Origin: Propionibacterium freudenreichii subsp. freudenreichii
Lineage (GTDB): Bacteria; Actinomycetota; Actinomycetes; Propionibacteriales; Propionibacteriaceae
NCBI RefSeq assembly: GCF_000940845.1
Contig: NZ_CP010341.1
Coordinates: 2,520,001 to 2,552,000, forward strand
Length of the DNA: 32,000 nucleotides
Direction: 5' to 3'
Shown here: positions 1 to 32,000 of the stretch, piece by piece
Position numbering within the stretch: position 1 is the first letter of the stretch
How the letters are laid out: each line of letters starts with the position of its first letter
Made by a program: the position numbers and the translations under genes
Notes under the pieces: generated by a model
The model's input: only the letters and a program-made list of their open reading frames with translations
Told to the model about the DNA's origin: nothing
Databases searched by the model: none

Positions 1-261
1 TTCCTCGGGAGGTTATGAACGGTTGAGGTATTGGGGAAGGTCCGGCACCGTGTAGGTCAGCTGACGCACGGCGGCCGTCCTTGCGATGCGTACTCGCCCG
101 GCGTCGACATGCCACGACCCATGGGGCGACGGCGTCCTGTTCTTCGGGACCGTCCTATGTGGGGCACTGTCCTGCGAATGATCCCCTGGATGCCAAAGTG
201 CCGCGCCATAGTGAAGTGCCATAGTCTGGCCGGTTCACCGTCGACGCCGAGGAATGGATCC

Positions 262-558
262 ATGAGCACATACCGAACCGAAGTCTTCGAGGACGGCGAA
301 CCCTGCTGGTGGTGCGAGCGGGAGGCACTGCGGGCCGAATTGGACACCGAGGCGGGCGAGCCTGATCCCTCCGTGGTCGCCGCCCTGGCGGAGGCCGAAC
401 ACCACCCGGACCTGGAGATGAAGGAGGTCATCGCCGAAGCCCGCAACTCCCCCGCAGATCCGGAGGACATCGCCCTGGCGGAACGCGTCTTCGGACAGGG
501 GCCGGCTTCCGAACCCACTGGCCAGGGTGACGCTACGTCAGGGACGCCGACGGAATAG
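262..558 (+). CDS. hypothetical small acidic protein (98 aa; MSTYRTEVFEDGEPCWWCERE...)
   Basis: Internal ATG at 262 of the 31..558 ORF. The upstream part of that ORF is Arg/Pro-rich shadow-like sequence, while the downstream part has a plausible acidic composition. No family recognised. Confidence 0.35.
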   Translation: MSTYRTEVFEDGEPCWWCEREALRAELDTEAGEPDPSVVAALAEAEHHPDLEMKEVIAEARNSPADPEDIALAERVFGQGPASEPTGQGDATSGTPTE

Positions 559-629
559 GGAGCGGTGAGCCAGACACGTGGAGTGCAGGCGTGGGGGCGA
601 ACGCCAGCCGTCCGGACGACCGCGCCGAA

Positions 630-989
630 TCAGGCGGCGTCGCTACTGCTCCACACCAGCATGTGGAGTTCCTGCTCCAGGAAGTTGCGCACGATCCCGA
701 TCTCTTCCGAGGTGCAACTGATGAGCACCTTGGGTTCCAGCTCCTGCTTCATCAGGTCGAGGCACAGGATCACGCCGGTCACCCGATGCTCGGGCAGCGT
801 ACCGACGAAGACATCGAGGCCCTCACCATCAACCGACTTCAGGTCGACATATCCATAGTCGACGGGATAGACGATGCTCGGGAACCGTGGATGCCTGGAG
901 CCCTTGGGACGGTCCAATCTCACCGGACGCGACAAGAGCTCCCGGAACAGCGGACCCTCAAATGACGTGTTGAAACCCTTATCGCCCAT
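630..989 (-). CDS. inorganic pyrophosphatase-like short protein
   Basis: YPVDYGYVDLKSVDGEGLDVFVGT...VTGV...EPKVL parallels the family I PPase core YPxNYGYI...DGDPxDVLV...VGVL...D.KL.AV. ATG at 989 is preceded by GGGAGG 6 nt upstream, so it is preferred over the ORF-track start at 1016. Confidence 0.55.
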   Translation of the reverse strand: MGDKGFNTSFEGPLFRELLSRPVRLDRPKGSRHPRFPSIVYPVDYGYVDLKSVDGEGLDVFVGTLPEHRVTGVILCLDLMKQELEPKVLISCTSEEIGIVRNFLEQELHMLVWSSSDAA

Positions 990-1094
990 GACCGGCCTCC
1001 CGCCTTCTTGACGCATTCTCGCAGGCCACCCGACGGTGTGTTGGGACGAGGCGAACTGCTGCCCGGATTTGCTGCCGGATCATGCGCTGACCCA

Positions 1095-1146
1095 AAGATG
1101 GGGAGGACCTTTGCAGGGTAGACGACGCAAAAGTCCTCCCCATCTT
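1095..1146. repeat. long hairpin (20-bp arms, 12-nt loop), intergenic
   Basis: AAGATGGGGAGGACCTTTGC / GCAAAAGTCCTCCCCATCTT. The arms match 19/20 as an inverted repeat. Confidence 0.7.
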
Positions 1147-1185
1147 CGTTTACGGGCCGGCCTGGGGCCCGAAGGTGGGATGGGT

Positions 1186-1227
1186 GGGCAACTGTGCGGC
1201 GTCATTGCCGCACAGTTGCCCAGTTAG
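1186..1227. repeat. palindromic intergenic element, copy A (core GTGCGGC-GTCATT-GCCGCAC)
   Basis: GGGCAACTGTGCGGC gtcatt GCCGCACAGTTGCCC forms a perfect 15-bp stem. It shares flanks with copy B (GGCCCGAAGGTG upstream, CAGTTAG...GCGTCCAC downstream). Confidence 0.8.
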
Positions 1228-1271
1228 AGACCGAGGCAGGCGTCCACGGGTCCGAACCATGGAGAACCGAA

Positions 1272-1319
1272 GATAGGTGCGGATAAAGCACCCCAGACGG
1301 TGCTTTTGCCGCACCTATC
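1272..1319. repeat. long hairpin (21-bp arms) containing a GGTGCGG/CCGCACC motif
   Basis: GATAGGTGCGGATAAAGCACC ccagac GGTGCTTTTGCCGCACCTATC, with two mismatches. Confidence 0.7.
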
Positions 1320-1417
1320 CCGCGTCCACCCGCCGGCACAGCCCCGGACATGCCCTGGGTGGACACCTGTGTTGGGGAGCGGGATGGGTGAGTGTGTGGC
1401 GCGGGCCCGAAGGTGCC

Positions 1418-1465
1418 CTAAGTGGGCACCTGTGCGGCGTCATTGCCGCACAACTGCCCAGTTAG
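1418..1465. repeat. palindromic intergenic element, copy B
   Basis: CTAAGTGGGCACCTGTGCGGC gtcatt GCCGCACAACTGCCCAGTTAG. The arms match 18/21. Confidence 0.8.
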
Positions 1466-1579
1466 TGGCCGAAGCAAGCGTCCACCCGCCGAGCCAGCCT
1501 GATCCGGCACTCACCGGATGGTTTCGATGCGTCTATTCACCAGAACCATCCAGTTAGTGACGGGAACGTGTCCGCAGGC

Positions 1580-2260
1580 TCAGCCCCAGCTGTTGACGAT
1601 CTCGGTGAGGTCGCGGCGGCGTCCGGAGTAGAAGGGCGTCTCCACGCGCACATGGCGACGTGCCCCGGTGGTGCGCATGACGCGCATCAGGTCGACGATG
1701 CGGGCCATCTCGTCGGCCTCGAAGCACAGGATCCACTCGTAGTCGCCCAACCCGAACGACGCCATGGTGTTGGCCCGCACATCGGCGAAGCCGGACGCGG
1801 CGCGTCCATGGTCGGCCAGCAACTGGGCGCGGTCCTCGTCGGGCAGCAGGTACCACTCGTGGGACCGCACGAACGGGTAGACGCAGATGTTGTCGCGCGG
1901 CTGCTCGTCAGCCAGGAACGCCGGCACATGGGCCTTGTTGAACTCGGCGGCTCGGTGCAGGGCGAGCTGCGACCATACGGGCGTCAGCACATTGCCCAGG
2001 GTGGACGCGCGCAGCACGTGGTAGGCGCGCTGCAGGGTCTCGTAGTCGTGGGCGTGCCACCACACCATCAGGTCGGCATCGGCGCGCAAACCGGCCACGT
2101 CGTACCACCCGCGGATCACCAGATCGGTGTCGGCGGCCACGGCCTGCAACTGCTCCAACGCCTGTTCGCCGGCACCCGGGCCGGCAGCCGCCTCGGAGCG
2201 GAACACGGACCACATCGTGTAGCGCTGCATGTGGTTGATCTCGTCGGCGGTGTGCGCCAT
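1580..2260 (-). CDS. hemQ: coproheme decarboxylase / chlorite dismutase-family heme synthase (HemQ/ChdC)
   Basis: 226-aa ORF with the typical actinobacterial HemQ pattern (MWSVFR..., VWWHAHD, VYPFVRSHEWYLLP, FGLGDYEWILCFEAD, FYSGRR). Confidence 0.85.
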   Translation of the reverse strand: MAHTADEINHMQRYTMWSVFRSEAAAGPGAGEQALEQLQAVAADTDLVIRGWYDVAGLRADADLMVWWHAHDYETLQRAYHVLRASTLGNVLTPVWSQLALHRAAEFNKAHVPAFLADEQPRDNICVYPFVRSHEWYLLPDEDRAQLLADHGRAASGFADVRANTMASFGLGDYEWILCFEADEMARIVDLMRVMRTTGARRHVRVETPFYSGRRRDLTEIVNSWG

Positions 2261-2445
2261 GGAAGCCTCCCCATTGATGGAGTTAGGTAACCCTCACTGG
2301 ACGAGTTCAACCTATCGGCCCGCACTGAATCGATGACAGGCCGACGGACGGGGTTCGGCGCTCGGCTGAACGCTTGCCCGCAAGTCGTCGGACGCGGACG
2401 TCCCCCTTGTCCCTGCGGAGATCCCACTTATCCCTGCGGACGCCC

Positions 2446-2835
2446 CTACCTCTGCGGACCGGGGATCAGCACCTGCCCGTCCTGCACCCAGGCGGCCAGT
2501 CCGCCGGCAAGCGCGAAGGCGTCGCGTCCCTCCTGGCGCAACAGGGCGGCCGCCCCGTTGGCCCGCAGGCCCGTGCTGCTCACCACGATCACCGGCTTGG
2601 AGGTGTCGGCGAGGGGATCGTCGCCCCAGATGGCGGCCACCGGATCGGCCCGGATGGCCTTGATGTCCACCAGCCGTGACCCCGGCAGGTGGCCGCGCTC
2701 GAACTCGCGGCGCTTGCGCACATCGGCCACCACGGCACCCTTCGACATCAGCGTGAGCGCATCGTCCACGCTGATCCCGCGCCCGGACTCGTCCGGACCC
2801 TCCTTGGCTGCCTTCCTGCGCCACAACATGGACAT
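2446..2835 (-). CDS. rhodanese-homology domain protein (Ser in place of the catalytic Cys)
   Basis: The pattern ...VVADVRKRREFERGHLPGSRLVD...PVIVVSSTGLRANGAAALLRQEG...LAGGLAAW matches the single-domain rhodanese layout. The active-site loop reads SSTGLRA instead of CxxGxR. Confidence 0.7.
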   Translation of the reverse strand: MSMLWRRKAAKEGPDESGRGISVDDALTLMSKGAVVADVRKRREFERGHLPGSRLVDIKAIRADPVAAIWGDDPLADTSKPVIVVSSTGLRANGAAALLRQEGRDAFALAGGLAAWVQDGQVLIPGPQR

Positions 2836-2978
2836 ATTGTCTCATCGCCCGACGGGTGGCCGTCCGCGCGTCCCGGTCGGGCCGACGAGCAACCGACGTG
2901 CTGTTCCGCGCACGGCCCGGCAATGTCAGTGGCGCACGCCATGATGGAGGCAAGACCGGTCAATCCCCAGGAGCTGCC

Positions 2979-3710
2979 ATGAGCGCCATCACAAGTCCCA
3001 GCGCCGACCTCGACCCCGACGACGAGCTGGACGACACCAGCGAGCTGGATTCGGGGCCCGACGCCACCGGGCGTGCGGCATTGCTGGTGATCGGCATGCA
3101 GCAGGGCAACCTGGACGGCTGTTGGCAGGCCGAGCAGGTGACCGCGACCGTCTCCGACCTGATCGATCGGGCGCGCCTGGCGTCGGTGCCGGTGATCTGG
3201 GTGAACGACCTCACCCCTCCCGCGTCGGTAACCGGCAGCGGCGAATTGCTCAGCTCCCTGACCTGCGGCGCCGGCGAATACGTGGTGCTCAAGCCCTACC
3301 GCGACGGTTTCGAGTCCACCGGGCTGGCCGACTCGTTGGCCACGCTGGGGTCCGGCACGCTGTTCCTGTGCGGGGCATGGTCGCACGAATCGGTGCGCGC
3401 CACCATGGTCGGTGCATTGTCCCGCGGCTATTCGACGGTGCTTGTGGAGGACGCCCACACGGCCCCCTCACGCCATGACGGCACCGCCACGGTGAGCGGC
3501 GAATCCATCGTCTCGGTGGTGAACATGATCGCGGCCGCACCCGGCGCCCCCGCCCAGGACAGCAGCACCATGCCCTGTTACGACGTCAACTTCTCGGCCT
3601 TCGTGCACACCGACGACACCGCCGTCGGTGACGAGGCCCTGGCCGCGCAGGAGCAGGCGCAGGACGAGGCCCTCGACCCCGGGGATGACGACCCCACAGA
3701 CGACGACTGA
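2979..3710 (+). CDS. isochorismatase/cysteine-hydrolase-like protein with degenerate catalytic residues and acidic tails
   Basis: ALLVIGMQQG...VLKPYRDGFEST...LFLCGAWSHESVRATMVGALSRGYSTVLVEDAHTA follows the isochorismatase fold pattern. Start taken at ATG 2979, internal to the 2856 ORF, because the upstream part looks like shadow sequence. Confidence 0.6.
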   Translation: MSAITSPSADLDPDDELDDTSELDSGPDATGRAALLVIGMQQGNLDGCWQAEQVTATVSDLIDRARLASVPVIWVNDLTPPASVTGSGELLSSLTCGAGEYVVLKPYRDGFESTGLADSLATLGSGTLFLCGAWSHESVRATMVGALSRGYSTVLVEDAHTAPSRHDGTATVSGESIVSVVNMIAAAPGAPAQDSSTMPCYDVNFSAFVHTDDTAVGDEALAAQEQAQDEALDPGDDDPTDDD

Positions 3711-3744
3711 GTTCTTCCCGCGAACCGCCTGCCATGGGGCTGCC

Positions 3745-3905
3745 AGCGCGGTACTGTGCCTGCATCACGTGGCGAATCGGGTGCAATTCCCGGGCTGTCC
3801 CGCAACCGTGACAGTGCGTCGACCAGGCGCACTGGAGCCGGACCAAAGCGTGATAACCCACTCACCAACCCGTCGCGGACCGCGGGAGACCTGGGGCGCC
3901 ACATC
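3745..3905 (+). promoter_or_regulatory. cobalamin (B12) riboswitch
   Basis: GGCGAATCGGGTGCAATTCCCGGGCTGTCCCGCAACCGTGA matches the conserved GGGAA..GGTGnnAATCC..GCTGnCCCGCAAC.GT core. A CACTGG element follows, and GGGAGACCTGG (3884-3894) matches the B12 box (..GAGACCTGCC). Downstream, CCTTTC (3918-3923) can pair with the SD GAAAGG (3944-3949). Confidence 0.75.
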
Positions 3906-3955
3906 CGGCTCCATCGGCCTTTCCCAGATCCTCACGGGTCTTTGAAAGGAAGCCC

Positions 3956-6900
3956 ATGCAGGCCCTCCAAGGAAGGCGCCGGTCACGACGGGTGATGGCG
4001 GCCGCGGTAGCAGCCCTCACCGCCATGACCGTGCTGCCCTCCCAGCTCAACGCCGTTGCTGCACCCACTGATTCATTCGCTACCACGATGCCTGATGCGG
4101 CCCTAAGGGGTTGCGTCACCACGGCGCTGAACCTCGATTCCACCGCCGCTCCAACTTCGGACCAGCTCGCAACCGTGACCAGCCTCAGTTGCTCTGGCAA
4201 GGGCGTCGCTGACCTCACCGGTATCTCGGCCCTCCCCAACCTGGGCAAGCTATTTCTGGGCAACAATTCGCTGACCAGCTTGGCCCCACTCGCGACGTCA
4301 ACCAAGGTCTCCTCACTCGACGTCTCCAGTAATCAGCTTTCCGACATCACCCCGACGGCCAACCTGAAGGCCCTTGTCAGTGTGAACGTGGCGAACAACC
4401 GGCTTCGTGATCTTTCCCCGCTGAGCACCCTCCCGAATCTCGGAGGGCTGAGCATCACGTCAAATAGCCAGAAGGCAGTGGGAGCACCCGCCACCTCGGG
4501 CCAAGCGACCGCAGTCCCGACGGCCATTGACAAGACCGGCACGGTGTTCAAGGCCGAGGCACCGAGCGGGGTCACGGTGAGCGGCGCGACCGTCACCTAC
4601 CCGATCGCCGGCACGTACGACTGGTCGTTCAAGGACCAGAGCCTCTACTTCAACGGCACCATCACCGTCACAGTTTCCGCTGCATCGGGCGTGACCATCC
4701 CGGACGCCGGGCTGAGAGGGTGCATCAACGACAAGTTGGCCCTGGCCCCGGACGCCACGCCTACTCAAGACCAGCTCGCATCGATCACCGACCTCTCCTG
4801 TGTCAACAAGGGAGTCACCGACCTGACCGGCATATCGCAGCTGGGCAGCTTGAAGAACCTCACCCTGTCGACCAACAAGATCTCCGATCTCACGCCCCTG
4901 ACTCCCCTGACCGGTCTCGAATCACTCATCCTCACCGGTAATTCTGTCGCGGACGTATCGCCGCTGACGAGCCTGCAGAATCTCGCTGCCCTCACGCTCG
5001 ACCGGAACAACGTCTTGACACTGAACGGGCTGGGATACCTTCCCAAGCTCGCAACCCTTTCAGCATCATCCCAATTCAAGAATGAGGGGAGGACGCGCCT
5101 GGCAAGCATTGCAGGCCTCGACAAATTGACCGGGCTCACGAGCCTCGCGATCAACAACACTGACGTATCGGACCTCACCCCGGTGACTGGCCTCTCCGGC
5201 CTCACCAGATTGTCCGCAACCAACTCCCAGATCTCGTCTGCGGCACCGCTCGCCGCACTTGGTCGGCTCACGGCCCTTGATCTCAGTGGTAACCACATCT
5301 CAGATATTTCGCCCCTGAACAAGCTGGACATGACGTTGAATGCAATGCGCGTCACCGGGCAAACCCTTGCGGCGCCCGAGGCGAAGGCGTCGGTTGCGAC
5401 GGACGCGCCAGGCGTCACCGCGCTGGACGGAAGCATTCTCGTGGCAGCTCCCCCTGCGGGCCTCACGGTCAACGACGCCAAGGTCACCTACGCCTCTCCG
5501 GGCGATTACACCTGGACCTTCGAAGAGAAGACCCCCGGCAGCTATCCGAGGACTTTCTTCAGCGGCAAGATCACCCAGAGGGCAACCGATGCCCCGCCTG
5601 CGGTCGTGGGGGTGGACATCCCTGATACGAATTTCCGTACCTGCCTCGCCGGATTGCTCAACCACAGTGATCCCGCGGCACCCATCAGCGCCGATGAACT
5701 GGCTGGTCTCACCTCCGTGATCTGCGTCGGGAAATCAATCTCGAACCTCACCGGGGCCGCGAACCTGACCGGAGCAACTGAACTGATCCTGTCCACCAAT
5801 TCAATCTCCGACGTCACGCCGTTGCGTGGCTTGACCCAGCTGCAGAAACTCTACCTTCCGGGGAACAAGATCTCAGATCCTGCTCCGCTGTCCTCGCTCA
5901 CGAATCTGAATGAGCTGCTGTTGGGACAGAACCAGGTCACTTCCATCTCGGCGTTGTCCCCGTTGGCCGGACTCACCACGCTGGAAATCAGCCAGAAATA
6001 CGACAAGAACGGAAACACCGGTCTCACCAGCCTTGACGGCGTGCAGCACATGTCTTCGCTGAAGGCTCTGACGGCCAACAACTCCCGTATCTCGGATCTG
6101 GCGCCGTTGAAGGATCTGCACGAACTCAGCTCGCTCTACCTGAACAACAACTCAGTGAATGACCTCACGGCGCTGTCAGGACTGACCGCGCTTGAGAAGC
6201 TCGGGTTGAGTAACAACAACATCTCCAGCGTTACGCCACTGGCTTCCCTGACGAAGCTGTCCCGAATCGACATCGGGAATAATCACCTCATGGACCTGAG
6301 CCCCCTCGGATCCACGGCGATTGATGCCACGTTCAACCTGAACGCAAACAATCAGGCCACCCACCTTGCCACGGTCCCCGTCGGGCTCACCACGAGTGTT
6401 CCGCAACCGCGAGACATGAAGGGCGCAATTGTGCCCGTCACGCCTCCTGCAGGCCTGACGATCACCGATGGCACCGTCACTTACCCAAAGTCGGGCACGT
6501 ATTCATTCACGTGGACCTCATCCACCGGGGAGGGTGGCAAGTCATTCAGCGGAAGCGTTGACCAAGAGGTGGGTGCTGCAGTCATCGGCGCGGCAAACGT
6601 GCCCGACGCGGCACTACGCTCCTGCCTTGCCTCAGCAGCCGGCCTCGACGCCACCGCGTCCCCGACCGTCGACCAGCTCAAGGCACTGACCACCGTGAAG
6701 TGCGCGTCCAAGGGAATCACGAACCTGACCGGCGTTGAGAACCTCACCGCCGCCACGACCATCGACCTGTCGGGCAACACCCTGGCCGACGTCACCCCGC
6801 TGGCGGGGCTCGACAAGCTTGCCACGCTCAACCTGTCCCACACCGGACTGTCGTCGTTGACCACCGTGTCCGCCCTTCCAGCGCTCACCGCGCTCACCAT

Positions 6901-7324
6901 CAGCGGTAATCCGATCACCGACCTGTCGGCGCTCAAGGCGAAGACCGGCCTGGTCCTGCAGGCCACCGACATGACCGGCAGCGCCCCGGACGTGAAGGGC
7001 GGCGTCGCCAGCGACGTGCCCACCGCGTTCGACGCCACCGGCACCTCGGTTCCGCTCGGGGCCCCCGCCGGCGCAACCGTGGCGAACGGCAAGGTGACCT
7101 ACACCGCTGCGGGCAGTTATTCATGGCCCTTCACCACCACCGGCGGAGCCTTCTCGGGGACGATCACGCAGAAGGTCACCAGCGATGCGACCGACCCCGA
7201 CGCCAACAAGGGCGCCCAGGCCTGCGTGCAGGCCGGCAATGTGTGTGGGTCGTGGTGGAACGCGACACAGGCCTTCAGAAGGGCGGCTGCGCCACGAAGT
7301 TCTCCACCGGCACCGAGGCGCTGA
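3956..7324 (+). CDS. secreted internalin-like LRR surface protein, N-terminal reading-frame segment (frameshifted gene, part 1)
   Basis: Signal peptide ([37 protein letters not shown]). Four repeats of [cap ..PDAxLRxC..., about 22-aa LRRs LxxLxxLxLxxNxIsDlsPL, Ig-like inter-repeat ..VTYPxxGTYxWxF...FSGxItQ]. After position 7247 the frame turns into Arg/Pro-rich junk and stops at 7324. Confidence 0.85.
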
Positions 7325-8331
7325 CGAGCGCAGGCTTCACCACTGACAATCCGACCTTCGTCGGAAAGATCGACGGCTACCCGGCAACGGCCCCCGTCGA
7401 TGACCCCGGGCGCTACTCCTACTGGACCTACTGGCACGGCGTCTCCGCCGACCCGACGGCGACCACCCAGACCTACCCGTGGACCTTTTCCGAAGTGGGC
7501 CTCGGCGACTACCACCCGCGTGCCGGATCAGTGGAGGGCTGGCGCTTCGCAGTGAACCTGGGCAGTACCGACAAGGTGCCTGCCCCGAGCTTCGTGCTGA
7601 GCTACACCAACGGCGCGTCCCCGAGCCCGACGCCCACGCCGAGCCCGACGCCTTCCCCCACTCCCACGCCGAGCCCGACGCCCAGCGCGACCCCAACCCC
7701 GACACCCACGCCAAGCCCGAGGCCCAGCGCGACCCCGACGCCCACACCAACCCCGACGCCCACCCCCGTGGCGTGCACCATGTCCTACCCCGATGTGCCG
7801 TCCTCAATGGCCTTTTCGGACGACATCTGCTGGCTGACACAGCACAAGATCGCCACGGGCTGGCCCGACGGCACCTTCCGTCCGGTCACGCCGCTCAACC
7901 GTGACGCCATGGTGGCGTTCCTCTACCGGATGGCCGGCTCCCCGGCGTTCACGCCCACCCGGCAGACCTTCACCGACGTCGACGCGGGCAACATGTTCTT
8001 CAAGCAGATCGAGTGGGCCGCGTCCAATGGCATCGTCACGGGCTGGCCCGACGGCACCTTCCGTCCCACCCAGCCCATCACCCGCGACGCGATTGCCGCG
8101 CTGATCTATCGCCAGGCGGGAAGCCCCGCCGTGACACTGCCCGACCGCCCGTCATTCAATGACGTCTCGCCGACCACGATGTTCTACCGCGAGATCGAAT
8201 GGATGCAGGCCAAGGGCATCGCCAACGGTTGGGCCGACGGCAGCTACCGTCCGCTCAACGATACGAACCGTGACGCGATCGCCGCCTTCCTGCACCGTGC
8301 GACCGATCAGGGGGTGCTGGCCCTGCACTGA
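7243..8331 (+). CDS. C-terminal reading-frame segment of the same surface protein: DUF4430/transcobalamin-like domain, Pro/Thr linker, 3 SLH domains (frameshifted gene, part 2)
   Basis: Frame +2 relative to part 1. [32 protein letters not shown]...FVGKIDGYP...YWTYWHG...[18 protein letters not shown] resembles DUF4430. Three SLH repeats follow (F.DV....F...I.W....I..GW.DG.FRP...). Confidence 0.8.
7618..7767 (+). repeat. coding low-complexity (Pro-Thr/Pro-Ser)n linker repeat
   Basis: [50 protein letters not shown], encoded by reiterated CCGACGCCCACGCCGAGC-type units. Confidence 0.9.
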
Positions 8332-8427
8332 ACCGGTCGCGGCCATGCGGACGTCAGCCCCGCGGACGAGAACCGTGCGACTGTGCCCCGGCCGCAGGCC
8401 ATCCGGCTGGAACCATCCCGAACCGAG

Positions 8428-8466
8428 GTCCCGGCGTTGTATCCCCCTGCAACGCCGGGACTTCTC
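8428..8466 (+). terminator. rho-independent-type terminator after the surface-protein gene
   Basis: GTCCCGGCGTTG (10-nt loop) CAACGCCGGGAC forms a perfect 12-bp stem and is followed by TTCTC. Confidence 0.6.
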
Positions 8467-8550
8467 ACGCCCCCAGCCACGTCGACCCCAACGCTCCTCC
8501 CCCCAGACCGGCCATTCGGCTTATCCTGTGCAGCCTCATAGGGTGGGCAG

Positions 8551-9804
8551 GTGACCACCCCCGGCATTCGTCAGCGCGTCGTGGGCGGACTGTCGCGGGA
8601 CGTGCTGGTGCTCGGCCTGATCGCCTTCTTCGTGGCGGTCGGCTTCGGCGTGCTGGTGCCCGTGCTGCCCACCTTCGCCGCATCCTTCGGCGCCACCGAC
8701 TTCCTGGTGGGCATGGTGGTCTCGATGTTCGCCGCCACCAGGCTTGCCACCAGCCCCTTCTGCGGCTGGATCCTGGACAAGATCGGCGGACGCCTCACCC
8801 TGGCCGTCGGCATCTTCATCGTCGCGGCATCCAGCTGGCTGATGGGCGAGGCCGGCGACTTCTGGTGGCTGCTCGGCTGGCGGGCCGCCGGCGGCATCGG
8901 CTCGGCCATGTTCACCGTGTCGGCCATGACCCTGCTGTTGGCGTCCGTGCCGCCCGACATGCGTGGACGCGCCACCGGCTTCTACCAGAGCGGCTTCCTC
9001 ATCGGCGGCATGGCCGGCCCCGCACTCGGCGGCCTGCTCACCCGCATCTCGCTGGTCGCGCCGTTCCGCTTCTACGCCATCACCCTGGCCATTGCCGGGC
9101 TGATCGGCCTCACGATGCTGTCGAGCGCCACCACCCACGCCGATCGTCCTGCCCACGCGCGCGCCACCCCGCGTCCGCTGCGCCAGGTGCTCGCCGACAC
9201 CCGCTTCCAGGCCGCGTGTGTGGCCAACTTCGCCCAGGGCTGGAACTCGATGGGGGTGCGCAATTCACTGATTCCCCTTGTCATCGTCGCAACGCTCGGC
9301 CTCACCCCCACCTGGACGGGCATCGTGTTCGCGGTGTCGGCGGTGGTGCAGGTGATCGTGCTGCACCCCATCGGCCACTTCGTCGACACGGTGGGACGCC
9401 GCCCCGCACTGCTGGCCGGTGGCGTCGTGATGGCCGCCTCGATCGCCGCGGTGCCCCTGTCGGGGTCGATCTGGATCGTCATGGCCCTGATGTGCGTCTA
9501 CGCGGTGGGCGCGGCGGCCATGAGCACTGCCCCGGCTGCCTCCGTCGGCGACGCCACCGGCGGTGTGCACGGCGGCACGCCCGTGGCGATCTTCTCGATG
9601 AGCAGCGACGTGGGTGCCATCATCGGTCCGCTGGCCGCCGGCGCGATCTCGGATGTGGCCGGACGACCCCTGGCCTTCGCCGTGGGCGCCGTCTTCCTGG
9701 CCCTCAGCTCGTTGGTCGCGCTGCGGATGCCCGGCGGACGTCCCGACCACTCCGCAGGATCTGTCGCGTCCGCCGATCCCGACGCCCTGCTGTCCGAGGA
9801 CTGA
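8551..9804 (+). CDS. MFS transporter
   Basis: 417-aa polytopic protein of about 12 TM segments with MFS-like loop motifs (WILDKIGGR, GWRAAGGIGSAM). GTG start lies 7-8 nt after a TAGGGT -10-like hexamer, so the transcript may be leaderless. Confidence 0.75.
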   Translation: MTTPGIRQRVVGGLSRDVLVLGLIAFFVAVGFGVLVPVLPTFAASFGATDFLVGMVVSMFAATRLATSPFCGWILDKIGGRLTLAVGIFIVAASSWLMGEAGDFWWLLGWRAAGGIGSAMFTVSAMTLLLASVPPDMRGRATGFYQSGFLIGGMAGPALGGLLTRISLVAPFRFYAITLAIAGLIGLTMLSSATTHADRPAHARATPRPLRQVLADTRFQAACVANFAQGWNSMGVRNSLIPLVIVATLGLTPTWTGIVFAVSAVVQVIVLHPIGHFVDTVGRRPALLAGGVVMAASIAAVPLSGSIWIVMALMCVYAVGAAAMSTAPAASVGDATGGVHGGTPVAIFSMSSDVGAIIGPLAAGAISDVAGRPLAFAVGAVFLALSSLVALRMPGGRPDHSAGSVASADPDALLSED

Positions 9805-9832
9805 CCGGGTCGATCGCCGGCGCCGTGCCCCT

Positions 9833-9886
9833 TGTCGGCCACCATCACATTGCCGGCCAATGTCACAGTGTCGGCCACTATCTGAG
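9833..9886 (+). repeat. three imperfect 18-bp direct repeats (TGYCGGCCA...) just upstream of tag
   Basis: TGTCGGCCACCATCACAT / TGCCGGCCAATGTCACAG / TGTCGGCCACTATCTGAG, starting at 9833, 9851 and 9869. Confidence 0.6.
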
Positions 9887-9895
9887 GATCCAACC

Positions 9896-10522
9896 ATGAC
9901 CGAGACACCCCACAGCCCCTCGTCGCACGCCGATCCCGCGTCCAACCCCGAGCTGGTGCGCGGCGAGGACGGTCGCGTGCGTCCCCGCTGGGCTGCCACG
10001 GATCCGCTGCTGCGCGACTACTACGACCACGAGTGGGGCGTGCCGATCCGCACCGAGCGTGGACTGTACGAGCGGCTGAGCCTGGAGGCCTTCCAATCCG
10101 GATTGAGCTGGGCGACGATCCTGCGCAAGCGTCCGGCCTTCCGTGCCGCATTCGCTGATTTCGAGCCCGACGCGGTGGCCGCGTTCGGCGACGACGATGT
10201 GCGCCGACTGCTTGCCGACGCCGGCATCGTGCGCAATGAACGCAAGATCCACGCCGCCATCACCAATGCGCGCGCCACGGTGTCGCTGCGCTCCGACGGT
10301 GGCCTGGTGCAGCTGGTCTGGGGCTTCCAGCCGGCGCCGGGCCCGCCTCCGCAGTCGTATGCCGAGGTGCCCGCGAAGGTCCCCGCATCGGAGCAGCTCG
10401 CCAAGGCCCTGAAGAAGGCGGGCTTCGTCTTCGTGGGACCCACCACGATGTACGCGCTGATGCAGGCGATCGGGATGGTGGACGATCACCTGGTGGGCGA
10501 ATCGGGACCACTGGCCGGCTGA
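9896..10522 (+). CDS. tag: DNA-3-methyladenine glycosylase I
   Basis: YYDHEWGVP...LYERLSLEAFQSGLSWATILRKR.AFR.AF.DF...VRN..KI.A.I.NA...FVGPTTMYALMQAIGMVDDH is the classic Tag signature. ATG at 9896 is internal to the 9614 ORF. Confidence 0.85.
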   Translation: MTETPHSPSSHADPASNPELVRGEDGRVRPRWAATDPLLRDYYDHEWGVPIRTERGLYERLSLEAFQSGLSWATILRKRPAFRAAFADFEPDAVAAFGDDDVRRLLADAGIVRNERKIHAAITNARATVSLRSDGGLVQLVWGFQPAPGPPPQSYAEVPAKVPASEQLAKALKKAGFVFVGPTTMYALMQAIGMVDDHLVGESGPLAG

Positions 10523-10552
10523 TTCCGGGGCCCGGACGCGCACCAATCCCCA

Positions 10553-10600
10553 CTAAGTGGACAGCTGTGCGGCGTCATTGCCGCACAAGTGACCACCTAG
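10553..10600. repeat. palindromic intergenic element, copy C
   Basis: CTAAGTGGACAGCTGTGCGGC gtcatt GCCGCACAAGTGACCACCTAG. Confidence 0.8.
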
Positions 10601-10673
10601 CGGTCCGTCCCCGGGAACCAGGCCCACCCCGCATCGACGCCACGATCCAGCCGCCCTCTGCACCAATCCCCCA

Positions 10674-10721
10674 CTAAGTGGACAACTGTGCGGCGTCATT
10701 CCCGCACAACTGCCCACTTAG
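10674..10721. repeat. palindromic intergenic element, copy D
   Basis: CTAAGTGGACAACTGTGCGGC gtcatt CCCGCACAACTGCCCACTTAG. It is part of an approximately 120-bp tandem duplication with copy C (shared CACCAATCCCCACTAAGTGG and CCGTCCCCGGGAACCAGGCC flanks). Confidence 0.8.
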
Positions 10722-10891
10722 GGTTCCGTCCAACAGAAACCAGGCCCGTCCCCGGGAACCAGGCCAACCCCGCACCGCAAGACGCCGCGGAGCACCCCCG
10801 CACACCACACAGAAATGTCAGACCCCTCCCCTAGCGTGGATCACTCCAGCCCCTGCTGGAACCCTTCGGGCCCGGACGGCCCGGCGACACC

Positions 10892-12112
10892 ATGGAGACC
10901 GCCATGACCGAACTACCCGTGCCCGTGCCGGGCACCACCAGCGACACCCTCATGTGGGCCGATCCCACCACCGTGGAGCCGGAGGCCCTCGACCAGCTGC
11001 GCGCGATCTCGCGCCTGCCCTGGCTGGCGAAGCTGCGCGTGATGCCCGACGTGCACCTGGGCAAGGGCGCCACCGTCGGCAGCGTGATCGCCATGCGCGA
11101 CGCGGTCTCGCCGGCGGCGGTGGGCGTCGACATCGGCTGCGGCATGGTTGCCGCACGCACCAACCTGACGGTGGACGACCTGCCCGACAGCCTGCATGCG
11201 ATCCGCTCCCGCCTCGAGGAGCTCGTGCCGGTGGGATGGAAGAGCCACACCGGCACTGCCCCGGTGCTGAGCCGCGACGAACAGCTCAAGGGGCGATTCA
11301 CCACCCTGTTCGACCGCTTCGGACAGCTGCGCGCGCCCCACATCGACGACCGCGAGACCCGGGCGCTGTCGCAGTCGGGCACGCTGGGCGGCGGCAACCA
11401 CTTCCTGGAGCTGCAGGCCGACGACACCGGCACCGTATGGCTCATGCTGCACTCGGGATCGCGCAACATCGGCAAGGAACTGGCCGACCGCCACATCACC
11501 GAGGCCAAGGGGCTCGACCACAACCTCGACCTGCCCGACCGCGACCTGGCCGTCTTCCTGGCCGGCACCCCCGAAATGGACGACTACCTCCACGACCTCT
11601 ACTGGGCGCAGGAATATGCGCGCCTGAACCGCGACATCATGATGCGCACCTTCAAGGGCGTCATCACCGAGTTCTTCCCGCACGCCACCTTCGACCACGA
11701 CGTCAACTGCCACCACAACTACGTGTCGCAGGAGTGCTACGACGGCGTCGACCTGATCGTCACGCGCAAGGGCGCCATCTTCGCCGGCAGCGGCACGCTG
11801 GGGCTGATCCCCGGCTCGATGGCCACCGGCTCCTATGTGGTGCGGGGCCTGGGCAACGCCACCGGCCTGTGCTCCGCCTCGCATGGTGCGGGACGACGCA
11901 TGTCGCGCCGTGCGGCCCGTCGCACCTTCACCGTGGACGACCTCGCCGCGCAAACGGCCGGCGTCGAGTCGCGCAAGGACGAGGGCGTGCTCGACGAGAT
12001 CCCCGGCGCCTACAAGGACATCGACGCGGTGATCCACGACCAGACCACCGGGCCGAGCCCGCTCGTGGAGGTGGTGGCGAGGCTGCGCACGCTGCTGTGT
12101 GTCAAGGGCTGA
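10892..12112 (+). CDS. rtcB: RNA-splicing ligase RtcB
   Basis: MPDVHLGKGATVGSV, GVDIGCGM, GGGNHFLELQ, HSGSRNIGK, CHHNY, GSMATGSYVV, SASHGAGR are the RtcB metal/GTP-binding motifs. Confidence 0.9.
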   Translation: METAMTELPVPVPGTTSDTLMWADPTTVEPEALDQLRAISRLPWLAKLRVMPDVHLGKGATVGSVIAMRDAVSPAAVGVDIGCGMVAARTNLTVDDLPDSLHAIRSRLEELVPVGWKSHTGTAPVLSRDEQLKGRFTTLFDRFGQLRAPHIDDRETRALSQSGTLGGGNHFLELQADDTGTVWLMLHSGSRNIGKELADRHITEAKGLDHNLDLPDRDLAVFLAGTPEMDDYLHDLYWAQEYARLNRDIMMRTFKGVITEFFPHATFDHDVNCHHNYVSQECYDGVDLIVTRKGAIFAGSGTLGLIPGSMATGSYVVRGLGNATGLCSASHGAGRRMSRRAARRTFTVDDLAAQTAGVESRKDEGVLDEIPGAYKDIDAVIHDQTTGPSPLVEVVARLRTLLCVKG

Positions 12113-12141
12113 GGCCGGTCACGCGAGGCCGGTCGCACCGG

Positions 12142-13431
12142 TCAGACGCCGCGGCGTCCACCCCTGTGGGGCCAGTGGAACAGCTCACCGGAGTTGTCCA
12201 CAACGCTTGCGGTGGGCGTATCGGTCACGTCCAGCGTCACGCGCACCCAGTGGTCGGCGTCGGCGGGGTCGTGGGCCCGGTAGACGATCCGCGGGTTGGT
12301 GATCGACTCCACCTCGGTGCGCGCATCGGGCAGCCACGCATACCGGCGCCGGATCGCCAGGATCGCCTGATAGGCCCGGTAGGTGGGCAGGCCGAAGCCC
12401 GCCAGCTGGTCGGGACGCTCGGGCATCGGTTGGCGCACCTCGGCGTCGCCACCGGGACGGTCATATTTCTCGCCCCGGAAGGCCTGCTCGTCGCCGTAGT
12501 AGACGCACGGCGTCCCGCCGACGGTGCCCAGCAGCACTGCCGCGAGGATGGCCTTGTCGGCACCCACCTTGGTGGCGATGCGGGTGACGTCGTGGTTGCC
12601 GATGAAGGTGAAGGGACGGAAGTCGTCGAGCATCTCGTTGTGGCGCCCCAGCGTCCACTCGAGCTCGTAGAAGTTCTCGGTGGCAAGCGAGCTCCAGCAC
12701 GCCTTCCACAGCTCGTATTCGGTGACCGCGTCCATGCCCGACTCGTGCACGATCTGCGCGTAGTCGCCGTGGATCACCTCGCCGTAGATGTACAGCTCGG
12801 GGAAGCGCTCGCGCACCGTCGCCAGCACCGGCGCCCAGAATTCTGGGTCCACCGCGTAGGCCGCGTCGAGGCGCCAGCCGTCCACGCCGCGCCCACACCA
12901 GTGCAGCATCACGTCGGTGACCAGCTTGCGCACCTGCGGCGACGCATGGTTGAGCCGCACCAGGTCGTCGCTGCCCTCGAAGTTCAGGCGGGTGGGCGGC
13001 GTGGTGGAGAAGTCGATGTGGAACATGTCGGCCAGGGGCCCATCCGGCCCCTCGGCGAGCGCCTGGCGCAGTGCCGGGTAGCGGGCGCTCACATGGTTGA
13101 AGACGCCGTCGAGCACCAGCTTGATGCCCCGGGCATGGCAGGCGGCGACCAGCGCGTCGAAGTCGGCGTCGTCGCCCAGCCGCGGGTCGATGGCGAAATA
13201 GTCCAGGGTGTCGTAGCCGTGCGACTCCGAGCGGAAGATGGGGCCCAGCACGAGGCCGTTGCACCCCAGGTCGATCAGGTAGTCGAGCCAGTTCTCCAGG
13301 CGCGGCAGGCGATGGGCCACCGGAGCCTGCTCATCCAGGTGGGTGGGGGCGCCGGTGAACCCCAGCGGGTAGACCGTCCACCAGATCACGTCTCGTCGCC
13401 AGTCGCTCACATGCATCCCCTCCGCACGCAT
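12142..13431 (-). CDS. alpha-amylase family (GH13) glycoside hydrolase
   Basis: GYDTLDYFAIDPRLG, KLVLDGVFNHVS, GVDGWRLDAAYAV, IYGEVIHGDY and FIGNHDVTRI correspond to GH13 conserved regions I-IV. An alternative start exists at the MHVSDW Met (13416). Confidence 0.8.
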   Translation of the reverse strand: MRAEGMHVSDWRRDVIWWTVYPLGFTGAPTHLDEQAPVAHRLPRLENWLDYLIDLGCNGLVLGPIFRSESHGYDTLDYFAIDPRLGDDADFDALVAACHARGIKLVLDGVFNHVSARYPALRQALAEGPDGPLADMFHIDFSTTPPTRLNFEGSDDLVRLNHASPQVRKLVTDVMLHWCGRGVDGWRLDAAYAVDPEFWAPVLATVRERFPELYIYGEVIHGDYAQIVHESGMDAVTEYELWKACWSSLATENFYELEWTLGRHNEMLDDFRPFTFIGNHDVTRIATKVGADKAILAAVLLGTVGGTPCVYYGDEQAFRGEKYDRPGGDAEVRQPMPERPDQLAGFGLPTYRAYQAILAIRRRYAWLPDARTEVESITNPRIVYRAHDPADADHWVRVTLDVTDTPTASVVDNSGELFHWPHRGGRRGV

Positions 13432-13519
13432 CGCTGCTTGTCGCAGCCACCCTGCCGTGCCCTATGGGCTCACAGTAGCGGGCGTATCCGCGGGCCCTGC
13501 GCGCGCGACGATCCGCAGA

Positions 13520-14674
13520 TCAGCTGGCCCAGTGCCCCAGGTAGAACAATCGCGCCCACCAAAACATCAGCAGGAGGTCGGCGGCGATGAGCACACCCAC
13601 CACAGCCGTCCTGACGGTGCGTGCGGTGGCGCCGTGCGGACGCCGCCCCAGCCAGCTGCCCACACCGATGAACAGCGGGAACCACAGCAGGTCGGCGCGG
13701 TTCACCGACATGAACCAGGTGGCGATGCTGAATGCGAACACCTGCACCGCCACATAGCCGGCCTGCGCCCATGCCCGACGCACCAGGCAGCCCAGCGCGG
13801 TGAGGCAGCCGATCGCCATCGAGATGATCTCGAAGCGGAAGATCCAGGCACGGGTGGTCTCGGTGGGCCACCGCGCCTCGCTGGTGGCGGCCCAGGTGTT
13901 GTGCAGGCTGTCCCAGGGCGACGTCCATTCGCGCTGCCAGCCAGCCCGTTGCGCGCTCAGCCAGCTGTCCCAATGCCCCGACAGCGTGTACAGGTAGACC
14001 GTGAAGGCCGCCAACACCGCCAGCGGCACCACCAGCCAGGCCAGATTGCGCAGACGCTGCGACCAGGTGGCCACCCGCTTGGCCGGCTCGGCACCCGCCA
14101 CGGTCGGTTCACCACCGAACAGCGCCAGCAGGCCGAGCCCGCCCACCAGGAACAACCCGGAGATGCGGGTGAGGCAGGCCACCGACGCCAGCACGGCCAC
14201 CCAGCCCCAGCGTCCACGACGCGCCAGCACCCATGCCCAGAACGCCACCGCGCAAAACAACGCCTCGGTGTAGCCGACCGTGGTGAACACGGCCATTGGT
14301 GCCAGCAACCAGACGATCGCCGCGTTGAGGCCCCCGAGGCGTTCCATCGCGAAGGCGGCCACCAGGCTCGCGAGCTGCGACACCGCCGCAGCTCCGATGG
14401 CCATCGGCACGCCGACCGCGTCCAGCAGGCGCATCACCATCGGCAGCGCCGGGAAGAATGCCATCTCCTTGGGGTCGGCATATCCGCTGGTGGCGATGAG
14501 CATGTAGTGCTGCACGTCCCAGTTGCCCAGCGCCCGGGCCGGCGTCAACCTCCCCTGGCGCATCGCCAGCAGCAGTGCCGCGCCCATCACCAGCCGGGTG
14601 GCCAGCCATGCGGCGACGATCACCACCGTGCGTGAGCGCAGGGCAGGGCTGGTCCTGGTGGCCGTGGCGCTCAC
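13520..14674 (-). CDS. polytopic membrane mannosyltransferase-like protein (PIG-V / Mannosyl_trans2-like)
   Basis: NWDVQHYMLIATSGYADPKEMAFFPALPMVMRLL resembles the WD..hY..IA..GY...AFFPl.P motif. Multi-TM. GTG start overlaps the stop of the upstream gene (GTGA). Confidence 0.5.
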   Translation of the reverse strand: MSATATRTSPALRSRTVVIVAAWLATRLVMGAALLLAMRQGRLTPARALGNWDVQHYMLIATSGYADPKEMAFFPALPMVMRLLDAVGVPMAIGAAAVSQLASLVAAFAMERLGGLNAAIVWLLAPMAVFTTVGYTEALFCAVAFWAWVLARRGRWGWVAVLASVACLTRISGLFLVGGLGLLALFGGEPTVAGAEPAKRVATWSQRLRNLAWLVVPLAVLAAFTVYLYTLSGHWDSWLSAQRAGWQREWTSPWDSLHNTWAATSEARWPTETTRAWIFRFEIISMAIGCLTALGCLVRRAWAQAGYVAVQVFAFSIATWFMSVNRADLLWFPLFIGVGSWLGRRPHGATARTVRTAVVGVLIAADLLLMFWWARLFYLGHWAS

Positions 14675-16329
14675 TGGCCGGACTCCTCGTCGCGGGTCCC
14701 GGAATCGTGCACATCGGCATCGGAGGTGGTGGCCGGAGCAGGCACGGTGGCAGTCGCGGGCACCTGCTCGGACGCGCCCTGCTCATCTACCGGCCCGGAT
14801 TGGTCAACTGCCTGCTTCTTGCGGTCGGACTCGGCCTCGGCGAGCCACGGGGCGTCCACGGCATGGTCGAGCACGCCACCCACCGGATCGTCCACGAAGG
14901 GACGCCGGACCGGATCGTTCCAGGGGCTGAACATGTCGCCGATCACGCGGCTGGCAACCCACAGCACCACGCCGATGCGCAGCAGCACGGCCAGCCAGTA
15001 CAGCGCGTCGGCACCAGAACCGGCGCCCAGGATGCCCTCGAGGTAGCCCCAGATCGCCAGCCAGTAGAGCACCTCGGCGACGTTCCACACGGCCCAGTCG
15101 AGCACCTTTGGGCGCGCCAGCACGAGCAACGGCAGGAGCCACAGCGCATATTGGGGCGAATAGTGCGGGCCGAACACGGCCACGGCCGCCACCAGCAGGA
15201 AGGCCACCTGACCGAGCCGGGGACGCCGCGGCGCGGTGAACACGAGCCAGACCACGGCCAGCACCGCGATCACCACGAAGACGCTGGCCACCACGCCGAG
15301 CAGCGTGCCCGAGACGCCCAGCAACTGCAGCGCGTACCAGAACGAGCCGACGCCCGAACCGCCACCGAGCACGGTGGACCAGTAGGCGGTCCAGCCATGC
15401 GGGGCCGTGATGACCACCGGCAGGTTGAGCGCCACCCATGCGACGATCCCCGGCACCAGCATCCGCAGGGCCTCGCGCATCCGGGCAGCGCGGATGCACA
15501 GCACGACGACCGCCAGCACCACGAGCACGGGATAGGCGTCCGCGCCCACGGCCAGGCCGAACAGCACGCCCGACACGACGGGCAGCTTGCGTGCCCAGGC
15601 CCACACTGCCAGCGAGGTGAGGGCGACGGGCAGCAGCTGCCAACTGATCAGGCCGCCGGTGAACACCACCGGCGCGATGGCGATCAGCAGCGCGTCGAAG
15701 CTGCGGACGCGCACCCCGCGGGTGGCGTCGCTGAACGAGTCGCGGCCCATCTGCAGGTGGGCGAGCACCAGCGCCAGAAAGGCGCAGAACAGGCCGATGG
15801 CGGCCAGCACGAAGAACATGTAGCTGGAATCCAGCTGGGCCTGGCCCGAGGCGTCCGGGCCGACGCCCGCACCGAGCAGCCTGATGATGAACCGGTCCAG
15901 TGACGCCAAGTAACCCACCAACACCGGCAGCGGGCTGGCGGCGTCGGAGTAGATGCCGGCGCCCGAGCCGATGCCGTTGTTCTGGAAGAACACCGGGATG
16001 TCGGAATAGCACAGCCGCAGGAAGGGGTTCACCGGCTTGCCGAAGGTGTACTGCTGGCAGGGTGCCTGACGCCACAACAGCAGCACCCAGTTGATGGTTG
16101 ACAACAGCAGCGCCCATGGTGCCGGATCGAACCACAGTCCCCCCGGGCGCGCGTGGCGTCCGAGCGGGCCGCCGATGCGGTGGGAGAGGCGCACCGAGAT
16201 CGTCGGCAGGTTGCTGCGGGCCGGCGCGGATTCCTGCGGCGCGGCGTCCCCAGATCCGCCCTTCGGGACAGTCTTCCCAGGTCCGCCCTCCGGGGCGGGT
16301 TCCTCCACGGATCCACTCACCGGGCTCAC
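14671..16329 (-). CDS. DUF2029/GT87-family polytopic membrane glycosyltransferase-like protein (Rv0051-like position next to ponA)
   Basis: About 12 TM segments. The N-terminal motif PC..Y....NPFLRLCYSDIPVFF is typical of the family. Its position downstream of ponA matches the mycobacterial Rv0049-Rv0050-Rv0051 arrangement (from memory). Confidence 0.55.
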   Translation of the reverse strand: MSPVSGSVEEPAPEGGPGKTVPKGGSGDAAPQESAPARSNLPTISVRLSHRIGGPLGRHARPGGLWFDPAPWALLLSTINWVLLLWRQAPCQQYTFGKPVNPFLRLCYSDIPVFFQNNGIGSGAGIYSDAASPLPVLVGYLASLDRFIIRLLGAGVGPDASGQAQLDSSYMFFVLAAIGLFCAFLALVLAHLQMGRDSFSDATRGVRVRSFDALLIAIAPVVFTGGLISWQLLPVALTSLAVWAWARKLPVVSGVLFGLAVGADAYPVLVVLAVVVLCIRAARMREALRMLVPGIVAWVALNLPVVITAPHGWTAYWSTVLGGGSGVGSFWYALQLLGVSGTLLGVVASVFVVIAVLAVVWLVFTAPRRPRLGQVAFLLVAAVAVFGPHYSPQYALWLLPLLVLARPKVLDWAVWNVAEVLYWLAIWGYLEGILGAGSGADALYWLAVLLRIGVVLWVASRVIGDMFSPWNDPVRRPFVDDPVGGVLDHAVDAPWLAEAESDRKKQAVDQSGPVDEQGASEQVPATATVPAPATTSDADVHDSGTRDEESGQ

Positions 16330-18461
16330 GGCCCCGCAGTGCCCGCCGGCGTGGGCTCACGCGACGCCGGCGGCGCGGTGGGCACGTCCACGGCGGGCTC
16401 GTTCACGGCCGGGGCCTCCGGGGTCGCCGACGCGGTCACGCTGGGGGTCGGCGTCCGTCGGACGCTGGGACGCACGGAGGCGGCCTGGGTGGGGGCGTTC
16501 GTGTTGAAGTTCAGCCGGTCCATGCCCTGGCTCGCCTGCTCCATGTAGTCCTCCCACAGGTAGGCGGGATAGGAGTCCGACTCGAATGCACCCGAGGCGG
16601 CATAGGGGTCGAGGTTGGCGTTGCCATCGCCGGCGACGAACATCACGGCGGTGGAGATCTGCTTGGTGGCGCCGACGAACCAGGCCGACACAGTCTGGTC
16701 GTCCACGTCCTTGGTGCCAGTCTTGGCGATCACCTGACGGCCCAGCTGGCGGGCCTCGGTGCCGGTGCCGCTGGTGACCACCGATTCCAGGGCGGTCTGC
16801 GCGTTGTGCACCAGCGAGGCGTCGATGGTCTGCGTGGCCGAAGTGTCGCCGGTGTACACCACCTTGCCGCTGGCGTCCTTGACCTCCTTCACCACGTGGG
16901 TGGTGTTGCGCTGGCCGTCATTGGCCAGGGTGGCGAAGCCAGTGGCGTTGTCCACCGGACTCACCTGCCCGGTGCCCAGGGCGATGCGGTTGTTGAGGTC
17001 CCAGCCGTCGCCGGTGGGCACGCCCGCGTCGTTGGCTGCCTTCACGGTGTCGGCGGGGCCGTTGGGCATGCGCTGTTCCAGGTCGGTGAACGCGGTGTTC
17101 ATCGAATAGCTGGTGGCCTTCTGCAGCGTCACCGAGCCGTAGTTGACGCCGCCGTCGTTGCGCACCACCACATTGTCGCCATTGGGCGTGAAGGTGCTGC
17201 CGGTGAGCGTGGAGTTCAGCGTGAAGCCATTGCGCAGGCCCGCGACGAGCGCCCACGCCTTGAAGGTGGACGCCGCCGGGCGCGCGGTGGTGGCCCAGTT
17301 GATCTGCGACTTCAGGAAGTCGGGTCCGCCGTACAGGGCGTACACCTCACCGGTGCCGACGCCGATCGAGGCGACGGCCGCGTGCAGGGTGCTGGCGTCC
17401 TGGTTGGTCTTGGCCTTGCGGATCGCGGTGGACACATTGTCGGTGGCGGTCTTCACCGCCGCGTCCTGCATCTTCTGGTCGAAGGTGGTGGTGATGGTCA
17501 GGCCGCCGCCGTCGATCTGTTCCTCACTGAAGCCGGCCTTGCGCAGCTCCTGCTCGGCCATCGTCAGCAGGAAGCCGTTGGTGCCGCCGTAGAGGTCGGA
17601 CTGGGTCACCGGCAGTGTGTCGGGCAGCTTGTCGTAGTTCGCATCGTGGTCGGCCTGGCTGATCTTGCCGGCCTCGAGCATGCCGTCGAGCACGTAGTCG
17701 TAGCGCTCGGTGAGGTCGCGCTTGGCGTCGTCGCCATTGGCCGGGTCGAGGGTGGAGGGGCTGTTGACCAGGGCGCTCAGCATCGCCGACTGCGGCACGT
17801 TCAGGCCGGCGGCATTGGTGCCGAAGTAGGTGGTGGCCGCCTTCTCGACGCCGTAGGCGTTGCGTCCGAAGTAGACGGTGTTGAGGTAGCCGGCAAGGAT
17901 CTCGTCCTTGCTCACCTCACGGTTCATCTTGACGGCCAGGGCGAGCTCGGTGAGCTTGCGGCTCATCGTCTGCTTGCTGGTGAGGTAGCGGATCTTGATG
18001 TACTGCTGGGTGATCGTGGAGCCCGATTGCAGGTCCTTGCCGCGGGCGATCTGGAACAGCGAACGCACGATGCCCTTGGGTGAGACGCCCTTGTTGGACC
18101 AGAAGCTGCGGTCCTCGGCGGCGACGACGGCGGCCTTCACGTTGTCGGACATCGCCGAGTAGTCGACCATGGTGCGGTTCTGGATCGCGAGCTCGCCGAG
18201 CTTGGTGGAGCCGTCGCGGAACAGCACGGTGCTGGTCTGGCTGTTGAAATCGGCGTTGGGGTCGGGCAGCTTGACGCGCGCGTAGAAGATCAGCGAGCCG
18301 AGCACGCCGACGATCATCAGGGTGGCGAGGGTGATCGCGATGGCGGTGACCACGCGCCTGGCCCGGCTGGCCTTCTTCTTGGTGCGGTGCGGGCCGTGTC
18401 GCTGGCTGGCGCTGGGCGCCAGGGCCCGGCGCGGTTTGCGCGACTTCTTCCGGTCAGCCAT
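16326..18461 (-). CDS. ponA: class A penicillin-binding protein (transglycosylase/transpeptidase)
   Basis: GT51 motifs (EDRSFWSNKGVSPKGIVRS, GGSTITQQYIK, RKL.E...A..MN...SK.EIL..YLN.VYFG) and a transpeptidase module (STFK, KTGT). Pro-rich C-terminal tail. Start taken at MADRKKSRK (18461), overlapping the upstream gene end. Confidence 0.9.
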   Translation of the reverse strand: MADRKKSRKPRRALAPSASQRHGPHRTKKKASRARRVVTAIAITLATLMIVGVLGSLIFYARVKLPDPNADFNSQTSTVLFRDGSTKLGELAIQNRTMVDYSAMSDNVKAAVVAAEDRSFWSNKGVSPKGIVRSLFQIARGKDLQSGSTITQQYIKIRYLTSKQTMSRKLTELALAVKMNREVSKDEILAGYLNTVYFGRNAYGVEKAATTYFGTNAAGLNVPQSAMLSALVNSPSTLDPANGDDAKRDLTERYDYVLDGMLEAGKISQADHDANYDKLPDTLPVTQSDLYGGTNGFLLTMAEQELRKAGFSEEQIDGGGLTITTTFDQKMQDAAVKTATDNVSTAIRKAKTNQDASTLHAAVASIGVGTGEVYALYGGPDFLKSQINWATTARPAASTFKAWALVAGLRNGFTLNSTLTGSTFTPNGDNVVVRNDGGVNYGSVTLQKATSYSMNTAFTDLEQRMPNGPADTVKAANDAGVPTGDGWDLNNRIALGTGQVSPVDNATGFATLANDGQRNTTHVVKEVKDASGKVVYTGDTSATQTIDASLVHNAQTALESVVTSGTGTEARQLGRQVIAKTGTKDVDDQTVSAWFVGATKQISTAVMFVAGDGNANLDPYAASGAFESDSYPAYLWEDYMEQASQGMDRLNFNTNAPTQAASVRPSVRRTPTPSVTASATPEAPAVNEPAVDVPTAPPASREPTPAGTAGP

Positions 18462-18873
18462 AGATGTCCTCAACTGTCTGCTTGTGCCGTGGGGCGCGGC
18501 GTTTGCGTCCGTCTCCCAGCACATAGCTGGCGATCATGAAGTTCCAGCCGCAGTCGGGGCACACTTCGACCACTCGCACGGTGAACTCACCGAATTGGTG
18601 TTCCATCTCTTCCAGCTCAGCCGGCTGACGGATACGTCCTGAATACTGCCCGAGCTGGTCGCCGAACACATAGCGCAACACCGCCATGCGGTCGGATGCG
18701 CACACCGGGCATTCGCGTCCCGCGGGGGTGCCGTGGTGGAGGGCCGAGCTGATCAGACGCGGATCGGCGTCGCAGGGGTCGGCCTCCATCATGACGCGAT
18801 CAGGCCGCCGCATCGCCTCCAGGGTTGCCCGGCGTTGCAGCGCATAGTCGATTCGATGGCGCTCCGTTTGCAC
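18454..18873 (-). CDS. DUF5318-family protein (Rv0049-like, conserved upstream partner of ponA)
   Basis: 139-aa ORF with CPVC...CPDCGWN zinc-ribbon-like Cys pairs. Conserved position immediately upstream of ponA in actinobacteria. Confidence 0.65.
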   Translation of the reverse strand: MQTERHRIDYALQRRATLEAMRRPDRVMMEADPCDADPRLISSALHHGTPAGRECPVCASDRMAVLRYVFGDQLGQYSGRIRQPAELEEMEHQFGEFTVRVVEVCPDCGWNFMIASYVLGDGRKRRAPRHKQTVEDIYG

Positions 18874-19183
18874 GGGTCAAGGTTAGTCGGGGCGCCTGTG
18901 GCTGCCGCCGATACCGTATTAATAGGCGGATTGCGGCGACGGATCGGCGTGACGACGGGGTGGCCGGGTGGCCATGCGGGTGTGGCCTCGGGGGTGTCGC
19001 AAAGCGACGGGTGGATCGGTGGAGCCTGGGCGTCCAAGCCCGACGGGGAGCCTGGTTCGGGCCTGCCCGGGGGCGTGGGGCGGCGTCGTCATGCGTGCCG
19101 ACTCGGCAGGGCGCCCCTCGACCGCTAAACTGTTGGGGCGCCGCCGTTGGGGTCTCCGGACGCCGGGGTGCGCAACCCGTCTC

Positions 19184-19259
19184 GGGGCATTAGCTCAGTT
19201 GGTAGAGCGATGGCTTTGCAAGCCATAGGTCAGGGGTTCGAATCCCCTATGCTCCACCA
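19184..19259 (+). tRNA. tRNA-Ala (anticodon UGC), CCA encoded
   Basis: GGGGCAT TA GCTC AGTTGGTA GAGC G ATGGC TTTGCAA GCCAT AGGTC AGGGG TTCGAAT CCCCT ATGCTCC A CCA folds as a cloverleaf by hand. The anticodon loop is cTTTGCAAg. Confidence 0.95.
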
Positions 19260-20621
19260 AAAGTGACATTTTCGAACCCTGCCCCGCAGACCAGCGGGCA
19301 GGGTTCGAAGTGTCTTCGGGGTCGGATGCTTCGGCCTCGGCGATCGGTGCGTGACCAGGGATGACGCAGTCCAACGCTGCCTGGACGGCCTGGTCGGGCT
19401 GGTAGCGGATGGTCTGCTCGTCGTCGAGGATGATCTTGTCGAAGAGGGCTCGGTTGAGGATGCGGCGTTCAGCAGGTTCGCATCGCGCGTAGACGTCGCC
19501 GAGATCGGTGAGGATGTCGGCGAGCTGGTCGAGGCCCTCACGGGCGTCCTCGTAGCTGGTGGCGAGGTTCTCCAGCCGGTGTTCGATAGCGTCGTGAGTG
19601 GTGCGGATGCGTTCCTGCTCGGACTTGAGGAGGTCGAGCGGGATGGCGTCGGCGTAGTGGGCTTGGACGAGCTTGAGTCGCTCGGCGTCGAGCTTCTCCT
19701 TCTGGGCGGTCAGGAGTGCACGTTCGTCGTCGGTGGTGGCTTCGAGCTGGTCGAAGACGGCTCCGAGGACTTCGCGGACACGATCGGCCTCGTCGGGGGT
19801 GAGGCCGTTGGCGCCGTAGGTGGAGTCGATCCGGTCCTCGATGCGGTCGGTGAGGATGGCGGACCGCGTGCAACCGTTCTTCTTGCGGCGCCCGGAGCAG
19901 GTGAAGTACTCGTAGGTGATGCCGGACTTGCCGGTGGGGCATTCGATCATCATCTTCGCCCCGCACGAGCAGTAGAGCGTTCCCTTGAGGTAGTGGTCGT
20001 GGGTGCGGGGCTTCTCTCCGCGCTGGTTCTTCGCCGCCAACTCCGTCTGGACTCGCAGCCAGGTTTCGGTGTCGACGAGAGGGTCGTGAGCGCCGTCGTA
20101 GGTGATGCCGCGGAAAGTGACGCTGCCCTGGTAGTAGGGGTTCGTGAGGACCTTGTGCAGCGCTTTCGTGGTCACCGGTTTCGCGGGGAAGGACGGGGTG
20201 GGGCGGGTGGTGAGCCCACGGGCTTCCAGCTCTTTCGCGAGGGAGGAGAGAGTCCAGTTGCCGGTGGCGTAGGCGGTGAAGGCGAAGGTGACCAGGTCGG
20301 CGCGTTCGGGATCGACGGTGACATCTCGGACCTCACGCCCCTTGGCATCAGTGGTGCGCACGTTCAGGTACCCGAGGGGTGCTTTGGCAGGAGTGCCGCC
20401 CATGCTGGCTTTCTGGGTCATTCCTTTGAGGACTTCTTGAGCGAGGTTCAGGGAGTAGAACTCGGCCATGGAGGCGAGGATGCCGTGCATGAGCATCCCT
20501 GAGGGCGTCTCGTCGATGTTCTCCGTCACGGAGACCAAGCTGATGTTCGCATCCCGAAGCGTCGCGTGGATGATCGCGTCGTCGAGGCGGTTGCGAGCCG
20601 GGCGGTCGACCTTGTTGATGA
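19195..20621 (-). pseudogene. large serine recombinase, 5'-truncated by IS insertion (catalytic N-terminus missing)
   Basis: The frame continues upstream of the first Met as LINKVDRPARNRLDDAIIHATLRDANISLVSVTENID (end of the resolvase domain). Then come a recombinase domain, a zinc ribbon (CSCGAKMMIECP...FTCSGRRKKNGC) and a coiled coil. The reading frame is cut at the IS inverted repeat at 20622. The 3' end of the ORF runs antisense into tRNA-Ala. Confidence 0.8.
19271..19309. repeat. perfect 14-bp-stem dyad directly 3' of the tRNA (tRNA terminator and/or att-like dyad)
   Basis: TTCGAACCCTGCCC (11 nt) GGGCAGGGTTCGAA. The arm resembles the tRNA T-arm GGGGTTCGAA. Confidence 0.5.
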
Positions 20622-22100
20622 GTAACTGTTCAGGTGGTGGCTGGGGTCCAGGCCTGTCCGTTGAACAGGTCGACGAGGACCTGGTAGGTGTTGCAGGCCT
20701 GCTTGGTGGCGGTGGACAGGTAGGAGCGCAGCCGGAGGAAGCCCTCGGCGCCGGTCAGAGTGCGGTGGCATCCCGAGACCTTCTGATGCACCTTGACCAT
20801 GCGGATCTCGCGTTCAGCGGCGTTGTTGTCGGGTGCCAGGCCCGGTGTGGTGGCGAAGCGCAGGTAGTCGTCGATCCGGGCACTGATCCGCCGGGCCAGG
20901 GCGCGGTGCTTCGCCCCGACCTTCCCGGGCACTCCCGAATCCGCACCCAGTCGTGCTGCGTCGACGATGAGACGCCGCCCGGCCTCCAGCAGTCCGGGGT
21001 CGGCCTGTCCTGCGGCGGCGTGGGGATCGCGGATCAGCGGCAGGAGGGCGTCGAGGACCTGGCGGGCCCAGCAGAACGCCCCGGGCGGGTCGTGGGCGTC
21101 GTGGTGGTCGGCCACCGCGACCAGTTCGCGGATCAGGTGGGCGCAGCACAGTTGGTGGTCCACGTGCTCGTAGGTGTCGTAGGGGGCCCACGCGTCATGG
21201 ACCAGCACACCGGTGCAGCCGGGCAGGATGCCGGCGGCATCCATCCCCGCCCGGCCCCGCCGCCGGTGCACACTGATATGCGAGTACTGACCGGTGGAGG
21301 CCGAGTGGACCCAGTGCAGCTTCCCAGCGACCCGCAGCCCGGTCTCATCGGCGTGGACGACAGGGGATGCGGCGATCCGGCCCGCCACCTGGCCGGTGAA
21401 GGCGTCCAGGGGCTCACCGCCCGCCTGTTCGACGGCGGCGGCCACCGCCCCGGTCGACACGGGCATCCCCAGCAGGTCGGCCATGGTCACCGCGACCCGC
21501 CTGATCGGTATGTACTGGCCGGCGGCCAGGTAGACCATCGCCGCACGGGCCGCCGGCCCGTAGGAGACCGGCGCGGCCACCCCGGCCGGAGCCGTCCCCG
21601 CCGTCAGGTGCCCGCAGGCGCACCGGCGGGTGAGGATCTGGTGCTCGGTCACCACCGCGCGCACCTGGGGCAGGTCGACCACCTGCCGGGCCACCACACC
21701 CACGTCGCAGCACTCGTCCAGGACCCCGCCGCAGGCCGGGCACCGGTCCGGGGCGTGGGTCACGATGTGATCGGGATGATCGACCTGGCGCAGGGCCGCA
21801 CCCGGATGGCCGGGCTGGCCGCCCGGGTGCCGTTCTGAGGGGCGCCGCAAGGATTTCGGGGCCGGCTTGGCCAACCCGTCTGCCGAGGGTGGCTTCGACG
21901 AGTTGCGCGAGGTCGACCCGAGTTGGCGTTCCAACTCAGCGATCTGGGCCGCCTGGGCGGCCACCAGCCCGACCAGCTCGTCATAGGTGGGTTTACGCGA
22001 CCGCGGCATGCCCCGAATACTCCACCTCCAGCCCCCGGACCAGCGACGCGACACGCCGCACACCCCGCCAGACCCCCGAACCCACCAGCTGAACAGTTAC
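20622..22100 (-). mobile_element. IS66-family insertion sequence (single-ORF, ISBst12-like type), 1479 bp
   Basis: Terminal inverted repeats GTAACTGTTCAGGTGGTGG (20622-) and the complement of CCACCAGCTGAACAGTTAC (-22100) match 18/19. They enclose one transposase ORF. The flanking 8-mers differ (GTTGATGA vs GACTGGCT). Confidence 0.8.
20630..22009 (-). CDS. IS66-family transposase
   Basis: N-terminal coiled coil (YDELVGLVAAQAAQIAELERQL, SSKPPS), zinc-finger CPACGG...C.CGH, and a DDE core (VHADETGLRV, LVHDAWAPY, QLCCAHLIRE, PDNNAAEREIR). Start taken at MPRSRKPTYDEL. Confidence 0.85.
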   Translation of the reverse strand: MPRSRKPTYDELVGLVAAQAAQIAELERQLGSTSRNSSKPPSADGLAKPAPKSLRRPSERHPGGQPGHPGAALRQVDHPDHIVTHAPDRCPACGGVLDECCDVGVVARQVVDLPQVRAVVTEHQILTRRCACGHLTAGTAPAGVAAPVSYGPAARAAMVYLAAGQYIPIRRVAVTMADLLGMPVSTGAVAAAVEQAGGEPLDAFTGQVAGRIAASPVVHADETGLRVAGKLHWVHSASTGQYSHISVHRRRGRAGMDAAGILPGCTGVLVHDAWAPYDTYEHVDHQLCCAHLIRELVAVADHHDAHDPPGAFCWARQVLDALLPLIRDPHAAAGQADPGLLEAGRRLIVDAARLGADSGVPGKVGAKHRALARRISARIDDYLRFATTPGLAPDNNAAEREIRMVKVHQKVSGCHRTLTGAEGFLRLRSYLSTATKQACNTYQVLVDLFNGQAWTPATT

Positions 22101-22308
22101 GACTGGCTCAGGCAGGCCATCGGGGACCTCATCGCCTACGAGTACGACTCCGGTATCCTCCCATGGCCATGACACCCCAGACAGAACTACGACGACTCCA
22201 CCAGTCCCCGGCTGCGAACCGGAAGGCTTCCTCATCGCCGTCGACGTCGCCGCCCCCGATCCTCAGACTGAACCGTCCCGGGCCTGATTGAGAGGTATCC
22301 AGACATTC

Positions 22309-22437
22309 TGTAAGCAATCCCTGATCATGCCTGAATACAGCAAGTACCCGCCCGAACTCCGCGAACGAGCGACCCGACTGGCCGGGGAGGCCCGCCGTGA
22401 CCCCGAGACCCGTACCGGTGAGATTCACGTGACCTGA
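22309..22437 (+). pseudogene. IS3-family fragment (left end TG... plus first 36 codons of an OrfA-like HTH protein)
   Basis: TGTAAGCAATCCCTGATC followed by ATG: MPEYSKYPPELRERATRLAGEARRDPETRTGEIHVT*. This resembles IS3-family OrfA N-termini (MP..YS.EFRERAVRL) but stops prematurely. Confidence 0.45.
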
Positions 22438-22488
22438 TCCAACGCATTCAGTCCGACCTGGCCACCCTGGCGAACAACGTCTCCTGAC

Positions 22489-22548
22489 AGTCACAATGCG
22501 GCGGTGCCGCCGACCGTAATGGGTCGGCGGCACCGCCGCATTGTGACT
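22489..22548. terminator. perfect 27-bp-stem palindrome downstream of dps (probable terminator/insulator)
   Basis: AGTCACAATGCGGCGGTGCCGCCGACC gtaatg GGTCGGCGGCACCGCCGCATTGTGACT, 18 bp beyond the dps stop. Confidence 0.6.
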
Positions 22549-22565
22549 CGCTACGACTACCAGGC

Positions 22566-23099
22566 TCAGGCCTTCTCGGGGGCGCGGGTCTCGGAGCTGA
22601 TGAACCAGGCCTGCTGCTCCAGCTTCTGGGTGTACTCGTGCAGCATGTCCGAGGTGGTCGGATCCTCCGCGTCGACGGCGTCATGCACCTCGCGCATTGT
22701 GGCGACAGTGGCCTCGATGGCGGCCACGATGAGGTCGATGGCGTCGTGGGTCGACACCTCGCCCTGCGGGAACTGGCCGATCGAGGTGCGGGCGGCGACC
22801 ACCGAGGGACGGCCGTCCGGGGTGGCGTGCAGAGCGCGCAGACGCTCGGCGAACTCGTCGGACCCGTCACGGGCGATATCGACGACCTCATCGAGGTTCA
22901 GGTGAAGGTCGCGGAAGTTCGGCCCCACGATGTTCCAGTGGGCCTGCTTGCCGACCAGGCTCAGGGCGATGAGATCGACCAGGACCTTCTGGATGTTGTC
23001 GCTCAGCTCCTGGGACGCGCGGAAGCCCTTCTCAGCGTTCTCCGCGGCGGTCCGGGTGTCTCCAGCGTGCTTCGGAACGGTGATGGACTGCTCGGTCAT
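22566..23099 (-). CDS. dps: Dps-family DNA-binding ferritin-like protein
   Basis: KQAHWNIVGPNFRDLHLNLDE....D..AER..AL ferroxidase-centre pattern. ATG at 23099 is preceded by GAAGGAG. Confidence 0.88.
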   Translation of the reverse strand: MTEQSITVPKHAGDTRTAAENAEKGFRASQELSDNIQKVLVDLIALSLVGKQAHWNIVGPNFRDLHLNLDEVVDIARDGSDEFAERLRALHATPDGRPSVVAARTSIGQFPQGEVSTHDAIDLIVAAIEATVATMREVHDAVDAEDPTTSDMLHEYTQKLEQQAWFISSETRAPEKA

Positions 23100-23222
23100 A
23101 TGACCTACTCCTTCTATCTCGACGTCTCTTTCGCTCTCTGTGGGGTGGAACGTCCCACCGCCCTCCACTATTCCGTGTAGGAGAGCCCGGCGTGTCGCGA
23201 TCGGGCAGGATCCCGCACGCCC

Positions 23223-23912
23223 TCAGCCGGCCGCCAGCTCCTCCAGGGCGTCGACGTCGCGCAGCGTGATCTCCGCGCCCGAGGTGGCGATCAGGCCCTT
23301 CGATCGCAGGGCGTCCAGGCCCCTGCTGAACGACTCCGGGGTCATCCCGAGCAGCGACGCCGTGTCCTTCTTGGCCATCGGCAGCCTCACCCGGTAACCC
23401 GACTCCTCGGCGCTCCCCGGCTGATCCAGCAGATAGCCGGCGATCCGTGCCGGCCGGCTGGTGGAGGCCAGGCTCAGCCGGTGCTCGGCGTCGTCCAGCC
23501 GCTGAGCCAGTGAGCGCAGCATGGCCATCGCCACCGACGGATGGGAGGCGATCAAGGGCGCCAGATCGGCCCGCGAGAAGACGCACATCCGGGTGGGGGC
23601 GGCGGCCTCGATGAGATAGCTCGGTGCCTCCCCGGTGAGGAAGGACCCCTCCCCCACGAAGTCGCCGGGCCCAGCCAGCCGCAGCACCCGCTCGTGGCCG
23701 CTCGCCGAGAGCCGCGACACCTTCACCTGCCCCCGGTGCACCACGGCCAGGCGCCCGGTCGCCGGCCCGAAGGCCTCCCCCCGCTCCAGCGACGTCGGCC
23801 TGGCCAGGGACCCGACGGCGTCCTGATCAGGCGCGCTGAGACCGCCGAACAGCGGGACCAGACGCACACAGCTCACATGCTCGGTGACGTCGGTCAGAGG
23901 CAGGTTCTTCAC
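23223..23912 (-). CDS. Crp/Fnr-family transcriptional regulator
   Basis: cNMP-binding-like beta-roll (..GDFVGEGSFLTGE..) and C-terminal HTH (KKDTASLLGMTPESFSRGLDALRSKGLI). No N-terminal Cys cluster, only a single Cys. Confidence 0.85.
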   Translation of the reverse strand: MKNLPLTDVTEHVSCVRLVPLFGGLSAPDQDAVGSLARPTSLERGEAFGPATGRLAVVHRGQVKVSRLSASGHERVLRLAGPGDFVGEGSFLTGEAPSYLIEAAAPTRMCVFSRADLAPLIASHPSVAMAMLRSLAQRLDDAEHRLSLASTSRPARIAGYLLDQPGSAEESGYRVRLPMAKKDTASLLGMTPESFSRGLDALRSKGLIATSGAEITLRDVDALEELAAG

Positions 23913-24015
23913 CCGTCCGAGGCTAGTGCCGATCGGCCAGAGCTGCGGCGATCAGCCGGAGATGGCCCCGCCCAACCGCCCGATAATCCATGTTGACAAG
24001 GGAGTTCATGTGATC

Positions 24016-24029
24016 TTGACCTACGTCAA
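24016..24029. promoter_or_regulatory. candidate Crp/Fnr-type operator TTGAC-N4-GTCAA
   Basis: Perfect 5-4-5 palindrome TTGACCTACGTCAA in the divergent intergenic region between the Crp/Fnr gene and the HMA/ATPase genes. A TTGACA hexamer lies at 23993-23998. Confidence 0.4.
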
Positions 24030-24100
24030 GGAGTGTGGCGCCGCCTCGAACCAGTATTCGAGGTGTCGCCGGAACAGGCGGCATGACGAAAGGACAGATC

Positions 24101-24340
24101 ATGAGCACCAACGAGATCACCACCACCCACACCGTGCTGCGCGCCGAGGGGTTCTCCTGCCCCTCCTGCGTCGCCAAGATCACCGGGGCCCTGGAGAAGC
24201 TGCCCGGCGTCGGCGACGTCACCGTGCACTTCGCCTCCGGACGCATCGAGGCCGACCACGACGAGGCCCGCACCAGCGTCGACGATCTGATCGCCGCCGT
24301 CGGCAAGCTGGGCTACCCCGCCACCGCCTCGGCCTTCTGA
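24101..24340 (+). CDS. heavy-metal-associated (HMA) domain metallochaperone, CopZ-like
   Basis: 79 aa. VLRAEGFSCPSCVAKITGALEKLPGVGDVTVHF has the ferredoxin-like HMA fold signature with CxxC. AAAGGA lies upstream of ATG 24101. Confidence 0.8.
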   Translation: MSTNEITTTHTVLRAEGFSCPSCVAKITGALEKLPGVGDVTVHFASGRIEADHDEARTSVDDLIAAVGKLGYPATASAF

Positions 24341-24371
24341 GCCGACCGCCAACCGAATGCGAAGGAGAAGG

Positions 24372-26381
24372 ATGATGTCTGCTCTCAAACGCCCGGGGCC
24401 GCGACTTGCCGCCGCCGGGATCCTCATCGCGGCCGCCCTGGTGATGGGCCGCCTCGGCACCGATTGGGCACTGCCCGGCAACATCGCCATGGCTGCCGCC
24501 GCCATCATCTCGACCATCCCGATCGCGGCGGCCGCCCTGCGGGCGCTGCGCTCCAGGACGATCGGGATCGACCTGCTGGTCACCATCGCCTCGATCGGGG
24601 CCCTGGCGATCGGCAACTACTGGGAGGCGGCCGCCGTCACCTTTCTCTTCGCATTCGGCCACGTCCTGGAGCAGGGGGCCATGACGCGCACCCGATCGGC
24701 CCTCACCGATCTGGTGCGCTCGGCCCCCCAGGACGCCGTCCTGGTGCGCGACGGACGCACCGAGACCGTGCCCACCCGCACGCTGAGGCCCGACGACGTC
24801 GTACTGGTCGCCGCCGGCAGCTCCGTCTCGGTCGACGGGACGGTGATCTCGGGATCCGGTGCCGCCGACGAGTCGGCGGTGACCGGGGAATCCATGCCCG
24901 CCGAGAAGACGCCGGGCGACCAGGTGCGATCCGGCACCACGCTCACCTCGGGGATGGTGCAGGTGCGCGCCGAGAAGGTGGGCTCCCAGACCCTGCTGGC
25001 CCGCATCGTGGCCAGGGTCGAGGAGGCCCAGGACGCCCGCGGACGGGTGCAGACGATGATGGATAGGTTCGGACGCTGGTACACCCCGGCCATCATCGTG
25101 CTTGCGATCGTCGTCGGGCTCATCAGCGGCAGCCTCACGCTGGCCCTCACCCTGCTGGTCATCGGCTGCCCTGGCGCCCTCGTGATCTCGGTGCCGGTGG
25201 CCGTGGTCGCCGGTATCGGACGCGGGGCCCGCGACGGCATCCTCATCCGCGGCGGGGAGCATCTGGAGACCGCGGCGAAGGTCGACACCGTCGTCTTCGA
25301 CAAGACCGGGACGCTGACCACCGGGCATCCCGAACTCACCGACGTCGTGGCGTACGGGGCCGCAGGCGAGGAGGAGGTGCTCCGGTGGGCGGCGCTGGCC
25401 GAGATCGGCTCCGGGCACCCGCTGGCCGGCCCGATCCTCGACGCCGCCCGGAGCCACGGCGTCGCCCCCGGGGAAGTTCCCGGCGAGGCCGACGCGATCC
25501 CGGGACGCGGCCTGATCGCCGACGTGCTGGACGCCGAGCACCCGCAGACCCGCCATCGGGTGGTCGTGGGCACAGTGGAACTGGCCGGCCAGGAACTGGG
25601 CTACGACAAGGAGTCCGACACCGCATGGGCGGCCCGGACGTCCGCCCGGCTGGCCGGCGGCGGGGCCACGCCGGTCACCGTCGTCCGCGACGGCGTCCTG
25701 CTCGGCGTGCTCGCGATCGCCGACACGATCCGGGCCGACGCCCCCGCCGCACTGGCCCGGCTGCGCCGGACCGGCGTCACCCGTCTGGTGATGCTGAGCG
25801 GCGACCGCCAGGAGGTCGCAAGCGCGGTGGCCGATCAGCTCGGCATCGACGACGCCCGTGGCGGCCTGCTGCCCGAGGACAAACTGGCTGCAGTCCAGGA
25901 GCTGCGCGCCGGCGGAGCGGTCGTGGCCATGGTGGGAGACGGCATCAACGACGCCCCGGCCCTGGCGGCCGCCGACGTCGGGGTGGCGATGGGGGCGGCC
26001 GGCAGCGCTCTGGCGGTGGAGACCTCCGATATCGCGCTGATGGCCGACGACCTCACCCGGCTGCCGGAGTCCCTGAGGCTGGCCCGCCGCACCCGCGCGG
26101 TGATCCGCCAGAACATCGTCATCGCCGTCGCGACGGTGACCCTGCTGCTGGCCGGGGTGCTGCTCGGCGGGGTGACGATGGCGCTGGGGATGCTCGTCCA
26201 CGAGGCGTCTGTGCTCGTGGTCATCGTCAATGCCCTGAGACTGCTGGGACGCCGAGCCCGCACCCGCGAGGAGTCCCGCCAGGACCAGGCCGGCAAGCAG
26301 GATCAGCCGTGGCAGACTTCAGAGCATGGCGGATCGAGATCGGGACGCCCAGGGGCGTCCCCGCAACAGCAGGCCGCGTGA
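24372..26381 (+). CDS. heavy-metal-translocating P1B-type ATPase (no N-terminal metal-binding domain; CPG transmembrane motif)
   Basis: DKTGTLT, GDGINDAPAL, TGES and MLSGD motifs. The TM motif is IGCPGALVISVP and the terminal TM has HEASVLVVIVNALRL. GAAGGAG lies upstream of the ATGATG start. Confidence 0.88.
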   Translation: MMSALKRPGPRLAAAGILIAAALVMGRLGTDWALPGNIAMAAAAIISTIPIAAAALRALRSRTIGIDLLVTIASIGALAIGNYWEAAAVTFLFAFGHVLEQGAMTRTRSALTDLVRSAPQDAVLVRDGRTETVPTRTLRPDDVVLVAAGSSVSVDGTVISGSGAADESAVTGESMPAEKTPGDQVRSGTTLTSGMVQVRAEKVGSQTLLARIVARVEEAQDARGRVQTMMDRFGRWYTPAIIVLAIVVGLISGSLTLALTLLVIGCPGALVISVPVAVVAGIGRGARDGILIRGGEHLETAAKVDTVVFDKTGTLTTGHPELTDVVAYGAAGEEEVLRWAALAEIGSGHPLAGPILDAARSHGVAPGEVPGEADAIPGRGLIADVLDAEHPQTRHRVVVGTVELAGQELGYDKESDTAWAARTSARLAGGGATPVTVVRDGVLLGVLAIADTIRADAPAALARLRRTGVTRLVMLSGDRQEVASAVADQLGIDDARGGLLPEDKLAAVQELRAGGAVVAMVGDGINDAPALAAADVGVAMGAAGSALAVETSDIALMADDLTRLPESLRLARRTRAVIRQNIVIAVATVTLLLAGVLLGGVTMALGMLVHEASVLVVIVNALRLLGRRARTREESRQDQAGKQDQPWQTSEHGGSRSGRPGASPQQQAA

Positions 26382-26814
26382 CGGCCTCGGCCGGCCCCTG
26401 CCCCGTGGCCAGGAGGGTGTCCCGGTGACTCCGGACGATCTGGAGCTGCCGGGCCCCGAGACCCTGGAGATGGCCCAGGAGCTGCTCGACCGGGGCCGGC
26501 CCTTCCACGCCCACGAGGTACTCGAGGCCAGGTGGAAGAACTGCCCCGAGGCGGAGCGGGACCTGTGGCACGGTCTGGCCCAGCTGGCCGTCGGCGTCAC
26601 CCACCAGATGCGCGGCAACACGACCGGCGCGATCCGGCTCATCGGGCGCGGGGCCATGTACCTGCGCCCCTACGCGACGGCGGCCGCACCGGCCCGCGTC
26701 GAGGAGGTGGACGTGGCGGGCATCCTGTCCTGGGCCGATGCCACCGTCACCGCACTCGAGGACGGCCACTGGATCGACACCGTGGTGACACTTCGTCAGA
26801 AGGCATCCTCATGA
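26326..26814 (+). CDS. DUF309 domain protein
   Basis: RDRDAQGRPRNSRPRDGLGRPLP N-terminus and FHAHEVLEARWK....LWHGLAQLAVGVTH..RGN..GA core typical of DUF309. Overlaps the ATPase 3' end by 56 nt. Confidence 0.7.
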   Translation: MADRDRDAQGRPRNSRPRDGLGRPLPRGQEGVPVTPDDLELPGPETLEMAQELLDRGRPFHAHEVLEARWKNCPEAERDLWHGLAQLAVGVTHQMRGNTTGAIRLIGRGAMYLRPYATAAAPARVEEVDVAGILSWADATVTALEDGHWIDTVVTLRQKASS

Positions 26815-26836
26815 GGCTGCATCAGAAGGGGTCGTC

Positions 26837-27211
26837 ATGACGACCTTCCACATCGCCAACATCCGCGACGACATCCGCGAGGGCAGTGCCGACTCCGGCT
26901 ACCGCGTCCTGGTGGACAGGATCTGGCCGCGCGGCGTCAGCAAGGAGCGGGCCGGCCTGGACGAGCACCGCAAGGAGGTCGCCCCGAGCAACGAGCTGCG
27001 CAAATGGTTCGGCCACGACCCGGTGCGTTTCGACGAGTTCACGGCCCGCTACCGGGCAGAACTGGACGCCTCCGGCGCCGCCGAGACCTTCGCCCGGGAC
27101 ATGGCCGGCCACCCGCTGGTGACACTGCTCTACGGCGCGAAGGATCACGAGCACAACCAGGCGGTCGTTCTGAAGCAGGTCCTGGAGGAGCTGGACGGGC
27201 ATACCGCCTGA
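26837..27211 (+). CDS. DUF488 (YeaO-like) family protein
   Basis: YRVLVDRIWPRGVSKE.AGLDEH.KEVAPS.ELRKWFGHDP.RF.EF..RY..EL....LLYGAKD.EHN.A.VL. Confidence 0.75.
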   Translation: MTTFHIANIRDDIREGSADSGYRVLVDRIWPRGVSKERAGLDEHRKEVAPSNELRKWFGHDPVRFDEFTARYRAELDASGAAETFARDMAGHPLVTLLYGAKDHEHNQAVVLKQVLEELDGHTA

Positions 27212-27244
27212 AGCCGCGGGCGACCCGCGTGATATTTTCAAGGA

Positions 27245-28417
27245 GTGCCTGATCAAAAATCGCGGGATCCCCGCGCCCGCGTTCAGGCCGCTCATCTCGA
27301 GGCGAAGGCCCGCCCCGGCGTCCTCAGCCGGCACCGGGCCTGGTTGATGGTCGGCGCGGGGTTCTCCCTGCTCGCTGGCCTCGACGGCGCTCTCATCCTA
27401 CTGGGGGTCTGGTCGCCGGTGCTCACCGCCCGGCTCTCGCAGTGGCACGGCCCCTTCATGACGCTGGGCTTCATCGGCACCGTCATCTGCCTGGAGCGGG
27501 CCGTCGCCCTGGACCGTACGTGGGGCTATCTGGCCCCGCTGGCCTCGGGCATCGGGTCGATTCTGCTGGCCTCCCCCGCACCGGTGCAGATCGGGCTGGC
27601 ACTGCTGCTGCACGGCCAGATCGGCATGCTCGCCATCTACATCCCCTTGTGGCGGCGCAGCGAGGACGACGCCACCGTCATCCAGGCCGCCGGATCGGCA
27701 TGCGCGGTCGGCGCCGCCGGGCTGCTGCTCGCCGGGGTCGAGGTGAGGTCGGTGATCGGATGGCTGTCGTGCTATCTGGTGCTGACCATCCTCGGGGAGC
27801 GCCTCGAGCTGTCTCGGCTGACGATGACTCGGAACCGCTTCCTGCCCGCCGCCGCACTGTGCCTGCTGGCCGCCCTGGTGATCCAGACCGCCTCGCCGAA
27901 GGTCGGCTGGCCGCTGCTCGGCGTCGTGCTGGTGGTGATGTCGGTGTGGCTCATCGACAAGGACGTCGCCCGGGTCGGCATGCGGCGCGGCGGGCAGGCC
28001 GCCTACATCGGCGGGATGCTGATGGCCGGCTATGTGTGGCTGGCGATCGCCGGCGTCGTGTGGATCTTCTCCGGGCCGCTGGGCACCGGTACGGGATATG
28101 ACGCCGCCGTCCACGCCGTCTTCCTGGGATTCGTGATGGGCATGATCCTGGGGCATGCGCCGATCATTCTTCCCGCCGTGCTGCGGATCCGCCTCGACTG
28201 GTCGAACTGGTTCTGGGTGCCGGCGGTGCTGCTGGAGGCCTCGCTCGTGGTCCGGTTGGGGATCGGCGACGGGCTGGGCCTGCCCCTGGCCGTCCAGATC
28301 GGTGGGACGATCAATGTGATCGCCCTGCTGAGCCTGATCGCCGTCGTCGTCACCCATGCCCATTCACGAGATGGTGCTCATTCAGCCCATCCACACGACA
28401 GGAGGTCCCGTGCCTGA
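27245..28417 (+). CDS. 12-TM integral membrane protein, possibly NnrS-like (start uncertain)
   Basis: About twelve hydrophobic segments. His-containing motifs WHGPFMTLGFIGT and VHAVFLGFVMGMILGHAP are reminiscent of NnrS-type proteins that accompany nirK. The GTG at 27245 abuts its putative SD, so the true start may be downstream. Confidence 0.5.
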   Translation: MPDQKSRDPRARVQAAHLEAKARPGVLSRHRAWLMVGAGFSLLAGLDGALILLGVWSPVLTARLSQWHGPFMTLGFIGTVICLERAVALDRTWGYLAPLASGIGSILLASPAPVQIGLALLLHGQIGMLAIYIPLWRRSEDDATVIQAAGSACAVGAAGLLLAGVEVRSVIGWLSCYLVLTILGERLELSRLTMTRNRFLPAAALCLLAALVIQTASPKVGWPLLGVVLVVMSVWLIDKDVARVGMRRGGQAAYIGGMLMAGYVWLAIAGVVWIFSGPLGTGTGYDAAVHAVFLGFVMGMILGHAPIILPAVLRIRLDWSNWFWVPAVLLEASLVVRLGIGDGLGLPLAVQIGGTINVIALLSLIAVVVTHAHSRDGAHSAHPHDRRSRA

Positions 28418-31163
28418 GATCACCTCGCGCCCGCAAGAGGATCCAGGGAGACCCGCCCCGAAGGGCTCCGACCGGACCCGCCGCAGCGCCTGGCACCGCA
28501 AGGCCTCCGCCCCGGTGTCGGTGTGGCTGGTGGCCCTGCTCGCCGTGGTGATCGGCGGGCACTGGATCCCCCAGCAGCGGTGGCTGCTGGTGCACATGGT
28601 GACCCTCGGCGTGGCGACCACCTCGATCCTGGTGTGGGGGCAGTACTTCACCGAGTCGATCCTCCACGAGAAGCTCGCGGAGCCGGACCGCAAGCGCCAG
28701 GTGTGGCGGATCCGCATCCTCAACCTCGGCGTGCTGGCCTGCTGCGTCGGCATGGTGCCGAGCTGGCCGTGGGTGGTGGTGGCCGGCGCCACCGTCGTCG
28801 GTCTGGCGATGTGCTGGTACGCCCTCGACCTGGGCCTGCAGGTGCGCCGCGCCCTGCCGGGACGATTCGACGCCACCGTGCGGTTCTACAGCGCCGCGGC
28901 CTGCCTGCTGCCACTGGGCGCGATCGCCGGGGCGGTGATGGCCTTCTCTCCCGAGGAGCCCTGGCGCACCCGACTGCTGATGGCCCACCAGGGGCTCAAC
29001 ATCATGGGATTCGTGGGGCTGACGGCGGTCGGCACCCTGGTGACCCTGTGGCCCACGGTGCTGCGCACGAAGATGCAGCCCACTCAGGACCGCAACGGGA
29101 GGCGGGCTCTGTGGATCATGTGCGCCGCCGTTCTCGTGATGACGGTCGGATCGCTGGCCGGATGGTGGTGGCTCGAGGCCGCCGGGGTGCTCGCCGAACT
29201 GGCCGGGCTGTGCGTCGTCGGGGTCGACCTGGTGCGCTGCGCCATGAAGAAGCCCCCGCGGGACTTCCCCGGATACTCGATGGGTGCGGCGGTCATCTGG
29301 TTCGCCATCTGGCTGGGATGGCTGGCCGCCACCATCCTCATCAAGCGCGACCACCTGCTCCAGGAGGACATCACCGCCCTCACCGTGCCAGTGGTCGTCG
29401 GCTTCCTGCTGCAGTTGCTGCTGGGGGCCATGAGCTACCTCATGCCGATGGTGATGGGCGGCGGGCCGGCGATCGTGCGCGCCACCAACGCGAGGATGCA
29501 CACCCTGGGGGCGCTGCGGGGCACCGCCACCAACGCCGGACTGGTGATCTGGGCGCTGGCCGCCGGGACGTGGACCTCCCGGATCGGACTGGGACTGGCC
29601 ATTCTCGGGATGGCGGGATTCCTGCCGGCGATGGTCGCCATGGTGAAGACCGGGGTCGGGATGCTGCGGGCGAAACGGGCCGCGGCCGAGCAGAAGGCCC
29701 CGGTGCCGGCGGCCGACCGCGCGGATCACTCGCCCGAGGGCCGTTCTGGGGCTCCGGAGCCCGGGAAGGCCGCTCCAGCTAGCAAAATGCGCACTCCCAC
29801 CAACCATCCGGCCCCGGCTCCCACCGCCCCGACCTCCCGGCGCTCCTTCGCCGAGGCGGCGATCGGCCTGGGCGCCGCCCTGGGAGCGGTGGCCGTGGGC
29901 TGGCGCCTTGACGGGGACACCTCCGGCTCCGGGTCTTCCGGCCATGTCACCGCGACCGGCCGCACCACCACCGTCAAGATCTCGATGAAGGACATGCACT
30001 ACCACCCGTCGGCGGTCGAGGTGCCCGCCGGGAACCGCCTGGTGGTCCAGCTCCACAATGCCGATCCGGAGCAGACCCACGACCTCTACTTCCCCTCCGG
30101 TGCGGCCTCGAGGCGGCTGGCCCCCGGGCAGAGCCAGACCGTGGACGCCGGAGTCATCAGCGCCCCCACCCAGGGGTGGTGCACCATCGTGGGCCACCGC
30201 TCGATGGGCATGGAGCTCGAGGTGACGGTCGGCGGCGCCTCCGCCTCCCAGGGCGGATCCTCGGCGGCAACGTCCACCCGCCGGAAGATCGACCTCACCA
30301 AGGCGCCCGGTGCGGGTTTCCGCACCCGTGACGCCAGGCTCCCGGCCCTGCTGGCCGGGCGTGATCACACAATGACCCTCACGGTCACCGAGTCCACCCA
30401 GGAGGTGGCCCCTGGCGCCACGATCCGCGCCATGACCTACAACGGGCGGGTGATGGGACCGGCGATCCACGCCCGGATCGGCGACACCATGGACGTCCAC
30501 CTGGTCAACCGCGGCTCGATGGGCCACTCGATCGACTTCCACGCCGGGACCGTCTCCCCCAATGCCGTGATGCGCACCATCTCGCCGGGAGCGTCCCTGG
30601 ACTACCGCTTCACTCTGCACCGGTCGGGCGTCTGGCTGTACCACTGCTCGACGATGCCGATGAGCTCGCACATCGCCGCTGGCATGTACGGGGCGGTCGT
30701 CGTGCCTCCCCACGACCTGGCCCGCGCCGACCGCGAGTACCTGCTGGTGCAGTCGGAGACCTACCTCGATTCAGCCAACGGCAAGGAGGTCGACGCCGAC
30801 AAGATCGCGGCCGAGACCCCCGATCTCACGATGTTCAACGGCCACGCCAACCAGTACGTCTTCGCCCCACTGACCGCGAAGGTCGGGGAGCGGGTGAGGA
30901 TCTGGGTTCTGGCCGCAGGCCCGAGTCGTGGTATCTCATTCCATGTGGTGGGTACCCAGTTCGACACGGTCTTCAAGGAGGGCGCCTACCTGCTGCGCCC
31001 CGACAACGCCGAGGGCGGCGGGGCCCAGGCCCTGGATCTGGCCAGCGCCCAGGGAGGATTCGTGGAGATGGTCTTCGAGGAACCGGGCCGCTACACCTTC
31101 GTCAACCACTCCTTCGTCGAGATGGAGCGCGGGGCGAGGGGACTCATCGAGGTGATCTCATGA
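28410..31163 (+). CDS. nirK: membrane-fused copper-containing nitrite reductase: 12-TM domain + Tat-like/TM segment + cupredoxin domain + two-domain NirK core
   Basis: NirK ligand motifs HSIDFHAG, WLYHCSTMPMSSHIAAGMYG, FHVVGTQFD and TFVNHSFVEMERGARG. Extra cupredoxin with THDL...GWCTIVGHRSMGM. N-terminal ~470 aa polytopic. GGAGG 4 nt before GTG 28410 (ORF-track start is 28356). Confidence 0.85.
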   Translation: MPEITSRPQEDPGRPAPKGSDRTRRSAWHRKASAPVSVWLVALLAVVIGGHWIPQQRWLLVHMVTLGVATTSILVWGQYFTESILHEKLAEPDRKRQVWRIRILNLGVLACCVGMVPSWPWVVVAGATVVGLAMCWYALDLGLQVRRALPGRFDATVRFYSAAACLLPLGAIAGAVMAFSPEEPWRTRLLMAHQGLNIMGFVGLTAVGTLVTLWPTVLRTKMQPTQDRNGRRALWIMCAAVLVMTVGSLAGWWWLEAAGVLAELAGLCVVGVDLVRCAMKKPPRDFPGYSMGAAVIWFAIWLGWLAATILIKRDHLLQEDITALTVPVVVGFLLQLLLGAMSYLMPMVMGGGPAIVRATNARMHTLGALRGTATNAGLVIWALAAGTWTSRIGLGLAILGMAGFLPAMVAMVKTGVGMLRAKRAAAEQKAPVPAADRADHSPEGRSGAPEPGKAAPASKMRTPTNHPAPAPTAPTSRRSFAEAAIGLGAALGAVAVGWRLDGDTSGSGSSGHVTATGRTTTVKISMKDMHYHPSAVEVPAGNRLVVQLHNADPEQTHDLYFPSGAASRRLAPGQSQTVDAGVISAPTQGWCTIVGHRSMGMELEVTVGGASASQGGSSAATSTRRKIDLTKAPGAGFRTRDARLPALLAGRDHTMTLTVTESTQEVAPGATIRAMTYNGRVMGPAIHARIGDTMDVHLVNRGSMGHSIDFHAGTVSPNAVMRTISPGASLDYRFTLHRSGVWLYHCSTMPMSSHIAAGMYGAVVVPPHDLARADREYLLVQSETYLDSANGKEVDADKIAAETPDLTMFNGHANQYVFAPLTAKVGERVRIWVLAAGPSRGISFHVVGTQFDTVFKEGAYLLRPDNAEGGGAQALDLASAQGGFVEMVFEEPGRYTFVNHSFVEMERGARGLIEVIS

Positions 31164-31789
31164 CCGAGAATCAGCACACACTCACCGATCCCGGGGCCGA
31201 TTCTCCGGCCGACCGGGTCGTCGAGGCCCTCAGGCGCCGTGGCGGCACGGCCTCGGCCGCCGAGGTGGGCGCCGATCTGGGCATCCACGTCTCGACGGCG
31301 CGCTTCCACCTGGACCATCTGGTCGAGGACGGACGCGCCCGGTCGGGTCGCGAGAAGCGCGCCACCCGCGGGCGCCCGCGCACCATGTTCACCCTGACCC
31401 CCGACCCGAAGGAGGGGCCGAGGGCCTACCAGATGCTCGCCGGGGTGCTCGTCGACCACCTGTCGCGGCAGGACGACGCCGTCGCCCTGGCCCACCAGGC
31501 CGGGGTGGAGTGGGGACGTCGGTACGCAGGTGTCGACGTCACCGAGATCCTTGAACAGATCGGCTTCGCCCCTTGCACGACCCTGGTGGACGACGACCAG
31601 GATGAGGGCCCGGACGGCGAGGCACGGATCGCACTGCGCCACTGCCCCTTCATCGACGTCGTCCAGGAGCATGCGGCCCTGCTCTGTCCGCTGCACCGCG
31701 GCGTCGTCGAGGGGGTCGTGGGCCATCCGGTGACTCTGGAGGCCCACCCCGGCGCAACCTGCTACGTCGATCTGGAGCAGGCCGGCTGA
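31160..31789 (+). CDS. winged-helix (ArsR-like) transcriptional regulator with C-terminal Cys/His-bearing domain
   Basis: N-terminal wHTH (VVEALRRRGGTASAAEVGADLGIHVSTARFHLDHLVEDG). C-terminal LRHCPF......LLCPLHRGVVEG. ATGA overlap with the nirK stop. Confidence 0.6.
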   Translation: MTENQHTLTDPGADSPADRVVEALRRRGGTASAAEVGADLGIHVSTARFHLDHLVEDGRARSGREKRATRGRPRTMFTLTPDPKEGPRAYQMLAGVLVDHLSRQDDAVALAHQAGVEWGRRYAGVDVTEILEQIGFAPCTTLVDDDQDEGPDGEARIALRHCPFIDVVQEHAALLCPLHRGVVEGVVGHPVTLEAHPGATCYVDLEQAG

Positions 31790-32000
31790 TCCGCGGGAAA
31801 GCACCATACCCGCGCCTCGTGAGCGCGAGGTACCGCCTCTGAGAACCGCGATGTTTGCGCAATCTCTCACACGGTCATATGCTCCTGGTCATGACTGACG
31901 CACGTATCTCGCTGGGCAGCTCTGCTTCTGCTCTGCGAATGTGTTGTCCCTGCAGCCTGTGATCCTGCGCCTGTGACGGTGCATCACCGGTAAGTCAATT

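Follow-up and report, generated by a model that had tools for sequence, protein, structure and literature searches.

The intergenic leader of inlA in Propionibacterium freudenreichii contains a compact riboswitch aptamer of the cobalamin clan, and InlA, the internalin-like surface protein encoded behind it, includes, between its LRR modules and its SLH anchors, a domain of about 110 aa that had not been annotated before and that has a transcobalamin-like fold. We put the probability at about 0.72 that the two belong together as a compact B12 riboswitch and a B12-repressed, corrinoid-binding surface protein under translational control. Fold modelling makes a B12-capturing protein of the cell surface, repressed by B12 and fitting a transport regulon, the most likely identity of InlA. 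Against this main reading stand the lack of a gathering-level Rfam score, the modest Foldseek E-values and the lack of a Pfam match for the domain, as well as the frameshift that interrupts inlA in the window (the whole 32-kb stretch of DNA that was analysed), with the break lying 5' of the domain. A need for B12 capture is also not obvious, because P. freudenreichii makes its own B12. The features discussed below are collected in Table 1.

Table 1. Features of the inlA leader and gene, numbered from the first nucleotide of the window.
Feature	Position	Strand	Description or basis
Intergenic leader of inlA	3711-3955	+	245 nt; isochorismatase-family gene 2856-3710 (+) on the 5' side, ATG of the LRR gene at 3956 on the 3' side
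-10-like hexamer TACTGT (TANNNT)	3752-3757	+	Conservation in related leaders
Compact cobalamin-clan aptamer	3764-3854	+	Covariance model of relatives and helix covariation
Aptamer outer helix	AUCACG 3764-3769 / CGUGAU 3849-3854	+	
Aptamer P5-like hairpin	3778-3781 / 3789-3792	+	Loop UGCAAUU
Aptamer core, invariant		+	GCUGUCCCGCAAC
Aptamer P6 base	CCG 3806-3808 / CGG 3839-3841	+	
Aptamer P6 extension hairpin, variable	3812-3818 / 3828-3834	+	Covarying
Family B12 box GAGCCGGACC	3835-3844	+	Shortened form of rAGYCMGgAgaCCkGCcd
Second conserved hairpin CCCGU-CGCGGACC-GCGGG	3869-3886	+	8-nt CGNGG... loop; candidate L13-type regulatory hairpin
Possible anti-aptamer strand GCGGGAGACCUGGGG	3883-3897	+	Complementary to core 3789-3803; includes GGGAGACCTGG
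SD-sequestering hairpin	CCUUUC 3918-3923 / GAAAGG 3944-3949; AGAUCC 3926-3931 / GGGUCU 3936-3941	+	Loop UCAC
inlA (internalin A)	3956-8331	+	Signal peptide, four LRR + Ig-like modules, SLBB domain, Pro/Thr linker, three SLH repeats
inlA ORFs as they stand	3956-7324 and 7123-8331	+	Interrupted by frameshift
(TG)4 run causing the frameshift (+TG)	7241-7248	+	Comparison with L117
Transcobalamin-beta-like (SLBB / divergent DUF4430 / SCO2322-type) domain	7243-7600	+	~110 aa; predicted corrinoid-binding module

The aptamer and its detection

A cobalamin riboswitch in the leader of this LRR/SLH gene had been proposed in a first-pass annotation, and the strings quoted there, namely the core GGTGCAATTCCCGGGCTGTCCCGCAACCGTGA (3780-3811), CCTTTC (3918-3923), GAAAGG (3944-3949) and the ATG at 3956 behind a leader of 245 nt, were all found at the sites given for them. 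The proposal has held up, as the aptamer is kept by orthologous genes with different 5' neighbours. The significant RF00174 match that was expected alongside did not appear, and no model of the clan reaches its gathering threshold: Cobalamin (RF00174) scores 23.4 bits against a gathering threshold of 31.5 over 3774-3889 (once trimming had disabled the AdoCbl-II alignment), while AdoCbl-II (RF01689) scores 33.9 bits against 36.5 over 3757-3829 in a sensitive scan of the leader. When the whole 32 kb were scanned at gathering thresholds, no cobalamin-clan match was returned; the sole match was a tRNA gene (19184-19256, +, 77.1 bits). The inlA leader and its relatives nevertheless give specific, if sub-threshold, matches to three cobalamin-clan models (RF00174, RF01482 and RF01689), and under curated criteria alone the element would stay unannotated. 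Since only 5 of the 18 relatives tested reach a gathering score and 13 miss it, the compact aptamer can be regarded as a subclass that the curated models barely reach.

The element is recovered far more clearly by a covariance model of its own family (R1), which was built from 53 relatives with the window left out and which assigns 73.4 bits (E 1.4e-24) to 3758-3860, the runner-up in the 32 kb scoring 13.2 bits. Helices and covariation were tested on an alignment of 54 non-redundant sequences (A1), in which 83.3% of the cells are paired, compared with 63.5% in shuffles and no more than 47.6% when registers are slid, and in which the covariation score is 0.438, compared with 0.139 in shuffles (0/500 reach 0.438) and at most 0.144 in slid registers. 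Double changes are present at 21 of the 28 pairs of the aptamer helices, with compensatory changes in the outer helix, P5 and the P6 extension, and RNAalifold independently recovers P5, the P6 base and the P6 extension. The covariation is not circular, because the pattern used for the genome scan fixed only the unpaired core. The hallmarks of a cobalamin core, GGUG..UCC and GCUGnCCCGCAAC, are thus found inside a multi-helix junction that is backed by covariation, and on these comparisons the leader is judged to hold a genuine compact cobalamin-clan riboswitch aptamer. A fortuitous resemblance to a cobalamin riboswitch, with no structured RNA behind it, would fit the fact that every Rfam score lies under gathering, but it conflicts with the score against the independent family model, with covariation far over the controls and with the retention of the element 5' of orthologs and paralogous operons in many genera; we give it next to no weight, and the covariation test and family model refute it.

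The AdoCbl-II span was also considered as the boundary of the aptamer and was rejected: its 3' strand is taken from the loop of the variable hairpin, and its outer helix UGCCUG/CCAGGC is not kept in relatives. This helix also takes in the final base of the likely -10 box and would fall mostly 5' of the predicted start.

Two motifs named in the first-pass annotation are to be placed differently. CACTGG (3830-3835), taken for a conserved element, falls mostly within the 3' strand (3828-3834) of the variable, covarying hairpin, and GGGAGACCTGG (3884-3894), taken for the B12 box, lies outside the aptamer, the box of the family being GAGCCGGACC according to the family alignment. The RF00174 alignment likewise puts GGGAGA (3884-3889) at the position of the B12 box, with low posterior probability. 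The family box consists of GAGCCGGACC followed by GCC/AAA and is shortened relative to rAGYCMGgAgaCCkGCcd, a consensus taken from PMC5644110. It was seen in leaders located through their proteins (L001, L003, L004, L006 and L007), whereas its invariance in L008-L116 arose by construction, because the pattern of the genome scan demanded the box.

Among leaders L001-L114, a TANNNT hexamer is located 23-29 nt 5' of P5 in 26 of the 27 leaders of the Propionibacteriaceae type. The -10 assignment in the inlA leader rests on this conservation, since a scan of the leader region for the sigma-70 consensus gave no promoter match. Sequence conservation suggests that transcription starts at about 3764, where the aptamer begins, and the fixed distance of the hexamer implies that transcripts of this type may begin at the outer helix, in a leaderless-aptamer arrangement.

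Expression platform and mode of control

Downstream of the aptamer, at a distance of 25-63 nt, a hairpin with a CGNGG loop and a varying stem is found in 77 of 114 distinct leaders. In the Streptomyces loci (L009-L116) the loop of this second hairpin reads CGAGG and may contain the SD. The CGNGG-loop positions show no Watson-Crick covariation with L5 or with any aptamer column, and a kissing interaction between L5 and the CGNGG loop found no support, as the mutual information is dominated by lineage and has no Watson-Crick pattern. Covariation of a CCC/CGC core triplet with the downstream hairpin was considered and dropped as well, since by eye it fails in L011 and L061.

The pairing of CCTTTC with GAAAGG had been proposed to bury the SD and to switch off translation. 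The SD hairpin (3918-3949) does form in the minimum-energy fold of the full leader, in which the GCGGGAGACCUGGGG strand pairs with the aptamer core when no constraint is applied, but it is gone when the aptamer is forced to fold, and it is not kept in all relatives, although similar anti-SD pairings are legible by eye in L112, L016 and L057. When the platform is folded alone, the 3883-3897 strand pairs with UUUCCC (3919-3924), so that with the aptamer closed GGGAGA/UUUCCC is paired and the SD is free, which, taken literally, would describe an ON switch. SD accessibility does not change under constrained folding (0.41 against 0.42 when the aptamer is forced or released), and the same calculation in 17 relatives gave no consistent signal of SD masking. 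Translational OFF control through this hairpin, in the form first stated, is therefore reduced to a mere possibility.

As a mode of control, corrinoid-dependent repression at translation initiation is still the most likely, at about even odds, and is favoured by analogy with the riboswitch family and with the transport-type regulon. We infer that an RNA starting at about 3764, with the aptamer first, would use its outer helix to close a junction containing the GGUG..UCC hairpin, the GCUGUCCCGCAAC core, the short P6 extension and the shortened B12 box. Once a corrinoid is bound, a downstream platform comprising the CGNGG-loop hairpin (3869-3886), the core-complementary strand (3883-3897) and the SD-burying hairpin (3918-3949) would lower the synthesis of InlA. 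Repression would take place at translation initiation, no intrinsic terminator having been detected in 3500-4100.

The main alternative to translational repression is that a functional aptamer acts on transcription, through Rho-dependent termination or RNA decay, and that the SD hairpin is incidental. To this we assign roughly half the weight given to translational repression. It would account for folding without ligand-dependent masking of the SD and for the incomplete conservation of the SD hairpin, and the cbiM riboswitch of one P. freudenreichii strain is transcriptional according to a statement cited in PMC11494915; the missing intrinsic terminator, and the fact that a stable hairpin encloses the SD both in the window and in several relatives, argue against it.

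A further possibility, which we consider unlikely, is that a corrinoid other than adenosylcobalamin is sensed, or that the element is an ON switch, and that the protein, instead of scavenging B12, would bind or present the compound in question, for example an incomplete corrinoid, a cobamide variant or even heme. The shortened B12 box and the lack of a large P6 peripheral extension could be taken in this sense, as could the platform-only fold with the aptamer closed and the SD freed and the capacity of the host to synthesise its own B12. One preprint is said to tie an ECF-like system to heme uptake in its title and to use 'transcobalamin-like' in its text, and was counted on the same side. Selectivity varies among the classes of cobalamin riboswitches (Polaski 2017, as summarised in PMC11477304). 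The core nucleotides, however, fit the cobalamin consensus, the Rfam matches that are better than chance are to the cobalamin clan only, and nothing was found in favour of another ligand class; a corrinoid of the cobalamin type is the probable ligand.

Distribution of the riboswitch type

Leaders that were located through the protein alone carried the element in 6 of 6 cases. In Tessaracoccus terricola (L001), the first gene of an operon encodes a homolog and is joined there by genes for a paralog, CbiQ, a double ABC ATPase and an ECF S-component; a similar element 5' of this operon scores 41.5 bits against RF01482 (gathering 50). Three more small homologs and two InlA-like orthologs carry the element, their 5' neighbours all being unrelated, so that the comparison of orthologous leaders suggested in the first-pass annotation came out in favour of a retained aptamer.

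With a degenerate leader pattern, 109 loci were found in a species-level genome collection, all of them in Actinomycetota (Streptomyces, Kitasatospora, Propionibacteriaceae, Tessaracoccus, Nocardioides, Aeromicrobium and Nakamurella). The transcobalamin-like domain is encoded on the same strand at 59 of the 66 RNA-located loci with at least 2.5 kb of downstream sequence (89%), and the domain gene is often accompanied by genes of ECF transporters. At other loci the first downstream gene encodes CbiQ (L056 and L090), an alpha/alpha-toroid protein, or an SLH or LRR protein, and the riboswitch type is thus positioned 5' of B12-transport-type genes at L001, L056 and L090. The domain was not detectable in the proteins 3' of the riboswitch at L011, L014, L034 and L106. 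Judged from these leaders and their genes, the type appears to be a compact actinobacterial cobalamin-riboswitch subclass in whose regulon a B12-carrier-like domain family without annotation predominates. InlA is best read as a B12-acquisition protein because it contains this domain and because so large a share of the loci encode it; a riboswitch at a surface-protein gene, which had been singled out as a non-standard regulon member, is accordingly less odd, and that objection is largely resolved.

At the Streptomyces locus L010, the first gene encodes an alpha/alpha-toroid of the prenyltransferase/SHC type and is followed by a gene for a SCO2322-family SLBB protein. The alpha/alpha-toroid is the fold of the transcobalamin alpha-domain, and arrangements of the L010 type are in effect a split transcobalamin.

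L068 carries a riboswitch-controlled gene (2860-5595) for an InlA-like LRR protein of 911 aa with an LPxTG-type anchor, and no SLBB domain was detected on the riboswitch strand of this locus. Because of this protein, the connection between LRR and B12 is not fully explained by fusion to the SLBB domain, and LRR modules seem to have a link of their own to the B12 regulon. Placing LRR modules in the regulon on this ground leads to the speculation, which we regard as doubtful, that InlA, until now treated as an internalin-like immunomodulatory adhesin, is a B12-regulated, corrinoid-handling machine on the S-layer whose LRR modules dock on B12-carrying proteins of the host or of neighbours; the docked modules would let the transcobalamin-like domain take the cofactor from such carriers. 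If this were true, it would amount to a Gram-positive, LRR-based system of B12 piracy or presentation under a compact actinobacterial riboswitch subclass.

The transcobalamin-like domain

In the product of inlA, Pfam matches the LRR and SLH parts. The domain itself has no Pfam match even at E up to 10, DUF4430 (PF14478) included, and a search of PDB sequences with the domain profile returned nothing. NCBIfam NF040672 (SCO2322 family) matches it partially with 29.4 bits (E 8.7e-7) and thus stays under its curated cutoff of 85 bits. An exhaustive homolog search for the domain yielded 364 representatives, most of which are secreted proteins of ~200 aa with a Pro/Thr linker and an LPxTG anchor, while some are InlA-like fusions. 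Two unusual architectures were also seen: P0008 has three tandem SLBB-like domains 3' of its LRR modules, and P0030 combines SLBB, LRR and, by eye, an alpha/alpha-toroid-like segment in one chain of 1459 aa, as a single-chain 'bacterial transcobalamin plus LRR'.

The AlphaFold (AF2) model of the domain, made from 74 sequences, has a pLDDT of 85.9 and a pTM of 0.79. Its best 16 Foldseek matches in the PDB are all to transcobalamin, intrinsic factor or haptocorrin (probability 0.98-1.0), with E-values of 1e-3 to 7e-2 and TM of about 0.46-0.57, which are modest; the list includes the isolated transcobalamin beta-domain (5no0 and 5np4), and the bacterial structure 3u7z, which we take to be a DUF4430 protein, comes next after the carriers. 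Within the family, DUF4430 is matched by 7 of the 74 members (best E 2.1e-8), more than match any other Pfam family, and SCO2322_fam by 53 of the 74 (E up to 1e-3). These links, together with the fold matches, assign the domain, as modelled, to the transcobalamin-like clade within the SLBB beta-grasp superfamily. The context is likewise one of surface and transport, with a signal peptide and SLH repeats in InlA and with CbiQ, an ABC ATPase and an ECF S-component at L001. Secreted bacterial SLBB proteins of the transcobalamin-like kind, often with alpha/alpha-toroids and CbiO/CbiQ, have been predicted to be B12 scavengers (Burroughs et al. 2007, PMC1796856). InlA would accordingly expose a putative corrinoid-binding module at the S-layer, and scarcity of B12 would be the condition for its synthesis. 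Elsewhere in Actinomycetota the same type of domain, in a small LPxTG protein or beside an alpha/alpha-toroid, heads riboswitch-controlled ECF operons.

The inlA gene and its frameshift

The LRR/SLH gene is P. freudenreichii inlA, as follows from the 146-kDa size, the LRR and SLH architecture and the strain names; the 146-kDa InlA has been described in PMC5902329. InlA is associated with the S-layer and counted among the immunomodulatory surface proteins (PMC5902329; PMC12191393), and strain JS22 has a truncated InlA of 61 kDa without SLH domains (PMC5902329; PMC12191393). The genes 3' of inlA encode an MFS transporter (8551-9804), a methyladenine glycosylase (within 9614-10522) and RtcB (10892-12112), and since none of these (8551-12112) is B12-related, inlA is a stand-alone target of the riboswitch. 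In the window no transporter gene of the CbiQ/CbiO type adjoins inlA.

In the window the gene is frameshifted. Its first ORF, of 1122 codons, ends in a nonsense tail, the ORF 7123-8331 encodes the three SLH repeats, and the frame with the highest third-position GC changes near 7250. Taking one TG out of the (TG)4 run yields a continuous protein of 1457 aa, and the reconstructed junction, with the motif AGNVWVVVE, agrees with the conserved start of the homologous domains. P. freudenreichii CP116039.1 (L117), which has the same gene order, carries (TG)3 and an intact protein of 1353 aa (P0153) with 90% identity. Relative to this strain there is also a length polymorphism of ~306 nt in the Pro/Thr-rich linker, at ~7479-7783, where the blastn blocks break. 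Either a slip of the phase-variation kind or an error of assembly could account for the (TG)4 run; unless it is the latter, the frameshift would leave the protein without its SLBB and SLH parts.

A state of decay, in which the riboswitch, inlA or both have lost their function in this lineage and the association is historical, has to be weighed here. The frameshift in the window speaks for it, as does the fragmentation of the gene in many strains (PMC5902329); besides P. freudenreichii proteins of 1353-1415 aa, the InlA cluster contains numerous shorter pieces (112-828 aa) that come from other strains. The closest foreign aptamer, L014 (2807-2958), from an uncultured Propionibacterium MAG, passes RF00174 at 35.1 bits and has no convincing ORF within ~1.8 kb on its 3' side. 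On the other hand, the conserved core positions and the helices are all intact, the leader of CP116039.1, in which inlA is intact, is identical at 270/270 nt, and InlA is an abundant protein expressed at the surface of several strains (PMC12191393). Decay is hence a distinctly improbable explanation, and the reading of InlA as a riboswitch-controlled, B12-capturing surface protein is preferred.

Comparison with known systems

With the members of clan CL00101 (RF00174 Cobalamin, RF01482 AdoCbl and RF01689 AdoCbl-II) the inlA element shares the GGUG..A.UCC hairpin (P5/L5), the GCUGnCCCGCAAC core, a P6 closed by CCG/CGG, a B12-box-like 3' strand, an outer closing helix and a position in the 5' leader of genes of the B12-transport type. 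It differs in scoring under every gathering threshold and in its shortened box (GAGCCGG-ACC). Class-I riboswitches (classes I, IIa and IIb as summarised in PMC11477304) have a large peripheral extension, whereas P6 of the inlA aptamer carries one short variable hairpin. The clan links aptamer and platform through an L5-L13 kissing loop, for which inlA-type leaders offer a candidate partner in the conserved CGNGG hairpin, although no complementarity of its loop to L5 was seen.

The riboswitches at cbiL, cobD/cbiB, mutA and cbiM belong to the same organism and superfamily as the inlA element but, unlike it, govern B12 synthesis, cobalt transport or a B12 enzyme. Three cobalamin riboswitches of P. 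freudenreichii are listed in PMC5644110 (cbiL, cbiB and mutA) and three in PMC11494915 (cbiL, cobD and cbiM), and inlA is not among them in either case.

Closest to InlA are the proteins with SLBB/DUF4430 and CbiO/CbiQ of the type described by Burroughs (PMC1796856), which are likewise secreted and wall-anchored, have the transcobalamin beta-domain fold, and have paralogs in operons with CbiQ and an ABC ATPase as well as alpha/alpha-toroid partners. In contrast to these, the InlA domain is too divergent for Pfam DUF4430, its relatives being filed by NCBIfam as 'SCO2322 family', it is fused to internalin-type LRR and SLH parts, and its gene stands alone without transporter genes. In concept, InlA is also similar to the Bacteroides relay of the BtuG/BtuH type, in which surface-exposed proteins of the B12 regulon capture corrinoids before the membrane transporter, although that system is Gram-negative and both its folds and its cell envelope are unrelated. 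BtuG/BtuH-type proteins are surface cobamide-capture proteins. Listeria internalin A, from which the name InlA derives, has LRR and Ig-like inter-repeat modules and is wall-anchored, whereas the Propionibacterium protein has four LRR modules, the SLBB domain and SLH anchoring; we know of no riboswitch or B12 link for Listeria InlA.

Implications

The searchable literature contains no report that connects InlA with B12 or with a riboswitch, nor was a prior description found there through SCO2322 or Gram-positive B12-binding surface proteins. What is new is the inlA member of the riboswitch, its weakly detected subclass and the reinterpretation of InlA, while the kinds of riboswitch and of domain were already known. 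Rfam thresholds largely miss the subclass, and these findings on it and on its regulon should help annotation as well as work on cobamide sharing. If the main reading is true, inlA would have the fourth or fifth cobalamin riboswitch of P. freudenreichii, for which published descriptions give three. P. freudenreichii serves both as the industrial source of B12 and as a probiotic whose anti-inflammatory effect involves surface proteins, InlA being listed as one of them; the display of a surface protein, and possibly immunomodulation and the variability between strains, would then be tied to cobalamin status.

Follow-up and report, generated by a model that had tools for sequence, protein, structure and literature searches.

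Does a surface protein of Propionibacterium freudenreichii subsp. freudenreichii, built of leucine-rich repeats (LRR) and S-layer-type wall anchors, also carry a corrinoid-binding domain under the control of vitamin B12? This question is raised by a gene within the 32-kb stretch of DNA analysed here (the window), for which the initial annotation proposed a signal peptide, LRR modules, a transcobalamin-like domain, an SLH anchor and an upstream B12 riboswitch. The domain, its fold and the architecture of the protein are upheld by the present analysis, while the assignment to PF14478 and the supposed lack of a characterised counterpart are not.

The inlA gene and its interrupted allele

The gene is inlA of P. 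freudenreichii, whose product is a known S-layer-associated surface protein, contrary to the view that no characterised counterpart existed. In surface-proteome studies InlA (internalin A) is a 146 kDa protein with LRR and SLH domains, and PMC5902329 describes it as a surface protein with adhesive and immunomodulatory roles. PMC5902329, PMC5644110 and PMC11494915 are silent on a transcobalamin-like domain and on any cobalamin riboswitch in front of inlA, and no report of a link between inlA and B12 was found in the literature searched. In that literature, B12 riboswitches of P. freudenreichii are described for cbiL, cbiB/cobD, mutA and cbiM only.

InlA begins with a Sec signal peptide and four LRR modules of internalin type; the domain under study (hereafter domain X) comes next, and a PT linker leads on to three SLH domains. 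Every architectural element first proposed is present. Signal peptide and LRR modules are encoded by the frame-A ORF (3956..7324, plus strand, 1122 aa), identified by exact sequence look-up; the surfaceome table lists SP(Sec/SPI) for this product, RM25_2253 (PMC11494915 supplement). The four modules (4088..7180, plus strand), delimited by Pfam and a motif map, each consist of a cap, LRRs and an Ig-like segment. Cap motifs xPDxxLRxC begin at 4088, 4697, 5618 and 6599, and the motifs TYxxxGxYxWxF, Ig-like by motif, are found at 4595, 5486, 6479 and 7097. The repeats match Pfam LRR_4 (E 6.6e-58, 11 stretches), LRR_8 (E 7.3e-27) and also LRR_EndoS. Repeats of the LRR_4/LRR_8 type followed by an inter-repeat region that is Ig-like on the basis of its motifs place InlA among the internalin-like proteins. 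Downstream of domain X, the motif map and allele comparison define a Pro/Thr/Ser-rich linker (7618..7779, plus strand), which exceeds that of strain CIRM-BIA 129 by 42 aa, and after it three wall-binding SLH domains with the stop codon (7780..8331, plus strand; Pfam SLH E 1.8e-26, 3 stretches). With its signal peptide and three SLH domains InlA is an SLH-anchored surface protein; in the window strain, signal peptide and SLH domains are encoded in different frames.

The interruption lies in a (GT)3 run, GTGTGT, at 7241..7246 (plus strand), recognised by comparison with intact alleles, which have GTGT. The window thus carries a 2-bp GT insertion, and deletion of 7241-7242 restores the frame. Intact P. 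freudenreichii alleles of 1415 and 1402 aa match the repaired junction exactly, and two further homologues (P0001 and P0002) agree with it. The frame correction made in the initial annotation therefore describes a frame that is real in intact alleles, the shift itself being a true insertion and not an obvious read error. Beyond the insertion the frame-A ORF runs for 84 nt out of frame to a stop. Its 1122-aa product is identical to RM25_2253 (AJQ91957.1) of DSM 20271, and an identical ORF is present among deposited P. freudenreichii proteins of several strains, on 28 contigs. In the surfaceome of DSM 20271 this product was detected at 113.9 kDa with 32 peptides and 53% coverage (PMC11494915 supplement).

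Sequencing error as the sole cause is rejected, given the same ORF on 28 contigs and the detection of the 113.9-kDa product by mass spectrometry. Programmed -1 frameshifting is rejected as well, there being no slippery heptamer in the 7123-7324 overlap and no extra GT in intact alleles. Separate translation of the frame-B ORF from the ATG at 7123 would give a product that is unlikely to be functional, because it has no signal peptide. Since the GT insertion disconnects domain X and the anchor from the LRR modules, only the anchorless 1122-aa LRR protein is made, and any capture function has therefore probably been lost in this lineage. That the LRR part is made in this strain without domain X or anchor had been overlooked in the initial annotation. 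Anchorless shortened InlA variants are already known, for example in JS22, and shortened inlA alleles recur among strains.

Fold and family of domain X

Domain X comprises about 130 aa (7220..7617, plus strand), as delimited by an AF2 model, Foldseek and a family alignment, and is in frame B from 7243 onward. The peptide from which it was first recognised (FVGKIDGYP...YSYWTYWHG) corresponds to 7243-7555 and shares the reading frame of ORF 7123-8331. In an intact allele such as CDP49497.1 (strain CIRM-BIA 129), domain X takes up residues 1085 to 1215 or thereabouts. The motifs characteristic of the domain are GF(V/I)..I.GxP, YWSYW and GSVEGWR, together with two family-conserved cysteines, and the window copy carries all family-invariant residues.

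The initial annotation had assigned this sequence to DUF4430 (PF14478), a fold related to the beta domain of transcobalamin (TC). The first half of this claim fails for the window copy, for which hmmscan gives no PF14478 match at E<=1. At the level of the family a faint signal is seen: 16 of 70 family members match PF14478 weakly (best E 6.1e-4, sub-threshold; gathering cutoff 23.8 bits), and no other family recurs. The second half stands. The AF2 model of domain X (pLDDT 85.7, pTM 0.83) was compared by Foldseek with the PDB, and ranks 1 to 17 are all TC/haptocorrin beta domains or the DUF4430 structure 3u7z (probability 0.99-1.0, E 9e-4 to 5e-2). The TM-scores of the top matches, normalised to isolated beta domains, are 0.53-0.68, and the next matches after these are ubiquitin-like folds with probability below 0.33. 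Domain X and the TC beta domain are only 16-19% identical in sequence. Profile comparison by hhalign of the domain X family with the TC/IF/HC beta domains gives a probability of 72.5% (E 3.3e-5) and pairs the family motifs GF(V/I)..I.G, YW and G..Y.P..G with TC 349-406, a region which we take to include Cbl-contacting segments. A PDB sequence search with the family profile returned chance antibody matches only. For the human TC beta domain in isolation, co-purification with Cbl has been described, as has crystallisation with Cbl and Cbi (PMC5599065).

The family itself is large, since an exhaustive phmmer search recovered 427 representatives. Most close homologues, including the orthologue at locus L005, carry the precomputed label PF28005 'SCO2322'. 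Against the corresponding model NF040672 domain X scores 29.2 bits (E 1e-6) in its C-terminal half only, below the curated cutoff of 85. In the literature searched on DUF4430, SCO2322 and Gram-positive corrinoid surface binders, no characterisation of the domain X family turned up. On its predicted structure domain X is an extracytoplasmic domain with the fold of the TC/IF/haptocorrin beta domain, and judged from sequence it is a distant DUF4430 relative, belonging to the actinobacterial family now labelled PF28005 'SCO2322'. Its tie to DUF4430 and transcobalamin is visible at the level of family and fold only.

The leader RNA of inlA and the loci of its relatives

The inlA 5' UTR contains a cobalamin-riboswitch-like aptamer core (3757..3829, plus strand), detected with the Rfam AdoCbl-II model RF01689 on the coding strand 127 nt upstream of the inlA ATG. 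The match scores 33.9 bits (E 5.6e-6), short of the gathering score of 36.5, and no Rfam cobalamin riboswitch (clan CL00101) reaches gathering score in the window. In a comparative leader alignment the conserved region spans about 3735-3850, and 10/10 related UTRs, three of them above gathering, share without change the core GGTG..CC..CTG.C.CGCAACCGT plus AG.CGGA. RNAalifold on the related UTRs predicts 14 pairs, eight of which show compensatory changes, so that the inlA leader combines a conserved core with covarying helices in a coding-strand 5' UTR. The riboswitch claimed in the initial annotation is therefore retained as an element that recurs upstream of all LRR+domain genes examined, but not as one passing the Rfam threshold in the window; as a riboswitch-like element it is validated through sequence comparison with related loci only.

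Between the core and the gene, a hairpin (3918..3952, plus strand) that pairs CCTTTCC with GAAAGG is predicted in the MFE as well as in the centroid fold of 3740-3965. It extends as far as the GAAAGGAAG site, which lies 4 nt upstream of the start codon (ATG at 3956), and may act as the expression platform by sequestering the ribosome-binding site.

Genome contigs scanned with one protein gave four distant loci of Tessaracoccus/Propionibacteriaceae. Among all loci checked, 14/15 have a coding-strand cobalamin-clan match directly upstream of the domain X gene or its operon. The genes in which the domain is joined to LRRs have it in every case (8/8: window, L005, L011-L016), on the coding strand and within about 200 nt, and the loci with small family members in six of seven (L001-L004, L006 and L010). 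The RF00174 gathering score is passed at L006 (38.3 bits), L010 (41.7 bits) and L014b; the match is below gathering in the window and at 7/8 LRR-gene loci.

Most of these small family members are encoded in ECF-transporter operons, often beside alpha/alpha-barrel proteins. Downstream of the domain gene, L006, L009 and L010 encode CbiQ, a double ABC ATPase and an ECF S component. At L001 and L003 Pfam matches were obtained for CbiQ and the S component but not for the candidate ATPase ORF, and at L016 CbiQ is seen before the end of the fetched locus. The accompanying proteins are alpha/alpha-barrel-like, and a neighbour protein at L014 gives weak matches to both PF01122 Cobalamin_bind and PF14478. 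The expectation that relatives of the domain belong to B12-regulated loci is borne out by these riboswitch-controlled operons. In the 32-kb window no ECF or B12 genes are found, and InlA itself is without an alpha/alpha-barrel partner domain.

There thus appears to be a widespread and unstudied actinobacterial module, in which TC-beta-like proteins, often with an alpha/alpha-barrel protein and an ECF transporter, are encoded downstream of B12 riboswitches. The module looks like a bacterial version of transcobalamin with its two halves, and it makes corrinoid capture at the Gram-positive cell surface directly testable.

Proposed role of InlA, its alternatives and known systems

The reading we favour, and hold to be rather probable, is that inlA encodes a B12-controlled, wall-held corrinoid-binding protein with a TC-beta-like domain, defective in this strain. 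The cobalamin riboswitch in the 5' UTR would hide the ribosome-binding site through its expression platform, so that InlA would be produced at low intracellular B12; we infer this direction of regulation from the predicted hairpin. After export, the SLH domains would tether the protein to the wall. Domain X would bind a corrinoid much as the isolated TC beta domain does, and the LRR modules would contribute a second kind of binding, to a partner or a source macromolecule. In relatives, the corrinoid would be passed to the ECF-type importer encoded beside paralogous domain proteins.

Several findings count against this role: the failure of the window domain against PF14478, its low score against NF040672, the sub-gathering riboswitch score, the missing alpha/alpha-barrel partner in InlA together with the missing ECF and B12 genes in the window, and the repeated occurrence of strains with shortened inlA alleles. 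P. freudenreichii also produces its own B12, so it may not need to scavenge, and B12 riboswitches also govern genes for proteins that do not bind the vitamin, metE and nrd among them. That inlA is truncated repeatedly in dairy strains is in keeping with a loss of scavenging in a B12 producer. A further adverse point is that a TC-like ECF system of L. sakei has been linked to haem, not to B12 (bioRxiv 10.1101/864751).

The best of the alternatives, which we nevertheless consider unlikely, makes InlA purely an adhesin and immunomodulator, with domain X a non-binding beta-grasp spacer and the riboswitch coupling adhesion to B12 status, as in attachment to a host or partner at B12 scarcity. It would accommodate the control of metE and nrd by the same class of riboswitch, the ubiquitin-like folds that come next in Foldseek after the TC-like matches, the solitary state of domain X in InlA and the missing transporter, and it agrees with the published description of the protein (PMC5902329). 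It leaves aside that domain X is a recurrent extracytoplasmic part of B12-riboswitch ECF operons, that its pairing there with alpha/alpha-barrel proteins mirrors the two halves of transcobalamin, and that the most conserved family motifs align with TC 349-406, a region in which Cbl-contacting segments presumably lie.

Less likely still is that domain X binds haem, another tetrapyrrole, or a different cofactor, as proposed for Lsa1839/Lsa1840. Identity to the TC beta domain is low enough to allow it, and deletion of lsa1836-1840, an ECF-like operon of L. sakei with TC beta- and alpha-like proteins, lowered haem uptake (bioRxiv 10.1101/864751); the upstream cobalamin-clan matches at 14/15 loci, on the coding strand, instead indicate corrinoids as the relevant ligand class. 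That domain X is of unrelated fold and the RNA match noise, as the missing PF14478 match, the sub-gathering Rfam score and the spurious antibody matches might suggest, is effectively refuted by top Foldseek matches that are exclusively TC-family, a family of 427 representatives, and an RNA core that is conserved with covariation and recurs at the same position and strand in 14/15 loci.

If the corrinoid-binding role holds, there is a concrete biochemical hypothesis for a protein that has until now been termed an adhesin and nothing more, and riboswitch and TC-like domain together make a surface protein part of the B12 regulon of its organism. P. freudenreichii is a food-grade industrial producer of B12 and InlA is among its studied probiotic surface proteins; truncation of inlA bears on the choice of strains for probiotic and cheese uses. 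A more far-reaching version, which we put forward as speculative and on present evidence improbable, would have InlA-type proteins act as Gram-positive receptors for 'corrinoid piracy', their LRRs docking corrinoid-loaded carriers or producer cells while the TC-like domain strips the corrinoid and feeds it to an ECF importer. Such receptors would be the B12 counterpart of the IlsA/Isd haem systems, and would tie the probiotic InlA to B12 status.

Among known systems, the beta domains of TC, IF and haptocorrin and the DUF4430 proteins (RUMGNA_00854, PDB 3u7z) share with domain X its fold and their extracytoplasmic location. The common order is a strand, a helix, 'G-F/Y-V/L..I/V.G', 'YW/FW' and 'G..dY.P..G'. 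Domain X differs from them by an extra N-terminal helix with the conserved Cys pair and by a longer insert separating the YW strand from the final hairpin, and its fusion partners are LRR and SLH domains, whereas the beta domain of transcobalamin is fused to an alpha6/alpha6 barrel. The SCO2322 family (PF28005/NF040672) consists of secreted actinobacterial proteins encoded beside prenyltransferase-like proteins and ECF transporters. It has the YWSYW...GSVEGWRF half and the ECF transporter context in common with domain X, but in the bona fide SCO2322 protein P0248 the two halves are in reverse order, an apparent circular permutation, and proteins of this type are about 200-250 aa, anchored by a TM helix or LPXTG, with no LRR/SLH fusion. 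Lsa1839/Lsa1840 of Lactobacillus sakei are secreted TC-like proteins whose genes accompany those for ECF T, A and S components, as is the case for the relatives at L001, L003, L006, L009 and L010; they differ in being from a Firmicute, in their link to haem uptake, in having no reported B12 riboswitch and in lacking the LRR/SLH fusion (bioRxiv 10.1101/864751).

BtuG of Bacteroides is a surface-exposed, B12-capturing lipoprotein (PMC6143338). As a corrinoid-capture protein from B12-riboswitch-regulated loci it is a functional analogue of the role proposed for InlA. It is a beta-propeller lipoprotein of the Gram-negative outer membrane and works with BtuB. It is not known to have fold or sequence in common with domain X, the model of which is a small alpha+beta domain with no propeller and no BtuG structure among its PDB Foldseek matches, so that the structural likeness to BtuG-type binders considered in the initial annotation is not found. 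A parallel in design is IlsA of Bacillus cereus, a Fur-regulated receptor for haem, haemoglobin and ferritin composed of NEAT, LRR and three SLH domains (PMC2777315). IlsA and InlA follow the same logic, a tetrapyrrole-binding domain (predicted in InlA) joined to LRR and SLH domains, with induction by scarcity (likewise predicted in InlA); the likeness is one of analogy only, since NEAT is not homologous to the TC-beta-like domain, control is by Fur and not by a riboswitch, and the nutrient is iron or haem and not B12.

Architecture and split reading frame of inlA

The transcobalamin (TC)-beta-like domain of this window (7220-7617), here called domain X, is encoded in a long gene which starts at an ATG at 3956 on the forward strand of this 68% G+C region and is broken into two overlapping frames: frame A (3956-7324, +, 1122 aa) and frame B (7123-8331, +, 402 aa), the latter without a signal peptide. 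Dropping one GT from the GTGTGT run at the frame junction (7241-7246, +) yields a continuous 1457 aa protein, in which Pfam detects leucine-rich repeats (LRR_4, E 6.6e-58, 11 stretches; also LRR_EndoS and LRR_8) together with a set of three SLH domains (E 1.8e-26), as the initial annotation had proposed. The same annotation knew of no characterised protein combining LRR, DUF4430 and SLH; the gene is, however, inlA, encoding internalin A (146 kDa), a known surface protein that is associated with the S-layer and has been linked to adhesion and immunomodulation (PMC5902329).

By exact-sequence look-up the frame A product is AJQ91957.1 (RM25_2253 of P. freudenreichii DSM 20271); 28 contigs, among them that of JS21, encode this identical sequence. 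Within the same 90% cluster, other strains carry proteins of 1415 or 1402 aa named "leucine-rich repeat / SLH domain-containing", and these intact alleles match the repaired junction exactly. The repaired protein differs from the allele of CIRM-BIA 129 by two substitutions and by the length of the PT linker (7618-7779), which is 42 aa longer in the window; this repetitive (CCN-ACN)n tract is polymorphic in length. Pieces of 587, 706 and 828 aa in the cluster show further inlA lesions in further strains. Surfaceome data for DSM 20271 include the RM25_2253 product (113.9 kDa), covered to 53% by 32 peptides (PMC11494915 supplement). Since the truncated product is both deposited from strains and detected in this surfaceome, the frame shift is a real allele, and in this strain the LRR part is produced with neither the TC-like domain nor the SLH anchor attached. 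Strain-specific anchorless truncated InlA variants are described to escape into the medium (PMC5902329). Programmed frameshifting was rejected, as no slippery sequence was seen at the junction. Among metagenomic orthologues with LRRs and the domain, L005 (3310-7393) is also split by frame shifts into four called genes, and P0002 and P0030 lose the frame inside the domain; these breaks reflect either errors of assembly or a natural inactivation that recurs, as it does among P. freudenreichii strains.

Located 1.7 kb upstream of inlA, with no evident link to it, is a chlorite-dismutase-family gene (1580-2260, -; Pfam E 5.6e-70), whose product is probably the coproporphyrin-dependent enzyme of actinobacterial haem synthesis. 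Further downstream, a large serine-recombinase-type ORF (19195-20538, -) overlaps at its end with a tRNA gene (19184-19256, +) and adjoins an IS66-family transposase (20630-22063, -); the segment 19184-22063 resembles the border of an integrated mobile element. Beyond these genes, 22566-31163 encodes a ferritin/Dps-like protein, a Crp-family regulator, a P-type ATPase (24357-26381) and a 935 aa multicopper-oxidase/cupredoxin protein (28356-31163), a possible metal (copper) homeostasis island.

Fold and family of domain X

The peptide described in the initial annotation as DUF4430 (PF14478) is real and lies in frame B (7243-7555), but its kinship to DUF4430 shows only in the fold and in the wider family of domain X. 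Pfam found no family at residues about 1085-1215 of the frame-corrected protein, and the hmmscan check that the annotation had proposed was negative, PF14478 not matching these residues scanned alone even at E<=1; by the HMM criterion domain X is not a PF14478 member, and its relationship to DUF4430 is distant. With phmmer, 427 related proteins (E<=1e-3) were retrieved in an exhaustive search of 1.84 billion representatives. The best 150 of these are mostly 150-350 aa proteins of high-G+C Actinobacteria-type organisms; behind a signal peptide they carry the domain (residues about 35-145), then low-complexity sequence as a linker and, at the C-terminus, a transmembrane segment or an LPXTG-type anchor. 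Fusions of LRRs and domain have arisen in both orders, with the LRRs first in P0003, P0004, P0005, P0006 and P0019 and the domain first in P0007, P0013 and P0018. An alignment of 70 domains has two invariant positions, one Cys and one Trp, and the motifs VWVVV, G.xAL.SAGF, GF(V/I)..I.G.P, YWSYW and GS.EGW; a second Cys is invariant in the nine closest homologues, and the window copy keeps every conserved residue.

When the 70 members were scanned singly, PF14478 was the sole recurrent Pfam family (16/70, best E 6.1e-4, all sub-threshold). Most homologues in a large protein collection carry a precomputed label PF28005, named "SCO2322", which is missing from our local Pfam copy; the NCBIfam model NF040672 (SCO2322 family) matches the window domain with 29 bits (cutoff 85), and in its C-terminal half only. 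In the true SCO2322 member P0248 (L009, 8001-8627) the YWSYW...GSVEGWRF half comes first and the V..ID...C...AL...GYPA half second, which, judged by eye, suggests a circular permutation within the superfamily.

The AlphaFold2 model of domain X, built from 79 sequences, has a mean pLDDT of 85.7 and a pTM of 0.83. Ranks 1-17 of a Foldseek search of the PDB contain only chains of TC and haptocorrin, TC beta domains solved in isolation (5no0, 5np4) and one bacterial protein, 3u7z (probability 0.99-1.0, E 9e-4 to 5e-2, TM-score 0.53-0.68 normalised by isolated beta domains), and below them follow ubiquitin-like folds with probability <0.33. A profile-profile comparison of the 70 domains with verified beta-domain sequences of human and bovine TC, human intrinsic factor and human haptocorrin gave 72.5% probability (E 3.3e-5, 56 columns), aligning GF..-..G-FV..I.G with TC G349-G368, YW with F376-W377 and G..dY.P..G with G390-G399. 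Domain X thus very probably adopts the TC beta-domain fold predicted by the model.

Leaders and gene neighbourhoods

The B12 riboswitch placed upstream of the gene by the initial annotation falls short of Rfam's own threshold but gains decisive support from comparison. No cobalamin riboswitch reaches the gathering score in the whole window; with permissive settings, an AdoCbl-II candidate (RF01689) is found at 3757-3829 in the 5' UTR of inlA (33.9 bits where gathering requires 36.5; E 5.6e-6), followed by a predicted hairpin (3918-3950) in which CCTTTCC pairs with GAAAGG, part of the ribosome-binding site immediately ahead of the ATG. In all seven further loci with LRRs and domain (L005, L011-L016) a cobalamin-clan match on the coding strand ends 0-165 nt before the gene start (22.7-35.7 bits, E 0.001-0.016 in searches of 55 kb). 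Small-member loci have matches above gathering in L006 (38.3 bits) and L010 (41.7 bits) and of 25.7-34.6 bits in L001, L002, L003 and L004, while the permuted SCO2322-type locus L009, from a Streptomycetaceae genome, has none at E<=0.01. Ten aligned leaders share an invariant core, GGTG..CC..CTG.C.CGCAACCGT and then AG.CGGA, between variable helices, and RNAalifold predicts 14 pairs, eight of them with compensatory double changes. The matches in 14 of 15 loci, window included, the invariant core and the compensatory pairs establish the inlA leader as a true cobalamin-clan element, in a variant that scores poorly with Rfam models; its ligand response and polarity we infer. B12-dependent regulation of intact inlA alleles is quite likely.

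The neighbourhoods of L001, L003, L006, L009, L010, L014 and L016 identify domain X as a recurrent extracytoplasmic partner of B12-riboswitch-controlled ECF transporters. The metagenomic, Propionibacteriaceae-like L006 carries an operon (6293-13024) behind its riboswitch, whose first gene (6454-8004, 516 aa) encodes the domain, a PT linker, a region with weak squalene-hopene-cyclase (alpha/alpha-barrel) matches and an LPRTG sorting signal, a domain order reversed with respect to transcobalamin; it is followed by two further domain proteins (three paralogues in all), CbiQ as ECF T, a double ABC ATPase and, at the S-component position, a 271 aa protein without Pfam match. In L001 and L003 (Tessaracoccus) the riboswitch precedes a domain protein, CbiQ, an ATPase-position ORF without Pfam match, an S component (ECF_trnsprt) and an alpha/alpha-barrel-like protein. 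L003 has a second cobalamin-clan match (12111-12219, 30.0 bits) directly upstream of the barrel-like gene (12281-13840), so that separate regulation of the putative binder's two halves is possible. Two domain genes, CbiQ, a double ABC ATPase and ECF_trnsprt make up L010; L009 combines a barrel-like protein, SCO2322 and an ECF module, and in L016 a further domain protein and CbiQ come after the LRR+domain gene itself. In L014 the segment directly downstream of the LRR+domain gene (segment 4985-6543) has a riboswitch of its own, a match to RF00174 that passes gathering with 38.6 bits. The gene behind it, truncated by the end of the contig, has weak PF01122 (eukaryotic cobalamin-binding protein) and PF14478 matches and is a candidate for a bacterial transcobalamin-like protein of full length. 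Domain X is thus often accompanied by a protein resembling the alpha half of transcobalamin.

Proposed function and known systems

At low cellular AdoCbl the leader would permit translation, and InlA would be exported and held at the wall by its SLH domains. Domain X would then capture a corrinoid, for which we see somewhat better than even chances, while the LRR modules would have another binding target, perhaps a partner protein or a macromolecule that carries a corrinoid, and a membrane transporter, of ECF type in the relatives and not found in this window, would take the corrinoid over. The isolated human TC beta domain alone binds cobalamin and cobinamide (PMC5599065), and in rat TC the Cbl/beta-domain interface ranks as the most favourable of three (PMC11107200). 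Against corrinoid capture, P. freudenreichii synthesises its own B12, inlA is repeatedly inactivated among strains, and the 32-kb window holds no ECF or B12 genes (neighbours include an isochorismatase-like protein, an MFS transporter, Tag and RtcB); all this also fits the decay of scavenging in a producer. Alternatively, InlA may be purely adhesive, the domain structural and B12 status merely a gate on adhesion. The ligand could also be another tetrapyrrole, as has been argued for a TC-like ECF system of L. sakei, which affects haem uptake. Chance resemblance is effectively excluded by the TC-family Foldseek matches, the riboswitch matches recurring across loci and the compensatory pairs.

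The literature searched contains no cobalamin riboswitch upstream of inlA, genome and transcriptome reports on P. freudenreichii giving B12 riboswitches for cbiL, cbiB/cobD, mutA and cbiM, nor any mention of a TC-like domain in InlA or description of an actinobacterial riboswitch-controlled domain family with ECF transporters and barrel-like partners. InlA itself, LRR and SLH surface proteins and TC-like bacterial proteins adjoining ECF modules are already known, as are B12-regulated surface binders such as BtuG (PMC6143338). In architecture InlA is paralleled by the iron-regulated IlsA of B. cereus, which combines NEAT, LRR and SLH domains (PMC2777315).

Follow-up and report, generated by a model that had tools for sequence, protein, structure and literature searches.

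Within the 32,000-nucleotide stretch of DNA analysed here (the window), a long gene for a membrane-anchored NirK occupies positions 28410..31163 on the + strand and encodes 917 aa from a GTG start codon; the frame is also open from an ATG at 28356 (28356..31163, +, 935 aa) with no in-frame stop, and all residue numbers given below refer to the 935-aa frame. The GTG at 28410 is the likely start, favoured by an AGGAGG at 28400-28405, four nucleotides ahead of it, and by its overlap with the stop codon (TGA, 28415-28417) of the upstream gene. This translationally coupled upstream gene (27347..28417, +) encodes a 356-aa membrane protein, distantly paralogous to the 12-TM domain of the NirK protein, while on the other side the ATG of a gene for an HTH regulator (31160..31789, +) overlaps the nirK stop codon. 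The regulator carries a largely conserved Cys3-His motif (C162, C176, H179, C201) and is part of the same conserved cassette (regulator, paralogue, NirK), in which the paralogue gene lies directly 5’ of the fusion at ~28 of 80 loci and the regulator is found upstream instead in other genera.

The encoded protein begins with 12 TM helices, followed by a basic Pro/Ala linker, S-R-R-S-F with a 13th TM helix (TM13), a cupredoxin domain and a NirK core. This four-part anatomy, which an earlier note had described from the sequence, proved correct on the evidence of the ORF, hydropathy, AlphaFold2 (AF2) and domain matches. The same note had allowed for a sequencing error hiding a stop codon between the membrane domain and NirK, and the unusual length, but nothing else, would speak for two adjacent genes fused by a sequencing or assembly error. 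Against it, among the 80 most closely related loci, drawn from independent actinobacterial genomes, 72 carry the fusion in one ORF, so that neither chance nor sequencing error accounts for it; protein collections hold proteins of ~820-990 aa with both the membrane and the NirK part; the coding signal is uniform along the frame (GC3 of 0.85-0.95 throughout, linker included); and long NirKs of the same kind have already been published. The probability of such an error is therefore negligible, and nirK is a real single gene with one uninterrupted frame, an assembly artefact being ruled out.

The extra cupredoxin domain with its type-1 Cu (T1Cu) site (29955..30230, +) was recognised by a Pfam Cupredoxin_1 match at residues 534-597, by alignment with the Hyphomicrobium enzyme HdNIR and by its ligands H575, C609, H614 and M619. 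The NirK catalytic core (30366..31154, +) is complete, with T1Cu ligands (H724/C764/H772/M777), T2Cu ligands (H729/H763/H918) and the catalytic pair D727/H863, which aligns with solved NirKs and corresponds to AcNiR Asp98 and His255. Matches of the core (671-933) to solved NirKs reached E-values of 1e-38 to 8e-44, and the best PDB match, HdNIR (2dv6), spans cupredoxin and core together (residues 549-933). The core Cu ligands and D727/H863 are kept in 73 of 73 fused orthologues, with M777 in 69 of the 73. The score for TIGR02376 stayed below the curated cut-off (164 bits vs 296), in keeping with how strongly Clade II NirK sequences are reported to diverge (PMC4770552). Judged at the sequence level by ligands, catalytic residues and PDB matches, the core is a copper nitrite reductase.

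The 12-TM domain (28467..29696, +), with 12 helices between residues 38 and 447 by hydropathy and the AF2 model, is predicted to share the 12-helix fold of subunit I of haem-copper oxidases (HCO) and NO reductases (NOR). The comparison rests on an AF2 model (pLDDT 84.8 overall, ~95 in the core) rather than an experimental structure; in a Foldseek search against the PDB, ranks 1-43 were taken without exception by HCO or NOR subunit I at a probability of at least 0.99, across ~350-505 aligned columns (mostly ~440-500), with TM-scores mostly of ~0.45-0.59, rmsd mostly of ~6-8 Å and an identity of 8-14%. No match to the domain was obtained in Pfam, NCBIfam or PDB sequences, and a profile search of PDB sequences likewise returned no HCO. 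Pfam COX1 matched 2 of 57 members, all below threshold (best 23 bits vs a cut-off of 34.8), and hhalign against an A-type HCO alignment gave a probability of 17% (E 1.4e-3) with the register shifted by four helices. The resemblance to HCOs is thus apparent at fold level only, the sequence profiles giving negative to ambiguous results, and the domain would be an HCO-like scaffold at most.

Conservation across the 73 fused orthologues, which share ~35-73% identity with the 12-TM domain of the window, singles out seven residues that are invariant in all of them (H80 in TM2, Y178, H211 in TM6, P233, R237, Q353 in TM10 and R388), together with conserved TLWPTxLRT and GGGP motifs on the cytoplasmic side; the invariant non-glycine residues lie mostly on the cytoplasmic face. 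H80 and H211, the only invariant histidines, sit 6-8 residues inward of the outer helix ends, and in the model their helices and depth are those of the haem and CuB ligands in HCOs. The six-histidine ligand set of HCOs (TM2, TM6, two in TM7, two in TM10) is incomplete here, as the four in TM7 and TM10 have no invariant counterpart: TM10 carries Q353 and TM7 no conserved histidine. A canonical binuclear centre, and with it the active site of a canonical NOR or oxidase, is therefore excluded.

The genomic context gives a hint to the surroundings in which this domain is used. The upstream 356-aa protein is related to the 12-TM domain with an hhalign probability of 90.8% and has the same predicted fold, and its family has its own invariant residues (H34, H256, H270, E50, E151, E154, D206 and D252). 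Proteobacterial relatives of this protein occur in Rrf2-regulator clusters with NO-stress genes, including DUF2249, hemerythrin and a metal-sulfur assembly factor, to which the pHG1 cluster adds qNOR and YtfE and the Paraburkholderia fungorum cluster NnrS. Moreover, in 14 loci, stand-alone copies included, the actinobacterial cassette has DUF2249 or hemerythrin genes as neighbours. Overall, the context points to NO stress over respiration.

The Pro/Ala-rich basic linker (residues 448-493; 29697..29834, +) is predicted from composition and a pLDDT below 50 to be disordered and cytoplasmic. It leads into T-S-R-R-S-F (R495, R496), then AEAAIGLGAALGAVAVGW (TM13), then R517; the stretch from S-R-R-S-F through the weakly hydrophobic TM13 (residues 494-516; 29835..29903, +) has a Kyte-Doolittle value of 1.84 for TM13 and is predicted to be a Tat-inserted last helix. 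S494-R-R-S-F directly precedes the last TMD and follows 12 helices, an even number with N-in orientation, and lysines and arginines number 23 inside vs 4 outside, so that the N-terminus and the linker are predicted to be cytoplasmic and the copper domains outside. This fits one of two proposals made earlier, namely that the Tat-like segment serves as a 13th TM helix placing the copper domains outside. The other, a second, internally initiated product, did not hold up. An in-frame ATG at 29787 (M478) lies inside the linker, 17 codons before the twin arginines, and a cupredoxin-NirK protein starting there would open with a plausible Tat signal peptide and could be exported by Tat, soluble or signal-anchored, alongside the full-length protein. 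Nevertheless, no Shine-Dalgarno-like sequence is present 5-12 nt upstream of this ATG (GGGAAGG, the nearest one, lies at a distance of 17 nt). In A. thoenii (L001), the closest relative by genome, the 45 codons ahead of DRRSF include no ATG, GTG or TTG, and in three further relatives with the same RR motif (L010, L016, L019) neither ATG nor GTG occurs in frame over the 40 codons preceding the motif. The internal ATG is without a ribosome-binding site and not conserved, which makes two products very unlikely.

The Tat-like signal itself stands as a near-consensus S-R-R-x-F motif in the window protein, but it is not family-wide, being present in 31 of 72 orthologues and absent from 41. Mean TM13 hydropathy is 1.90 in the RR-type vs 2.51 in the non-RR orthologues (p = 7e-10), and a lysine or arginine follows within 12 residues of TM13 in 87% of the former vs 32% of the latter (p = 1e-4). 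Membrane proteins with dual Sec and Tat targeting are characterised by an RR motif, a low hydrophobicity of the last TMD and a following positive charge (PMC5449189), and the RR-type orthologues show all three features. Tat is not required across the family, given the 41 orthologues without RR, whose TM13 is clearly more hydrophobic and ends in VDPAAAGL. The same orthologues favour a reading in which the RR pair is merely a positive-inside topology signal, Sec/YidC inserts TM13 and the copper domains fold and load outside without Tat. Some NirKs, e.g., Neisseria AniA, are Sec-exported lipoproteins, and copper loading outside the cell can also occur, as a counterpoint to a Tat step. We consider this Tat-free insertion possible but not likely, as in RR-type orthologues three independent features co-vary like in proven Sec-Tat substrates, and the near-consensus motif is kept as D/S/G-R-R-S/D-F/L across Acidipropionibacterium, Cutibacterium and Luteococcus.

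Taken together, the locus probably encodes a single membrane-anchored NirK of ~917 aa with a predicted oxidase-fold membrane domain that may be active and copper domains whose export would be assisted by Tat. Its N-terminus would be cytoplasmic, the twelve helices would form the domain with the predicted HCO/NOR subunit-I fold, the basic linker would stay in the cytoplasm and the 13th helix would cross outward, so placing outside the type-1-Cu cupredoxin together with the complete NirK core, which is predicted to reduce nitrite to NO. For the RR clade we infer, modelled on the assembly of actinobacterial Rieske proteins and Sco3746, that Sec inserts the first 12 helices, whereupon S-R-R-S-F, the weak TM13 and R517 may pass the folded copper domains to Tat. 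Electrons would then pass from the T1Cu of the cupredoxin to that of NirK and on to the T2Cu. Least certain is the part of the oxidase-like domain, which may be more than an anchor and one of two paralogous oxidase-fold proteins in an NO-linked cassette. That it is more than an anchor is suggested by the seven invariant residues and by apparently stand-alone copies without NirK, and the link to NO by the proteobacterial NO-stress clusters of the paralogue family and the DUF2249 and hemerythrin genes flanking 14 loci. Its most likely role, put forward tentatively, would be to bind or process the NO released just above, at a site including H80 and H211. Counting against this proposal, a qNOR of its own is reported for Intrasporangium calvum in addition to a nirK, the latter lying outside the sequences compared.

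As the next most likely role, albeit a doubtful one, the 12-TM domain could be a quinol-oxidising or haem-b electron-input module that feeds menaquinol-derived electrons to the cupredoxin, making the protein a self-contained menaquinol:nitrite oxidoreductase; long NirK would then relate to soluble NirK as qNOR does to cNOR. The fused cupredoxin needs a donor, to our knowledge monoderm Actinobacteria have no soluble periplasmic cytochrome c or azurin to serve as one, and the HCO-like depth of H80 and H211 would suit such a module. This is countered by the stand-alone copies, which apparently lack any fused redox partner, by the gene neighbourhood, which indicates NO stress and not respiration, by the failure to find a quinol-site motif in the 12-TM domain and by some actinobacterial NirKs that have no TM domain (PMC4770552). 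Neither NO handling nor electron input explains the cytoplasmic-face bias of the invariant residues. That the domain is a degenerate, cofactor-less relic and a mere anchor or scaffold for NirK appears improbable: the missing counterparts of four of the six canonical histidines and the lack of recognition by any sequence family model would agree with it, yet one helix is enough for anchoring, no fewer than seven polar or aromatic residues stay invariant in orthologues of such divergence, a profile of the domain picks up 1455 clusters formed at 50% identity, and stand-alone copies are apparently maintained. More speculatively, and with a rather low likelihood, the domain could be a living, cofactor-bearing minimal branch of the HCO fold, binding a haem or metal through H80, H211 and possibly Q353, that either reduces or scavenges the NO of NirK or oxidises menaquinol to drive it. 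If it reduced or scavenged NO, nitrite would be converted to N2O, or NO detoxified, in one polypeptide. In either case the free upstream paralogue would be a second member of an unrecognised family.

The favoured arrangement of a Sec-inserted membrane domain and Tat-assisted copper domains has parallels among polytopic proteins with dual Sec and Tat targeting, namely actinobacterial Rieske proteins, Sco3746, polyferredoxin and the YkuE family (Tooke et al. 2017, PMC5449189). By analogy, the protein would have in common with these the N-in orientation, the RR before the last TMD, a weak TMD with a positive charge and an extracytoplasmic cofactor domain, and would differ in its 12 Sec-dependent helices (vs 2-4) and in its copper instead of Fe-S or Mo domain; copper and nitrite reductase go unmentioned in both PMC5449189 and a 2020 review. 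NnrS (PF05940), a 12-TM protein with haem and copper that belongs to NO-responsive regulons and whose gene often adjoins nirK, as in Rhizobium, is likewise a polytopic membrane protein with conserved histidines and associated with nirK and NO-response genes, here through the fusion to NirK and through a paralogue family found with Rrf2, DUF2249, hemerythrin, qNOR and NnrS. NnrS has six invariant histidines vs two or three here, and identity with it was rejected, as PF05940 matched 0 of 57 and 1 of 33 members (E 0.44) and hhalign against a genuine NnrS alignment gave a probability of about 1%. In one source, a member carries the label ‘NnrS family protein’. With HCO subunit I (cbb3 CcoN, ba3, aa3, cNOR NorB, qNOR) the 12-TM domain shares the predicted 12-helix fold, and its two invariant histidines are placed on helices that provide metal ligands in HCOs, TM2 and TM6.

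HdNIR (2dv6; strain 1NES1 enzyme 6tfd) is collinear over residues 549-933 (E 8e-44 and 2e-42), and the extra T1Cu site of HdNIR-type NirKs is also present here. Unlike HdNIR, which is soluble and periplasmic and carries an N-terminal signal, the window protein has 13 TM helices ahead of its cupredoxin. The closest counterparts are the actinobacterial long NirKs, which have the same order of a polytopic N-terminus of ~400-500 aa, a CX4HX4M cupredoxin and a NirK core. The ~900-aa NirK of P. acnes (Cutibacterium acnes) probably goes back to reference 20 of PMC4770552 (Ellis et al. 2007, J Biol Inorg Chem 12:1119). The window protein is of that type, with ~900 aa, a TM N-terminus of ~400 aa, and cupredoxin and core in one ORF, and Cutibacterium porci (L002) belongs to the same family, at 61% identity over the TM domain and 79% over the core. 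The P. acnes enzyme is given as previously found (PMC4770552), and an 882-aa NirK with 13 predicted TM helices is known from Corynebacterium pseudotuberculosis (PMC5338063), so the novelty of the fusion was overrated by the earlier note. The note was right that the function of the membrane extension is not established; both papers leave it as ‘unknown function’ and are silent on an oxidase-like fold, on the neighbouring paralogue and on a Tat motif inside the protein (PMC4770552, PMC5338063). In the searchable literature we found no report of an oxidase-like fold for the long-NirK membrane domain, nor of the 356-aa paralogue, the twin-arginine subset (31/72) or the unconserved internal ATG; the predicted oxidase-like fold is apparently new. 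The gene itself belongs to the already described class of actinobacterial long NirKs, from which it shows no essential difference, and represents an Acidipropionibacterium-like orthologue.

The nirK frame (28356..31163, +) is open over 935 codons with no in-frame stop, and GC at the third codon position stays at 0.85-0.95 over its entire length, linker included. The start is likely GTG 28410, yielding 917 aa, with an AGGAGG (28400-28405) four nt 5' of it; the preceding gene ends with a TGA (28415-28417) that GTG 28410 overlaps, suggesting that translation of nirK is coupled to that of this gene (residue numbers below refer to the 935-aa frame from ATG 28356). The four-part description in the earlier note, i.e., transmembrane helices, a linker with a twin-arginine segment, a cupredoxin and a complete NirK core, proved correct by hydropathy, structural model, Pfam, PDB matches and ligands. 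Twelve helices span residues 38-447, where hydropathy and the AlphaFold2 model (57-sequence alignment; mean pLDDT 84.8, helical core ~95) agree, followed by a Pro/Ala-rich, basic, disordered linker (448-493) containing M478 (ATG 29787), then T-S-R-R-S-F (R495, R496), a helix rich in Ala and Gly, AEAAIGLGAALGAVAVGW, and finally R517. Pfam matched Cupredoxin_1 (534-597) and Cu-oxidase_3 (677-785), and the NCBIfam NirK model covered residues 671-932 with 164 bits, under its cut-off of 296. Against PDB sequences, the C-terminal half retrieved solved NirKs at E 1e-38 to 8e-44, with the cupredoxin-extended Hyphomicrobium enzyme 2dv6 on top, collinear across residues 549-933. The ligands comprise H575, C609, H614 and M619 for the type-1 copper (T1Cu) of the extra cupredoxin, H724, C764, H772 and M777 for the T1Cu of the core and H729, H763 and H918 for T2Cu, together with the catalytic pair D727 and H863; all of them are invariant in 73 fused orthologues except M777 (69/73). 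Its ligand set and predicted topology mark the protein as one catalytically complete NirK that is anchored in the membrane and has an additional T1Cu domain on the outer side.

This architecture is already known, and the gene belongs, as an orthologue, to a class of long NirKs described before. According to Helen et al. (PMC4770552, 2016), actinobacterial NirK lengths range from 500 to 900 aa and the membrane half of the long form is given as of 'unknown function', presented there as a previous finding, and Almeida et al. 2017 (PMC5338063) describe a Corynebacterium pseudotuberculosis NirK of 882 aa with 13 predicted transmembrane helices. By comparison, three leads were not found in the searchable literature: the oxidase/NO reductase-like predicted fold of the 12-TM domain, its paralogous neighbor in an NO-stress-type cassette and a clade-specific Sec-Tat signature. 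Likewise, no oxidase-like or NnrS-like description of the domain and no Sec-Tat targeting of NirK turned up within that literature, subscription journals lying outside its scope. The long-NirK finding itself probably stems from Ellis et al. 2007, reference 20 of Helen et al., although the sentence on it in the latter cites no source.

At least 573 genome stretches carried the 12-TM domain in a scan of one genome per species, and the best 80 loci retained from these are nearly all from Actinomycetota. The membrane domain, cupredoxin and NirK core form one ORF in 72 of these best 80 loci, with genera including Acidipropionibacterium, Cutibacterium, Luteococcus, Brachybacterium, Dermabacter, Rothia, Kocuria, Arthrobacter, Nocardioides, Intrasporangium and Thermocrispum, which rules out a sequencing error as the source of the fusion, such as a hidden stop between membrane domain and NirK that the earlier note had considered. 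An exhaustive profile search with the 12-TM domain returned 1455 clusters at the 50% identity level. The nearest relatives of the window protein are from Acidipropionibacterium, namely two database proteins at 80-91% identity (one named A. jensenii), and A. thoenii shares 69-73% identity. Additionally, a 1479-bp contig of the gammaproteobacterial assembly 'Achromatium sp. WMS2' (JXSN01000412.1) carries a 12-TM domain 61-63% identical to that of the window, and its C-terminal stretch is close to the Cutibacterium porci sequence; it is probably a contaminant from a Propionibacteriaceae organism.

Based on the AlphaFold2 helix boundaries, predicted cytoplasmic segments hold 23 K+R versus 4 in external ones, which places the N-terminus and linker inside and lets TM13, the helix preceding the copper domains, carry these to the outside. 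One reading of the earlier note fits this prediction, and the cytoplasmic location of the copper domains that would have spoken against it is not what the charges predict. For actinobacterial Rieske proteins, Sco3746 and a polyferredoxin, Tooke et al. 2017 (PMC5449189) showed insertion by Sec up to the penultimate helix and completion by Tat, with a signature of an RR motif right before the last transmembrane domain, low hydrophobicity of that domain and positive charge after it; this paper and a 2020 review mention neither copper enzymes nor nitrite reductase. The window protein shows all three features (SRRSF, TM13 hydropathy 1.84, R517). Among the fused orthologues, RR precedes TM13 in 31 of 72, and these RR-type proteins have a mean TM13 Kyte-Doolittle value of 1.90 versus 2.51 in the others (Mann-Whitney p = 7e-10) and a K/R within 12 residues after TM13 in 87% versus 32% of cases (p = 1e-4). 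The remaining 41 have at most one R/K there, and their hydrophobic TM13 ends in VDPAAAGL, so Tat is not needed by the family as a whole. From this comparison we infer that dual Sec-Tat insertion may operate in the clade of the window protein. That RR is a mere positive-inside signal without involvement of Tat would agree with the 41 of 72 orthologues that lack RR and have the more hydrophobic TM13, but we consider it somewhat doubtful, because RR, low TM13 hydropathy and the following charge co-occur. The other reading of the earlier note, a separately translated Tat-exported NirK from ATG 29787, appears very improbable and found no support: this codon has no Shine-Dalgarno-like sequence 5-12 nt 5' of it, in the closest genome, A. 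thoenii, the 45 codons preceding DRRSF include neither ATG nor GTG nor TTG, and in three further RR-bearing relatives (L010, L016 and L019) ATG and GTG are absent from the 40 codons before the motif. The missing start codons in these four relatives rule out the internal start as a conserved feature. If Tat dependence were confirmed, a 13-helix copper enzyme would join the small set of proteins inserted co-operatively by Sec and Tat.

Neither the 12-TM domain nor the upstream 356-aa membrane protein matched Pfam or NCBIfam. Over all 57 members of the 12-TM-domain alignment, COX1 touched two, below cut-off; a profile search of PDB sequences with the domain gave nothing relevant, and an exhaustive search of representatives gave only clear family members among the 150 best matches listed, with no bridge to a named family. 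Membership of the NnrS family was rejected, as Pfam NnrS gave no match and hhalign against a nine-sequence alignment of genuine NnrS reached ~1% probability; a Pfam scan of all 57 + 33 alignment members produced one NnrS match at E 0.44. When the AlphaFold2 model was compared with the PDB by Foldseek, ranks 1-43 were all subunit I of haem-copper oxidases (HCO) or NO reductases (NOR), including cbb3 CcoN (9g6b_A, E 1.8e-4, TM-score 0.54/0.59), ba3 (1ehk), aa3, cNOR (3o0r_B and 4xyd_A) and qNOR, at probability of at least 0.99 over ~350-505 aligned columns (mostly ~440-500), with 8-14% identity and an rmsd of mostly ~6-8 Å; later ranks were mostly unrelated proteins with poor scores. The 12-TM domain is therefore predicted to resemble HCO/NOR subunit I at the level of fold. 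By hhalign, the comparison with E. coli CyoB alone was not significant, and that with six A-type HCO sequences reached 17% probability (E 1.4e-3) with the register offset by four helices, pairing the TM5-6 motifs (GAxLGxxLA / AH / WP) with those of oxidase TM9-10 (GGxTGxxLA / AHFH / WxPK); we attribute this shift to the 3 x 4-helix pseudo-symmetry of the HCO fold, and homology is not established by it.

Conservation within the domain is sparse. Over 90 diverse representatives only H80 (TM2), H211 (TM6), G218 and R388 are invariant, and Q353 (TM10), P233, R237 and Y178 are so in addition among the 73 fused orthologues, a sign that a few polar residues are under strong purifying selection. TM7 and TM10 lack a conserved His, hence a canonical oxidase/NOR binuclear center cannot be present. 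In oxidases, TM2, TM6 and TM10 are the symmetry-related helices that carry the metal ligands, and by the AlphaFold2 helix boundaries H80, H211 and Q353 would lie on the matching helices here (TM2, TM6 and TM10), each 6-10 residues inward of the outer end. Most invariant non-glycine residues face the cytoplasm (R170, Y178, W232-P233-T234, R237, a GGGP motif, R388 and N393).

The upstream gene (27347-28417; real start at M35 of a longer ORF) directly precedes the fusion in about 28 of 80 loci. Its AlphaFold2 model (pLDDT 93) retrieved only HCO/NOR subunit I at high probability, with TM-scores up to 0.70. BLASTP found nothing between it and the NirK N-domain, and their kinship is visible only by profile-profile comparison (90.8% probability, E 1.2e-6, 228 columns; 63% with a smaller alignment). 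This match and the common predicted fold indicate that the cassette encodes two remote paralogues, one free and one fused to NirK, so that both would belong to one uncharacterised oxidase-fold family. The upstream family has its own invariant residues, H34, H256, H270 and several Glu and Asp.

Proteobacterial homologues of the upstream protein are annotated 'hypothetical' and lie within Rrf2-regulator clusters. On Cupriavidus necator pHG1 (locus 6782-8074) the neighbors are qNOR, YtfE, nrdDG, a metal-sulfur cluster assembly factor, an Rrf2 regulator, DUF2249 and hemerythrin, and on a Paraburkholderia fungorum plasmid (locus 5890-6999) NnrS, an Rrf2 regulator, DUF2249 and hemerythrin; metal-sulfur assembly genes are near in both of these annotated records, and in an unannotated Variovorax record an NnrS match follows ~180 bp downstream. 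These homologues look like an unnamed oxidase-fold family of NO-response clusters. In Actinobacteria, a DUF2249-containing protein adjoins the cassette in 14 loci, including L061, L062 and L080. These three, together with L040, L044 and L050, have stand-alone 12-TM domains (435-558 aa, some keeping the 13th helix) with no cupredoxin or NirK downstream, and in the former three the domain is flanked by an HTH regulator and the DUF2249-containing gene, which in L061 also encodes a hemerythrin domain. In the window, the HTH regulator (31160-31789, +) starts with an ATG overlapping the nirK stop codon, and in other loci it lies upstream. It gave weak HTH_20, IclR-HTH and SufR matches only, and its C-terminal Cys3-His motif (C162, C176, H179, C201), each position kept in 14-17 of 18 aligned homologues, may be a metal or Fe-S site sensing NO or Cu. 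Furthermore, in 15-17 loci of Brachybacterium and Dermabacteraceae (within L005-L049), the fused nirK is preceded by two conserved genes that match nothing in Pfam, the nearer (~188 aa) directly upstream and the other (~508 aa) further away; they may be clade-specific accessory genes.

In the mechanism that we propose, the protein would be assembled by Sec and Tat in the clade of the window, electrons would pass from the cupredoxin T1Cu to the core T1Cu and on to T2Cu, and the membrane domain would have a role beyond a structural one. For this role we tentatively favor, at less than even confidence, a relation to NO, in which the domain would bind, scavenge or convert NO set free right above the membrane, because of the genes that surround both paralogous families and because stand-alone copies occur beside DUF2249/hemerythrin genes. 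Electron input from menaquinol to the cupredoxin ranks after it and is rather unlikely; monoderm Actinobacteria are not known to have soluble periplasmic donors, which would call for such a route, but stand-alone 12-TM copies and actinobacterial NirKs devoid of TM helices both exist. The NO-related role and electron input alike fit poorly with the mostly cytoplasmic position of the invariant residues and with Intrasporangium calvum, for which PMC6349771 reports a separate qNOR besides a nirK. A pure anchor is quite unlikely, being hard to reconcile with the residue conservation.

Elsewhere in the window, ~2 kb before the NirK cassette, is a gene for a P1B-type heavy-metal ATPase (24357-26381, +; TIGR01525, 541 bits), with DUF309 and DUF488 genes after it; the protein lacks an N-terminal HMA domain and has CPG as its transmembrane motif, where CPC, CPH or SPC is usual. 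Next to the ATPase gene are those of a Crp/FNR-family regulator (23223-23912, -) and of a Dps-like ferritin (22566-23168, -), which could give the NirK region a setting of anaerobic or oxidative-stress regulation. The gene of an IS66-family transposase (20630-22063, -) adjoins that of a serine recombinase (19195-20538, -) that matches the resolvase catalytic-domain profile solely in the profile's final ~50 positions (97-144 of 145), and GC falls to ~0.65-0.66 between 17 and 21 kb; this stretch may mark the edge of a mobile element on the upstream side of the NirK region. In addition, an internalin-like leucine-rich-repeat surface protein of 1122 aa is encoded within 3956-8331 (+) at a lower GC of 0.60-0.63, and an overlapping 402-aa ORF (7123-8331) matches the C-terminal part of proteins of this kind; a frameshifted or split gene, or DNA gained horizontally, could account for this.

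In many Actinobacteria of skin, mouth and dairy products (Cutibacterium, Rothia, Corynebacterium, Brachybacterium and Acidipropionibacterium, among others), the nitrite reductase is a long membrane-bound NirK, and these organisms have a share in the NO and N2O that arise on and in hosts and foods. With a predicted fold, only two invariant His, a paralogous partner and an NO-stress context, the open question of their membrane half is now experimentally tractable. The classical analogue of the cassette is the pairing of nirK with nnrS in Proteobacteria, which was observed directly in Rhizobium.
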